Assembly (NCBI RefSeq): GCF_001194135.2
Contig: NC_068985.1
Location: forward strand, 31,221,792 to 31,285,791
Reading direction: 5' to 3'
Length of the DNA stretch: 64,000 nt
Origin: Octopus bimaculoides
Taxonomy: Eukaryota
The notes under the pieces are model-generated. The model worked only from the letters and a program-made list of their open reading frames with translations. It was not told the origin of the DNA and did not search any database. Position 1 is the stretch's first letter; every line of letters starts with the position of its first letter. Both the position numbers and the translations under genes were made by a program. This document shows, in pieces, positions 1 through 64,000 of this stretch.

Positions 1-41
<41 letters not shown>

Positions 42-78
42 CATATACATACATACATATACATACATACATGTTTAT
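1..78. repeat. (AT)n/(ATAC)n microsatellite, representative of many (AT)n, (AC)n and (GAT)n tracts in the window
   Basis: Direct dinucleotide and tetranucleotide periodicity. Confidence 0.95.
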
Positions 79-399
79 AAATATATATTGAAAGTAATAG
101 AAATGAAACTAATATATATAGCTACATAATGAAAATAATTGAAATTGAAACCATGTAATAGTGAAAGTATTAATAGAGACATTATTGTTTCACTTTTGAC
201 ACGTAATACGGAAACAGTGTTAGAGATAAGAGATTGAAAAATTTTTTAGCCCATGACACTGCATGGACCCTAAGTAAGGCATGTGTAAAATTTGAATGAA
301 ATGGGTTGGGTAGTTCTCAAGTTTTAGTAATTCACACATAGGGACAGACAGACATACTCTCACATATTCTCAGTTTTATATAGCACTATGACACAATTC

Positions 400-905
400 T
401 CTCAGCCAGAAATTTGGAAACGACATGCTGTACTGCTTGGCATTCACGCCAGAAGCTCCAATACAAACAGAACAACCAATGGCTTACTGTGTTCCCAAAA
501 CATGTACCAAGGATGGTAAAAATCAGACACCCAGTCAACAGCATGGTATTGGGAGTGATCACTAGTGATGGTGACGTTATGCCTCCATTCGTCTTCCCAC
601 ATAGCCCCAGACTCAACACAGAGGCCTACATGAAGTGCCTGGAGAAAGTAGTGCTGCCCTGGGTCCAGAAAGTGGCTGCTGGAAGACCCTATTCTGGCAA
701 CAGGACTCTGCATCATGCCATACAAGCAGGAGAACTCAGTCATGGCTGTCAGACAATTTCTGCAACCACATTTGGCCACCTAACACCCCAGACTGCAACC
801 CCGGTGATTATTGTGTGTGGGGTACAGTTGAGTGAGAGACCAACAAAACTCCTTGTAACACCAAAGATGGGCTGAAGGCAAGGATTATGGCAGCATTCAC
901 CAACT
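400..905 (+). mobile_element. Degenerate Tc1/mariner DD37D (maT-type) transposase fragment
   Basis: Frameshifted pieces read KIRHPVNSMVLGVITSDGDVMPPFVF...YMKCLEKVVLPW and WQQDSASCH...WPPNTPDCNPGDYCVWG; similar to the copy at 23710-24957. Confidence 0.85.
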
Positions 906-1853
906 TAAACCCTAAAGCTAAAACCAGTACAAACGCACGAACGATGTCATAAATAACAGTACCGCCGATAGTTCTTGTTGACAAACAACGGCAGTAATTT
1001 TATTCAAGGAAAAAGATTCCATTACACCGCCACAACGTGTTGTTGACAAACCACAGCAGTAATTGTTTTCACCTCAATAGTCGAATATAAAATTTTTTCT
1101 CTGTTCTATAGGACAAAATATACAAGTATACGAAGTTTTCAAGTGTTTCGGTAGAAAACACTCTAAATAAAAAATGGTGATCGCGAAATCAGAAAGATTG
1201 GATAACGTTGGTGTTGGGTTCCTGCCCATAGGAAAAAGATGGGACAGTCACGATTGGAATGTCCTTGATCACAAATTTGTACCATCAAAGCCTACTTGCG
1301 GGTAAACAACAACAAAGCGAATATAATTGCACAATAGTCATGATTCTTCCATAAGTTTTTCTAATTTCAATACACGATCACTGAGGTCACTTGTCAAACA
1401 TGCGCGAGTTTAAAAAGTCTGTTATATGATTATTATTGTTGTTGTTATTTTTGTTATGCAGACATAATAATAGTTCACACGAGGGAGAGAATTCCAAAAA
1501 CGACGTTCACATGTACACTGCATGAGTATTATTCTATTTGGGAGGAGAAGCCTATCGAGGTTTAAATTTGTGATGACGTATATTTTTTTCCACCAATGGT
1601 GTTGCTTATAACCTTAATTTGTTTACTTCGGACAGCCAGTTTGAGTTTCGACGTAAAAATTTTAATGTAACTTGCATTCAATATTTACATACTTCAAGTT
1701 AGTACTAACAATCTAAAACTGTTCAAGTGTATACACGTACATATAGGCCATTGAATCACTTTCTGCCGGTTATATATGATTATATGTATACATATAAATA
1801 TAGATAGACAAATATAGCATGGCCGCAGTCAAGTGACTGAAACAAGTAAAAGA

Positions 1854-1891
<38 letters not shown>

Positions 1892-3548
1892 TTGTTTTTT
1901 TTGCATTGTTGACAAAGTGGCAAAACATGTAAGTAATTGACGCATTTAATTCAATTTCCTCTTTCGCAATATTATTATTTGAATATTTCTTGCTTTAAAG
2001 TTCTTCTGTCATGTTTTATATATTTTTTATTTTTTTCAATTCCTCAATAATTTGATAAACATTTATTTCAGCAAAGGTTAGAAACTCTTATTTTTCTTTG
2101 TCTTTACACTTTTGGCACGTTGTTTGAAATGAGAACGATAAAAAATTCTAAATTTGTTTAACTCGTTTTGTCCTGCAACACTCTAATGTCTTAATGAAAG
2201 AAAGGGGAGAGAAAATATAAGCGAAATTTTATAACATGTACATATGCACACACACATATATTGCAACTCTTTGATTATTCTTTTTTTTTTTTTTTACCTG
2301 TTTCAGTCATTGAACTGCGGCCATGCTAAGATACTGCCTTCAAGGAATTTTGTCGATTGAATTGAGTCCAGTGCTCATCTTTTAAGTATTGAGCATAATC
2401 CGTCGATCTCTTTTTCGTCAAACCGGTAAATTACGAAGACGTAAAGAAACCAGCAACTTGTCGAGCGGTGAGGCATAAAATCACGCGCGCGCGAACATAC
2501 ACATACGTGTTTAGGTATAGATCTTTAGCAAACACATCGTCTTTCACCTCCAACCCATCATCCACCCCAACACTACCCGACCATACCATATACGCCACCA
2601 TAACCTCATCCTACCAATGCTACGTACTTGTTCTTATAGCTAGATACAAAAAATCCTGGACGTGTTTTGTTTTTCCTATACATCATCCTGTGATGCACTT
2701 GAATACATTCTCAGTGATGGTTCCTGGTGTCATTAGGCGTTTCAGGTCTTTCAACATCGGACACCCTCACCCTAGCGACCCAGCCGGGGTTGATGAAACC
2801 CCAGTTAGCATTAGTCCTGGTAGCACTGCTCTTCCAACGACTCCTACACAATTTAAAAATACATACCCCAACCTGAACCTCATTTTTATTGCTACAATTG
2901 GAACACTGGGGGTAAACCCTAGTTGTATGTATTTCATTGAGCAATAGAATGACATCACCACATTTACAGGGTAACATACAATTCAGATGTGCTGACACAC
3001 CCATCTGATATACCATTCTTTAGAACTAACGTGCTAGAATGAAGGAAACACTTTGGTATTTTACATTTTATATTCAACATTTTACACCTTGCACTATACA
3101 CAGCTTGGAAAGACTTCCATCCACCCACCCCTCATTTTCTCCCAAATTTGTTTATTTTTGTAATTTTTTTTTGCAAAAAATCCCCATTTTCGGATACGGA
3201 GGTTCCGGAAAATTGCCAAAAATCGGCATTGTGAGATTCCTCCCTTCCCCCCCAACCTCTTCAATTTTGTCTTTTTTTCCCCAACACTAACCCTAAAACC
3301 CTAACCGGAAAGACTTCCGCCCGTCCCCACCTCACTTTCACTCTACCCAAAACTGTTATCTCACCATATTGAGATAACATTATAACATTGTGATCACTTA
3401 ATGATCATGCTGTACAACTATTATATGAACAATATATGAACAATAGTCACTTAAGTTATATGAACAATAATCACTTCAGTAACATGAGAACCCATTCACA
3501 ACAGGCTACAGTGCTTGCACAAATGAAAACAAATATCAGAATTTATAT

Positions 3549-3589
<41 letters not shown>

Positions 3590-4479
3590 TACATACCTGA
3601 AAAGAAATGCTTTAAAAACTAGTGTAATATACAAACTCGTGTGTGTGTGTGTGTGTATAATGTAATCATCATTTAACGTCCATTTCCCATGCTGGTGTGG
3701 CTTGGATAGTTCAACAGCATCTAACAAGCCAGAGAACTGTGTTGAGTTTTGCTAAGTGCTAATTTTCCCGGCATCATATAACTTACTAAACAAGAGCTCT
3801 TAATTGGCTGGTGGTATAGTATTGAGGGAAGTAGTTTTATGCCAAATGTTGAGAGGTTAGAATATAAAAGAGGGACTGAAACAAGTGTCTTTGCTGTAGA
3901 GTAGACACATGGCTACCTCAGTTGGAAAGATAAAAGAGATAGTGATAATGAGGTGCCAGGGCTTACCTCCAAGGTAGAAGAGGATTAAAAGAATAGGGAC
4001 AAGTGATTGGAAAGGGTGAGTGGGTTGGTAAGTTCACAAGAGTGTAAAAGGAGAATGACTTGTGGTTGGTGATAGGGGTAGGGGTAAATGCGATGAATAG
4101 GAAAGATGAGTGGAAGCATGGTCAATGTTGAAATCCATTTGGAAAGGAGGAGGTTATAAATAAATACTAAAGGAAGAGGATGTAGAAGAATGTTTCTCAA
4201 CCATTTTTCACCTATGGACCCCTTTGACTCCTATTTTACTCCTAGCCATTCAACGTTTAGAAACTTTGTAAGTACCTGAGTGAGTTACACAATAGTAAGA
4301 AGAGTAATGGAGAGGAAAGCATAAGGAAGATGAGTTGTGGGGGAAGAATTGACAGGGATAGATTATGTGTGGAGGCATAGACATAATTTACTTTTAGGTC
4401 CTCATTTTTGCTTAGGTGGATGGGTCTTGAGCACAGCATATTACCAGTAATCTTGGTCCTTAATCATCTCTTCCATGAA

Positions 4480-5170
4480 TCTCAACATCTTACAGTTGGT
4501 CTGCACCACTTCTTTCCAAATCTCCCTAGGTTCCATTCACATTTAGCTCTTGGCACTTTTTTATGCATCTGTCCTCATCCATCTGCTTTACATGACCATA
4601 CCAGTGCAGTCTTCTCCCTTATACAATACACTTGACACCTCTTTTGCCCAATTTTTCTATCAAAATTTCACTTTGTCTTACATGCTAGCTTCATTTCTTT
4701 CTAATCTTTATATGTCCTCTGAATTCACAGCCCACATTTCACTACCATGTAGCATTGCTGTTTATACAAACATCATACAATCTGTATTTCATTCTGAGAG
4801 AGTGGCGTTTTGTTATCAGCTCTCTGAACTTTCTACATCTAGTTCTTATTCTAGCAACTATACTTTTAGAACGTCATCCTTCACTGTTCATTAAGTCACC
4901 TAGGTTACAGAAGCTGTCTACTACCTCTAAGGATCCTCCTGGGCATTTAAGAAAATATATTTCCCTTGTGTTCTTTATGTTTATTGCTCCTGTGTATCTG
5001 CCACAAACAAAGTCTACTTTCTTTGTGGACCTTCCTGTGACTCCACGGTACATCTTATGTGTACATAGTTTGCACTGGATACACTGTACTGTATGGAATT
5101 TCTACCCACACTTTTTCTACATGTTGAACAAGGTCATCCTGTGTTTTTCTGCATGCTAGCTATTTCATGA
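4480..5170 (-). mobile_element. Decayed RTE-clade LINE reverse-transcriptase C-terminal fragment
   Basis: The minus strand resembles the RTE segment at 10867-11204 (acagcaatgctacatggtagtgaaatgtgggctg vs acagccatgctacatggcagtgaaacatgggctg); many stops. Confidence 0.7.
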
Positions 5171-7916
5171 CTTAACTTTAAGGTCCTTTGATTCCAGGGT
5201 TTTGCTTCCATACTTGGAATTTCTTTTGTAATTCTACTACATATTCAGCTGCAAGAACAAGGTCATTAGCAGAAGGGATTTCCCATAGGCAAGCAGTCTT
5301 AAACTCTTGTCTTGCAAGTTACTTGATGGCTATACTGCTGCTGGTACCACATAAGAAGTATCCAGTATGCTCTATAAAGAGGTTGATGTTACGAAGGGCA
5401 TCCAGCCATAGATACCATGCGGAAACAGACACTAGAGCTTGGAGCAGTCTTCTGACATGCCAGTTCCTGTTGAACCATCCAACCCAGCTAGTTTGTTAAG
5501 TGATGATGATGATATCCATTTATTCAATGCAATTACCTATGCAGTACTCACATATACAATATTCAAACACATGTGCACACATCATTGTATGACTAGGTGT
5601 ATGTATACATTTATATATTAATGTTAGTTTTTTTAATTTTAAGTTATACTTAATAATAGTTGAGCATTAAATTGAAGGATCACTCATTTTCTTTTAGTAG
5701 AGTACCATATTAATGTCTTTGCACAAGGATTGGTTGACAGTATCTTCAAAGTTTCAGCTTACAAGCTAACATCAGAGTGTGGTTCAGGTTGGTTTTCAAG
5801 CCTAATATATAGTGTTTTTGGTTGGATGTTCCTTTGATGTGTAGAGCAATACATATGAAAATTAGGTGTGCTATAAGTGAGTTTGTAAGCAAAAAGGAGA
5901 GGTGGGGATGGAGAAGGACAGTAAAAAGAGTGTTTGTAGTGTGTGGGGGGAGCCAGTCTTTTCTGAAGGAAGTTTGTTATTGTTTTGACTCAGTCTGTAA
6001 AGCAGGGTGTTAGAAGTAAACTTGTATTGGGATTCGTGTGGAAGAAGTGTCTTATTCAGCTCCCAGTTTGTGTTAGTTGAAGGTTTTCTTATGACTAAGC
6101 AAATTCTTTGTTTATGGGATGCTGTTGTGCTATTTCAGGATTCATGTAAAAATGTTAATAGATGATATCAGCACAATTTGTAACAAATAAAAGATCAGTG
6201 AGAAGTCAAAGTTAGTGTTGATATTAGAAGCATTTTTTTAAAGAAATTTTCAACTGTTTTTTTTCTAAAAGTGGATTGAATTGATAGATATATTTTGTTA
6301 TAAATTATTTTTTGGAGAATCATTTGTTTGTAACAGGGCTAACCTAAAAGCAGTGAATAGGGTCAAAGAATGATTAAGGCATAATTTTTAGCAATAATTG
6401 TCTTAGAGGGTACTGGAGGCTATGACATTGGTCGAAGCATCAATAAACCTCGAAGGTCTTCTGTAGTCATAAAGTGATTCTTTCAAAATGTTTAATAGGA
6501 GTCTTTAGAGAAGTATGTGTGGCAAGTCTCAGTGATGCATAAATTACAGGATCCATGGCTGTCTGAGTTGTTAGTACAATAATTCCTTCAATCCTTAATT
6601 GTCATAGGTGTATATTTGTCATTTTGTTGAACCCTCAGGTTTTTGAGATTTAGAAATTTGTTGTTCTTCAACTGTCTGGTGAAAGTAAGCAGTCAAGATC
6701 ATTGCCTCATGTTATTTTAGTTAGTTAACTTTAGTGAATTGGTGCATTGTTGTGATTCTTTTGTTTTAACTTTATTTGTGTACTAAGATGTCTTCTGTAG
6801 AAGTCCTCAATGATAGTATTTGAGAATATGTGGAAGTGTTGAAGCTGATGTCAAGAATAGTAATAATAATTGTCTGTTTATTATATTTGTGTGTTTCATA
6901 TTACTGGTTTATCATCTTGAATGCTTGCATTGCTAGTGTATTGTAGTACTTTATTACTGTTCAAGTGTGGTCTATTGTGCATTATTTTTTCTATTTTCTA
7001 AGACTTTCATTTAAATCTGGCTTGTCCATCCAAATGTAAGATCTGAGGGATCTTGTATTGGGATTGTTAAAATTCATGAACTGTTCAATTCGTATTCTTA
7101 TTTAATCCAAATTGGAATAATGAAGTAAACATGAGTGATTGTGAGTGAGTACAGAAAATGCAAGAATATTCAACTTGCAAACAGACAGAAATAACAGAAA
7201 GTTAAGTCCCTTCCACTAATTTCATACTTCTGTAGCATCAATGCTTAACTCTATGTATTATTACCTTAAGAAGTTGAGATTTACTTTTCAACTTGTTCTT
7301 AGATAAGTAGAATTAGGCATTTGCCCAAGGATACAATGACACTTATAGCAAGGTATGAATTCAAAATCCATCTGCTGTTTGTTCTAACCTTTATTATTTC
7401 AGTCATTCACTTAAAATATGAAATTAATTAATGAACCTTTTATGATTGTCTCTAGGACATTGCATTAGATTTATACATCTAGTTATTAGTTGACCATTGG
7501 ACATAACCTTACCCACTACTGTTATTGCATTTACACCTTTGGTTTCATTATTAATTAAATGCTAAAATCTTTGATTTTTTTTTATATTTCTATTTTAGAT
7601 ATTTACCAATGAAAGCAAAATATTCCCAGACTGATTCCCTGTACTGGGAAAGGATTTTTATTTTCTGGGGTGGGAAGGATTTAAGTGCTTAAAATTAACC
7701 ACATTCTTCAGATAGATGTACTATCTTAAAGATGTTGGACAGTGATGCAAAAAAATCCACTAGGTATAAAATACCATTCCTTAGCTACAAGAAACATCAG
7801 CTTTCTGTTTTAAAATGTTATCAATGAGATTTTCAGATGTTTTCTAAACATTTCAAAAGTTTTAACTGAAAGCGATATTGCCTTTTCCAATATCTCTCAA
7901 ATGTTAATCTGTAGAA

Positions 7917-9549
7917 ATGGTTCACCTTTCTGAGAAAATGTCAGACATGATTGAAGAAGATACCAAATCTTCCAGTTATTTGTCTTCCAACAAAATGATA
8001 TATATTGAGGTAGACTTAAACTCAGATGGTTACATGTGTAACCAGTTTAACCAGTATGGTGATGAATTTAAAGAATTAACATTAAATATTGCTGATACAG
8101 TATCATCTGAATCCCAATTATTCCAAAATGGCACTTCCAATATCAATGTAACAGAACTGAAGTCCTGCATACATCAAAATAACATTTTGGACCAGGAATT
8201 AAATTCACAAGTATATAAAAATTCCAATTTAGACAATGAAATACCTACAATGAAATCGTACCCTCCAAATCACATTTTCCAAAATAAATTACACCAAATT
8301 TCATCATCACATGAAAAATGTGTATCAGACATGAAAGAAATTCCCAGAAATAAAACTGAACTACTTCAAAATAATATCAAAGCACCAAACGTGGATTTTT
8401 GTGTCACAGATAATAATAAGGAGGAATGCTATCAACCAAAGACAGTGTTTCTTACTGATGAGAATGATGAAAATTCAGTTGTCCTTGATATTTCAAGCAA
8501 AAATGTAGTTGGTATAAATAAAAGCTTATCTGATAAATATGAAACTACTAAGACTAATGTGGAAATTATTTCCAACCAATCTAGTAAAAAACAAAAGGTT
8601 TCTGACAATGCCATTCTGTCTTCTTGTATAAATAATAATTGTTTCTTGTCAAAAGAAATCATAGATATCCCTTGTTCTCAGGACTCTTTTTCTCAAGACT
8701 CCTTTGAGGATTATTCTTCCTTAAGCTCTTTGTCAGTAAACTCAACAGAATCTGATACTAGTGATCTTGCAGAGCAATTTGGGAATATCCTAAAAATAAG
8801 CAACAGAAAGAAAATTGTGGAAGATGAACCTTGGAAGCATGTAGAAGATTTCAATGAAATTACACTTGATGATAATGGAAGTGATGAAGATGATGATGAT
8901 TATGTCACAAAAGACAATGACTTTTCTGATAAATTTTCATTTTCACAACCTTTCTGGAATTCTCGTGGACTAAAGCATCTGCAAACTCCAGAAATCCCCA
9001 AAGATAATAAAAACGGTCTGACACCTTGCAAACGACCATTTGATGATGGTTGTAGATGTAATGATAATAACGGTTTCGAAAATAGTTATACTCCTTGTAG
9101 TGGTATCAAAAGCACTCATAAGATTTTATGTCCTGATCCATCACAAATTACTTCAGAAAAAGGAAAGAAAACACCTCCCAAAAAGGAAATAATCACTATG
9201 AACAACTCTGAAAATTGTAATATATCACCGTATGTGACTGAAAATTTAGAAGAGTTGAAAGCTGTGTATGAATGTCTGCATATTAAATTTCCTTCTGATG
9301 ACAGCACTATTTCTTCCCCTGTTCATCCTGAAGCATGTTCAGCATTAAATTCCCAGTCCAATGGCTGTCAAAAGCATTCCATTTCTGACTCCAGTTTTAA
9401 AGTGTCAACTGAGCACTGCAATAGTAAAATTGCCAAAGAGATGCCTTACGTGGAACAACCCCCAAATTCCTATCAGAATCAAATGCCTCACACACCTAAT
9501 CCTAATTTAATTTATTTCCAAACACCAGTAATCTCCTTCATTTGTACAG
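7917..9549 (+). CDS. IkB-like gene coding exon 1 (about 544 aa low-complexity S/N/D/E-rich N-terminus)
   Basis: 1.6 kb stop-free frame in AT-rich DNA ending at ACAG|GTAAGA. The start ATG is uncertain; a strong acceptor lies upstream at 7598. Confidence 0.8.
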
Positions 9550-10410
9550 GTAAGAGAAATGATGCTATGATACTCTAAAACTTTGAAGTCTGATTATTAA
9601 ATATATATAAATTTAACTGATATGTATCTAAAATTGCAATTATTTTGCAATACGTGTGTGTGTGTGTGTTGATGCAGACACATTTTCTTTTTATTTGACT
9701 GTAAGTGTAACTATTACACAATTGTTTCTCTTCAGCCTGTATGCACATGTGACTTTGCTGTTCGTTGATAGAATCTTTGTGCTGTGGGATTTTAAAGTCA
9801 CTGTGTTTATTTATGACACACAATGTCAAGAAGAAAAATTCTCCTGTTGCTTTATTTTTTTGCTTTTGTTTTCTTCTGTTCCTTGCCCCCTTCCTAATCC
9901 TTTTCCCTTATCTTTCAATGAATTATTGATTATATTTTTATTTCATTGAAAACAGCTTTTACAACAGTGTTTCTCTTAGACATATATGCATATGCAAAAT
10001 TGGTCTTCACTCAAATTTTTCATGAGATTTATAATTTGCCATATTTACATTAACAATGTTAAGAAAAAACAGAATTTATTTCAGCTAAAATACTTTTTCT
10101 TCTCATTTTTTTTTACTCGTATTGCTCTACAATTTTTTATTCTTTTCATTCAACTGAAAACATTACTGTTACATTATATACACATGGGACTTTGCTGTTT
10201 ATCAATCAGATTTTCATGGAGCAGGATTTAAGTTCCCATGTTTTCAGCAGAAGTAACAGAGTGACTCAAGATCCAAGAGTTTTGTGCATTAGCACTTATC
10301 AAACTAGTCACAGGTTAAAAATCCTATGAGTTTATATAGCTATTGATAAATAAATATATTTCCTTCTGGCTTATTTCCCTCCTGTTTGCACCAACATACC
10401 TGTATGTATA

Positions 10411-10456
<46 letters not shown>

Positions 10457-10802
10457 GAGAGAGAGAGAGAAATTACAGCCTTCTGTCAGTTTCCATCTCA
10501 ATTCACTCAAGGCTTTGGTTGACCTGCGGCTATAGTGGAGACACTGCCCCAAGGTGCCACACAGTGGGACTGAACTGAAGACAATTATAATAACCCCAAT
10601 ATGATTACTTCCCATTACCTATTTAATTAACCCTTTGTCTGTACCATTTGCTCCTATACAAAATCTTACCTGGCATCTATGGCTGCCATGTCAATGTTAT
10701 CCTATCTACAGATGAATAATGACTGAAAATTTCTAGAATTCTGTATGAAAGCATTGGTACCACATTTACACTAATCTCTCTCTCTCTCTCTATCTATCTA
10801 TC

Positions 10803-10835
<33 letters not shown>

Positions 10836-13800
10836 GTATATAAGCATATGTATATTTATATATATGCATAGCCTGGGCCAAGTTTAGAGAGCTCTTACCT
10901 CTGCTGGCGACAAAGGGACTCTCACTCAAAGTAAAAGGCAGACTGTATGACGCATGTGTACGAACAGCCATGCTACATGGCAGTGAAACATGGGCTGTGA
11001 CTGCTGAGGACATGCGTAAGCTCGCAAGGAATGAAGCCAGTATGCTCCGCTGGATGTGTAATGTAAATGTGCATACCCATCAGAGTGTAAGTATCTTGAG
11101 AGAAAAGCTGAACATAAGAAGCATCAGTTGTGGTGTGCAAGAGAGACGATTGCGCTGGTTTGGACATGTGGTGAGAATGAATGAGGATAGCTGCGTGAAA
11201 AAGTNNNNNNNNNNNNNNNNNNNNNNNNNNNNNNNNNNNNNNNNNNNNNNNNNNNNNNNNNNNNNNNNNNNNNNNNNNNNNNNNNNNNNNNNNNNNNNNN
11301 NNNNNNNNNNNNNNNNNNNNNNNNNNNNNNNNNNNNNNNNNNNNNNNNNNNNNNNNNNNNNNNNNNNNNNNNNNNNNNNNNNNNNNNNNNNNNNNNNNNN
11401 NNNNNNNNNNNNNNNNNNNNNNNNNNNNNNNNNNNNNNNNNNNNNNNNNNNNNNNNNNNNNNNNNNNNNNNNNNNNNNNNNNNNNNNNNNNNNNNNNNNN
11501 NNNNNNNNNNNNNNNNNNNNNNNNNNNNNNNNNNNNNNNNNNNNNNNNNNNNNNNNNNNNNNNNNNNNNNNNNNNNNNNNNNNNNNNNNNNNNNTGTAGG
11601 GTTTTCGAGCGAGATCGTTGCCAGTGCCCCTGGACTGGCTCTTGTGCGGGTGGCACATAAAAGACACCATTTCGAGCGTGGCCGTTTTCGTGCGGGTGAC
11701 ACGTAAAAGCACCCACTACACTCTCTGAGTGGTTGGCGTTAGGAAGGGCATCCAGCTGTAGAAACTCTGCCAAATTAGATTGGAGCCTGGTGTTGCCATC
11801 CGGTTTCACCAGTCCTCAGTCAAATCGTCCAACCCATGCTAGCATGGAAAGCGGACGTTAAACGATGATGATGTGTGTGTATATATATATGTACTTTGTT
11901 TTCGTACTTGGTTTGCAATAATTTTTATGTGAATTCATGTGTTGAAACAAATTTTGTTATTAATAACACATGCACCAGTTCAATTCCACTCTTTTATTAT
12001 TAGTCAATTGGTTAAATATCTATCCAGCTAACTAATTGCTCGTTAAATAGTCAATCTTTTCTTTTTTCTTTTTTCGTTTGTCAAAGTTCTTTCATCAGTA
12101 TTCACAATCTTTCAAGGACTATCTCTTCCACTTCACTATGGAGGCCATTTGAGACCTTGCTGCTTGTATGTGTGTGTAGTTTAGGAGAGTAGGTAAGGGT
12201 ACATGTACACACAAACCTGTTGGTCATCATCACCCTTACCTCTAGAGACAGTCACTGAAAATGTTGCAAATGGCAACAAAAGAACTCTGATAAACAAAAT
12301 GCATATACATGGTGATTTGTGGGTTCTGTTTATCCCTGACAAATTCTGTTGACAAAGTTGAAGCTATAGTAAAAGCTATTTCCAAGTTGTTATGCAATGA
12401 GAGTGAACACATAACCATTTGGTTGCAAAGTGATCTGCTCAATCATGGTGCTAAACCTGTACCTGATGCCTTCTGTACAGTTTTCTTTTACTACATTTAT
12501 GTTTTTTAATATAGTTATTGTTTTGTATTGTTATATTTGTTCAGCCTCACAAAAAAGAAAAATTAACCAACAGCAAATTGATGGCTTGACTAAAGAGGAC
12601 TTTCGGAAAATTGGTGGGAGTGGCACGTAAGTAATTTTATGAAATGATAACAAAAGACCTGGAAGACTATTAGAAAAAATGGAAAGAAGATTAGCCATCT
12701 TTGAGCTACTGGTTAACCATATTAATGAAAGAATATTTTGCAGAACAGTCAAAAAAAGCAGGGGTTTTTTTTCAGCTGTTTTGAATGTTTGTATGTGTAC
12801 CTTCAGCAGTCCTAAGTATATGAGCTACGCTCAGTTTTGAGTCTTGAGTCTTATAAAGGCTCACCAAATGATCAAAGCTGAAGTAGTTTCTGGTCCTGAA
12901 GGGGACCCATAATCTTTGCAATGCAGTTTTGTCTTATATATCAGATAAGCATGAAAGATCAGAGATTGTGAAGCCTAGCATTTGTCATAACTTTGAGAGT
13001 TTTAGCCAAAGATTATAAAGACTGTGTAATGTCTAAGTTGTATTTGAAGGTTTACAGAGAAGTGAAAGGGTGTATAAAAATACAGTAGCATGTATGGCAA
13101 TAGTGAAAGTTTCATCAAAGTAGAGAGAAAAATGCAAGAGATGTAGGTAATTAACACTGAGGGAACACAACCATGTTTGCTGTATTGGAGCAATCTAACA
13201 TGATACTTCTAATCCAGTAAATAAGAGATGGAGGGAACAAATAAGCATTCAATTTAGCTAGTAGTTCACATACCAGACACAGTTGAATACTTTGTCAGTG
13301 CAACAACAATGCTTGCTTATACTGAAGGTTTAAAGGAGAAACTACTGGTGTATGATAAGCAAGTCTCCAGTTAATCTAGGTATACAGAAACTGTGAAGGC
13401 ACGTGGCTTAGTGGTTAGGGCATTCAGCTCATGATCGTAAGGTTGTGAGTTCAATTCCCAACAAGGTGTTGTGTCCTTGAGCAAGACACTTTATTTCACA
13501 TTGCTCCAGTCCACTCAGCTGACAAAAATGAGTAGTACCTGTATTTCAAAGGGCCAGCCTTGTCACATTTTGAGTCATGCTGAATCTCCCTGAGAACTAC
13601 GTTAAGGGTACACGTGTCTGTGGAGTGCTCTGCCACTTGCACGTTAATTTCACAAGCAAGCTGTTCCCTTGATCATATCAGCTGGGACTCTTGTCATCGT
13701 AACTGATGGAGTGCTTCTTTGTGGAGGCACAAAGGCCCAGTGGTTAGAGCAGCAGACTTGTGGTTTCGATTCTCAGACCGGGAGTTGGGAGTATTTATTG

Positions 13801-14508
13801 AGCGAAAACACCTAAAAGCTCCATGAGGCTCCAGCAGGGGGGTGTGGCGAACCCTGCTGTACTCATTCACCACAACTTTCTCTCGCTCTTTCTTCCTATT
13901 TCTGTTGTACCTGTATTTCAAAGAGCCAACCTTGTCTCACTCTGTGTCACACTGAATCTCCCCTAGAACTACATTAAGGATACACGTGTCTGTGGATTGC
14001 TCAGCCACTTGCACGTTAATTTCACAAGCAGGCTGTTCCGTTGATCGGATCAACTGGAACCCTCGTCGTTATAACCAACGGAGTGCCATGACAGAAACTG
14101 TATTGATGGTTACTGCGGAGAGAAAAGTTGGAGTTCTCACTTGGAATTTAGGAAATAAAGGTAGTGAGTGAACATTGTCATAGAGAAATTGCACTTCTTA
14201 GGAATGAAATACACAGTGTTTGTGAATTCGGGTAGATCTCTAGAGAAAGAATAAGATTGACGAGTATAGGTAAAATAGGAGTTAGCTCAGGATTGTGTTA
14301 CTTGGAGTAACAGGAGTATCATCAGCCTTGTTAGGCTTGAGTACTTGGGAAGTTTTATCTCTTTGTGACTATATACATGTAATGGTGATTTGTTGGAGCA
14401 AAAAGAACAATTCAGGAGAGGTCTTGTTGTATTGGCATTGTGAAATTGGAAACAAAATAGGTAATAGATGCTACTGATTTGTCTGTTTATGAGCATTCTG
14501 GAGGATAT

Positions 14509-14539
<31 letters not shown>

Positions 14540-17500
14540 TACCATCAACATCGTCAGTTGACATGTTTTCCATGCTGGCATAGGTTGGATGGTTTGACTG
14601 GAGCTGATAAGCTGGAGGGCAGCACCAGGCTCCAATTGTTTCTTTTGACATGGTTTCTACAGCAAGATATCCTTCCTAACACTCACCACTTTACAAAATG
14701 TGCTGGGTGCTTTTTACATGGAAGTGCTGCTATGAAAGGCTATTAAACATGAAAGAAAGAAGGTCCTTCCAATATGGACCCAACTACTCTAGTTGACAAC
14801 AGTATGATTGATAAAACAATTGAAGACATGAGGACAGGGTAAGTCCCTGCTCTGTAACAAAACACTGCTTAAAATATCTGGCAGAGTAGGATACAGCCTG
14901 GTCACCCATATGATTAATCAGGTTATATATGAAGATGTCACACACAGACTGGTGTAGCAGCTTTATAGTCTGTTGTTACAAAGGTAAATGAGATACTTTG
15001 CAGAGGTATGAAATTACTGAACCAAATCATGAAAATTAAGAGTTATAGTCCAATTAATGAAGAGCAGGATTAGGTAAGATGATATGCAGTTTGGTTTTGT
15101 GCCAGGAATAAGTATATAGCTAAAAGTAAGCCATTGCATGTGGCGTTTGTCAACCTGAAGAAAGCCTTCAACTGAGTACCTCATTCTATAATCCAGTGGT
15201 TTCTGAAGAAGCTAGAAATAGACAAATGGCTTATGAAAGCCGCATAAGTCGTGTACAGTGGTGCTATCAGTAAGGTGAGTTAGCTATGTGTACAGCAACA
15301 AATTTTAAATACAGGCTGAGGTTCAGTCTCATTGTTGTCATCCAGGCCATAACAGAGGAATTCAAGACTGGCCATATGCTGATGACCTCGTTCTTATAGT
15401 AGAATTTGAAAAGAAATTCCAAGTGTAGAAGCAAAACCTGATATCTATGGGCTTAGTAAGGACCAAAGTTCAAACAAGGAGAAGAACCGACAGGATTCCA
15501 CCCCCATCAAGTCAGTAGCCCTGCTCAATATGTAGAAAAATTGTTGACAGGAATTCCATATGGTGCAAAATATGGACACACAAGAGATGCAGTGTAATTA
15601 CAGGAAGGTTTGCAGAGTAAGTAGTTTTTGTATGTGGAAGATGTGCAGGAGCTATAAACGCTGAGAACACATAGGAAATAGATTTATACACACATATACC
15701 ATCAAGTCTGGAGTTGAAGATATATGTAATATTACCTTTGAAGGTACTGAAGAACCTCATTGTAATAAGCTATCTAATAAGCAGCAGAGAACAGGCTTGA
15801 AAATCTAACTTTACTAAGTTTTTAAAAACTGGTGTTGGATGGTATAAACCCATATTTATGAAGTCTCTTTTGTTAGACATTTTAAAGGGTTTGAGAAAAC
15901 AGTACATCTGGTGAGAAAGCTTTAGATTATTAGTTCTGGGTGAGTGTAGAAAGAGTTTGTCCAGATCTGGATGACATATTTTTTTCACTAATATGCAATG
16001 CTGAAAGGTATTATAACATGTTCTATAATTGTGTGTGCATTTAAGTTCTTTAGTAATTTGCCTTCATATATGATTGTGTAATATATCATGATAGAAGAGC
16101 ATCATAGCATCAAGAAGTTCCAAAGTTGCTGTGATTCCATGTAAACAGTCAATGTTTTAAATTGTAATTTCATTATTAGCCAGTTTTATGAATTATTGTA
16201 TTGGTTTTATTACAGTTGTCTTCATGAAGCTGCAGAAAATAATAATGTATATTTATTGGAGGCTTTGCTAAAACAGTTGGATAAGTTGCAGTTTAAACAA
16301 CATATCATTAACTTCAGAAACAATTACGAACAGGTAAATCTTTTATTCAATTATAATTTCCAATCCTCTTATGCTTCTCAAATGTAAGTGTAGATATATT
16401 GCAAATATTATTCTTTTAGATGCTATTAGTTGTCTCTGATTGTTAATATTTCTAACAATCCCAATATAAAATTATTTGCCATAGAAATGATCTCAATGTT
16501 GTGGTTTAACCTTATGTAGTACTTGTTTTGAAACAGTGAGATGTGATTTGAGAAGTGAAGGCATGTGACCTAACGGTTAAGGAGTTGTACTCATGATCAC
16601 AAGATTGGTTTTGATTCCTGAACTGGGTGGTGCATTGATGCCATGGAAACTAGGTAATTGGTCCTAAGAATCTTAGGATTGAAGACAGAAATCTCCAGGG
16701 TTTATGATATAATGATGTGATTTGAGAGAGATTTTGTTACTTTTCTAACGAGTTGAGTGAGCTTGTAATGATACCCTTATTGATTCTTTCATATCTAATA
16801 TTTTAGTATGGTAAATTGGATTTGAAAATGGTAGTTTCAATTACAGCATTACTGACATTAACCCTTTAGCATTCAGATTATTGTCAAATGTAATGTTTAT
16901 TTATTCACATTGTTTTGAATTAATCATGCGTTATCTTGTAGCTAAGAGAATTTGATGATGTGATTGTTTATTTCTAGAATGACATTGTAGGGTAGATGTG
17001 AGAGATCCGGTCTGTCCTGTTTAAATATAAAACAGGTAAATATTTTGACCAGATATGATTGGTTTAAATGCTACTGATGTGATAAGAGAAAAAATGATTG
17101 CCTTATAAGCCATTGGGATCATTACTTGTATGTGGTATGTATTTATAGCTAGATAGTCTCAGTAATTCAGAGTTAAATATATATTCTAAAGATACAGTTT
17201 AGTACTTGTCATACCAATTATTAATGTATTACCTGAGAAATGTACAACATGCCAATTCAGCTGGCTGTAATTCTACAAAGTAATCCCATCAAAATATTGT
17301 TTAGAGCTTTTAATAAAAGATGTATTGTATCATGACTGCACCTTAAATAAATGTATTTGTCTGCTACCTTAAAAAAATTTTAAGGTTTACAGTTTGTATA
17401 ACTATATCAGTTAGTTATCTTTTATCTTTTACTTGTTTCAGTCATTGAACTGGGGCACCACTTTGAAGGATTTATTTAAACAAAGCAACCTCAGTACTAA

Positions 17501-20500
17501 TCTTTTAAATCTGGTACTTCTATCAGCCACTTTGCTGAACCACTAAGTTACAGGGGATGTAAATAAACCAACACCAGTTTTCATGCAAGGTGGGTGGGAG
17601 AAAACACAAAGACACATACACATGTAAACATATACGTATATATATATTTATTTGTCCCACCCATGCTAGCATGGATGGCAGACATTGAACAATGATGATG
17701 ATGTATGTGTGTGTGTGTGTGTGTATCATGGGCTTCCACACAGTTTCACAAGGTGTAAAGTCAGCCCAAGGCTGCAATAGAAGATACTTGCCCAACATGC
17801 CATGCAGTGGGGCTGAACCTGAAACCTCATGGTTAGAAAGTGAGCTTAGTTGCATCTAACTGATTTTTTTTTAAATTCCATTGTATATTCACTTTCCCAT
17901 GCTAGCCTGAGTGGGGTATTTTTATTTTTGTAGGAAAAAATCTTTTTTGCAGATAGATGTCCTGGAAATCAAGTAAATTGGATTGTATCAAGTAGCATGT
18001 GTTTTACACAAGAACATAATATAATAGCTGTAGTAAGAATTGGACTTAGGATTAACCCCAACGATTGTTGTTCTTGTCTAGAATATTTATCTAGATATTG
18101 GTAATTGGTAATGTTATCAAATTATATTGTTTCAATGCAACCAAACTGTAATGCTACACTTGACATCTTGTAACATCTGACTTATTTCACTGTTTCAGAC
18201 TGCACTTCATTTGGCTGTGATAAAAAATTTTCCAAGTATGGTTCATATTTTAATAAAACATGGAGCTGACGTCAACATATTAGCAAAAGTAAAAATCTGA
18301 CTTTTAATTCCTAAAATTAATTTACATTATCCATAAAAATCAGTATTTTTCTTACCATAAGGTGATATACAAAATATTTCTCTTCTGTATATTACTAAAT
18401 AATAATACCATATTGATTTCCTAACACTGGTTTGATGTTTCAGATTTATCAAATATTAAAATAGTGTTGACGGAGAATCAAAAGTTGAATCCTGTATCTA
18501 AATTAGACTATATGAGTCTATAAGAATCTACTTCTTTTCTGAGATATTCTAGACTAATCCTTTATTAAAGTGAAAATTCAGATATTCATTTAAAATAAAC
18601 TTACTTTTTTTTCTATTTGCCACCTATTTATTCATAATCATGTGGATGATATAGATTATACAAACTTAGACATATACATACTGTTGTATATATTGTTTTT
18701 CTTTTCATTTTATAACATTTTTTTGTTATTAGTAACCACTCAAATGTGAAGTGAAATTAGGAAGACTTGAGTCATGCAGTGTTATGTGCTTTGCTCTGAG
18801 TACAAAACAGTAGATGTCAATAGTTTACTACTACAGATATTATGCTTTGTGTCATATTCTGTAGATATTTTTAATCATTACATCCTGTCAGTTTAAATTC
18901 ATCCACCAAATATTTTTTATTTCATATCCATAAATACTTTCTCCATGCCTTCTTACTACTTTCTATAATTTTTTTCAGAGCTGTCAGGAAGACAGTTCAA
19001 AATTTGAAGCCCCTCTTCATCTGGCTGCCTCCAAACTAAAAAGAACATTAGTGAAAGAACTTTTAACAGCCAAAGACATTGATTTAGATCTCAAGAACTC
19101 AGATGGTAATGGAAACCTTTGTTTATTTTTTTTTTTTTCATTTTCATCTTCAAGTCCTTATTCAAATTTGATTTCAGTTTAATATTTTCATATGTAGGCG
19201 ATATCTATCATCATCTTCATCATCAATTTTTCTCTGATCATATTTTCCCATACAATCATGTATTGAACTTTACAACTTTCCATGCATCTCAGTTCTATAT
19301 CATTTCAAATGTGATACTTAATTTTCTCAAATATGAAATATTTCTTTGAGTAGGCACAGGCATGACTGTGATAAGAAGTTCAATCCCTACTGTAGCATCT
19401 TGGACAAGTATTGCCTGCATCTGTGTGGCATCTTGGACAAGTATTGCCTGCCATAGCTTCAGGCTGACCAAAGCCTTGTGAGTGGATTTGGTAGATGGAA
19501 ACTGAAAGAAGTTTGTTGTACATATACATGCATGTGTGTGTTTGTGTGTCTTTGTTTTGACAGCATGTGTTAGTTGCAAATGAGTGTCATTGTCATAGAA
19601 CCAGTCTCATTTGTTTCCAGTATTCTGCAATGGGGAAACAGGTGAAAGTTGGTGACAAGAAAGTCAAATTGACTAGAAAATTTTCCTTAATATGCTCGAT
19701 ATAATTGATCATAATTGACTGATTTCTTTACAAAAGTAACCTGAAACATTTTTTGTGGGACAAGCCATTGTAGTTCAGGCTTCTGTTGCTGGAACCCACT
19801 TGATACAACCTTCAGGCATCAGTCTGCTCACTGGCAGTGTTGGGTGTGGTCGTACTGCCACATGGTGTGTCTTTGTTTTGCAGTGCTTCTTCCCTGTTTG
19901 TCAATTTTTGTGGTGGCTGAAATGAAAGAACATTGTGCTTCTGCAAAATTCTGTTTTCTGCTGGGGAAATAGATGGCCAAAACAGTTGTCCTGCTTCAGA
20001 TAGCTTGCAAGGCCGCTGCCATGAACAAAACACAAGTTTACAAGTGATTTTCATGCTTTAGGAATGATTACTTGTTTGAGGACTAACATCATTCAGGGCA
20101 ACCATAAACCTCCTGAACAAATGAAAACATGAAAATTCATGAACTGATCTTAGAGGACTGTCACGCACAATTGACAANNNNNNNNNNNNNNNNNNNNNNN
20201 NNNNNNNNNNNNNNNNNNNNNNNNNNNNNNNNNNNNNNNNNNNNNNNNNNNNNNNNNNNNNNNNNNNNNNNNNNNNNNNNNNNNNNNNNNNNNNNNNNNN
20301 NNNNNNNNNNNNNNNNNNNNNNNNNNNNNNNNNNNNNNNNNNNNNNNNNNNNNNNNNNNNNNNNNNNNNNNNNNNNNNNNNNNNNNNNNNNNNNNNNNNN
20401 NNNNNNNNNNNNNNNNNNNNNNNNNNNNNNNNNNNNNNNNNNNNNNNNNNNNNNNNNNNNNNNNNNNNNNNNNNNNNNNNNNNNNNNNNNNNNNNNNNNN

Positions 20501-21447
20501 NNNNNNNNNNNNNNNNNNNNNNNNNNNNNNNNNNNNNNNNNNNNNNNNNNNNNNNNNNNNNNNGGGAAAAAGAAAAGGGAGAGACAAAAAGAGGGTATGG
20601 GGAAGAGGGAGAGACAAAAAGAGGGTATGGGGAAGAGGGAGAGACAAAAAGAGGGTATGGGGAAGAGGGAGAGACAAAAAGAGGGTATGGGGAAGAGGGA
20701 GAGTACTGTGTCTTAAGTCTATAAAATTGTGCATAAATTATATAAAGTGTATATATGAAGTGCATTAAGTAATCATCATATTCCAATTTCCTTCACTTTT
20801 CAATGAGTAGCAGCTGAGTCATTATCTTTTTATGCAAATACAACACAGGGTACACTTTCAGATTTTCTGGATAAAGTTTTCAGAAATAACCAAATAAGTT
20901 TACCAATAATTCTGAGAATATATTCATGGATCCCACTAGTTATGAATGGAGCTACTTTTTAGCTTGATGTTTCTGAGGTTTGTTTTTCTTTTTAATAAAA
21001 GGTAAATTACATCATGTATCCATTGTACTTTTGGCTTGACCATTTGAATTTGGATTTTATGTATGATATATTTTACTTACAGGTCAGACTGCACTTCATT
21101 GTGCCGTTCAAACTCCTCATTCAACTGGGACAGACAAGACTTTCATAATCAGTAAACTCATTAAAATGAATGCAAATCCATCATGTAAGGTACAGATAGA
21201 TCTTTAATATCTTGTATTTCTTTTGACTGTTGAAATTAGGTATAAACCATTCCAACATTCAAACACAATGCTAATTTGGAATTTAAAAAAAAAAAGGTTT
21301 TCCTATAAATTTTCTTTTTTTCCTTTTAAACAGTTTTCCATGCTGACATGGACAATATGATATTAGGAAAGCTAAACATTTTGCAAGTGTGGCCATGTGG
21401 TAAGAAACTTGCTTTCCAACCACATGGTTCCGAATTCNNNNNNNNNN

Positions 21448-21484
<37 letters not shown>

Positions 21485-22836
21485 AACACATACACGTGTG
21501 TATGTCATTGTGTTTACGTCCTCATAACTTAGCAGTTTACCAAAGGAGACTGATAGAATAAATACTAAGCTTTACAAAAAAATAAGTACTGGAGTCAATT
21601 GATTTAACTAAAAATTCTTGAAAGCAGTGCCCAGCATGGCTTCAGTCTTATGTGACTGAAACATGTAAAAGATAAGATTTGTATCTTAGAGCAAATATTT
21701 GTACAAGTGAATTACCTTCCCATTATTCAGCTGTAGTAAAAGAGGAGAGGAACGAGTAAGAATTGGAACTCATTATGACCATGTGAACAATAATTCAGCA
21801 TTTTAATTTCACAATTCTACATATGGTACTGAATTCCATTATGCTCAAATAAACTTTGCCCCAATTATGTTTATTGCAATTAAATTTCTTTTTTTTAAAT
21901 CCTGTTCTTTAACATGAATGATTGGATTAAAATTCAACTCATCAAATTAATAAAACATACTGGTTAGCGAGCTCATGCTATTTACAGTTATGAGCTGTAC
22001 CATTCCATATTTACTGCTGGTGTAAGTCTAACATTTAGTCATACACTAATTACAGTATAGCTCATTGGTTACAAATGTTTACCATTCAGTTGGAAATTCA
22101 TTCAACTCCATTACTGAATAACCATAACAAATAACTTCATTTTGAGAACCTATAAACTAAAGCAATAATGTGAGGAGTGATTTCAGCAAGAAATTAGTGT
22201 GACATTTAGTTTAATGGTAAAATTAATTACTTTAATAGCTAAACATTAATATAAAAGATGAAAACACTATTAATTTTATAACAATGTATTACAAGTTAAC
22301 CATTTCCGGATCCTATTTGTACTAACTTAGAAAGAATCAAGAATTCAATTGTGTTTAGTGAAATATTACCTGTAGTATCATAGGTAACTTTGAAAGTATA
22401 TTTTATCAAATTTCTTAGTGCCTATATATAATGAAAGAAATACTAATTTTTATATGTAGGGCTTTGTGATGTCTTGGTTAATTTATACTCAAGCTATTCT
22501 AAGATCCGTGAAATCTTTTCACTATCAGCTGGAAAAGAATTCATTTAAATCTTCTCATCATCTTCTGTTCTTTTCCAGGATAAAGAACAAGGCAAGAATA
22601 TTTTGATGTATGCCATAGAATTTTGTGATTATGATGTCATTAGTGTTATTCTGAAGACTGCATCATGGGAACATATTAAAAAAATGCTGACAGATAAATC
22701 TGACAAAGGAGAGACCTGCTTGACTCTTGTAAATGCTTTTGATAAAGATCATGAATCATTTTCCAAACAATGCAAATTGGTGCAAACCTTGCAAGACTAC
22801 CACAAAAAGGTAGTTGGAGAACTACAAGGTAAATAA
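7917..22836 (+). CDS. IkappaB-family ankyrin-repeat protein, atypical/nuclear type (IkB-zeta/IkBNS/Bcl3-like), about 804 aa, 7 coding exons
   Basis: join(7917-9549,12545-12626,16216-16333,18199-18288,18979-19105,21083-21189,22579-22836) = 2415 nt; all introns GT-AG with compatible phases. Ankyrin motifs TCLHEAA, TALHLAV, APLHLAA, TALHCAV, NILMYA. Four intron positions (G-T phase 2, Q|T phase 0, D-G phase 1, K|D phase 0) correspond to those I recall for IkappaB-alpha. Confidence 0.85.
10867..11872 (+). mobile_element. 5'-truncated RTE-clade LINE (RT C-terminus, gap, 3' UTR, (GAT)n tail)
   Basis: Reads AWAKFRELLPLLATKGLSLKVKGRLYDACVRTAMLHGSETW...RRLRWFGHVVRM. The 3' UTR ends gcggacgttaaac(gat)n and recurs at 30770-30905 and 48157-48480. 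Confidence 0.9.
12545..12626 (+). CDS. IkB-like gene coding exon 2 (ASQKRKINQQQIDGLTKEDFRKIGGSGT)
   Basis: ttgttcag acceptor, AC|gtaagt donor; phase 1 in, phase 2 out, fitting both neighbours. Confidence 0.85.
13395..13712 (+). mobile_element. tRNA-derived SINE
   Basis: Head with A-box-like TGGCTTAGTGG and B-box-like GAGTTCAATTCC; body shared with 13723-14088 and 46214-46552. Confidence 0.75.
13723..14088 (+). mobile_element. tRNA-derived SINE, second family member in tandem
   Basis: Head GGCCCAGTGG...GGTTTCGATTC; close reverse-complement match to 46214-46552. Confidence 0.75.
14800..15750 (+). mobile_element. Decayed RTE LINE reverse-transcriptase region
   Basis: AFVNLKKAF-like and YADDLVL (about 15377) motifs in broken frames. 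Confidence 0.7.
16216..16333 (+). CDS. IkB-like gene coding exon 3 (ankyrin repeat, CLHEAAENN...RNNYEQ)
   Basis: ttacag acceptor, CAG|gtaaat donor. Confidence 0.9.
18199..18288 (+). CDS. IkB-like gene coding exon 4 (TALHLAVIKNFPSMVHILIKHGADVNILAK)
   Basis: tttcag acceptor, AAA|gtaaaa donor; canonical ankyrin repeat. Confidence 0.9.
18979..19105 (+). CDS. IkB-like gene coding exon 5 (SCQEDSSKFEAPLHLAAS...DLKNSD)
   Basis: tttttcag acceptor, G|gtaatg donor. Confidence 0.9.
20577..20702. repeat. 30-bp purine-rich minisatellite (GGGAGAGACAAAAAGAGGGTATGGGGAAGA)n abutting a gap
   Basis: Four near-perfect units visible; the array probably continues into the N run. Confidence 0.95.
21083..21189 (+). 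CDS. IkB-like gene coding exon 6 (GQTALHCAVQ...NANPSCK)
   Basis: cttacag acceptor, AAG|gtacag donor. Confidence 0.9.
22579..22836 (+). CDS. IkB-like gene coding exon 7 (DKEQGKNILMYAIE...GELQGK*); may instead splice out at 22828
   Basis: ttttccag acceptor; in-frame TAA at 22834-22836; internal CAAG|gtaaat donor after 22828. Confidence 0.8.
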   Translation, partial: DKEQGKNILMYAIEFCDYDVISVILKTASWEHIKKMLTDKSDKGETCLTLVNAFDKDHESFSKQCKLVQTLQDYHKKVVGELQGK

Positions 22837-23709
22837 GTTTCATATTGTCATTATTTCCTATAAGAACGGAAGTACATTTACAAATAAGATGGTGAATTAG
22901 CAGAATCATCAGAACATTGGACAAAATGCCTTACACTATTTGTTTCAGCTTTCTACGTTGAGTTCAAATCCTACTAAGGTCAACTTTGCCTGTCATTCTT
23001 CTGAGATTAATAAAATAAAGTACCAGTCAAAATACTGGGTCAATATAATCACTTGTTCCTCTCTCCAAAAATTTCTGGAAATTATAAAATTAGTAGTTTA
23101 GCCGAATCAGTAGTGTCAAATAAAATGTCCTGCAACTACTTGTTCTTAGTTCAAATCCTAAGTTCTACTTTGCCTATCGTCTTTTCGAAATCAATAAAAT
23201 AAAGATCAGTTCAGGGTGGTGAATTGGGGAAAATTTTAAGGTCATAGGTCATAATATGGGTGGTAGACTTAATCTATCACTCTGTTTAAGACTAACACTT
23301 GACCCTTGAGCACTTTTAACAAAATCTTCTCTAGTGTAAGCATTTAGGCTATGTCTCTACTCAGAAGATAACTTCCTTTCTCTCACCAATCGTGTCAGCT
23401 CTAAAAAATGGTAATTGATAAAGCCATTAAAAAAAAAAAAGATGTAGTGTTACACATGGTCATGGTCAGAATGCTTTTGATCATAAGGCTGTTCTGTCAT
23501 AGTTTCCTTGCAGCTATTTCTAGTTGTTCAGTTACCTAAGGTTCATCATGTATGAGCAGGAACAAACTGAACGCTAATATTGCTGCCATACAGAATATAC
23601 TTCCACCAATAGACCTTCTCACATGGCCACTCAAAGTACTAGATACAGTAGCCATATTTCTTTGAAATTACACAATATTGTTTAAAATACAACAAAAAAT
23701 ATGTATATA

Positions 23710-24957
23710 CAGAGTGGTAAGATATTTGAAGACAGATTTATGCTTAAAAAAAAAAACAGATATAATAACAGATAACTTTATTTATCAAAAAATGTTATGA
23801 GGATAAAAATAAACCTTCTTTTCTATAATGTTATTCAATAAAGCCACCTTCAGCTTCAACAACTGCTTCTATATGAGATCTAAATCATCTACGTGCTTGA
23901 ATTAAGTGGTCCTGGTTCATTTTAGACATTACTCTGACTATGGCAGCTTTCAAAGAATCTTTGGTGTTACGGGTGTTGACTTCTCCCTCAACAATGCTCC
24001 ACATATAATAGTCCAATGGATTGAGATCTGGGGAATTAAGAGGCCAAATGTTAGGGATTATGTGATTGTGAAAATTTTTAGCCATCCATTCCTGTGCTAC
24101 TAGAGCCATGTGTGATAGTGCAGTCTTACTGAAACTCATATGGCCTTCCATTGCATACACTGTCTATCCAGGGCTTAACAATTATTTCCAAGACCTCAAT
24201 GTAGGCAGCAGTGTTAACTCTAAGGCCCTGTGGAAAGAAGTAAGGAGGCATCACATGTCCTTCATTGCTGAAAACCTCTAAAACCATGATAGTTGCAGGG
24301 AATTTTGTATGCATAACACTTGGAACTTCAGGAGGATCTGCACATAACCATCTGTCATATCTTCTGTTAACTTTTTGATCTTGGTTGAAGTTCTTCTCTT
24401 GAGAAAAACCAAATCAAATCCTCTTCTGCTGCATTTTTCAGTTTAAGAGCCTTTTAGATCTGATGTAGTGATTTTCTTTTGCTTTTTCTGATAAAGTGAC
24501 CTTTCCTCATCATATAAGACTTGTATCTGATGTCTTCGTGGATAACATTTCTGACTGTTCCTTCTGAGACATGGAGATCTTTTGCAATTGACCTGATGGA
24601 CTTTCTGGGATTATAATCAATGGTCTGTTGAACTTACTGGATAAATTCAGGCGCTTTGATGATTTCAGAGTGTTTAGAATGTTTTTTTATGTTTTGCTAC
24701 TGGTGATAAGTTTCCATCTTCAGTCTCTAGCTCCTTGCAAACTTTGTAGACAAAAGATCTGGCAACTTTTAAAAATTGAGATATTTCTAAATCACTATGC
24801 TCAGCCTTTATAGCCACAATAACAGCATGCCTCTTCATTCCTTGAGTAAGCTGAGGGTCTGCCATTATTATTTTCTGAAACAAAGATTATACAGAGTAAG
24901 CAAAAAATGCAGCAATGACCCAAAAAAGGTATATCCTCAAATACCTTATGCACCTTG
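23710..24957 (-). mobile_element. Full-length but decayed DD37D (maT-type) Tc1/mariner transposon
   Basis: TA-flanked imperfect TIRs (cagagtggtaagatatttgaag vs reverse complement caaggtgcataaggtatttgagg). Broken transposase: HTH N-terminus KRHAVIVAIKAEHSDLEIS..., then D(37 residues)D ending WPLNSPDLNPLDYYMW. Confidence 0.9.
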
Positions 24958-25294
24958 TATGTATGTGTATATGTATATATATATATATATATGGCAAAAA
25001 TACATGGAACAATGTAGTCCTTCATATAAAAAAAAAACTGGATGGTCACTAGAGGATTATATATTGCAGCACTATTGTTAGCCTATGGACCTTCACAACA
25101 GTGGAGATTTGAAGCAACCATATTAACAGCTTAACATTAACACAAGTAATTTTCATTATTGGGCTACAATTTCTACATGTTCAGTCTAGCTCAGTGCTCC
25201 ACAACCTTTTTTCACTTGCGGTACACTTATATTTTTTTTCAAAATAGACCATGTTCACTGGTCTAACCTTCTTTTGACTTTCTTTTAATTTCAG

Positions 25295-25311
25295 TAACAT
25301 TGAATTAATTG
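25295..25311 (+). CDS. Candidate 17-nt microexon of the IkB-like gene (would encode VTLN*)
   Basis: Long pyrimidine tract plus tttcag acceptor and TTG|gtgagt donor; phase matches the 22828 donor. Confidence 0.45.
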
Positions 25312-25835
25312 GTGAGTACAATTTGAATCCCTCTTCATTGCTCACATGAAATATATGGTAATTGATGATACCAGCAATGAAACTATTCCAAGAGCTTGCT
25401 GTTGGCAGGTGACTTGATACAAATTTATGTTAGCTAATGCAAAATGGCACACATTGTAACATGATATGCCAGCTGAAATTGAGCCTATAGAGTCAGCAGA
25501 CAATGAAATTAAAAATTTATCAGACATCAAGGAAATTTAATTGAAACAGGTTATGAAAGTTGAGGAGAAAAATGACAGTATAAAGGAAGTAAAATATTCA
25601 ACCAAAAGTGGGAACAATCAACTGGAACTATTCAATTTCTCTACTGTTTCATGTTTTAAATTGCACTTTACTTACATCTTTAGACATTATAGTCTACTTC
25701 AAGTAAAAGTAAGCATTTCAATATATATAACTATTATATTGTATGTCCAGAAATGTACTTTTTTTTTATTTACAATATAATGTCCTTGCAAGCATTTTCA
25801 GTATTCTAAATCTTAAACTTTCTTTATATTTACAG

Positions 25836-25873
25836 ATGTACAACCACATCCATTATTGAGTGAGGATATATAA
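25836..25873 (+). CDS. Candidate terminal exon of the IkB-like gene (DVQPHPLLSEDI*)
   Basis: ctttctttatatttacag acceptor, phase 1 compatible with the 22828 donor; AATAAA hexamers follow at about 26190-26525. Confidence 0.55.
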
Positions 25874-26599
25874 TTTTTATATCCAGCAAGTTTTCCTGAA
25901 AGGATTAGCAACATAAGCAAAATGATTATAAACTAGATCATGTGATTACTTTTGGTATCACACAAGGGAAAGTAATGATCAGAAAACTTTTAAAGTGAGG
26001 ATTCTACTATTAGGCTTAAAGATGTAATATCTTTGTATTTAGGTTTCTAATCTGAATAATTTTAATTTTGTTTTTTTACAGAAAAAAATTAATTTTTATA
26101 TATGCTTCCCAGATCAGATCAATGTTAACTCACAAGAGAATGTATTCTCTATAAATGCAAGATATTTATTCAGTGTATTGATCTCTAAATAAAACATGCC
26201 CTAGATTTTAGAAGATTTTCAGAGAAGAACAAGAGAACTCAAGTTTACTGTACAACAACAACAACAGAGTGCAAGACTAAATGCTGTTAGGATATTACTT
26301 TTCAAGAAAAATGTATAGAAACAATAAATGCCTCATGATCAAAAACGTGATTTCATAAACCAACACAATGAGATACCCTTCAGCTACATTGGAAGGGAGC
26401 ATTTGTGCATAGGTTTATTCTGAACTACTTAAGTACTTCAAATGTAACATATCATTGTAATAACACCCCTAAATAAATGTCAAATAAGCTGATGATAAAT
26501 TGATTTCAATTCTTAAATTGAATAAAATATTAAATATTTCTCTGATTGTTCCCAAATTTTTATGAATTTACATGCAAAAAGATATTATTGTTGACTATA

Positions 26600-27794
26600 C
26601 AAGGGTTGGCTGAAAAGTTCATAAACTGACCCAAGATACTCTCATGGAATGTGACCAAATGTTTATTTTTCAGCATAATCCTCTTTATGATCCACATGCT
26701 TTTTCCATTGGTGTTGCAGCTTGGATTTCACTGGTGAAACTTTCATTTGGTTGGCCAAGAAAGTCATCTATAGCAGATATGATATCATCACTGCAATACT
26801 AGTTCCCAGCCAAGTGTTTTTTCATGTTGTGGAACAGATGACAGTCAGATGGGGCCAAATCAAAAAAATAGGAAAGGTGATCAACCAGTTCAAAACCACA
26901 GCCATGTACAGCAACCATTAAAAGCAAGGATTTGTGTGCTGGGGTATTGTCTTGATGAAACAAGATCCCTTTCATCAGTTTTCTTGGACGTTTGGTTTTG
27001 ATAGCCTCAGCAGGTTGGTATAGTACTCTCCATCAATGGCGTAGTCCTTTTGAAGATAGTGAATAAACACAATGCTTTTTGCATCCCAAACAACTGAGAC
27101 CATCACCTTCCCTGCAGCTTAAACAACATTGGCCTTCTTTGGAGCAGGTGAGGAGGGATGTCTCTACTGCATGGATTGTCTTTTTGTCCTTGGCTCAATG
27201 AAATCAATCCAACACTCATCCTGGGTTAGGGAACCAACTGGATTTTCCTGTGATGTGATCAGCCTGGTGTGCTTTTGACCTGGGGTCAGAAGTGATAGCC
27301 ATTGAACAAAAACCTTTGTCATATCAAGTTCACTGAGCAGAATATTCTCATCTCTCTCACAGAATATGTTAATATCATTGGCCATTTGATTTATAATCAA
27401 TATTTTCCCCCAGTGGTGGCAGTTGCAGAATGTCCAAACCTTGAGTCATCTTCAAGACTCTCCCTTCCCCTCCTAAATTCAGCTGCCCATTTTTGCATTA
27501 TTGATAAAGCTGGATCATCATCCCTTAATGTAGCAACCATGTTACCAAGAATGTCTTTGGGGGCTAATCCTTTTTTTTTTCTGCAGGTATTTAATCATGG
27601 TGCCAAACTTTGTCCATTTTCAAGAGAAGTTGCCACTGGTCACTTTTGAAGTCTTCTTTGAACAGTCAGATGTCAGTTTACCAGGAAATAAATAATGCAG
27701 TTACTAATAAGTGTTATAATTAATGCATGCAAGATTCCACGACTCTAGCATCACTCCTTCAGAGTCAGCCTATGAACTTTTCAGTCCACCCTCA
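26600..27794 (-). mobile_element. Decayed mariner transposon
   Basis: TA-flanked TIRs (caagggttggctgaaaagttcata vs reverse complement tgagggtggactgaaaagttcata). The minus strand encodes FHQDNTPAH and DLAPSDCHLF remnants. Confidence 0.9.
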
Positions 27795-27851
27795 TAGATG
27801 AACTTATTGTGATAATGAGCTTGCAAAGCAACAAAAATGTAGCACTCTTAA

Positions 27852-29023
27852 CCCTTTCGTTACTATATTTCTGACCAAAATACACCCCTCATGAGTTTCA
27901 ATTAAATTCTAAAATAATCATAAATTTAGACTAGTCTCATTAAACACCTGTAACTTTTTTATTTATCAACATATTAATGTGATATTTGGAACATAATTAA
28001 AGAAAGGGTTCTTAATCAATTCTATTGCATAATTTTTGTCTCAAAGTTCTCCACGTACTGGGGTACTGCTAGTGTCTCTCACATGTAAATATTGGTTCAG
28101 CTTCACGAATCGTACTCGTTCATAATACTGGAAATATATTCNNNNNNNNNNNNNNNNNNNNNNNNNNNNNNNNNNNNNNNNNNNNNNNNNNNNNNNNNNN
28201 NNNNNNNNNNNNNNNNNNNNNNNNNNNNNNNNNNNNNNNNNNNNNNNNNNNNNNNNNNNNNNNNNNNNNNNNNNNNNNNNNNNNNNNNNNNNNNNNNNNN
28301 NNNNNNNNNNNNNNNNNNNNNNNNNNNNNNNNNNNNNNNNNNNNNNNNNNNNNNNNNNNNNNNNNNNNNNNNNNNNNNNNNNNNNNNNNNNNNNNNNNNN
28401 NNNNNNNNNNNNNNNNNNNNNNNNNNNNNNNNNNNNNNNNNNNNNNNNNNNNNNNNNNNNNNNNNNNNNNNNNNNNNNNNNNNNNNNNNNNNNNNNNNNN
28501 NNNNNNNNNNNNNNNNNNNNNNNNNNNNNNNNNNNNNNNNNNNNNNNNNNNNNNNNNNNNNNNNNNNNNNNNNNNNNNNNNNNNNNNNNNNNNNNNNNNN
28601 NNNNNNNNNNNNNNNNNNNNNNNNNNNNNNNNNNNNNNNNNNNNNNNNNNNNNNNNNNNNNNNNNNNNNNNNNNNNNNNNNNNNNNNNNNNNNNNNNNNN
28701 NNNNNNNNNTGTAGCTCATTCATTCTTTTCTTCGATATCTCCATATCTTCTGTTGAAAAACCTTCAAATTCGGAATCATTGCTTGATAGCATGAAACTCC
28801 TCTCCATCTTCAAAGTTGAAAAAAATTAACGCCGCAAAAAATGTGGAAAAAAATCTTCCAAAATTCACTGAGTTCAAATATCACGCCAAACAATGTCAGA
28901 GACAATAACTCAACTGTTTGCAAAGTGAAATCAGGTGTTTTAACGAATGTACTAACGAGATTTGGGTTCAAATATACGTCTTATGAACCAAAAAATTTTT
29001 CGGCCGGGTTAGTAACGAAAGGG
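27852..29023 (-). mobile_element. Non-autonomous piggyBac-type element
   Basis: TTAA on both sides, TIR CCCTTTCGTTACTA / TAGTAACGAAAGGG; acidic SNDSEFEGFS remnant on the minus strand; centre in a gap. Confidence 0.85.
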
Positions 29024-29432
29024 TTAAATAAAGGCACAACAACCAAATTTACCCAGTAATACAGGGGTTTTCAACTATTTTTCTTTTTTTAATCTATTGA
29101 CCCCTTTGATTACTATTTAATTCTGGTGGATTCCCGTAGCCATTTTATATTTAAAAACTAGTTTTATAGAAACTTCTTTTGTTTTTCACACATTAACTTA
29201 CGTAGGTTGAACTATGCAAAATGTTAGAGAAAGAAACCTAGCTGTTTCTTGCAATAAATTTAAAGCAAAATTTTTTGAGGTGGCCCTTAAAATACAATTG
29301 TGGACCACTGATTCACTATATTTTTTTTTTTTTGAGAACCACTCCTGTAGCAGATCAGCTAAACTCTACCATCATTACTTTTATCTTCTCCTCAGTAGCA
29401 AGGTATTTCTTGCATATGTAATAGCACTTTAA

Positions 29433-29640
29433 CCCTTTCATTACCAACCCGGCTCTGGCTCTGAGTACAAATGTCTTGTTTTCGTAAGTTTTGAATTAAA
29501 ATCTTCCAAACTTTAGTCACAATTTATGTTCCTAACACTAGCTGATTGATAACTAAGTTATTTTACTAAATTCTTTGTTATATTCAAAGTAATTGAAAGA
29601 AATACAGACCATCTCAAAATAAATACAGGAACGAAAGGGG
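29433..29640. mobile_element. piggyBac-type MITE, about 208 bp
   Basis: TTAA-CCCTTTCATTAC ... GGAACGAAAGGGG-TTAA. Confidence 0.75.
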
Positions 29641-30320
29641 TTAACTGGCCGTATGCCTCTTATAGCTGATCCTTCAGTTTCTTCATTCAGCAATTTTACT
29701 CCTTAGCTTCCAGTCATTCAGAGTAACTAGACACTTATTTGCAATCAAGTTTTAAATCTATCCTGTGATTGCACCAGAGTAAAATAACTAAATATTTCAG
29801 CAACCAAATAAGTGATTATATTCTATTCCTTCTTGCCATAATCTTCACAAAATTATTAATATTATGACCAGTAATGGATAGACATTTGCAGCTTTCTGTT
29901 GCCCAGCTTTTTTTTTTTTTTAAGCAAAATACATCATCACAATGAATGTAAAAGTTATTATGGATGCAGGTATGGCATTGCAGTTTAAAAAAGTACACTT
30001 CATAATTATGTAATTCCAAGTTATAGATTCCTCTGTACAACATCTTGGTTAACCATAACAAAGGGAATGCAATTTTGTAGACAAACTCTTCTAAAGCTCC
30101 TGAAACCTGTCCAATGTGTATAATATATATATATATATATATACATAGACAAAGAAAGAATGAGGGGTTTACTTCACTTGTGATCTACACAAATAAGTAT
30201 GTTGGGTAAGTGCTTTAGTTGGTCAACTGTTAGGTTCCAAGATCACAGCTAAGGCTGGATCTAGGGATTCATGTTAGGGTTCTGTTATAGCAGGTATATC
30301 TTATATTAGAGGAAGAATCA

Positions 30321-31501
30321 CAACCAAAGTAGAATGAGTATCTCAAGTCATTTAGAATAATATAATTAGAGTAAGGTGAACTTGAAGTCTCACAACCATC
30401 TCTGGGATAACCCAAGCGGTAGGTTAGCAGGTGTCCGTGCACTGGGTATTCCATCATCAGAGACAAGGTATGAACATTTTAGACAGAAAATTTACAGTTT
30501 ACAAGGAATAAAATAGAATAAAACATAGAATATAGGCAGGAGAATAATGTTCACAACTCATCTTTTTCTAGAGGATATGAATGTTGGTCGGTGCTTCCAT
30601 GAGGGTACAGGTTTTTAAAATCCCAGGTAAAACCAGGCAGTATTCTGAATGATGTATTCATACTGTAAATGTGTATATAGAGCGAGAAAGTATGATGGAC
30701 ATAGATGGGTTTTGTGAGTGGGTGTGAGAGAAAGAGATAGGTGAAAGGAATAAAAAATAAGATATTGGGCATCCAGCTGTAGAAACTCTGCCAAATCAGA
30801 CTGGAGCCTGGTGTTGCCATCCGGTTTCACCAGTCCTCAGTCAAATCGTCCAACCCATGCTAGCATGGAAAGCGGACGTTAAACGATGATGATGATGATG
30901 ATGATGATATTGGGTGAAAGGGTAAAAAATAATAAAAATAAAATTAAGGTAATGATATATCTCTCCCATACACACTCACAACCCATTTATGATATATCAT
31001 TACTTTTATTTTATTTTAATTTTTTACCCGTATCTTTTTTTTCTATCACCCTTTATTTATTTCTCTTCTCTCTCATACACCCACTCACAAAACCCATCTA
31101 TGTCCATCATACTTTCTCACTCTATATACACATTTACAATATGAATACATCATTCAGAATACTGCCTGGATTTACCTGGGATTTTAACTAAAAACTTGTA
31201 CCTTCATGGAGGTACCAGCCAACATCCATATCCTCTGGAAAAAGATGAGTTGTGAACATTATTATTTTGCCTATATTCTTTTAACTACTTTACTCCTTTA
31301 TTCTTATATTTTATTCCTTGTAAATTGTAAATTTTCCTCATTTAAAACATTCATACATTGTCTCTGATGACGGAATACCCAGTGCATGGACATGCTAACC
31401 TACCACTTCGGTTATCCCAGAAATGGCTGTAAGACTTCAAATTCACCATACCCTAATTAAATCATTCTAAATTACTTGAGATACTTGTTCTGCTTTGGTT
31501 G
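30321..31501. repeat. Long imperfect palindrome (arms about 500 bp, loop about 28 nt at 30962-30989)
   Basis: Example: atctttttctagaggatatgaatgttgg (left) vs ccaacatccatatcctctggaaaaagat (right); arms alignable by eye from end to centre. Confidence 0.9.
30770..30905 (+). mobile_element. RTE LINE 3' tail inserted in the left arm of the palindrome
   Basis: Near-identical to 11749-11872; (GAT)n tail; flanked by a 9-bp direct repeat GATATTGGG (30761-30769, 30906-30914). Confidence 0.9.
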
Positions 31502-33924
31502 CAATGTATATATATATATATATGTATAATAATAATATTAGGGACAAAATCCAAAATTACAGGTAAAAAACTCAATTAAAATCAATTTATAAAAAATTAA
31601 AATTAAATTGAGCCTTATAGATAAAGTATATATAAAATATATAGTTTTAGGGAAAATAACCAATTTTCAAGAACTCATCGATGAAAATCCACTATCACAT
31701 ATAGAAAAATTAATAATTAAAAGCACAATAAATGAGTATAATATAAAGTAAAGTAAATATCATAAGATAAATATAATAAAAAGATTACACGTGTTTCATA
31801 ACCAATTTTCAAATAGAAAAGAAATTTAAATCGATTAAAATCAATTNNNNNNNNNNNNNNNNNNNNNNNNNNNNNNNNNNNNNNNNNNNNNNNNNNNNNN
31901 NNNNNNNNNNNNNNNNNNNNNNNNNNNNNNNNNNNNNNNNNNNNNNNNNNNNNNNNNNNNNNNNNNNNNNNNNNNNNNNNNNNNNNNNNNNNNNNNNNNN
32001 NNNNNNNNNNNNNNNNNNNNNNNNNNNNNNNNNNNNNNNNNNNNNNNNNNNNNNNNNNNNNNNNNNNNNNNNNNNNNNNNNNNNNNNNNNNNNNNNNNNN
32101 NNNNNNNNNNNNNNNNNNNNNNNNNNNNNNNNNNNNNNNNNNNNNNNNNNNNNNNNNNNNNNNNNNNNNNNNNNNNNNNNNNNNNNNNNNNNNNNNNNNN
32201 NNNNNNNNNNNNNNNNNNNNNNNNNNNNNNNNNNNNNNNNNNNNNNNNNNNNNNNNNNNNNNNNNNNNNNNNNNNNNNNNNNNNNNNNNNNNNNNNNNNN
32301 NNNNNNNNNNNNNNNNNNNNNNNNNNNNNNNNNNNNNNNNNNNNNNNNNNNNNNNNNNNNNNNNNNNNNNNNNNNNNNNNNNNNNNNNNNNNNNNNNNNN
32401 NNNNNNNNNNNNNNNNNNNNNNNNNNNNNNNNNNNNNNNNNNNNNNNNNNNNNNNNNNNNNNNNNNNNNNNNNNNNNNNNNNNNNNNNNNNNNNNNNNNN
32501 NNNNNNNNNNNNNNNNNNNNNNNNNNNNNNNNNNNNNNNNNNNNNNNNNNNNNNNNNNNNNNNNNNNNNNNNNNNNNNNNNNNNNNNNNNNNNNNNNNNN
32601 NNNNNNNNNNNNNNNNNNNNNNNTATCCAAATATAATAAGTATTTCATATTAATTCATTTGGTACTTATTGTTGGTTGAGATATATATCTAATTATTGTT
32701 CTACTTACGATCTGACGAGTAGCTATATTTTTGAATAGAACTTATTTTCGATAATTTCAATTGATTTTAATCGATTTAAATTTCTTTTCTATTTGAAAAT
32801 TGGTTATGAAACACGTGTAATCTTTTTATTATATTTACTTTATATTATACTCATTTATTGTGCTTTTAATTATTAATTTTTCTATATGTGATAGTGGATT
32901 TTCATCGATGAGTTCTTGAAAATTGGTTATTTTCCCTAAAACTATATATATATATATATAGATATATTGGTAATGGGTCAAAAATACCTAGTGGTATTAG
33001 GTTTCATCCTCTTACACACAAGGACTTTGCCTTCCAGCCTTGAGGTCATAAAATATATACCAAAGAACTAGTCAATATAATGAAGCCTCTTGACAGTTAC
33101 ACCCCACACATATTCATAGACCAACGTCTGGAAATCTTATAATGGTACATTCTGTAAAATTACTTATGCTTGGAAAAACATTCAGCTGTAGAAACCATGC
33201 CAAAAAATGGAACATACAAGCAAAATGTCACCCTCTCTGACCCATCTAGGAGAGGTGTGACTGAATAAGAACCAACTTAGACCATAACTCACCTAACCCA
33301 TACAGATATGACAAACATGAGTCTATACTTACTATAAGGCATGATTTATTTTGCTGGACTGTCTGCTAATTTGTATTTAACACTACAGAGTACAAACCAG
33401 ATGTGAAAAAAATATAAAACCAGCATTTTCTCTTTACAAGTTTTTATTGTTTCTGTAGATCATGGCAAATTATAAAAATTTTGTTTGGTTAACCAGTTTT
33501 ATGTGGCATGGATGAAAAAAAATATTTAACTCGTGTGGAGAGTAAATGTGTTTTCCATTAAAAAAAAACATACTTTACATTGTAAAGCAAGTCAAAATAG
33601 TTGATAAAACATTATTGGTCTGATGTAAAACACTTTAGACATAAATATTTTCTTGCAACCTGTAATTTCATTAATATATCTATATTCATTTTAAGGCATT
33701 TTGACATTAAGAGGACCAATCCTCTAATGGACAGCTCAGTGTTAGAGAAAACAGGCTGTCCTTGCTGCTGGGTTTCAGTAGGATATACTGTGATAACTTC
33801 ATTGGTCAAATAGTAAAAGAAAAAAGATATAAAGCCATGAATTTTGTCTTGTGTTTTCTTTTATGTACTGTATATACACAAAAAAATGGATGAGTTCATG
33901 AATGTTAAAAATATAAAATAATGT

Positions 33925-34089
33925 CTATTTTTTAGGTGGTGGCCTGTAACAGCCAACCACCACAGCATGATCTCTTTCATAAGGTTCAAGTGTCAGCTGC
34001 TCAAGGGGTTTAATTTTTTCAGCCTTCATTTTGTTTACTTCACCAGCAAATACTGCTTCTGGTTCTGCTGTAGAATCTATACAATTAGC
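33925..34089 (-). CDS. FBL: Fibrillarin exon 8 ([11 protein letters not shown]...YRPPPKK*)
   Basis: gttgcag acceptor; TAG stop at 33927-33925. Confidence 0.98.
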
Positions 34090-37000
34090 CTGCAACACAG
34101 AAGGAAAAATAGTTCAAATAATATATTTCAGTGTTATGAAGGATATGCTGGAAGACAGAAGCGACATTAACAATATATGTGAAATGATTCTAACAAGTAA
34201 TTGAAACCAAATTAGACTTGTCTTGGTTACATCATTCTACATTAAGCCAATAATTCCAATACAAATAATTGCTAAGTAACAGGAATGAAATATATCAGGT
34301 TGGAAAGAAGTCTTATTGCATTTCTGGCACGATCACTTTGAGGGTACTTGTTCAATACTTATGCATTAAGTTTTACACTGTTCTTTTTCTTTCTTTGCAG
34401 ATAACTTTATACCATAGTGGTTAAATTTGTATCAACTTTACCCTTTTAAAATTAGTTTAGATCACACCCATATAAGACAATCTATGTGAAGAGGTTAAAA
34501 ATGGTACTGCTTCTTTGCTTCAACATCTGAAGAATTTTACACCCAAGGGATTAACAACTTGCCAAATAGAAAGATAAAGTTGTCAGTAATGAGGGGAAAT
34601 ATCTTGATTAAACAAATGAATTAAAACTTGAAAGAAGCATTTGTTTCTTTCTCACCTTAAAATATAATGGAACTTTCTTTCCAACATAATACCAAGTAAA
34701 AGAGTAGAATTTATGCTTTCAAATTAAAAATATAATTTTTCTACTAGATCAAGAACAATTTTCCCAGTATATTAATATTACTCATTCTACTGCCAATAGA
34801 AATAAGCAGTTAAACTGATTGTGGCATTACTTTTCAATTGAGGTGTAAAACAAATATGAATCAAATATTGTTATTATTTAATTTGAAGATATTAAGAATT
34901 TACCTTAATAGAAATGACAACATATCCATTGTTCTTTAAAAAGTGATGTGCATTCAAAGCAACGATTCTAGCTTGGTCTGGTTGAGCAACATCAGAGAAA
35001 ATTGTATCAACTATACCTGGAAAAAAAAAAATATTTATGATCAGCATTGAAATGAGATACATTATAAAGAATACAGAGACTACAAAATAAATTGATAATA
35101 CTAATGCTTACCAACTAACATTCTGTATTTCAATGGATGTCGAGCATCTTCAATAATTGGTACAATATTGGTGCGTTTTGTAGCAACATTTAATAAATCA
35201 CGACCACTACGATGGGAAAACTCTACAGCATAGACAATACCGTCCTATAGAAAAGAATTTAGATCATTAGCAGAGGCCAAGAAGTTGTATTTACTTTAAA
35301 CTTAATCAACAGACTAAATGCTAACTCAGCTTTATCTTCATATTTCTAACTAAATATCTCATACCTACACAAAAAAATTCTCAAAATTGATCATAAGATA
35401 TTTCCTGACAGCATCTTTCCTAATAAAACCTTATTTGTTGCTTTGGAAATTTCTTATATTATCCAAATAAACATCTTCCAGTTATTAGTAAGTCTTGGTG
35501 AGCAATCTATCCTCATGGATTTAATAAAGGGTTCAGTTCTAAATTCCCAAAAACATTACTGAAAACAACAGGCACCTTAAGATGGTGAGAGAGAACTACC
35601 AAAACATTATATGACTATAAACAACCAAAATGAAGGTATTTACTCTGAATGTTTCAGTATAATACTGATTTTTTACCTCATACATAATTTTGAAAACAAC
35701 ATGTACATTACTGAAAGCGACTTGAACCATCAAAAGTTTTCTCTAACATGTGAGAAAATATTTCAATTCTATCATGCAGGAAACATTCCAGAATTTTCAG
35801 TACTAACACCAAGAACAAAAACTGGAGTGACAGATATATAAAAATTCCCTGGATTTACCTATTCAACTTTACATCAAAATACCAATACAAATCATGTTAT
35901 GTTAGTGATAATGTGTGACTTTATTAATGTGCACCATCTAACATTGTTATAAGTTTGCGTTCTCTGAATTCATTCTACATTCTATTTCTGTTATTTATTC
36001 TTTTTCAAATTGTAAAGACTTCAGATTTAACTGCAGGCAGATACACACACACAGATAAGTGGACTTCTTTCATTCTTCGTCATTCTGATCCACTCTCAAG
36101 GCTTTGGTCAGCCTGTGGCCATAGTAGAAGACACTTGCCCAAGATGCCAAACAATGGGACTAAACTTGAGACCACATAGTGGGGAAGCAAACTTCTAACT
36201 TCAGTCACAATTGCATCCACTTTCCCCATATGGAAAGTAATCCAATACTTCACAACCAATATCCATAAATGAAAGTAACTAAAGTTTAAAAATTGTACTT
36301 CCCCCAGACTTGGTATTCAAAGGCTGGTTTCTAGGGACAAAAATGTTAATTTTACCAATTATCAAACAGAAACAAAAATTCAAGTTGACAACTCACTGGA
36401 CCAACGAGATCTGAAACATGGCTAACTGTGGTTCCTGAAGCAGCTCCTAAATATAAAACTTTGCTTCCTGGTTTCATGTGGATGTCATCAATTCCACCAA
36501 GAATAGCTGCTGCTAACTTAGACCGGAAAGGATTCCATGATCTGTATTCAATTTTTTTGTCTCCTTCCTGGAATTAGAAAAAATAATAATAAAAAAAAGA
36601 TTAAATTTGTATCAAATAATATGCAATATTGTATGAAATTACTAAGTATTAAAGCTAGCAAGCTTTCTGATCCTATAATGCATCCAATAGTAGATAATAC
36701 AAAGCCATTTCTACAGAAAAAGAATTCGTAGAAAAGAATATTCAAAACTCAGTGCATAAAAATGATTATGTTCCAAGTTGATCTTTACATGACGACTACT
36801 CTATCCAGCCCAAATATTCTACCTGTCTCATGTTCGAACTGGTCAGAACCAACCTCTTATACTTACCCTACAATATCATTCTAAAAGTAAACAACCACAT
36901 TAAAATTTTGAAGCTATGACATAAGCCATGACTAATTATGACCATTTAACATTCAGATTCATTGATGCAATGCATTATTTATCTACATTTTAAAAAATTA

Positions 37001-40000
37001 ACCATGTAGTATCTTGCAGCTTCAAAATTTTGAAGATGTGATTGTTTATGCATTTAAAACAGCCATATCTGGCCCAAATAATCTATCTATTTTATGTTCA
37101 AACCAGACAGATCCAGCCTCTCACACCTACTTTACAATGTCATTCTAAAAGTATGCAATTACATCATCATCATCATTTAACGTCCATTGTCTGTGCGAGT
37201 ATGAGTTGGACAGTTTGACCAGGGCTGGCAAACAGGAAGGCTGTAACTAGGCTCCAGTCTGTTTCGGCAAGGTTTCTACAACCGGATGCCCTTCCTAACA
37301 CAAACCACTCCAAGAGTGTAATGGGTGCTTTTACGTGCCACTGGCATGGATACCATTTGCGTGACACTGGTATCTGCCACGACTGCAGTTTAACTTGGCT
37401 TGATGGGTCTTCTCAAGCACAGAATAATGTCAAATGGACTCAAGTCATTGCCTCTGTGAGGCCCAATGCTCAAAGCCCAGCATAATATCAAATAGTCTCA
37501 GTCCTTTCCTCCATGAGGCCCAGCACTCGAAAGGTGCTTTTACATGCCACTGGTACAGGTGCCATTTGCGTGACAGCAATATCTGCCACGATTGTGATTT
37601 TACTTGGCTTGATGGGTCTTCTTCTCAAGCACAATATAATACCAAAGGTCTCAATCACATCACTGACATCTCAAAAGTGAGATAATGAATGATTAATTCA
37701 AAAGAATGTGAATAAATAAGTACTACATTTGACAGAATATAAAAAAAGACAAGAAAAAAAAAAGGACACCTTACTTCAACAACAATTTTTTTCTCGCCAT
37801 ATACACTATCTCCAACGACCATATTTTTTGTAACCAATACATCTTCTTTACCACGAGCAATAAAAACACCTATTTGAAGTAAGATTAAAACTATTAGATA
37901 CATGAAATAAAACAGGACATCTTAATGAAAGTAAAACACAATCAAAATAAGCACTGAAGACTGTCACTATTAGCTTACCTTCATGTCTGTGAGGTTCAAT
38001 TATAACTTTCTGCCCACCTCTCATACCACCTCGGCCACCTAAAAAACAAACAAATTTAAGTGTACTCTCAAGACTATTATCAGGAAGAGTAAAAGCACTA
38101 AATAGCACCAAATATTTTAAGAAAATAAGACTCAATTAAAAAGATATTTACCCCCACGTCCTCTGCCGCCAAATCCTCCTCTGCCACCGAATCCTCCTCT
38201 GCTACCAAATCCTCCTCTGCCACCTCCACCCCGGCCACCAAATCCTCCTCTACCACCACCGCCACCTCTACCACCAAAGCCTCCACGTCCACCAAAGCCA
38301 CCACGACCACCTCCACGTCCACCACCTCGAGGTGAGAATCCTGAAAGAAAGAAAACAGAACATTATTTAAATTATTTTACATGGTATTAAATCCTGAATG
38401 AAGTTACAAAATCTTTGAATGTCAATCTTGATATTATAATGAAAATTAATAGAATCAACAATGACCACAGTTTTAATAAATTTGAGTATTAAGGCAGCTA
38501 GCCGGCCAAATCATTAGTATGGCAGGCAAAATGCTTAGCATTTCATCCATCTTTACATTCTGAATTCAAATTCTGCTGAGGTTGACTTTGCCATTCATCC
38601 TTTCAGGGTCAATAAACTAAGTACCTGTTGAATACTGGAGTCGATGTAATGAACTTACTCCCACCCTCAAAATTGATGGCCTTGTGCCAAAATTTGAGTA
38701 TTGAAACTATTTAAGGACAACCACTATGTTGCTAGTTTTGTTTATCTGCAAAAATATCATTCAACATTTAGTGTTTCTTTAATTTTGATATCTTACCGAT
38801 GAAAGCAGGCAGAAATACATTGTGATTATCAGTTACATCTCATTCTGAGAATCAAATCACATTAGGGTTACTTTTATCTTTCAGCCTTCCACTAACAAAA
38901 TAAGTAGTACAGTAAATTTAACAGTGTTCTCTCACTTTGTGAAAAAGTCAGTAAATCGATTTTCTGGTAACTTAGATTCTGAGATTTCTTTTTCAGCTTG
39001 CTACCTCACCATCAAATTATTCTGCTACATCTTATTCAATTCAAAATATAGTTTCATCAAGAGAATTCAATGCTTTCAATTCTCAGTTAAAATTTGGTAA
39101 ATAACTTGGTCAAGCCTTCAAGTTTACAATGCTCTTATTGGCTGGTTCTCTGTCAATAACAACAATGAGTATTCAGTGGTTCAATCAAATGAATTACCTG
39201 CTCGTTGAATTAATGATGTTAATACACCTCCTCTGATAGACAGGAAGAATATTATCTCACTTGGAAACAGGTGAGAGTTGACATCAGAAAGGGCATCATA
39301 TAGAAAATCTACACACAAATAGTTCTGCATATATGTATATGCATTTTTTTATAGGCACAGGCATAGCTGTATGGATGAGAAGCTTGCTTCTCAACCACAT
39401 GGTTTCAAGTTCAGTCCAACTGTGCAGCACTTTGAGCAAGTGTCTTCTATAAACTCAGACCAACCAAAGGCTTGTGAGAGAACTTGGTAGGCCAAAGTTC
39501 TCTTTTGTGTATGTGTGTCAAAGTGCTTGGACCTCCTTTGACGGATAAGAAGATTGAGCATTTCACAGATACAATGTAATTCTTAAGCAGAATCAGCATG
39601 ACAGTGTGTGACAAAGCTGTACCTTTGAATTACAGGTAGAGTCCATCCATCAGACACCTGTACAGTTTCCATCTACCCAACTTCACTCACAAAGATATGG
39701 GGTGATCTCAGTCTATAAAAAAAAACGACACTTGATCAAGTTGCCATGCAGTGGAATTAAACCAAGGGTCTCGTGATTATGAAGCAAACTTCTTAACCAA
39801 TTGGCCACAATGCATCTATACTTGTTATTTAACCCCAAGTTAGACCCTAATCAAACAGACCTACAATCAAAAGCATTCTGACAATGACCATCCTGTCTTT
39901 TTTTTCTTTTCTTTTTTCAGGCATAATATATCCTGGACTAGATTGCCTGATATTTCTATCCTTTTCTCAGATAGCAGAATGTATATGCTACTTCTAACTA

Positions 40001-43000
40001 GTCAAGCAACGACAAGGACTCTCTTGTAAACCAATGGGAGCAGGGCTGAAGCATGAATTTTTCAAAGGTGATGGTTGCTACATCCAAGAGCTACGACAAA
40101 CAGGCTTCACAACTTGGGGCGTTTCTTTGTTTTTCATAATTTTACACATTCACAATTACTGTAGTCACATTTTCTCTAATATCTAAATCAGATATGTTAT
40201 ATCAGGAGACACTTTCTCTAGTTTGTGTCTTTTGCTTGCCAATTTCTAGAAACCATGTTTCAAGTATTTTTTGAAGCTGATATTTTTTTTCTTTCCTTCT
40301 TTCAATAATTCAAAATCAACAATACATCAGAATGCTTTCATATAAAATTCTGCAAAGTTTAAATACCAAAGGTGAACATTATTTTAATTTTTTCTTTGGC
40401 ATGGTCCTACTAAATTTTGGCCTGTATAAAGCCTTTCTTTTCATATTATAAATAATACATAAAAAATTCTAATTCATAATTAAGCTTATCTTGAAATTCT
40501 CTGAGGGAATTTATTGCTAGTTAGGTTAAATGAACAGTAAATATTCTACGATAAAATTTAATTACATTGTTAGGAATTAAAATTGTGTAAATTATTAAGT
40601 TTAAACTAGAAAAAAACCTTTTGCTCTAGAAACCAAGTGAAACAGGAACTTTTTGCAAATTATTTTTCAATTTATTATTCTGTAAATGGTTATAATCATG
40701 CAGGAATACAAACCATGTTTTAAAAAAAATCTTCAGTAAATTTCTGTTGATAATTAGTTACTATGTTCAATACATATGATTTAAGTCTAAATATATATCA
40801 ATTGATAATTAATCCACTAATCACTTAAATACCAGGTTTCCCCGATGTATTTTAAAACTTTTGAAGTTACAGAATCTGCTAAATTAAAGAATGCTCCAAA
40901 ATAATCCTGAAATCTATACATTACTGAACTATATGAATAATCAACAGATCATTTTGTGTGTTCCTAAACTGTGCCAATTTACTATGTCACTATTTCATCG
41001 CAAGTTACTTTCAGCCTGTCGTATTGTTTTTACATAAAAGAAGCAAAAAGATTTCCAAAACACGTCGCTTTATTTCAACATCTCAATTGTCTTTTTTTAA
41101 ATATCAAATCACGTAACGTTTTTTTTATTAAGGTACAAAGTGTGCCTTAATCATAATTTGTAGAATATACTGACACATGATGTTACAGCCAGTTTATCAA
41201 ATAAGAAGTTAGCAATTATAAATTAGTCAACGTATTAGGTATTTATGCCCCATATGAAGTTTTACTAGGGACTTACTTATTCTCACAGAATGGTTCAATG
41301 GCACTGATGATTGGTCAGTCTGTTCCACCTGCAGTGTGTGCTGCACTCACTGAATAGGAGTTGTTTGAGCACTGACATTCACCCTTGCAGGCCAATGTTG
41401 GTAGATTATTGTCTTATCTGTTGAGCTGGCAAACTGAAGGCAACCTGTTTCTCTGGACTGCAAGTGTGACCTGTTGCACTGGAGCAGTCGTCCATCACTG
41501 TGCATTTTGACGATGGTTACCATATCTAATTTTCTTGAAGGACAGACACTCTGCTGCCTATAACTTAATTCAGGAAGGCCTTTAGCATTTCCGTTGTTAT
41601 TTCTTTCTTCTGGCATTCAACCTTTCTCAGATTTGATTGTCTTTACAATCTGTGATAGTAAATATTTCCTTACCGTTATTAAGACTTCTCTCTCCTCCGT
41701 TTTCTGGGTACGGATAGGTTTCTTCTTGGTATGGATCATATGGGATACTTGCTCCAAACCAATGTGGACGGGGATTTCTGTTTTGGTACATAGTTGTTTT
41801 TGTAAGGCAAAATTTTTCAAAATGGTGTAACCTGTGGCATTTTCTGCATTCTTTGTTAAATGCATGACAGTCTTTTTTTCTCTTTCCATGGTTTTTTCCA
41901 CATCTTCCACACGATCTGGTATTTTTCACCGTTATTTCATGACATGAGTCAGTTTTTCCTTCATTAGCATCATTATAACATGTACTGCTTTCTATCGTAA
42001 CTTCATATGTCCGTATGCTCTCAATAGCTAACTCGAGAGTAAGATCTGGTTCGTCTACAAGATTTTTTATTTCATTTCTCCATTTCAGTCCTTTTATTAT
42101 TTGTTCAAGGATTCTCTCCTCCTGGTTTGTGCCGAAGTCGCATCTTTCGGCTTTTGATTTAAGTCGATCTAAATATTCGTCAACTGACTCTTCAATTTGT
42201 TGTATTAAAGAGAACTCTAAGCGTTCAACCCATTTGTTTGGTTTTTCTATCTGATGGGCTTCAGAAGTTCTGAATAGGTTTGCTGATATTTCTTCCTGTT
42301 CAGCCGTCATTAATTCTCGACCCTCACCTATGCTAAGTAAAATATAGCTGTTTAAGTTTTTCGTCTAGTTCGTTAGCAATGAAATAAGAGCTCATAAAAT
42401 CGACCCATTTGTTAAGTCTCGCACTTGTTCTCGTTAGACAGAATCTTGGGAATAGGATTAATGACGCCACCATTTCTCACGCTTGCCGCTCGATTCAGTT
42501 CACTTGGACACGTTTAAAAAAAAAACACAGAAAACTCCTTTACCATATGACCATCACCTTTGCAATTATTTGCTTTCATTTTTTTTTTATTACTTTTTTA
42601 ATCTGTAAATATAACAGGCATATCGCTGTACCACTGCCACTAAGGCATATTTGTTGTTTTACACAAATGAAGCAGACGGATTTTTAAAATATGTTACTTT
42701 ATTTCGCCACCTAAATAATGTTTTCTTAAATAGAAAACCACGTGATTCATGAAGGTACACTCAAGGGGACGTATCATCGATACATCATGGCCCAGAGATA
42801 TAATTCGTATTTGTGTTGAATAACAACTGCATTAAAATGCCTGACCAGAGATTTTATGAACGAAATAAAATTGTCATTAGGAACTTTATTTTTCTTAGTA
42901 TGATTATTTTTATTCTAAATTCAAGAATTTAAAATCTGTATGGTTCTTAAAATACATAACTGAATAAACACAAGTTTTGCACAACTGATCAATACAATAT

Positions 43001-43481
43001 TATAAAAAATCTTTCTAACGTCGATGACAATATGAAATAGTATGTTTTTAATTTAATTTTCAAACATTAAAATACTACAGCAAAGCAATTTCTCCACTCT
43101 TGCATTAATAGTAATTGCTTTCGTCCTTTTGCGCAGTATACCGACACATGCTGTCATTCAACAAGATAGACATGTTTTCATTTAAACAAATATACATTCA
43201 TTTGATTAATTTAAAACACTACATCTTCAATGGTTTCACATTAATATATAAACATGAGTAACAATCTAAAATGCTCAATGAGACAAAAAAAAAAAGTGAG
43301 GGATATTTCGATATAGTCATAATACAAAGTGACCATGCGGGAGTAATTCAAACGAGTGCGTACCGATATTCCCTCGCCCGCATTTCCTCAGCCCTTCTGT
43401 AAATATTTCAAAGGAATCGAGCCAAAATTTTTGTATTCCGCGATGACTAAACTACGGAATGGTTTATTGATTTACACACAC

Positions 43482-43539
<58 letters not shown>

Positions 43540-43541
43540 TA

Positions 43542-43576
<35 letters not shown>

Positions 43577-43883
43577 GAAACTCAGTGGAAGCCACGTATA
43601 ATTACGGATGTTATCAACCGGTTATTTTCATCATACTTAGACGAGGTCCCAAACTTATTATTTGCCTAATGTTATCAGCCGGTTACTGCTGTCGGGAAGT
43701 TTTTGTCCCAAAGTGATCGCAATAAGAGGCTTCCACTGAATATATAAACAGAACCAACAGGTTACAGTTCAATCACAGTAGAAAATAAACATCGAACATA
43801 TAGAAAAAATTCCTTACATATATATTATAAAAATATTTTATACATGTCAATAGAAAAGTTTAAGACTTACCGGGAGGACCCAT
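33925..43883 (-). CDS. FBL: rRNA 2'-O-methyltransferase fibrillarin, 312 aa, 8 coding exons
   Basis: complement join(43871-43883,38152-38340,37979-38038,37775-37869,36397-36567,35112-35244,34904-35016,33925-34089) = 939 nt. GAR (RGG) domain, [49 protein letters not shown]; all introns GT-AG. Confidence 0.98.
34904..35016 (-). CDS. FBL: Fibrillarin exon 7 ([17 protein letters not shown]...VISIK)
   Basis: tttccag acceptor, AAG|gtaaat donor. Confidence 0.98.
35112..35244 (-). CDS. FBL: Fibrillarin exon 6 ([17 protein letters not shown]...KYRMLV)
   Basis: ttctatag acceptor, G|gtaagc donor. Confidence 0.98.
36397..36567 (-). CDS. FBL: Fibrillarin exon 5 ([17 protein letters not shown]...DLVGP)
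   Basis: ttccag acceptor, CCA|gtgagt donor; SAM-binding motif. Confidence 0.98.
37160..37670 (-). mobile_element. LINE 3' UTR fragment with (GAT)n tail and internal duplication, in fibrillarin intron 4
   Basis: (CAT)n-ttaacgtcc start like the RTE tails; a block at about 37325-37430 repeats at about 37533-37650. Confidence 0.65.
37775..37869 (-). CDS. FBL: Fibrillarin exon 4 ([10 protein letters not shown]...YGEKKIVVE)
   Basis: caaatag acceptor, GAA|gtaagg donor. Confidence 0.97.
37979..38038 (-). CDS. FBL: Fibrillarin exon 3 ([20 protein letters not shown])
   Basis: tttttag acceptor, G|gtaagc donor. Confidence 0.97.
38152..38340 (-). CDS. FBL: Fibrillarin exon 2 (GAR domain)
   Basis: tttctttcag acceptor; [11 protein letters not shown]...; G|gtaaat donor. 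Confidence 0.97.
41627..42310 (-). CDS. Gypsy (Mag-like) Gag ORF, 227 aa: capsid C-terminal region plus two zinc knuckles, inside fibrillarin intron 1
   Basis: [24 protein letters not shown]...[10 protein letters not shown]...[14 protein letters not shown] is the retrotransposon gag pattern; knuckles CGRCGKNH(x6)C and [14 protein letters not shown]. Whether it is expressed is unknown. Confidence 0.75.
   Translation of the reverse strand: MTAEQEEISANLFRTSEAHQIEKPNKWVERLEFSLIQQIEESVDEYLDRLKSKAERCDFGTNQEERILEQIIKGLKWRNEIKNLVDEPDLTLELAIESIRTYEVTIESSTCYNDANEGKTDSCHEITVKNTRSCGRCGKNHGKRKKDCHAFNKECRKCHRLHHFEKFCLTKTTMYQNRNPRPHWFGASIPYDPYQEETYPYPENGGERSLNNGKEIFTITDCKDNQI
43583..43738. mobile_element. 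pogo/Tigger-type MITE in fibrillarin intron 1
   Basis: TIR CAGTGGAAGCC / GGCTTCCACTG; internal repeat TTATCA(A/G)CCGGTTA twice; TA flanks not preserved. Confidence 0.65.
43871..43883 (-). CDS. FBL: Fibrillarin exon 1 coding part (MGPP-G)
   Basis: ATGGGTCCTCCCG|GTAAGT; phase 1 fits exon 2 (G-FSPRG), the same split as in vertebrate FBL. Confidence 0.85.
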
Positions 43884-43912
43884 TTCAGATAATTATTTCG
43901 AACTAAATTATC

Positions 43913-44006
43913 CACGTGCGTCTAAAGGAAGTAGTTAACTGAATTGTGGAACTCTTCGACAATGAAAAGTTATTTGCTCATCAAAGTTTGACTTCCTCTC
44001 ACGAGA
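43913..44006 (-). promoter_or_regulatory. Putative fibrillarin promoter/5' UTR motifs: E-box CACGTG (43913-43918), ETS core GGAAGT (43991-43996), near-palindrome TCTCACGAGA (43997-44006)
   Basis: Motifs read directly, 30-125 bp upstream of the ATG; function inferred. Confidence 0.4.
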
Positions 44007-44607
44007 CCGGGTAAAAACTATTCTGGAACCAAATAACGAAATTTAATAAAGTCAATTAGAAGTAATATGCATTTTTAATATTTGATCTTCTAGTAATATT
44101 TTCGACATAAGCGCATATTTTGCATCGACAAATGGAAATGATGTTAGAGGAATGAGAATTAATTTATTTTGTTTTACATGCGCGTGTATGTACGTAAATA
44201 AGTCGTCTAAAAGTCCATAAGTCAGGAAAAAGATACACTTGTATTTCTGTTAATACACTGGTTATATTACCCGAAGTGGGCGGAGATAAAGATCATGGAC
44301 CGCACCCTATTTGCGATTTTGGGGGATTTTATTTTTATATGAACACACTATATGGAGGGCGGAGATTCCGAATCTGCAAAAAAATCTGCATTTCAAAATT
44401 CAAATCCCACCCCTAAATTTCTTAAATTTTCACTTAAAAAAATTTTTTTTTTGGCGAAATACGTAGAAAATACGGAGATTATGATTCTGAAGAAAAAAAA
44501 ATTCTGTCCTTCATTCCCAGGGAGTGGTACACATGTCATTCATTTCCAGAACGTTGTACACGTCATTCATTTCTAGGAAGTTGTACACACCCAGAGGATT
44601 CCTTATT

Positions 44608-44699
44608 GGCTATCTCTGATGAGCGTAGGGTTATACAATCAGATTGTTACCTAACACTCCGTCATATCCCTAGCGCAAAACCGATTGGTAAGATCAGCC
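44608..44699 (+). ncRNA. Type I hammerhead ribozyme fold with G12->A core substitution, probably inactive
   Basis: Stem I GGCT-ATCT / AGAT-c-AGCC; core CTGATGA (44616-44622); stem II GCGTAGGG / CCCTA-g-CGC; AAAA in place of GAAA (44677-44680); stem III ACC-gatt-GGT; cleavage triplet GTA (44688-44690). Confidence 0.75.
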
Positions 44700-44815
44700 G
44701 TGATGAATATATAATACTGTACACTTCGGATAATATATATTTTAATGGTGACTACAGTAGCAGGGACGTCAGTACCAATGGTAGAGGCACCAGTAACAGT
44801 GACAGGAGCAAATGT

Positions 44816-45720
44816 TAATAGATAAACATTTCACTAGTTTGCATAGATACAGATACGTTTTCAACAGGCACGACCTTAGGGTCTCTTTTAGCTGTGCCCC
44901 CAGTATTAAGAGCATTCTAGTTAGCATCTCTAGACTACAAGTGAAGGCAGGATATTCATGCAAGGACTGCAACAGATGTTCATTGAGGGACCACTGTGAA
45001 ACCAAGGGCATTGTCTATGAAGTCAAGGTACTGGCCAACTCTAACAGCAGCAGCTCCCCTAACGGTGACTACAGTTGCAAGGACATTAGTACCAATAGTA
45101 GCAGCAGCAGAAATGTGAACAGAACCAACAGCACCATTGCCAGCAATAACAACATCAATGACAGTATCCCTAATGACCACAGCAGCATCAGCATCCCTAA
45201 TGGCTACGTCTACAGCAGCAGGCTCGACAGTTCCAGTAGCTGCAGTGGCAGTACCATCAGCAGCAATAACAACAATAACATCGAAGATAAGCAATGGCGT
45301 TATCCCTAACAGAAACAGCAGCAAAGACATTGCTAATGACATCTACAACAACAATGACAGTGCTTCCATCAATGGTGATAGCCATAATAACAATAATGGC
45401 AACTTGGCCAACACTGGCAATGGCAGCACCAACACCATCACCACCTCCAATGACGCCAACACCAGCAGTACCAGCACCAGCAACAGTGGCAGGAGCAACA
45501 GACACACCACTGTCATCACCCAACCACAGAGATACATCGGTTGTTCCAGGAACTCATTCAAGCAATGCCTCTCCAACCACAGATCCTCTTTAAGGATACC
45601 GGAAAGGAGATTCGTCACGTCATTAGCCAGCCATATTTTACCCCCAGGCTCCACTATAACTTTCCAAAAAATGAATGCCCACTGGTGGTTGGAAAAAAAA
45701 ACAACTTTATTTTTAATATT
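44816..45720 (+). mobile_element. Penelope-like retroelement relic (linker plus GIY-YIG endonuclease), frameshifted and split by a low-complexity block
   Basis: VFNRHDLRVSFSCAPSIKSI, Cys cluster CKDCNRCSLRDHC, GIVYEVKV, then in another frame YIGCSRNSFKQCLSNHRSSL...TSLASHI. Confidence 0.8.
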
Positions 45721-46213
45721 TCACCACAATTATTTAATACAAAAGAATCTACTAGTATGTCTTTTATTAAGTACTGAGTACAAAAAAAGTACATTATTGA
45801 CTAAGATAAAAATGGTGAATCACTTTAATGAGAATCTTGTGCCTGACAACTACAGCACCACACCCCACCACACTTTTTTCTAGGTCCCACATTGGAAATC
45901 ACTGCCTTAGAAGGACACTCTCCTGAGAGAATGTTTAAGAACCTGGATGAAAAATCTTTTTAATCTGGCTATATATCATGAGACTATTTGTATTTTGTAT
46001 GCAGAATGCTCCTCTAACTGAATTTATCTCAACCATATCCATTGATCATAGAGCTAAGGAAAAATAAAGGAAAAGTATGGTGCTGATTATGTATATCAAC
46101 AATATGTTGAAGGAAAATACCTCAGAAGAGCATGTGGCGTATTAAATGCAAATGCTGTTGAATCTTACATATATAATGTTTTTTTTATGTTGGCATTCCA
46201 TCGCTTACGATAT

Positions 46214-46552
46214 CGAAGGTTCCAGTTGATCCGATCAACGGAACAGCCTGCTCATGAAATTAACGTGCAAGTGGCTGAGCACTCCACAGACACGTGTACC
46301 CTTAACGTAGTTCTCGTGGATATTCAGCGTGACACAGTGTGACAAGGCTGACCCTTTGAATTACAGGCACAACAGAAACAGGAAGTAAGAGTGAGAGAAA
46401 GTTGTGGTGAAAGAGTACAGCAGGGTTCGCCACCATCCCCAGCCAGAGCCTTATGGAGCTTTCGGTGTTTTCGCTCAATAAACACTCACAACGCCCGGTC
46501 TGGGAGTCGAAACCGCGAGTCCACTGCCCTAACCATTGGGTCATTGCACCTC
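46214..46552 (-). mobile_element. tRNA-derived SINE
   Basis: Reverse complement of the family at 13723-14088. Confidence 0.75.
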
Positions 46553-46664
46553 CACATATATAATGTAACTAGTTACAAAAGCTTTGATGAATTGAATCCA
46601 ACCTATTAGTTTACTAGATGCATGAGATTTCTACAAATGTTAGGCCTCACTATCAATGAATATG

Positions 46665-49600
46665 TGTAGGAAAGTGGTTATACACCATTAGGTGTATACC
46701 CGCTTCCGTACATTAAATTTCTTGAAGAAACAACGGAACGCAGATTCTGAACTATCAACACAACAATATTTATTTACAGAGGAAATAGGCAGCACTTCGC
46801 CCTTTGGTTGCTGAGACGCCGTCAATGATGTTGGTGGTTATTTGTCTAGCTCCAGAGTTGGAATGTTGGAGACAGACTGCTATGTCTTGGCTCTTCGTCA
46901 GCCGGCGAGAAAGAGAAATGAATAAGGGCGCGAAGCTTGGATATCGATGACTACGCATGCGCATGAGACTCTTCCTGTGTTCCTTCCGGAACTAGTCCCT
47001 GCGCATGCGTGGATAATCTTTCCAGAAATGTTGTCTGCTATTTAAGGCATCACTACATGGCTCCCCTGCAAGTGCCGAAAGCACAAAAATAGAAAATTTG
47101 GAGGGACGCCTGAGGCAAGATGGCCACCGAAACCACCCACCAGATGTGGCACAAACATACACAAAGAAAAATCAAAGAAATGAGTGTACACTTGTGAGAT
47201 ACATGCATGCAATGTATAAATGAATTGACAATGACAAAACAACCGTGATGACAACTGTCCAGGAAACTGGAATCACTTGATGTAAAAGTCTGATTTTTTT
47301 GTTTTTTCTGAAAGGAAAGAAAATATATGAGTGCACAAGTGTGTGTGTGAGAGAAAACACAGAACATAGTAAAAGTGTCTGTAATATAGACTGTGAAAAG
47401 TCTTAAAACACTGAGATAGAGAAAACCAATTCATATTAAAATTCCACAAGGAGATAGAATGTTCATACGCAGGAAGTTGCGGTCAAGGAGCAGAGCTGTA
47501 GTTGAGCGTCGGATGCTGGGATNNNNNNNNNNNNNNNNNNNNNNNNNNNNNNNNNNNNNNNNNNNNNNNNNATATTAAAATTCCACAAGGAGATAGAATG
47601 TTCATACGCAGGAAGTTGCGGTCAAGGAGCAGAGCTGTAGTTGAGCGTCGGATGCTGGGATCTGTGTTACCTGGTACGGAATATTCTGGCTGGTTAGTTT
47701 TGGTCTGTAGATCGTGAGTGGAAACATCCACTCTAACAGGGTCGAGATAAAACTGCGCTTGTTGATGTTGGTTGCTTGTGTACGTGTAGAAGACATGTTG
47801 CTGCTGGCGACGTCGGGGGCGATGCTTGTAGTTCGCAGTGGTTGTTGATGTCATTGCTGGAAACTGACTGGAGCTGTGTTCTGTATGTGTGTTTGCGATG
47901 GTGTATGCATTGGTAAAGATGTTGACAGTGGTGTGTGTGGTGTTTGAAAAACGGGCATGTCGTACACAAAAGTTGAGGGTTTGTCAAGGTACGCTTTTTC
48001 AGACGGTCGACAGACACAATCTCTGTACGACCATTAGTGTTGACCTTGAAATTCAACCCAAGACTGCGGGTTGGGCAACGCATGTAAGGCAGCCTTAAAT
48101 TACCTATGAAAACGCTCAACCATCCCATTAGAAGCGGGATGGTAGCTGGTGGTGCGTATCATCATCATCATCATCATCATCGTTTAACGTCCGCTTTCCA
48201 TGCTAGCATGGGTTGGACGATTTGACTGAGGACTGGTGAAACCGGATGGCAACACCAGGCTCCAGTCTGATTTGGCAGAGTTTCTACAGCTGGATGCCCT
48301 TCCTAACGCCAACCACTCAGAGAGTGTAGTGGGTGCTTTTACGTGTCACCCGCACGAAAACGGCCACGCTCGAAATGGTGTCTTTTATGTGCCACCCGCA
48401 CAAGCCAGTCCAGGGGCACTGGCAACGATCTCGCTCGAAAATCCTACAGGAGCCAGTCAGGCGGTACTGGCGGAGAGAGANNNNNNNNNNNNNNNNNNNN
48501 NNNNNNTGACAGGGCGTCTATTTGAGAGGTACCGTTGAGTGGCATCGCTGGAAAATGCTGTCATGAATTCGGAGCTGCGAGCGAAAATGACCAAAAGATC
48601 CCGTGCAAATGAAGATAAGCCAGTAACTCTTCCATTCTCCGGCCGAGAGAAACAGAGAGGTGACGAAATATGCTGAACTGCGAACAAGTAAGCATCAACA
48701 AATGTTATGTACTCACTGAAATGTAACTGTGCATTTTACTGCTATTTTCAGCAAGTAGAGGATGCTGTGTAAGAATGAATTGACGTCTCGTGAAACATGT
48801 AGGAAACTGCTCAAAAAGTTGTTAGGATGAAATAACCGTGAAGTTTTTGTGTGAAAAGCCACAAAGGTCTTAGCAATAAAGAAGTCTTTGGTTATAGGCT
48901 CTGGAAGTCATTGACAAAATGAAAAACTTTAACGTAGAAAAATTGTCTTAGCTTTTCACTTGTGTTTAATGAGAATGTAGAGGCAATCCTGAAGTTGAAC
49001 GTCGCGAAACATACGAATTCAATGGCTGTTGAAACGAGGTCTGTAGATCTTTTAGCTCGGGGTACCAATTGTAGTATTATTGGTCGGCAGATCAGAATTT
49101 CCACTGCAGTTGGTCTTTATTCGGGGTCATCAATTGTAGGGAAGTACCGTGTGATGACCAAAAGAATGTCCTGCAGCTGTGAAATAAGCTGATGCGAGTG
49201 ATAGTGTGTATTCTCTATCTGTGATGAGCATGTTGACGGCTCGTGTAGTATTGTCGGTCAGCAGTTCAGATTTTCGGCTGCTGTTGTTCTTACTCGGGGT
49301 CACCAATTGTAGGAATTCTCCGGGCTGCGTTTGTTCTTGAGTCAGGGTCACCAATTGTAAGAAAGTGGTTATACACCATTAGGTGTATACCCGCTTCCGT
49401 ACATTAAATTTCTTGAAGAAACAATGGAACGCAGATTCTGAACTATCAACACAACAATATTTATTTACAGAGGAAATAGGCAGCACTTCGCCCTTTGGTT
49501 GCTGAGACGCCGTCAATGATATTGGTGGTTATTTGTCTAGCTCCAGAGTTGGAATGTTGGAGAGAGCCTGTCTCCAGAGTTGGAATGTTGGAGAGAGACT

Positions 49601-49782
49601 GCTACAACGTCTTGGCTCTTCGTCGGCCGGCGAGAAAGAGAAATGAATAAGGGCGCGAAGCTTGGATATCGATGACTACGCATGCGCATGAGACTCTTCC
49701 TGTGTTCCTTCCGGAACTAGTCCCTGCGCATGCGTGGATAAGCTTTCCAGAAATGTTGTCTGCTATTTAAGGCGTCACTACA
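46665..49782 (-). mobile_element. Young non-autonomous Gypsy LTR retrotransposon (CsRn1-like)
   Basis: LTRs 46665-47057 and 49356-49782 (TG...CA, about 8 substitutions plus a roughly 31-bp duplication by eye). TATG target duplication at 46661-46664 and 49783-49786. Minus-strand PBS TGGTGACCCTGAC after the 5' LTR and PPT AGGGGAGCCA before the 3' LTR. The only coding remnant is an integrase tail (TNGRTEIVSVDRLK). Confidence 0.93.
48157..48480 (-). mobile_element. RTE LINE 3' UTR nested inside the LTR element
   Basis: Reverse complement of 11596-11872 with a (CAT)n tail. Confidence 0.9.
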
Positions 49783-51849
49783 TATGTAATGAATTGCTTC
49801 CTAGCTTCTTAGCCAAGATTTGAAACCTAGCCTAGATTTTTCTTCCAGTTTCTTTCATATTGTTTTCAGCCTCTGCACTTATAAAATTTATGAAATTCAA
49901 CAGTCACATTTAGTAGAGTTTTCTTGTTTAACTTAACATTCTTAGGTTAAATAGGGTTCAGGCAGATAAGAGACAGAAAATCCTTTTTCTAGCCTTACCT
50001 AATTTAGTTTTAAAAAATATAAATACAGAACCCAAAATTGGTTTTAACTCTTCTTCACTTGGCTGACCATTAAAGAGCATCACTTTTTCTTCCTTTCCTT
50101 ATGAGCTATCAAAGAGGGAGCATTTAACTTTCACCCTCTCTACCAGTCAACACAGGTAAACTCTCTTATGCTTTCTCTCCTTTTCCATCAATCTTCTAGT
50201 AGTCAACAAAGGATGAATTTGACTACCTAAAGATTAGAAAGCAGAACAGCAAATTATCATTGTATAACAACATCTCAAGGAAGTTGTATCTTATATTGTA
50301 ACAATGAAAATAAAAGGCCGTTTCATATAATATTTTCTTCTTCTCATTTATTTGCAGTATATAAATCATTACAAATATATGTCCTAACAAACACATGTCC
50401 TCAACATGGTAATGTCTGCACCACAAAGATTAGCCATCCTCTTCAGAAAACCAGGAAATATTTAGCCCCTGACACCTAATCTTATATACTGCCTTATTGA
50501 ATTAATTATATTTTTAATCTCATAGTGTTTTTAAACCAATAAAAGTACAGTTTGAGTTTCAGTTCCATTAAAGCCAACTTTAATTGTTAACATTTAACAA
50601 AAATTGATAAATCACAGGGTAAATACTCAACAGTCACTGTCATCTCACACCTAAAGATCAATAAAATACATGCTAGTAACATACTAAGATCTACTCAGCC
50701 TGTCCTACAAAAATTAAATTTTGTTCATTTGTTTTCCAGATCTTCTGAGGCTAGTAAGATTAATTTTATAAATTAACATTGTTCTTGAACATATGCATGT
50801 TGATTGAAAGCTACAAGCAAAGATGTTCAAAGAGGGGTTCCAGAATGGTGAGGTTCTGAGAAGAAGGATGGACATATGAGTTAGTGTGGAGCCTAAAAAG
50901 AGGAGTAAATATAGGAGAACAAATGAACATGTGTGTCAGGAGTTCTTGAGTGGAGGAAGCATGAGGCCAGACAGAACTGTAATAGTGGTAGAAATGGTAA
51001 AGAGTTGAAGCAAGGTGTCTGTAAACCAGAGGTTAGAGAGTGTTGCTTAATAGTTTCCTGTCAATCAGTCAAGTAAAATTTCTTTGGATGCAGTTTAGGA
51101 TGTGTGTATGTGTAACAACAGTTTCATCCTAGATGTGGGAACAGGACTCCATTGTTGATATTAGCTAAGATATCTAGAAAGTAGGCTCTTATCTTCCAGT
51201 TGTTGAATGTTGTAGATATTCCCACTGCGCCTTGTGTATTTCTATGTTCGTGTGTTTGCTCTACCTCAAAACAGAAAAGTGGTACAAACTTATATACAAG
51301 AATTAACAGAAGAGAAGAACCGCAAATTCGTCTCCTGCTCATTTCCCCCCAAGGTACCACACTCTGTAGACAAAGTAAACAAACGAAACCCATGTTGAGA
51401 AATGATGAAAACTGCTAGGACCAAGCCGGTAAACTTGCAATGTGACAAGATCGTTTCCAGCTGTTTCGTTTTCGCCATTTTTCCTGTTGAAGCCTACAGC
51501 CATCGTTCTTGTCTACCACCATGTTCCGACGCCTTACATGTTGTTAGAGACAGAAAACCACCAATTCACCTGCCAATTTCTGACGCCATCTTGAAAAAAA
51601 AAAGAACGGAACAAATATTTTTTTCAGCAGACTGTAACACAGGTTTGGCAACTAAAAAAAAAAAGAAAATTTTGTTAAGAAAATTTTTTTCTGCACACAT
51701 GTTTATCATTCCAACAACACTTTTGTCAGTTCTTTGGTCCTTTCCTCTGTGAGAGTTTTGTACATTCCCATGCTTTTTTCCTTTTTCCTTTCTTTCCTCT
51801 GTAAAAGATGAGTCTTCCCAACTTGCCTGCATACTCTGGTGACATCACA

Positions 51850-53840
51850 CTTTGGTTTGCTCAATTAGATGCATATTTTTCCACCCATGCTGTGCCTCAC
51901 CAACAGCAACTGAACTTTTTGTAGTAGAATGCCTTCACCATTTGCATGCTCAGTGAAAGATTTCATCACTGAGCCACATCCAGATGTGACTTATGTGTCC
52001 ATCAAATCTGAGGTTCTCCGTTGGAACACACAATCCATGGAGAGTAAATTCCAGACACTAATGCAGGATGAACACCTGGGAGATAGGACACCATCTGAGT
52101 TTCTTCATTGGTTGCGAGAACTCAGCAACGCTCCACTTGAGGACAATCTTCTGTTAAGGAAATTGTTTTTCTCTTGTCTACTGCCGAATGTCTAATCAAT
52201 ACTGGCCACAACAGTCAACCCAATTTGCTCGATCAGATAGCCACCATGGTGGACAAGATCACAGAGCTTACTGTACAGCCCACACCTCACCATACCTGTT
52301 TGAACCCCGTAGTAGCTTCCTCTACTACTACAGATTCTCCTGCCTCATCATATGACAACATTTTGGAGAGAGTCGATGCATTAACACGTCACATGGACAC
52401 ACTGTGGCGAGAACATGCCAGCTCTTGGCCATGGTCATCTAGTTCTGTTCCAATGGTTTCCAATCTCTGCTGGTGCCATGCCAGATTTAAGGACAAAGCC
52501 CATTGATGCATCTAACCCTGTTTATTCAAGCTGTCGGGAAACTAGTTGCAGAAGATTTGGGCATGTCAGTTTCTTCCTGAAATTTTTCATCTCATCATGC
52601 ATTCTTTGTTAAGGATTGTGTGTCTCACGAATCGTTCATGGTTGACACTGGATCCAGCTGTTCTATTTTGCCTTTGCGCCTTACTTCAGACAAGCCAAAG
52701 CAATCTGTCATTAACTTGCATACGGTGAACCTATCCCCAATAAAAACTTACAGTCAGGTCTCATTAAACCTAGATCTCAACCTTTGAAGTGATTTTAGGT
52801 GGGTTTTTGTTATAGCAGATCTACCACATCCTATTCTGGGTGTGGACTTCTTAAACCACTTTCACTTATTAGTAGATGTCAGGCGACAGCGACTCATGGA
52901 CGATTCTACGTCTTTGTTTATACCTGCTCGGGTTACTACTAATGCTGTTTTCAGCCCATCATTTTTTGTCGCCACTGCTGGAGATCAGAGGTTTATTGAC
53001 AAAGTTGTCCATGGACTTGACTGTGTGTTTGCTTACATGGATGATTTGCTTATAGGTAGCGACACGTGAAAATCACCTCCAACACTTATCTCAACTTTTC
53101 CAGCATCTTCGCCCCAACAATGTGCAAATCAACCCTGATAAATGTGTTTTCGGACAGACCTCTCTAGAATTCCTAGGTCATTATATCAACTCTAATGGTA
53201 TCTAACCTCTCTCCTCCAAAGTTGATGCAATTCAACACATCTCACTTCCCACTTCTTTACACCAACTGCGTCATTTTTTGGGAATCGTCAACTTCTACAG
53301 GAGATTCATACCTAAATGTGCAGACAAGTTACTTCCTTTGACTCAACTATTGAAAGCAAATAAAACAAAAAATTCTCCTATCACTTTATCTGCTGAGGCA
53401 CTATCTTCTTTTGAGTCAATCAAGAAGGAAATAGCTTCTTTTCCTTTACTTGCACAGCCGGTTCCTGATGCTCATGTCTCTTTAACAGTTGATGCATTGG
53501 ATTCTGCGGTCGGTGCCATTTTACAAAATACCGTCGATAATCAAACTTGACCTTTGGCATTTTTTCTTGTCAATTAAAGCCAGCTGAACAGCATTACAGT
53601 ACGTTTGATCGTGAACTCAAAGCGATCTACCTGTCGGTTTGTTGTTTTCAATATCAACTCGAGTGCCGAGATTTTGTGATTTATATTGATCACAAGCCTC
53701 TTACATTTACTCTGCCATCTAAATTGGACAGACACTCACCTCATGCTCTTTGCCACCTGGACTACATTTCCCAGTTCATGAGTGACATTCGGCATATACC
53801 TGGAACAGAGAAGTACCTGCTGACGCACTCTCTCGTTGCC
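51850..53840 (+). mobile_element. Decayed Gypsy gag-pol, CsRn1-type, with most of RT deleted
   Basis: Gag WFAQLDAYF, EHLGDRTPSEFL and CHCC motif CWCHARF...C..PC; protease FMVDTGSS and LGVDFLNHF; RT AYMDDLLIGS; RNase H LTVDALDSAVGAIL, YSTFDRELKAIY, DHKPL, DALSR; many stops and frameshifts; no LTRs seen. Confidence 0.9.
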
Positions 53841-54034
53841 GTCTTCTCTTTCATCTCCTACTGCAATCGATTTAACTACCATTGCGCAGTATCATTTCAA
53901 AATTTTAATTTCCCCCCACCCCCACCCCCACCCAAGAATTGGAGGGGGGAATTAAAATTTTAAAATGCCATTTTTTTTGCAGAATCAATATCTCTGTACT
54001 CGAAAATGGCGTATTCTGTAAAAAAAAAAGAAAA

Positions 54035-54350
54035 AAAACGAAAGAGGGTGCGGTCTTTTTACGTCCCTCACCACTTGTCTATTAAACCAGTGCACGAGAT
54101 TTCCACCCTTCTCAACATCCCTAGGTCCACTGTTTCCAATGTAATAACGAAGTGGAAACGTGAAGAGACGTGCACAACCCAAAAGCGTTCGGGCCAACCG
54201 CCCAAGAGACCGTCGGATGTTGAAGAGGGTCGTATGTGCATAATGGTCTATCACCATCACACAGGATCCACTCCAAGCACCATAATTGTTCGGCGCGAGG
54301 TACGGAAACTTCGTTTCCACGGAAGAGCAGCTGCCCATAAGTATATGGGA
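54035..54350 (+). mobile_element. Tc1-type transposase N-terminal (HTH) fragment
   Basis: EISTLLNIPRSTVSNVITKWKREETCTTQKRSGQPPK. Confidence 0.75.
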
Positions 54351-54446
54351 ATATTTTGTCAACAAATTTAGATGCATCGAATAGGTTGGTATGTTACAGT
54401 AAATAAATTAAATTTCGAACGCTGGGTAGCTATGAAGACAGCCAAG

Positions 54447-54583
54447 AAAATTGGGTCAATACCCCTAGAAAACAGAAAAAAGTTGCTAGCAGACGGTATC
54501 TGAGAGGTACAGGGTTCGATTCTCTGTAGCCGCCTGTTTGTAACTTTTTTTCCTGTCTTCTAGAAGTATTTACCCAACTTTTT
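54447..54583. repeat. About 60-bp imperfect inverted repeat with a tRNA B-box-like loop
   Basis: aaattgggtcaatacccctagaaaacagaaaaaagtt pairs with aactttttttcctgtcttctagaagtatttacccaactt; GGTTCGATTC at 54513-54522. Confidence 0.75.
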
Positions 54584-55518
54584 AGGCTGTTTGTACAGCT
54601 ATCCCTCGTTCGAAAGTTACTTAATTTTCTGTAGTATATATATATATATATATATATANNNNNNNNNNNNNNNNNNNNNNNNNNNNNNNNNNNNNNNNNN
54701 NNNNNNNNNNNNNNNNNNNNNNNNNNNNNNNNNNNNNNNNNNNNNNNNNNNNNNNNNNNNNNNNNNNNNNNNNNNNNNNNNNNNNNNNNNNNNNNNNNNN
54801 NNNNNNNNNNNNNNNNNNNNNNNNNNNNNNNNNNNNNNNNNNNNNNNNNNNNNNNNNNNNNNNNNNNNNNNNNNNNNNNNNNNNNNNNNNNNNNNNNNNN
54901 NNNNNNNNNNNNNNNNNNNNNNNNNNNNNNNNNNNNNNNNNNNNNTGACTGAAACAAGTAAAAGAGTTAAAGAGTATATATATATATATATATATTATGT
55001 GTGTGTGTGTGTATGAATGTATACATACAAAATATAAAAATACTAAAAACCAGATTCACTCTTCTCTATATTTATTTTCCCCAAAATTTGCTTGCCTGAT
55101 TTTATTTTAAAAAGTTTTAGAGAGGTCTTGTCTATTAATTACATGGCTAATCTCAGCTAATCGAAGTTTTCCAACTTATATTACATATATAAGACCTTAT
55201 GCGTACTTAATATGCAGTATGTTTCACTAATATATTTTCTTCTCAATGGTAATGTTGGTCGTGCGCGTGCGCACATACACACACACACACACACACAGCT
55301 TCTGACAAGCTATGCCTCTTATTTCGAAATAGCAATATAGCAATAGAGGTGAAATCTTGTGAACGAATATTTTTGTGAGCATTTTTGTTATATCATTCAG
55401 GATTAATAAATATTTGAAGATGGTTTTGCCCTCGAAATTTCCCCTTATCTTTTAATAAATCTTAATCTTAAGCGGCCTTATATATCCGGGCAATTTGTCT
55501 GCGCAGCCGCACTTGAAG

Positions 55519-55530
55519 TCTTTCTTTCTG
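55519..55530 (+). promoter_or_regulatory. TCT/5'TOP pyrimidine initiator of RPS25
   Basis: TCTTTCTTTCTG about 35 nt upstream of the ATG, typical of ribosomal protein genes. Confidence 0.75.
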
Positions 55531-55553
55531 CTACAACCTCGTGGACGTAAAGG

Positions 55554-55556
55554 ATG
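55554..55556 (+). CDS. RPS25: RPS25 exon 1 coding part (ATG only)
   Basis: aggATG|gtacgc directly after the TOP leader. Confidence 0.8.
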
Positions 55557-58500
55557 GTACGCTCTTCTCCTTATTTTTTTCGCACTTCATTTCGTTGGTT
55601 TTGCTTAAATTTTTACCAAACCTCAATATAGAACAATTTAATCGATTACATTATTTAATGATAGTAATTTCTGTAGTGTTTAGAGCAAGTAAGTTAATGT
55701 CTTTTAATTGTAAGTTACAATTTATTGTACCTACCCAATACATTCTCAACATGGCAGCTTATTTAACATAATTGTTAAAGTAAAGCTTCATTTCATTTAT
55801 CCGGAAGTAGGATCTTTAGGAATTAATATGTATATAATGTATGAAGGTACAAAATAACCCTAAAATGTTATGTAATAGACAGTTGCATATCGGTTAGTCA
55901 ATGTCACAAAATAATTCGTAAATGTGATCTGTCTACTATCAAAGTACACGTGGTATTTTTCCGATACGCGGATTTCTTTTCATCTGGGCATTTGAAAGAA
56001 GGCAATTTTAGCGGAAATTGACCATAAATATCATATTCTTATTTTGTTGCAAATGAAATCAGCTCAAACAGTTATAACTTGTTCTAATTTGCTTTGTACT
56101 ACATATCCAATTTGTTTAATTTTGCTTTTTCTGTTACCATTTCTTGTTTGATTTTGTTCTTTTTTATAATTAGTTCTATTTTAACTGTTTGTAATATTTC
56201 GGTAGTCTTCAGGGCAACAAGCTGGCAGAATTGTTGACATGCTGGGCAAAATACTTATCGGCATTTCTTCCGTTTTTAACGAAGGATCGCCTTTACGTTC
56301 TGCTTTAAATTTCTACCTATCTCGATAAAATTAGTACCAGTTGAATACTGGCGTCGATGTAATCGACTTACTTCTCTTCTGAAATAGCTGGCTTTGTGCC
56401 AAAATTTGAAACCAATATTTCTGTCAATAACATCAACAATAATGTACAAAAATAGTTGGCTATCGACGTGATGAAATGAAAAAGACTGCCAGGAAATTAA
56501 CAAGAGTGTTAATTATAAACAGTTTTCTGAACTAATATACCAATAACATATTTCGAAAATTTTACTCGTCCCGTTTTGAGTTATTTTGGGTTTTTCTTCA
56601 TTATTCTAGCTGACGCCGCTTTAGTTAAGATTGACATAATGTCCTCTCGACGCTTGCTAACCCAAGTATATTGTTTGATCGGAGTCTTGGGTATAACGAG
56701 GAATATATTTACAATTAAACCATTTGTCGAAATGATCAATTTTCTCGTCCTACATGTCTCTACTGTAGAATTTTCGATGTAAATAATGCATATAATATTA
56801 ATGCCTTGTATGAGAGAACTATTTTTCATCTTCACCGTCAAATATTTTCTTGTAGCCGCCCAAAAAGACAGATAGCAAGGGAGGAAAGGGAGGAAAACAG
56901 CCAGAAAAGAAAAAGAAGGAAGGAGGATCCGGTGGTAAAGCCAAAAAGAAGGTAAATATCGATTCTAAATACTGTCTAGATTTATGCTTAAAATTGTGAA
57001 AATTTTTATATAACCTGATGAAAATTTTTTCGTTAATAGTATGTTACTCTCAATTGTTGATTACCTGTAGGAATGGTCATTATAAAGACCTTCACCCGGG
57101 AACAAAAAAGAAAACCAGCCTGGGGGTGTTAACAAGTGTGTGGAAAACGAATATGAGAAAAAAATGCGCGCTGGCGGAGTGGGGAGGGGACTTTGGGAAA
57201 ACTCACAAGATCCGATTTTTCCGTTATAACTTTTGCGAAAATGGATGTAAATTGATTTTTTTTTCTTTTGGTTGTGGAGAACCCGATTCTGGAAATTTTT
57301 TTTCAAAGATCGCTTTTTCAAAATTTCAATCCCACCTACTCCCTCATTACGATTCTGAAAAAAAATTTGTAAGGTCCTTAACTGTTAACGAAAGCAAAAA
57401 AAAAAAAACCATCCTGTATCCGAAAACGTGGGATTCCGTAAAAAAAATCCAATATATATCCATTTTCTTGAAAGTTATGAGGGAAAAAGCTTCAAAATTA
57501 ATTTTTTTAAAATATAAAAGCAATGATGTATTTTTAAGAAAAGCGTGATGACCAAGACCGGAACACTGAGTCAGGAACAAACTTGCATCTATATAATGGG
57601 GCATAATAAATTTACGGTTCATTTAATGTAACTGTTGAGTAGCCCAAAATGCCATACATATTTAGTAATCTATATTATGGTGTATAATAAATAACACTGT
57701 GAAGGCTGTGGACTTTGTTTTTATTACTCTGAATAAATAATGACAAAAAAACGACTTTGTTAATGTTAGCAAATCATCTCCAGTCTGATATTGAAGTATT
57801 AAATGAAATTATCATGAATTGGCTGGCTGCCAATTTTTTTCATTAAAGCAGTGACAGTCATAAAACAGTTCAAATTACATTCTTTGTGATTAATGCAATT
57901 GTTTTAACTCTGGTTTTAAAAAAGTGAAGTACAATGGGGAGATGAGAAATATTAAAACATGGAGTCCAATGGGAATTGACTTTGATGGTGATAATTTCTA
58001 GATATGTTCTGGTCTTATTAGTAGTCCTCATCAGAATAGAATAGCTTAATAATGACTGATGTGAAATATAACACGTTTTGTGAATGAATACAGTAGTGTT
58101 AGAAAAAATTTTAATTACTTGGGAAAATACTTAAAACTTAAGTTCAGCACTACAAGACAGGTCATTCTGCATAAACTATTCATACTTAAAGGAGATATAA
58201 ACTCCCACAAGTAAGAAAGTTTATTAATGATGCGCAAGCAAAATTTCCCTGCCAGATACTTCATACTTTGTTGGTCAAAGGCGCTTCTGATTAGAAAAGA
58301 GACATATAATTAAGTCCCACAAGACAGGTGCACTATGTATGTTCTGAACTTTATCACTCATTTTGTAAGTCTATTGTGTATGACCATTTTATACATATCT
58401 TATGAAAATCCTTTACTGAACTGATCAAAGTATTTTACTAACTGCAGCTGTTTTTTTTCCATTGCAGAAGTGGTCAAAAGGAAAAGTCAGGGACAAGTTA

Positions 58501-61500
58501 AATAATTTAGTATTTTTTGACAATGCTACCTATGATAAGTTGTTAAAAGAAGTCCCTAGCTATAAACTGGTCACACCTTCAGTGGTTAGTGAAAGATTGA
58601 AGATTCGTGGTTCTCTGGCAAAACTTGCCCTCCGTGAATTGGAAAGACTAGGTAGGAATTTTTTTGTTTCGTAGCAATTCATTAAATTTTTTTTATTTTA
58701 GAGTTGAGTTTATATGGTATTTAGAAAATATTTTCTTTATTAATGTCAATATTAAAATGAGAATTTAACAGATGAGTGGTTTGTAATTTAAAAGTTATAT
58801 TTGTATACTGAGAGGTTACAGGAGATAGCTAGCTGCTTGTGTATTGAATAAACACTATAACAAACATTAGCAATTGTATAAATGAAATAACTTTGAAGAA
58901 AGTATTTCAGCTAGGTACAAGGCTACTGTTGTAATCCTCTTTGTGATAGACCAGAGAGCGACATGCTATTTCATTTCCAAAAGAACTTTGTTGAATGCAT
59001 GAAAACAAGTTAAGCTCAATTGCTGGTGGTTGGAGTTTGAAAAACACTACTAATATAGATTAGAGGGATCAATCAATTAAGTGATTTTTGCTGTTTGGGT
59101 GAGAACTGACTTGCAGTAGATTCTACAGAAGCATAGAATATTTCTGATTGAGACTGAAATATACGGTTAATGTTTGATATTATCTGGAAAGGAAATATAA
59201 AAAAAAATAGTGTAGTATGAAAACAAAAATGCATGGAAAGCAACATGGTGGGTGGGGGTGTTAACTTTGGAAAATTCACAAGGTCAGAGTTTTTCCCTTT
59301 CATATGGCATAGATTACAATTGTAAAGAAATTTGTGGCGAAAATCTTTTCTGAGGGGGTGGGGAGAGAACTTCTGAAAATTCACAAGAGCTAATGTTTTT
59401 CCCTCATAACTGTTAGGGAAATGGGTTTTTTAAATGAAATTTTATATTAATACCTTTCAAATGGCATGTGACTTGTAGCTGAGTCTTATGCTTGTATAAT
59501 TTCTTCTATGGTTCGGAGAACTATAGCATGGTTAACATGGTTTGGAGAAGGAGGGTGCAGGGAAGTTATATTCTAAGCATTCAAAAGCCCAAGGCAACCA
59601 CTAACATAATATAAACGTTCGGTTAAATTTGCATGCACATAATATATGTATGTATATATAGCCTGTATCTCAGTCTATATGTGCTCTACATAGACATATG
59701 TTTTTGGAATTAGGATGATCCTGAGATAGAAAATCTGCCCTTCATTTAGTTCTTGAACATCCAGTATTGAGATTAAGTCTGGATGCGAATTTGTTATATG
59801 CTAACAGTTAAAAATTCGAATTTTGAAAGAAACCTAAAATTTGTGAACTTACAAGTTTTTCATTTATTCTGAATTTGAAGCAATACCAATAAATGCTTTA
59901 TTGTTATTGCTCTCTTTAGTTTGGGGCCACAGGCTTTTAAAGCTAGTCTAATACAAGTGGTATCTGTTGGTCTGGATGTAAAATATTAGCTTCTTTTTTT
60001 AGCATAGTATTAATGTTTTAGTTGAAGTTTATAAGTAATTGAAGGTTTTATAGTTTGTTTTAATATGAGCATGATCAGGTGTACTTTTTCATGTTAGTTG
60101 CATGTATGTTGGTGGGTGAACATTTTGAAAATAAGCTACATTTGTCTCACTAGTCTCAATGTGTGCAAAAGGCCACAGGTACCTTTCTCCAAACCAAACA
60201 AATTAAAATATATTCTACAAAATACTTTGTAGCATTTATTTTAACAATATTTTTATATTCTGCATCTTGTTATTCTTCAGTTTGCATGTTTTGTGCAATG
60301 GTTAATTTGGGTTCTCTGTAGAGATGATAAAATTCTGACTCTTGAAGTTAATTATGAAGTTCTTATCCTCTAAGAAGTTCTGAACAGATAACCAGGCTTC
60401 TTATTTTTGGTCTATAAGCCTTGTTCTTTATTTTTTCCTAGGCAGTTATATTTTGTTTTGCTTGAAAATACATTTGAAAATTCTAATAACTTTAATTTTT
60501 TTTTCATATAAAATTACTTTGTGTGTTTGGCCAAGTGAGCAATATCTTATTTTTGAGGAACTTCCCAAACTGGTGAATTTAAAGTTGAAGTTCATTGGTC
60601 AATGTCATAAAGAGTTAGTGTTTTGTGCAGGGTAGGGATGGTTAAGAGAAATAGCCTGTATCTTAGCTAGATATTTATTGTATGGTGGTATATGTGCAAA
60701 ATCTTGTTTCTCAAAAATCTTTTAGTTTATGTAAATATATGAAGATAATGCTCATATAAAGAATGACTAATAAATGCTGTTCTGGAGTATCAGGTTCTGC
60801 TCGGTTCAAAATTTGCTGCTTTTAAAACATGGAATGTGTACAGGCGGTTTGATAAGAGTTGATTAACTTGGTTTTAAATATTTCCCTTTATATACAGCTA
60901 GGTGAGTGATGCAAATCACACCCTCCAGTTTTGTGTTAAGTAAGCTTCATTCATTGGTTGAATAAAAAAGGTTGTGATTTGAGAGATTTTGTATTTTTAG
61001 TGCCAAATTACCATGTAATGATTTCCCTTGTTTGTATACATTGTACAAGGTTGTTGAAATGTGATTTGGCTGTTTGTGAGAGGTCTTGTTTGGTGGTTCA
61101 TGTAACTGTATGTGGTGTAGTTGTACATTTGTTCCTTTTCATCTGCTTCCTACTCTAGCATGGATTGGACAGATAGCCTATATTTAAAGCATCCTGTTTT
61201 CACCTAGAATAGATGAGGATCTCATCTTGTTTGGTTTCTACAACTGGATGCCCTTCCTAATACCAATGGCTTTCTAGTGTACTGGGGACTTTGATCATGC
61301 CACCAGCATTAGAGCTTTAACATGCTCAATTAGGCTAAACAATCTTCACATTTTTCAAAGTGTACAGTGTGCAGTTTTTTTTGGTGGGAGGGCACTAGTG
61401 CTAGAGAAATAACCATGTTTTCAATATGGTTTGGGAGTTCTCAGAGCCCTGTCTCTGCTTGCATGCTAGTCTCTTTGAATGAGACATGAATAAGAAGGAT

Positions 61501-62004
61501 ATGTGATTGGGTGGGGGTGGGATGCTGGTATGAACATTCAATATTCTGTGATAGGTATGTATATTCAAGGCAACATAAGATGGTCTGGAAATGACAGAAG
61601 CCAGGATGTGTGGGAGAGAAGAAATATGGATAATTGGTAAAGATCAAAGGTTTTATGTAAGATGTGTGCACTTATTCAGTGTATTTTGCATGGCAGTTAT
61701 AATAAACTTGTTTCCATATATGCTAGAGAAGTCTGCATTTTATACACGAGATACTTTTCTGATATTTTGTTGCTTACACTTAGGCCTGCATATTATATAC
61801 ACAAGTAAATATAGTATGCTTGAACATGCTGCCTGTAAATATATAAATTTTTCTATTATTTTGCATCTTCACTACATAACAATTTTATCTTTTGTTGTAG
61901 ATATATTTACTGCTATTTTTTAAATTTTAGGTGACATCAAGCTGGTGTCCAAACACCATTCACAGATCATCTACACCAGAGCCACTAAGGAAGATGTAGC
62001 ATAA
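55554..62004 (+). CDS. RPS25: 40S ribosomal protein S25 (eS25), 118 aa, 4 coding exons
   Basis: join(55554-55556,56856-56951,58468-58651,61931-62004) = 357 nt; MPPKK...[23 protein letters not shown]...[10 protein letters not shown]...IYTRAT; ATG-only first exon as in vertebrates. Confidence 0.97.
56856..56951 (+). CDS. RPS25: RPS25 exon 2 ([11 protein letters not shown]...KAKKK)
   Basis: ttcttgtag acceptor, AAG|gtaaat donor. Confidence 0.97.
58468..58651 (+). CDS. RPS25: RPS25 exon 3 ([11 protein letters not shown]...RELERL)
   Basis: cattgcag acceptor, G|gtagga donor. Confidence 0.98.
61931..62004 (+). CDS. RPS25: RPS25 exon 4 ([24 protein letters not shown])
   Basis: ttttag acceptor, TAA at 62002-62004. 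Confidence 0.97.
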
Positions 62005-62020
62005 CCTTAGAATGAAGTTC

Positions 62021-62026
62021 AATAAA
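62021..62026 (+). terminator. RPS25 polyadenylation signal AATAAA
   Basis: Canonical hexamer 16 nt after the stop codon. Confidence 0.8.
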
Positions 62027-62239
62027 TGGCATTAATATAAATTTTTTTTTTTAATTCTTGGCTTTAACCTGTTATGTTCCCATCTCCCTTGTAACTGACG
62101 TGGAATCCACAATAGCGACTGAAACATTGCTGTAACTAGATTGCTTTGTAAAATTGTCTTCAATATGTTAAAATTAGAATACGATGAATGTTAAACTTGC
62201 TTTTTTATCATTACACAGGGTTTGCTCTTATTAAAATTT

Positions 62240-62620
62240 CTGTTACCTAAGGGACTAGATTAGTAGCGAGGGAAGATGCATGGAGAGTGTGATGGTTAGA
62301 ATAATAGGATGAAGGAAATTCAGAGAGCTGCCACCTGTTAGGCCACAGAAGGCTTCTCCGAGTGAAAGGAGGATTTGTATTGATGCATGTATATGGACAG
62401 TAAATTCTACATGATAGCGAGGCATGAGCTCTGAATGCAGAAGACATAGGAAGGTTAGAAAGGAATGAGGCTAGTATACTCTACTGGATGTGTAATGTAA
62501 GCATACATGTTTGACAGTGTTAGTGTTCTGAGAAAAGTAAGGCATGAGAGGAATTAGTTCCTGTAAGAGTGAAGGCTTCACTGGATTGGTCATATATGAT
62601 GTGGATGTGTTTCAATAGCT
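62240..62620 (-). mobile_element. Decayed RTE LINE fragment
   Basis: Similar to the 4480-4900 and 10870-11200 RTE segments. Confidence 0.55.
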
Positions 62621-62645
62621 CCATAAAGTAGTGCCAATGTCTTAA

Positions 62646-64000
62646 CCCTTTCGTTACCATATTTCTAACCAAATTACACCCCTTATGTGTTTCAATTAAT
62701 TTCTAACATAATCATAAATTTAGTCTGGTTTCATTAAACAACTCTAACTTTTTTATTTATCAACATATTAATGTGATTTTTGGAAGATAAATTAACGAAA
62801 GGTTCTCAACCAATTCTATACCAAAATTTTTGTCACAAAGTGACTTTAATTACAGGTAAGTTCAACAAAATATAAAATTATTTAAATTTTTGTTCAAACA
62901 TCGCTATAGAAAATGGGTTATTAGCTAATATTCAATTGGGTATACAACAAAATATTATTATAGAAGAGTTGTGCACATTACTGGATTTATNNNNNNNNNN
63001 NNNNNNNNNNNNNNNNNNNNNNNNNNNNNNNNNNNNNNNNNNNNNNNNNNNNNNNNNNNNNNNNNNNNNNNNNNNNNNNNNNNNNNNNNNNNNNNNNNNN
63101 NNNNNNNNNNNNNNNNNNNNNNNNNNNNNNNNNNNNNNNNNNNNNNNNNNNNNNNNNNNNNNNNNNNNNNNNNNNNNNNNNNNNNNNNNNNNNNNNNNNN
63201 NNNNNNNNNNNNNNNNNNNNNNNNNNNNNNNNNNNNNNNNNNNNNNNNNNNNNNNNNNNNNNNNNNNNNNNNNNNNNNNNNNNNNNNNNNNNNNNNNNNN
63301 NNNNNNNNNNNNNNNNNNNNNNNNNNNNNNNNNNNNNNNNNNNNNNNNNNNNNNNNNNNNNNNNNNNNNNNNNNNNNNNNNNNNNNNNNNNNNNNNNNNN
63401 NNNNNNNNNNNNNNNNNNNNNNNNNNNNNNNNNNNNNNNNNNNNNNNNNNNNNNNNNNNNNNNNNNNNNNNNNNNNNNNNNNNNNNNNNNNNNNNNNNNN
63501 NNNNNNNNNNNNNNNNNNNNNNNNNNNNNNNNNNNNNNNNNNNNNNNNNNNNNNNNNNNNNNNNNNNNNNNNNNNNNNNNNNNNNNNNNNNNNNNNNNNN
63601 NNNNNNNNNNNNNNNNNNNNNNNNNNNNNNNNNNNNNNNNNNNNNNNNNNNNNNNNNNNNNNNNNNNNNNNNNNNNNNNNNNNNNNNNNNNNNNNNNNNN
63701 NNNNNNNNNNNNNNNNNNNNNNNNNNNNNNNNNNNNNNNNNNNNNNNNNTTTATCACGGTCTTCAACGGAAAATCCTTCGAATTCTGACTGGCTGCTTCA
63801 CAGAATAAAATTCGTATCCATTTTTTTGTCAGGATTACAAATTTTGAACAAAAATCTCCCAAAATTAAAAAAAACATGTTGATCGTCGTACAAAACTATA
63901 GCTGAACTGTTTACACAAATAATCACGTGTTTTCACGAATGTACTAACGAGATTTGCTCAGATATTCTCATTTAAATATGAATAGGTGATTTTGGGCGGC
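62646..64000 (-). mobile_element. Second copy of the non-autonomous piggyBac-type element, running off the window end
   Basis: TTAA-CCCTTTCGTTACCATATTTCT start; 62646-62850 and 63760-63960 align with 27852-28055 and 28720-28975. Confidence 0.85.

Follow-up and report, generated by a model that had tools for sequence, protein, structure and literature searches.

Within the first intron of the fibrillarin gene (FBL), an old Ty3/Gypsy element that has undergone internal deletion appears to have been co-opted as an alternative first exon of FBL, a reading to which we assign a probability of roughly 0.55. The locus lies within a 64,000-nucleotide stretch of Octopus bimaculoides DNA (the window, along which all positions are counted). 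According to this reading, transcription would begin within element-derived DNA upstream of the gag ATG, and the chimeric mRNA, in which the gag exon is spliced from a GTAAGG donor to the normal exon 2 acceptor, would be translated into a putative form of fibrillarin whose N terminus carries a new module. This module, a predicted capsid C-terminal-type helical lobe followed by two nucleocapsid zinc knuckles, would have been retained by purifying selection, and it would probably affect how some of the box C/D snoRNP particles self-associate or contact RNA. More tentatively, we consider it possible that octopuses make a second, selection-conserved fibrillarin isoform in which the Gag fragment replaces the first four residues. 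The features of the locus are listed in Table 1.

Table 1. Features of the fibrillarin locus and of the element remnant in its first intron (window positions)
Feature	Position	Strand	Basis or remark
Canonical FBL exon 1	43871..44398	-	902-nt RNA contig from run X1 joining 43870-44398 to exon 2
FBL exon 2, GAR domain	38152..38340	-	Acceptor common to exon 1, the gag exon and the minor donor
FBL exons 3-8	33931..38038	-	tblastn, RNA joints, splice contexts and translation; methyltransferase domain
Alternative first exon, coding part	41674..42310	-	ORF call, RNA contigs and reads
Main splice donor GT (AACG/GTAAGG)	41672..41673	-	Joins the gag exon to FBL exon 2
Minor alternative donor GT (GAATAA/GTAAGT)	41275..41276	-	Joined to exon 2; ORF keeps its own stop
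Gag exon 5' leader and start zone	42311..42550	-	Inside element-derived DNA; raw-read coverage
A7 run in first zinc knuckle, codons 144-146	41873..41879	-	A8 in L002/L003, a +1 frameshift
Decayed gag N-terminus	42416-42339	-	tblastn; frameshifted, TAG at end
Integrase C-terminal remnant, same element, frameshifted	41418..41616	-	blastn to L001 18418-18538 and tblastn
ORF tail, last 15 codons and stop	41627..41673	-	Intronic in the main isoform

A gag-derived reading frame in fibrillarin intron 1

The canonical first exon of FBL consists of a 5' UTR and ATG GGT CCT CCC G, which encodes MGPP(G), and it ends at 43871 (ATGGGTCCTCCCG/GTAAGT) with its GTAAGT donor at 43870. An RNA contig and raw reads join this end to the start of exon 2 at 38340; at the acceptor of exon 2, 59 raw reads with loose ends in run X20 and 44 in X21 gave a consensus that is the exon 1 end, with agreements of 0.96 and 0.77, respectively. 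The remaining exons span 38038-37979, 37869-37775, 36567-36397, 35244-35112, 35016-34904 and 34089 to the stop codon. Translated across GT-AG joints taken from RNA, the canonical product is a 312-aa protein with GAR and methyltransferase domains. Its well-aligned exons were 70-88% identical by tblastn to human fibrillarin, for which an approximate sequence served as the query.

The original prediction, made from the DNA letters, described a stop-free 227-codon open reading frame (ORF) nested in fibrillarin intron 1 on the fibrillarin strand, with both zinc knuckles complete in every Cys and His and no LTRs, protease or reverse transcriptase nearby, and each of these points was borne out. The ORF occupies 41627..42310 from ATG to TGA, encodes 227 aa and, like FBL, is on the minus strand between the ends of exons 1 and 2. 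Its zinc knuckles, CX2CX3HX6C (aa 134-148) and CX2CX4HX4C (aa 154-167), retain all the Cys and His residues of the family consensus at the same spacing. On homology, the ORF is a Ty3/Gypsy gag-derived sequence. It shares 47-60% amino acid identity with the gag of Ty3/Gypsy copies that run on into a DTGA protease, reverse transcriptase, RNase H and integrase, and it has 3293 relatives at E <= 1e-3, many of which are long polyproteins. The relative P0002 (47% identity, 99% coverage) is followed in its locus, L001, by RVT_1, RT_RNaseH and Integrase_H2C2/rve. An exact-protein look-up of the 227-aa ORF returned no record, and a PDB sequence search with the gag family profile returned only chance matches to ribosomal proteins.

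The ORF preserves only part of Gag. Against the Pfam Retrotrans_gag profile (PF03732), it scored 23.0 bits, below the cut-off of 24.1, and matched only positions 50-96 of 97; the family member P0016 scored 25.4 bits, above the gathering score. Gag proteins of the family carry ~70-90 N-terminal residues that the ORF lacks. The gag part of the alternative exon comprises a truncated N-terminal lobe, a helical unit resembling the capsid C-terminal domain (~aa 43-107) and the two knuckles. A structure model of low overall quality contained one confident four-helix unit, for which the best Foldseek match was the C-terminal domain of RSV CA, with weak structural matches to the Ty3 and PNMA2 capsids. 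A complete two-lobe capsid domain is not present; one lobe and two knuckles remain. The gag capsid pattern proposed originally stands as gag homology, but it is partial. Because the N-terminal lobe is missing, formation of an Arc/PNMA-like capsid by the module is unlikely, and the proposal of an Arc/PNMA-like capsid gene is not supported. A capsid C-terminal-type lobe is typically a dimerisation unit, and nucleocapsid zinc knuckles bind and chaperone RNA.

Judging from its flanks, the ORF locus is what remains of an old Ty3/Gypsy element that lost its internal part. The N-terminal part of gag is detectable by tblastn upstream of the ORF, where it has acquired a frameshift and a TAG. The integrase remnant lies directly downstream of the ORF and marks an internal deletion of protease, reverse transcriptase, RNase H and most of the integrase; in alignments with intact relatives, the tail of the ORF itself falls at the beginning of their protease region. 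An LTR search of 38400-47500 found no LTR pair, only a microsatellite, a low-complexity repeat and a SINE-like pair, and tblastn detected no protease or reverse transcriptase homology near the ORF. An Rfam scan of the whole window gave no match. The original prediction had allowed for a recent, internally deleted insertion; the insertion is internally deleted, but it is old. We also observed a paralogous contig that is colinear with the element DNA up to 42705.

Copies of the gag exon in other species

The exact ORF sequence is single-copy in the genomic DNA assemblies, where it forms one unbranched contig, in contrast to the many near-identical copies that would have spoken against domestication. 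A second species carries an orthologous locus (L002/L003), ~85% identical, whose flanks, FBL exon 1 among them, are colinear; FBL exon 1, the gag ATG and the main donor are conserved in L002. A third species (organism D) expresses a copy ~93% identical to the ORF that is open as far as it is covered, with the flanks lying outside that coverage. Cluster look-ups for the ORF yielded no further orthologues.

At least one other species therefore shares the insertion at the orthologous position, as expected of a domesticated gene, but the frame is broken in one relative by a +1 change at codon 144. This insertion in the A-run of L002/L003 was found in at least four assembled contigs from at least two runs. 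It cuts the ATG-initiated ORF of L002 short at 150 aa, and in this species the frame no longer continues into FBL. Hence, not every carrier has an intact ORF: that of L002/L003 is frameshifted, and that of the window species is open. The RNA contig of organism D breaks exactly at the same A-run. Outside this run, indels within the ORF preserve the frame, with 3 nt in L002 and a 69-nt insertion in organism D; past the donor, the ORF tail of L002 has lost 4 nt. With a GAR exon too repetitive or divergent in organisms C and D, the only junction seen there was the canonical one of FBL exons 1 and 2, in organism C; the gag-exon junction was observed in the window species.

Splicing of the gag exon onto fibrillarin

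Transcripts of the ORF, for which RNA-seq had been suggested as a check, occur in 14 or more RNA runs, which belong to at least five studies. They do not describe the separate nested gene that had been proposed: nearly all RNA covering the ORF leaves it at a donor 46 nt short of the stop codon and continues, in frame, with FBL exon 2. The main donor cuts between 41674 and 41673 and is joined to the exon 2 acceptor at 38340. This junction is present in RNA contigs from runs X1, X5 and X37. Loose ends of 29, 20 and 10 nt at the donor, in X5, X1 and X37, respectively, are exactly the sequence of window positions 38311-38339, and a 59-nt contig across the junction had a depth of 18.8. Raw-read depth at the donor fell from 7-12 to 0-2 in three runs, and 0-17% of reads crossed it unspliced; X22 contained two read-through reads. 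We considered a de Bruijn artefact at the break of the RNA contigs at 41673 and rejected it, because the DNA assemblies are unbranched there and the overhang is exon 2.

The coding part of the alternative exon consists of gag codons 1-212 plus 1 nt (phase 1), and its splice to exon 2 predicts a 520-aa protein that ends at the FBL stop codon. This isoform skips canonical exon 1 and with it the canonical ATG. Its only long frame opens at the gag ATG and, after 212 gag codons, continues through the GAR domain and the methyltransferase domain. Estimated from depth or from junction reads, the isoform accounts for ~8-38% of FBL transcripts. Use of the minor donor was seen in a 456-nt contig from X5 (depth 3.9) that spans 41702-41276 and then 38340-38311.

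Raw-read coverage of the leader tapers out from ~42390 to 42550 without loose ends, and the RNA contig of organism D stops at 42363, beside adapter sequence. We infer that transcription starts inside the element DNA, ~50-240 nt upstream of the gag ATG. Splicing of canonical exon 1 into the gag exon was rejected, as raw reads at 42330-42620 showed no loose ends. A 24-nt overhang at 42410 in X1 is absent from the window and has no AG acceptor. The leader contains two short upstream ORFs (uORFs), with ATGs at 42408 and 42395, which are included in transcripts that start upstream of 42395. The gag ATG, which has a T at -3 and thus a poor context, would be the first AUG of any transcript beginning at 42394 or below; it shares its frame with FBL, and no stop codon lies between the two.

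Constraint on the gag frame and alternative explanations

Comparison of the ORF with its orthologue (one fully sequenced orthologue pair) gave a pairwise maximum-likelihood omega of 0.18-0.19 (likelihood-ratio test, p ~1e-10), whereas the other two frames of the region gave omega >=1.4. The two sequences differ by 42 synonymous and 42 nonsynonymous changes, and substitutions are distributed 21/20/43 over the three codon positions. When neutral evolution was simulated with the mutation spectrum of the flanks, not one of 100000 runs gave as many as 41 synonymous changes, and the probability of finding no stop codon was 0.008. Substitutions in the control regions, namely the integrase remnant (synonymous fraction 0.24), the decayed N-terminal part of gag and frames within the intron, look neutral. 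Omega was 0.17-0.18 for codons 1-143 and 0.22-0.25 downstream of the frameshift (p ~0.002); the zinc-knuckle part was the most constrained (omega 0.07), even though it lies downstream of the L002 frameshift. Overall identity of the ORF (86.7%) is not above that of the flanking intron (83-89%), and the synonymous rate of the ORF exceeds flank divergence. In the closer comparison with organism D, a partial list of differences contained 9 synonymous and 13 nonsynonymous changes (p = 0.09). The codon-level comparison with the orthologue suggests that the gag reading frame has been under purifying selection between species, with a dN/dS of ~0.19 where a value near 1 had been named as evidence against retention.

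One alternative is that a cryptic promoter within the element remnant and a chance donor generate a chimeric FBL transcript that has no role at the protein level. Transposon-driven chimeric transcripts are common, the junction would be in frame by chance in one case in three, and the fusion protein is predicted from RNA. This explanation also gains from the observations that weigh against co-option, namely the A-run frameshift in the sister species, the poor start context, the possible uORFs and an ORF identity equal to that of the flanks. We nevertheless judge it unlikely, as it does not account for codon-specific constraint that was never reached in the simulation and is missing from neutral remnants of the same element, for indels that are all in frame except the single A-run change, or for a low omega that persists past the frameshift. 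The consistency of expression over many runs argues against it as well.

If instead the selected product were a stand-alone domesticated Gag of 227 aa (150 aa in the sister species), the link to FBL would be incidental. The small unspliced fraction at the main donor, the 4-nt deletion in the orthologue's tail and the loss of the N-terminal capsid lobe, with which Arc/PNMA-type assembly is unlikely, all tell against such a protein, as does the strongest constraint falling on the zinc-knuckle part, which lies downstream of the L002 frameshift. The minor isoform that keeps the ORF's own stop and the two read-through reads in X22 are in its favour, as is the 150-aa ORF of L002, which covers the helical part and the constrained codons 1-143; on balance, we regard it as improbable. 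It is less probable still that the element was exapted for regulation only, providing an alternative promoter and 5' leader from which a truncated fibrillarin is made at an internal AUG or FBL output is lowered. A start zone independent of exon 1 and an isoform without the canonical ATG are compatible with such a role, but it leaves the three-base periodicity of the gag-frame substitutions unexplained, and the gag ATG would be the first AUG, open into FBL, for starts at or below 42394. Co-option of the element as a coding first exon of FBL is the reading that we prefer.

Discussion

The locus described here joins a gag fragment, through alternative first-exon use, to a highly conserved enzyme of ribosome biogenesis. 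To our knowledge, domesticated gag genes have been described mostly from mammals and flies and are mostly stand-alone, and capture of a gag domain within a host protein is known essentially from vertebrate SCAN. A literature search on fibrillarin with gag and octopus found nothing. If our reading is correct, part of the machinery for 2'-O-methylation of rRNA by snoRNPs would have gained an RNA-binding or self-association module, in a lineage known for unusual RNA biology, and this would be the first gag-to-host-enzyme fusion of such a kind. Should the protein be made, it would offer a natural experiment on how a nucleocapsid or capsid-lobe module affects snoRNP behaviour, as well as a dated mollusc example of retrotransposon exon capture. 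Should it not be made, the locus would indicate that open transposon ORFs in introns need a check of RNA splicing before they are called nested genes.

The window copy resembles mollusc Ty3/Gypsy elements such as L001 in its gag, at the 47-60% identity given above, but it has no LTRs, gag N-terminus, protease, reverse transcriptase or RNase H, lacks most of the integrase and is fixed at an orthologous site. It shares a Ty3/Gypsy gag origin and the loss of LTRs and pol with Arc, PNMA, PEG10 and RTL/SIRH genes of mammals and Gagr of Drosophila, together with orthologous retention, expression and purifying selection. Unlike these genes, the octopus gag is spliced in frame into FBL, is not an independent gene and is without the two-lobe capsid needed for assembly. 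SETMAR and CSB-PGBD3 are host-transposon fusions in which DNA-transposase domains were captured as 3' terminal exons. As in those cases, an intronic transposon ORF is spliced to host exons to give an in-frame chimera beside the normal isoform; in contrast to them, a retrotransposon gag in the octopus provides a 5' exon with its own start codon and probably a promoter.

The closest analogy, in our view, would be SCAN, in which host genes likewise captured a domain of gag. The SCAN domain is of capsid origin (PMC10516033; bioRxiv 10.1101/2025.03.03.638093). The octopus case differs in that the partner is fibrillarin, whereas that of SCAN is a zinc-finger transcription factor; that the module keeps the nucleocapsid zinc knuckles; and that it forms an optional alternative first exon in a mollusc, whereas SCAN is constitutive and belongs to vertebrates. 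As with SCAN, however, a gag capsid C-terminal-type helical unit would form the N-terminal part of a host protein, the locus is single-copy, vertically inherited and devoid of LTRs and pol, and the gag-derived domain is joined in frame to the host protein in the mature FBL mRNA.

A gag-derived first exon of fibrillarin

We located the methyltransferase exons of fibrillarin (FBL) between 38012 and 33931 by tblastn, using an approximate human FBL sequence as the query. RNA joints showed that the FBL introns are GT–AG on the minus strand, the strand that also carries the 227-codon ORF. Canonical exon 1 ends in ATGGGTCCTCCCG/GTAAGT and codes for MGPP-G. Loose ends at the exon 2 acceptor, in 59 reads of one raw-read run and 44 of another, gave a consensus matching the end of canonical exon 1 (agreement of 0.96 and 0.77). 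Because the end of exon 1 and the start of exon 2 fix intron 1 as 43870..38341, the ORF lies inside this intron, as the original prediction had placed it.

Features of the window
Feature	Position	Strand	Basis or remark
FBL exon 1, canonical	43871-44398	minus	RNA; a 902-nt contig joins 43870-44398 to exon 2
FBL exon 2 (GAR exon)	38340-38152	minus
227-codon ORF, ATG to TGA	41627..42310	minus	gag-derived; inside FBL intron 1
Integrase C-terminal remnant, frameshifted	41616-41418		3' of the ORF tail
Longest ORF of the window, 553 aa	7917-9578	plus	Ser/Asn/Asp-rich; no Pfam match
Low-complexity ORF, Ser/Thr/Asn/Ala-rich	45137-45883	plus	just upstream of FBL exon 1; diverged 69-nt direct repeats; no Pfam match
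Low-complexity ORF, Ser/Thr/Asn/Ala-rich	44812-45342	antisense to the preceding	more than one ORF, overlapping the preceding; position, repeats and Pfam result likewise
Very high RNA k-mer depth	38510-39010, 43019-44020, 46025-46525, 48029-48500		thousands to >100000
(TA)n(CA)n microsatellite	43466-43584		inside one high-depth stretch
SINE-like pair	39573-39636, 46304-46367
ORF fragment, 138 aa	53547-53963	plus	RT_RNaseH match, E = 1.2e-9

RNA contigs from three runs all ended at 41673, a position through which the DNA assemblies continued, and their overhangs of 29, 20 and 10 nt matched 38311-38339, the start of FBL exon 2. The 59-nt contig spanning the junction of the gag exon with exon 2 had a depth of 18.8, against 3.9 for a minor donor at 41276 that is also spliced to exon 2. 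The main donor, AACG/GTAAGG at 41674/41673 on the minus strand, is a good one, and raw-read depth across it fell from 7-12 to 0, 0 and 2 in three runs. The gag exon occurred in no fewer than 14 RNA runs, drawn from at least 5 studies, and its isoform made up about 8-38% of FBL transcripts (depth or junction reads, five runs).

Upstream, coverage of the gag exon tapered from about 42390 to 42550 without loose ends, from which we infer a separate transcription start zone in element-derived DNA rather than splicing from exon 1. One contig from the RNA run X5 extended to 42883. A contig from another run, X1 (depth 31), carried 24 extra nucleotides upstream of 42410 (minus-strand sequence GTGCAATGAAGTCGCAGGGTTGGG); the window does not contain them, and their junction lacks an AG acceptor. 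Their source could be an exon that falls in a gap of the assembly, a paralogue with a 30-mer in common, or a variant specific to the individual.

The gag exon joins fibrillarin in frame. The coding part of the gag exon runs from its ATG (42310) to the donor (41674) and comprises 212 codons and one further nucleotide; exon 2 then supplies the final two bases of a glycine codon, whether it follows the gag exon or canonical exon 1. Joining the RNA-supported exons gives a canonical mRNA for a protein of 312 aa; the gag-exon mRNA, which lacks the canonical ATG, has a predicted product of 520 aa consisting of Gag residues 1-212, Gly, FSPRGGG..., the methyltransferase domain and fibrillarin's own stop. 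In transcripts that begin at or below 42394 no AUG precedes the gag ATG, and longer leaders hold two short uORFs.

Origin of the gag exon

Pfam Retrotrans_gag scored 23.0 bits against the ORF (cut-off 24.1), with only positions 50-96 of the 97-position profile matched. No Cys or His has been lost from either zinc knuckle, as first noted. A large protein database search returned 13 relatives at 47-84% identity, several with a DTGA protease motif beyond the zinc knuckles. In P0002, the relative encoded at the reference locus L001, reverse transcriptase, RNase H and integrase follow the gag part, so the family is of Ty3/Gypsy type. L001, which holds the reference element of this gag family and lies in another assembly, also contains, at 13811-17509 (minus), a second ORF on the opposite strand, a 1232-aa RT-RH-IN inside or beside the pol region that looks like a nested insertion.

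An index-free search gave 3293 relatives, many of them polyproteins of 1300-2000 aa, and aligned the first residues of the ORF at about position 70-90 of these. The missing N-terminal part of gag is recognizable 5' of the ATG (42416-42339), out of frame and with a TAG at its end. The ORF tail aligns with the first residues of the relatives' protease region, the integrase remnant follows directly, and we found no LTR pair around the gag remnant. The locus is therefore an internally deleted, 5'-decayed element remnant, which agrees with the lack of LTRs in the original prediction and with internal deletion, its alternative explanation.

The AlphaFold model of the ORF product was poor overall (pLDDT 47), but residues 43-107 form a four-helix unit predicted with confidence. 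Structural matches of this unit were weak; the best were the capsid C-terminal domain of RSV (probability 0.94, TM 0.61 on target) and the Ty3 and PNMA2 capsids. On our reading of this model, one capsid lobe is complete and only a stub remains of its partner.

In three genomic assemblies of the window organism, 40300-42687 assembled as a single contig without branches, at depths of 15x, 50x and 52x that indicate one copy. Diverged paralogues overlapped the ORF only as four or five short pieces (80-88% identity); near-identical copies were absent from these assemblies.

Other features were also seen in the window. The ORF at 7917-9578 could belong to a neighbouring gene as a large coding exon, and the fragment at 53547-53963 is a relic of another Gypsy-type pol, with no relation to the gag exon. 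Given their RNA k-mer depth, the four high-depth stretches are high-copy transcribed repeats.

Conservation and selection

L002 and L003, mutually identical contigs assembled from other public runs, are colinear with 44214..41317 at about 85% identity and hold FBL exon 1 (ATGGCACCTCCTG/GTAAGT), the intron, the gag part and the integrase remnant. No copy of this type was found in the DNA assemblies of the window organism. This colinearity and absence identify them as the orthologous locus of another species, with the gag insertion at the same place in FBL intron 1; the insertion is thus older than the split of both species.

ORF identity to the orthologue (86.7%) is not above that of the flanks (83-89%). 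Substitutions were nonetheless periodic (21/20/43 by codon position), with 41-42 synonymous and 42-43 nonsynonymous changes and no stop. Omega was 0.20 by Nei-Gojobori (bootstrap interval 0.12-0.32) and 0.18-0.19 by pairwise ML (LRT against omega = 1, p about 1e-10), both from this one orthologue pair; ML omega in the remaining two frames was at least 1.4. Neutral simulation (100000 runs) with the flanks' mutation spectrum predicted 20.5 +/- 3.8 synonymous changes and in no run as many as 41, and the probability of no new stop was 0.008. The synonymous fraction was 0.50 in the ORF versus 0.24 in the integrase remnant (element frame); it was 0.13-0.36 in intron frames, and 1 of 7 changes was synonymous in the decayed gag N-terminus. 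These three internal controls behave neutrally. The zinc-knuckle block was most constrained (omega 0.07, with a 53-nt identical run). For 42310-41675, dS was about 0.45 and third positions differed at 0.20/site, exceeding the aligned flanking intron (0.155/site), and alignment bias in introns is a likely cause, among others.

In a third species, organism D, an expressed copy shares about 93% identity and has a 69-nt in-frame insertion; the insertion is duplication-like and lies at about 41937-41982, in the linker that separates the helical part from the zinc knuckles. Of the 22 differences listed for this copy, 9 were synonymous and 13 nonsynonymous (p = 0.09).

Fusion isoform or stand-alone capsid gene

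The frame itself is disrupted in one relative. The orthologue (L002 about 2225) has A8 in place of the A7 run at 41873-41879 (codon 144, first zinc knuckle), a +1 shift that ends its ATG-initiated ORF after 150 aa and that was seen in at least 4 contigs from at least 2 runs. In organism D the frame is open for 167 codons, as far as reconstructed. Since the original frame 3' of the shift still has an omega of 0.22-0.25 (p about 0.002), the shift is probably recent or bypassed. The difference between A7 and A8, together with an organism D RNA contig (X57) that breaks exactly at this run, suggests length heterogeneity at the homopolymer, by polymorphism or slippage.

The original prediction of a nested Arc/PNMA-like capsid gene was not borne out: the main transcript is an in-frame FBL fusion isoform. 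On the best-supported reading, fibrillarin has exapted a gag fragment, which serves it as a coding first exon used alternatively to the canonical one. The RNA evidence establishes the structure of the transcripts and their in-frame junction. The isoform would be translated as a gag–FBL fusion, and selection would act on this fusion, not on a short product that stands alone.

Literature searches found no gag–fibrillarin fusion, and the only database proteins found with this gag sequence at high identity were fragments of the orthologue. Among known systems the SCAN domain comes nearest: it is a capsid C-terminal domain that was captured and is N-terminal in host proteins (PMC10516033; bioRxiv 10.1101/2025.03.03.638093). 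Stand-alone domesticated gag genes resemble the case less closely, as do host-transposase fusions.
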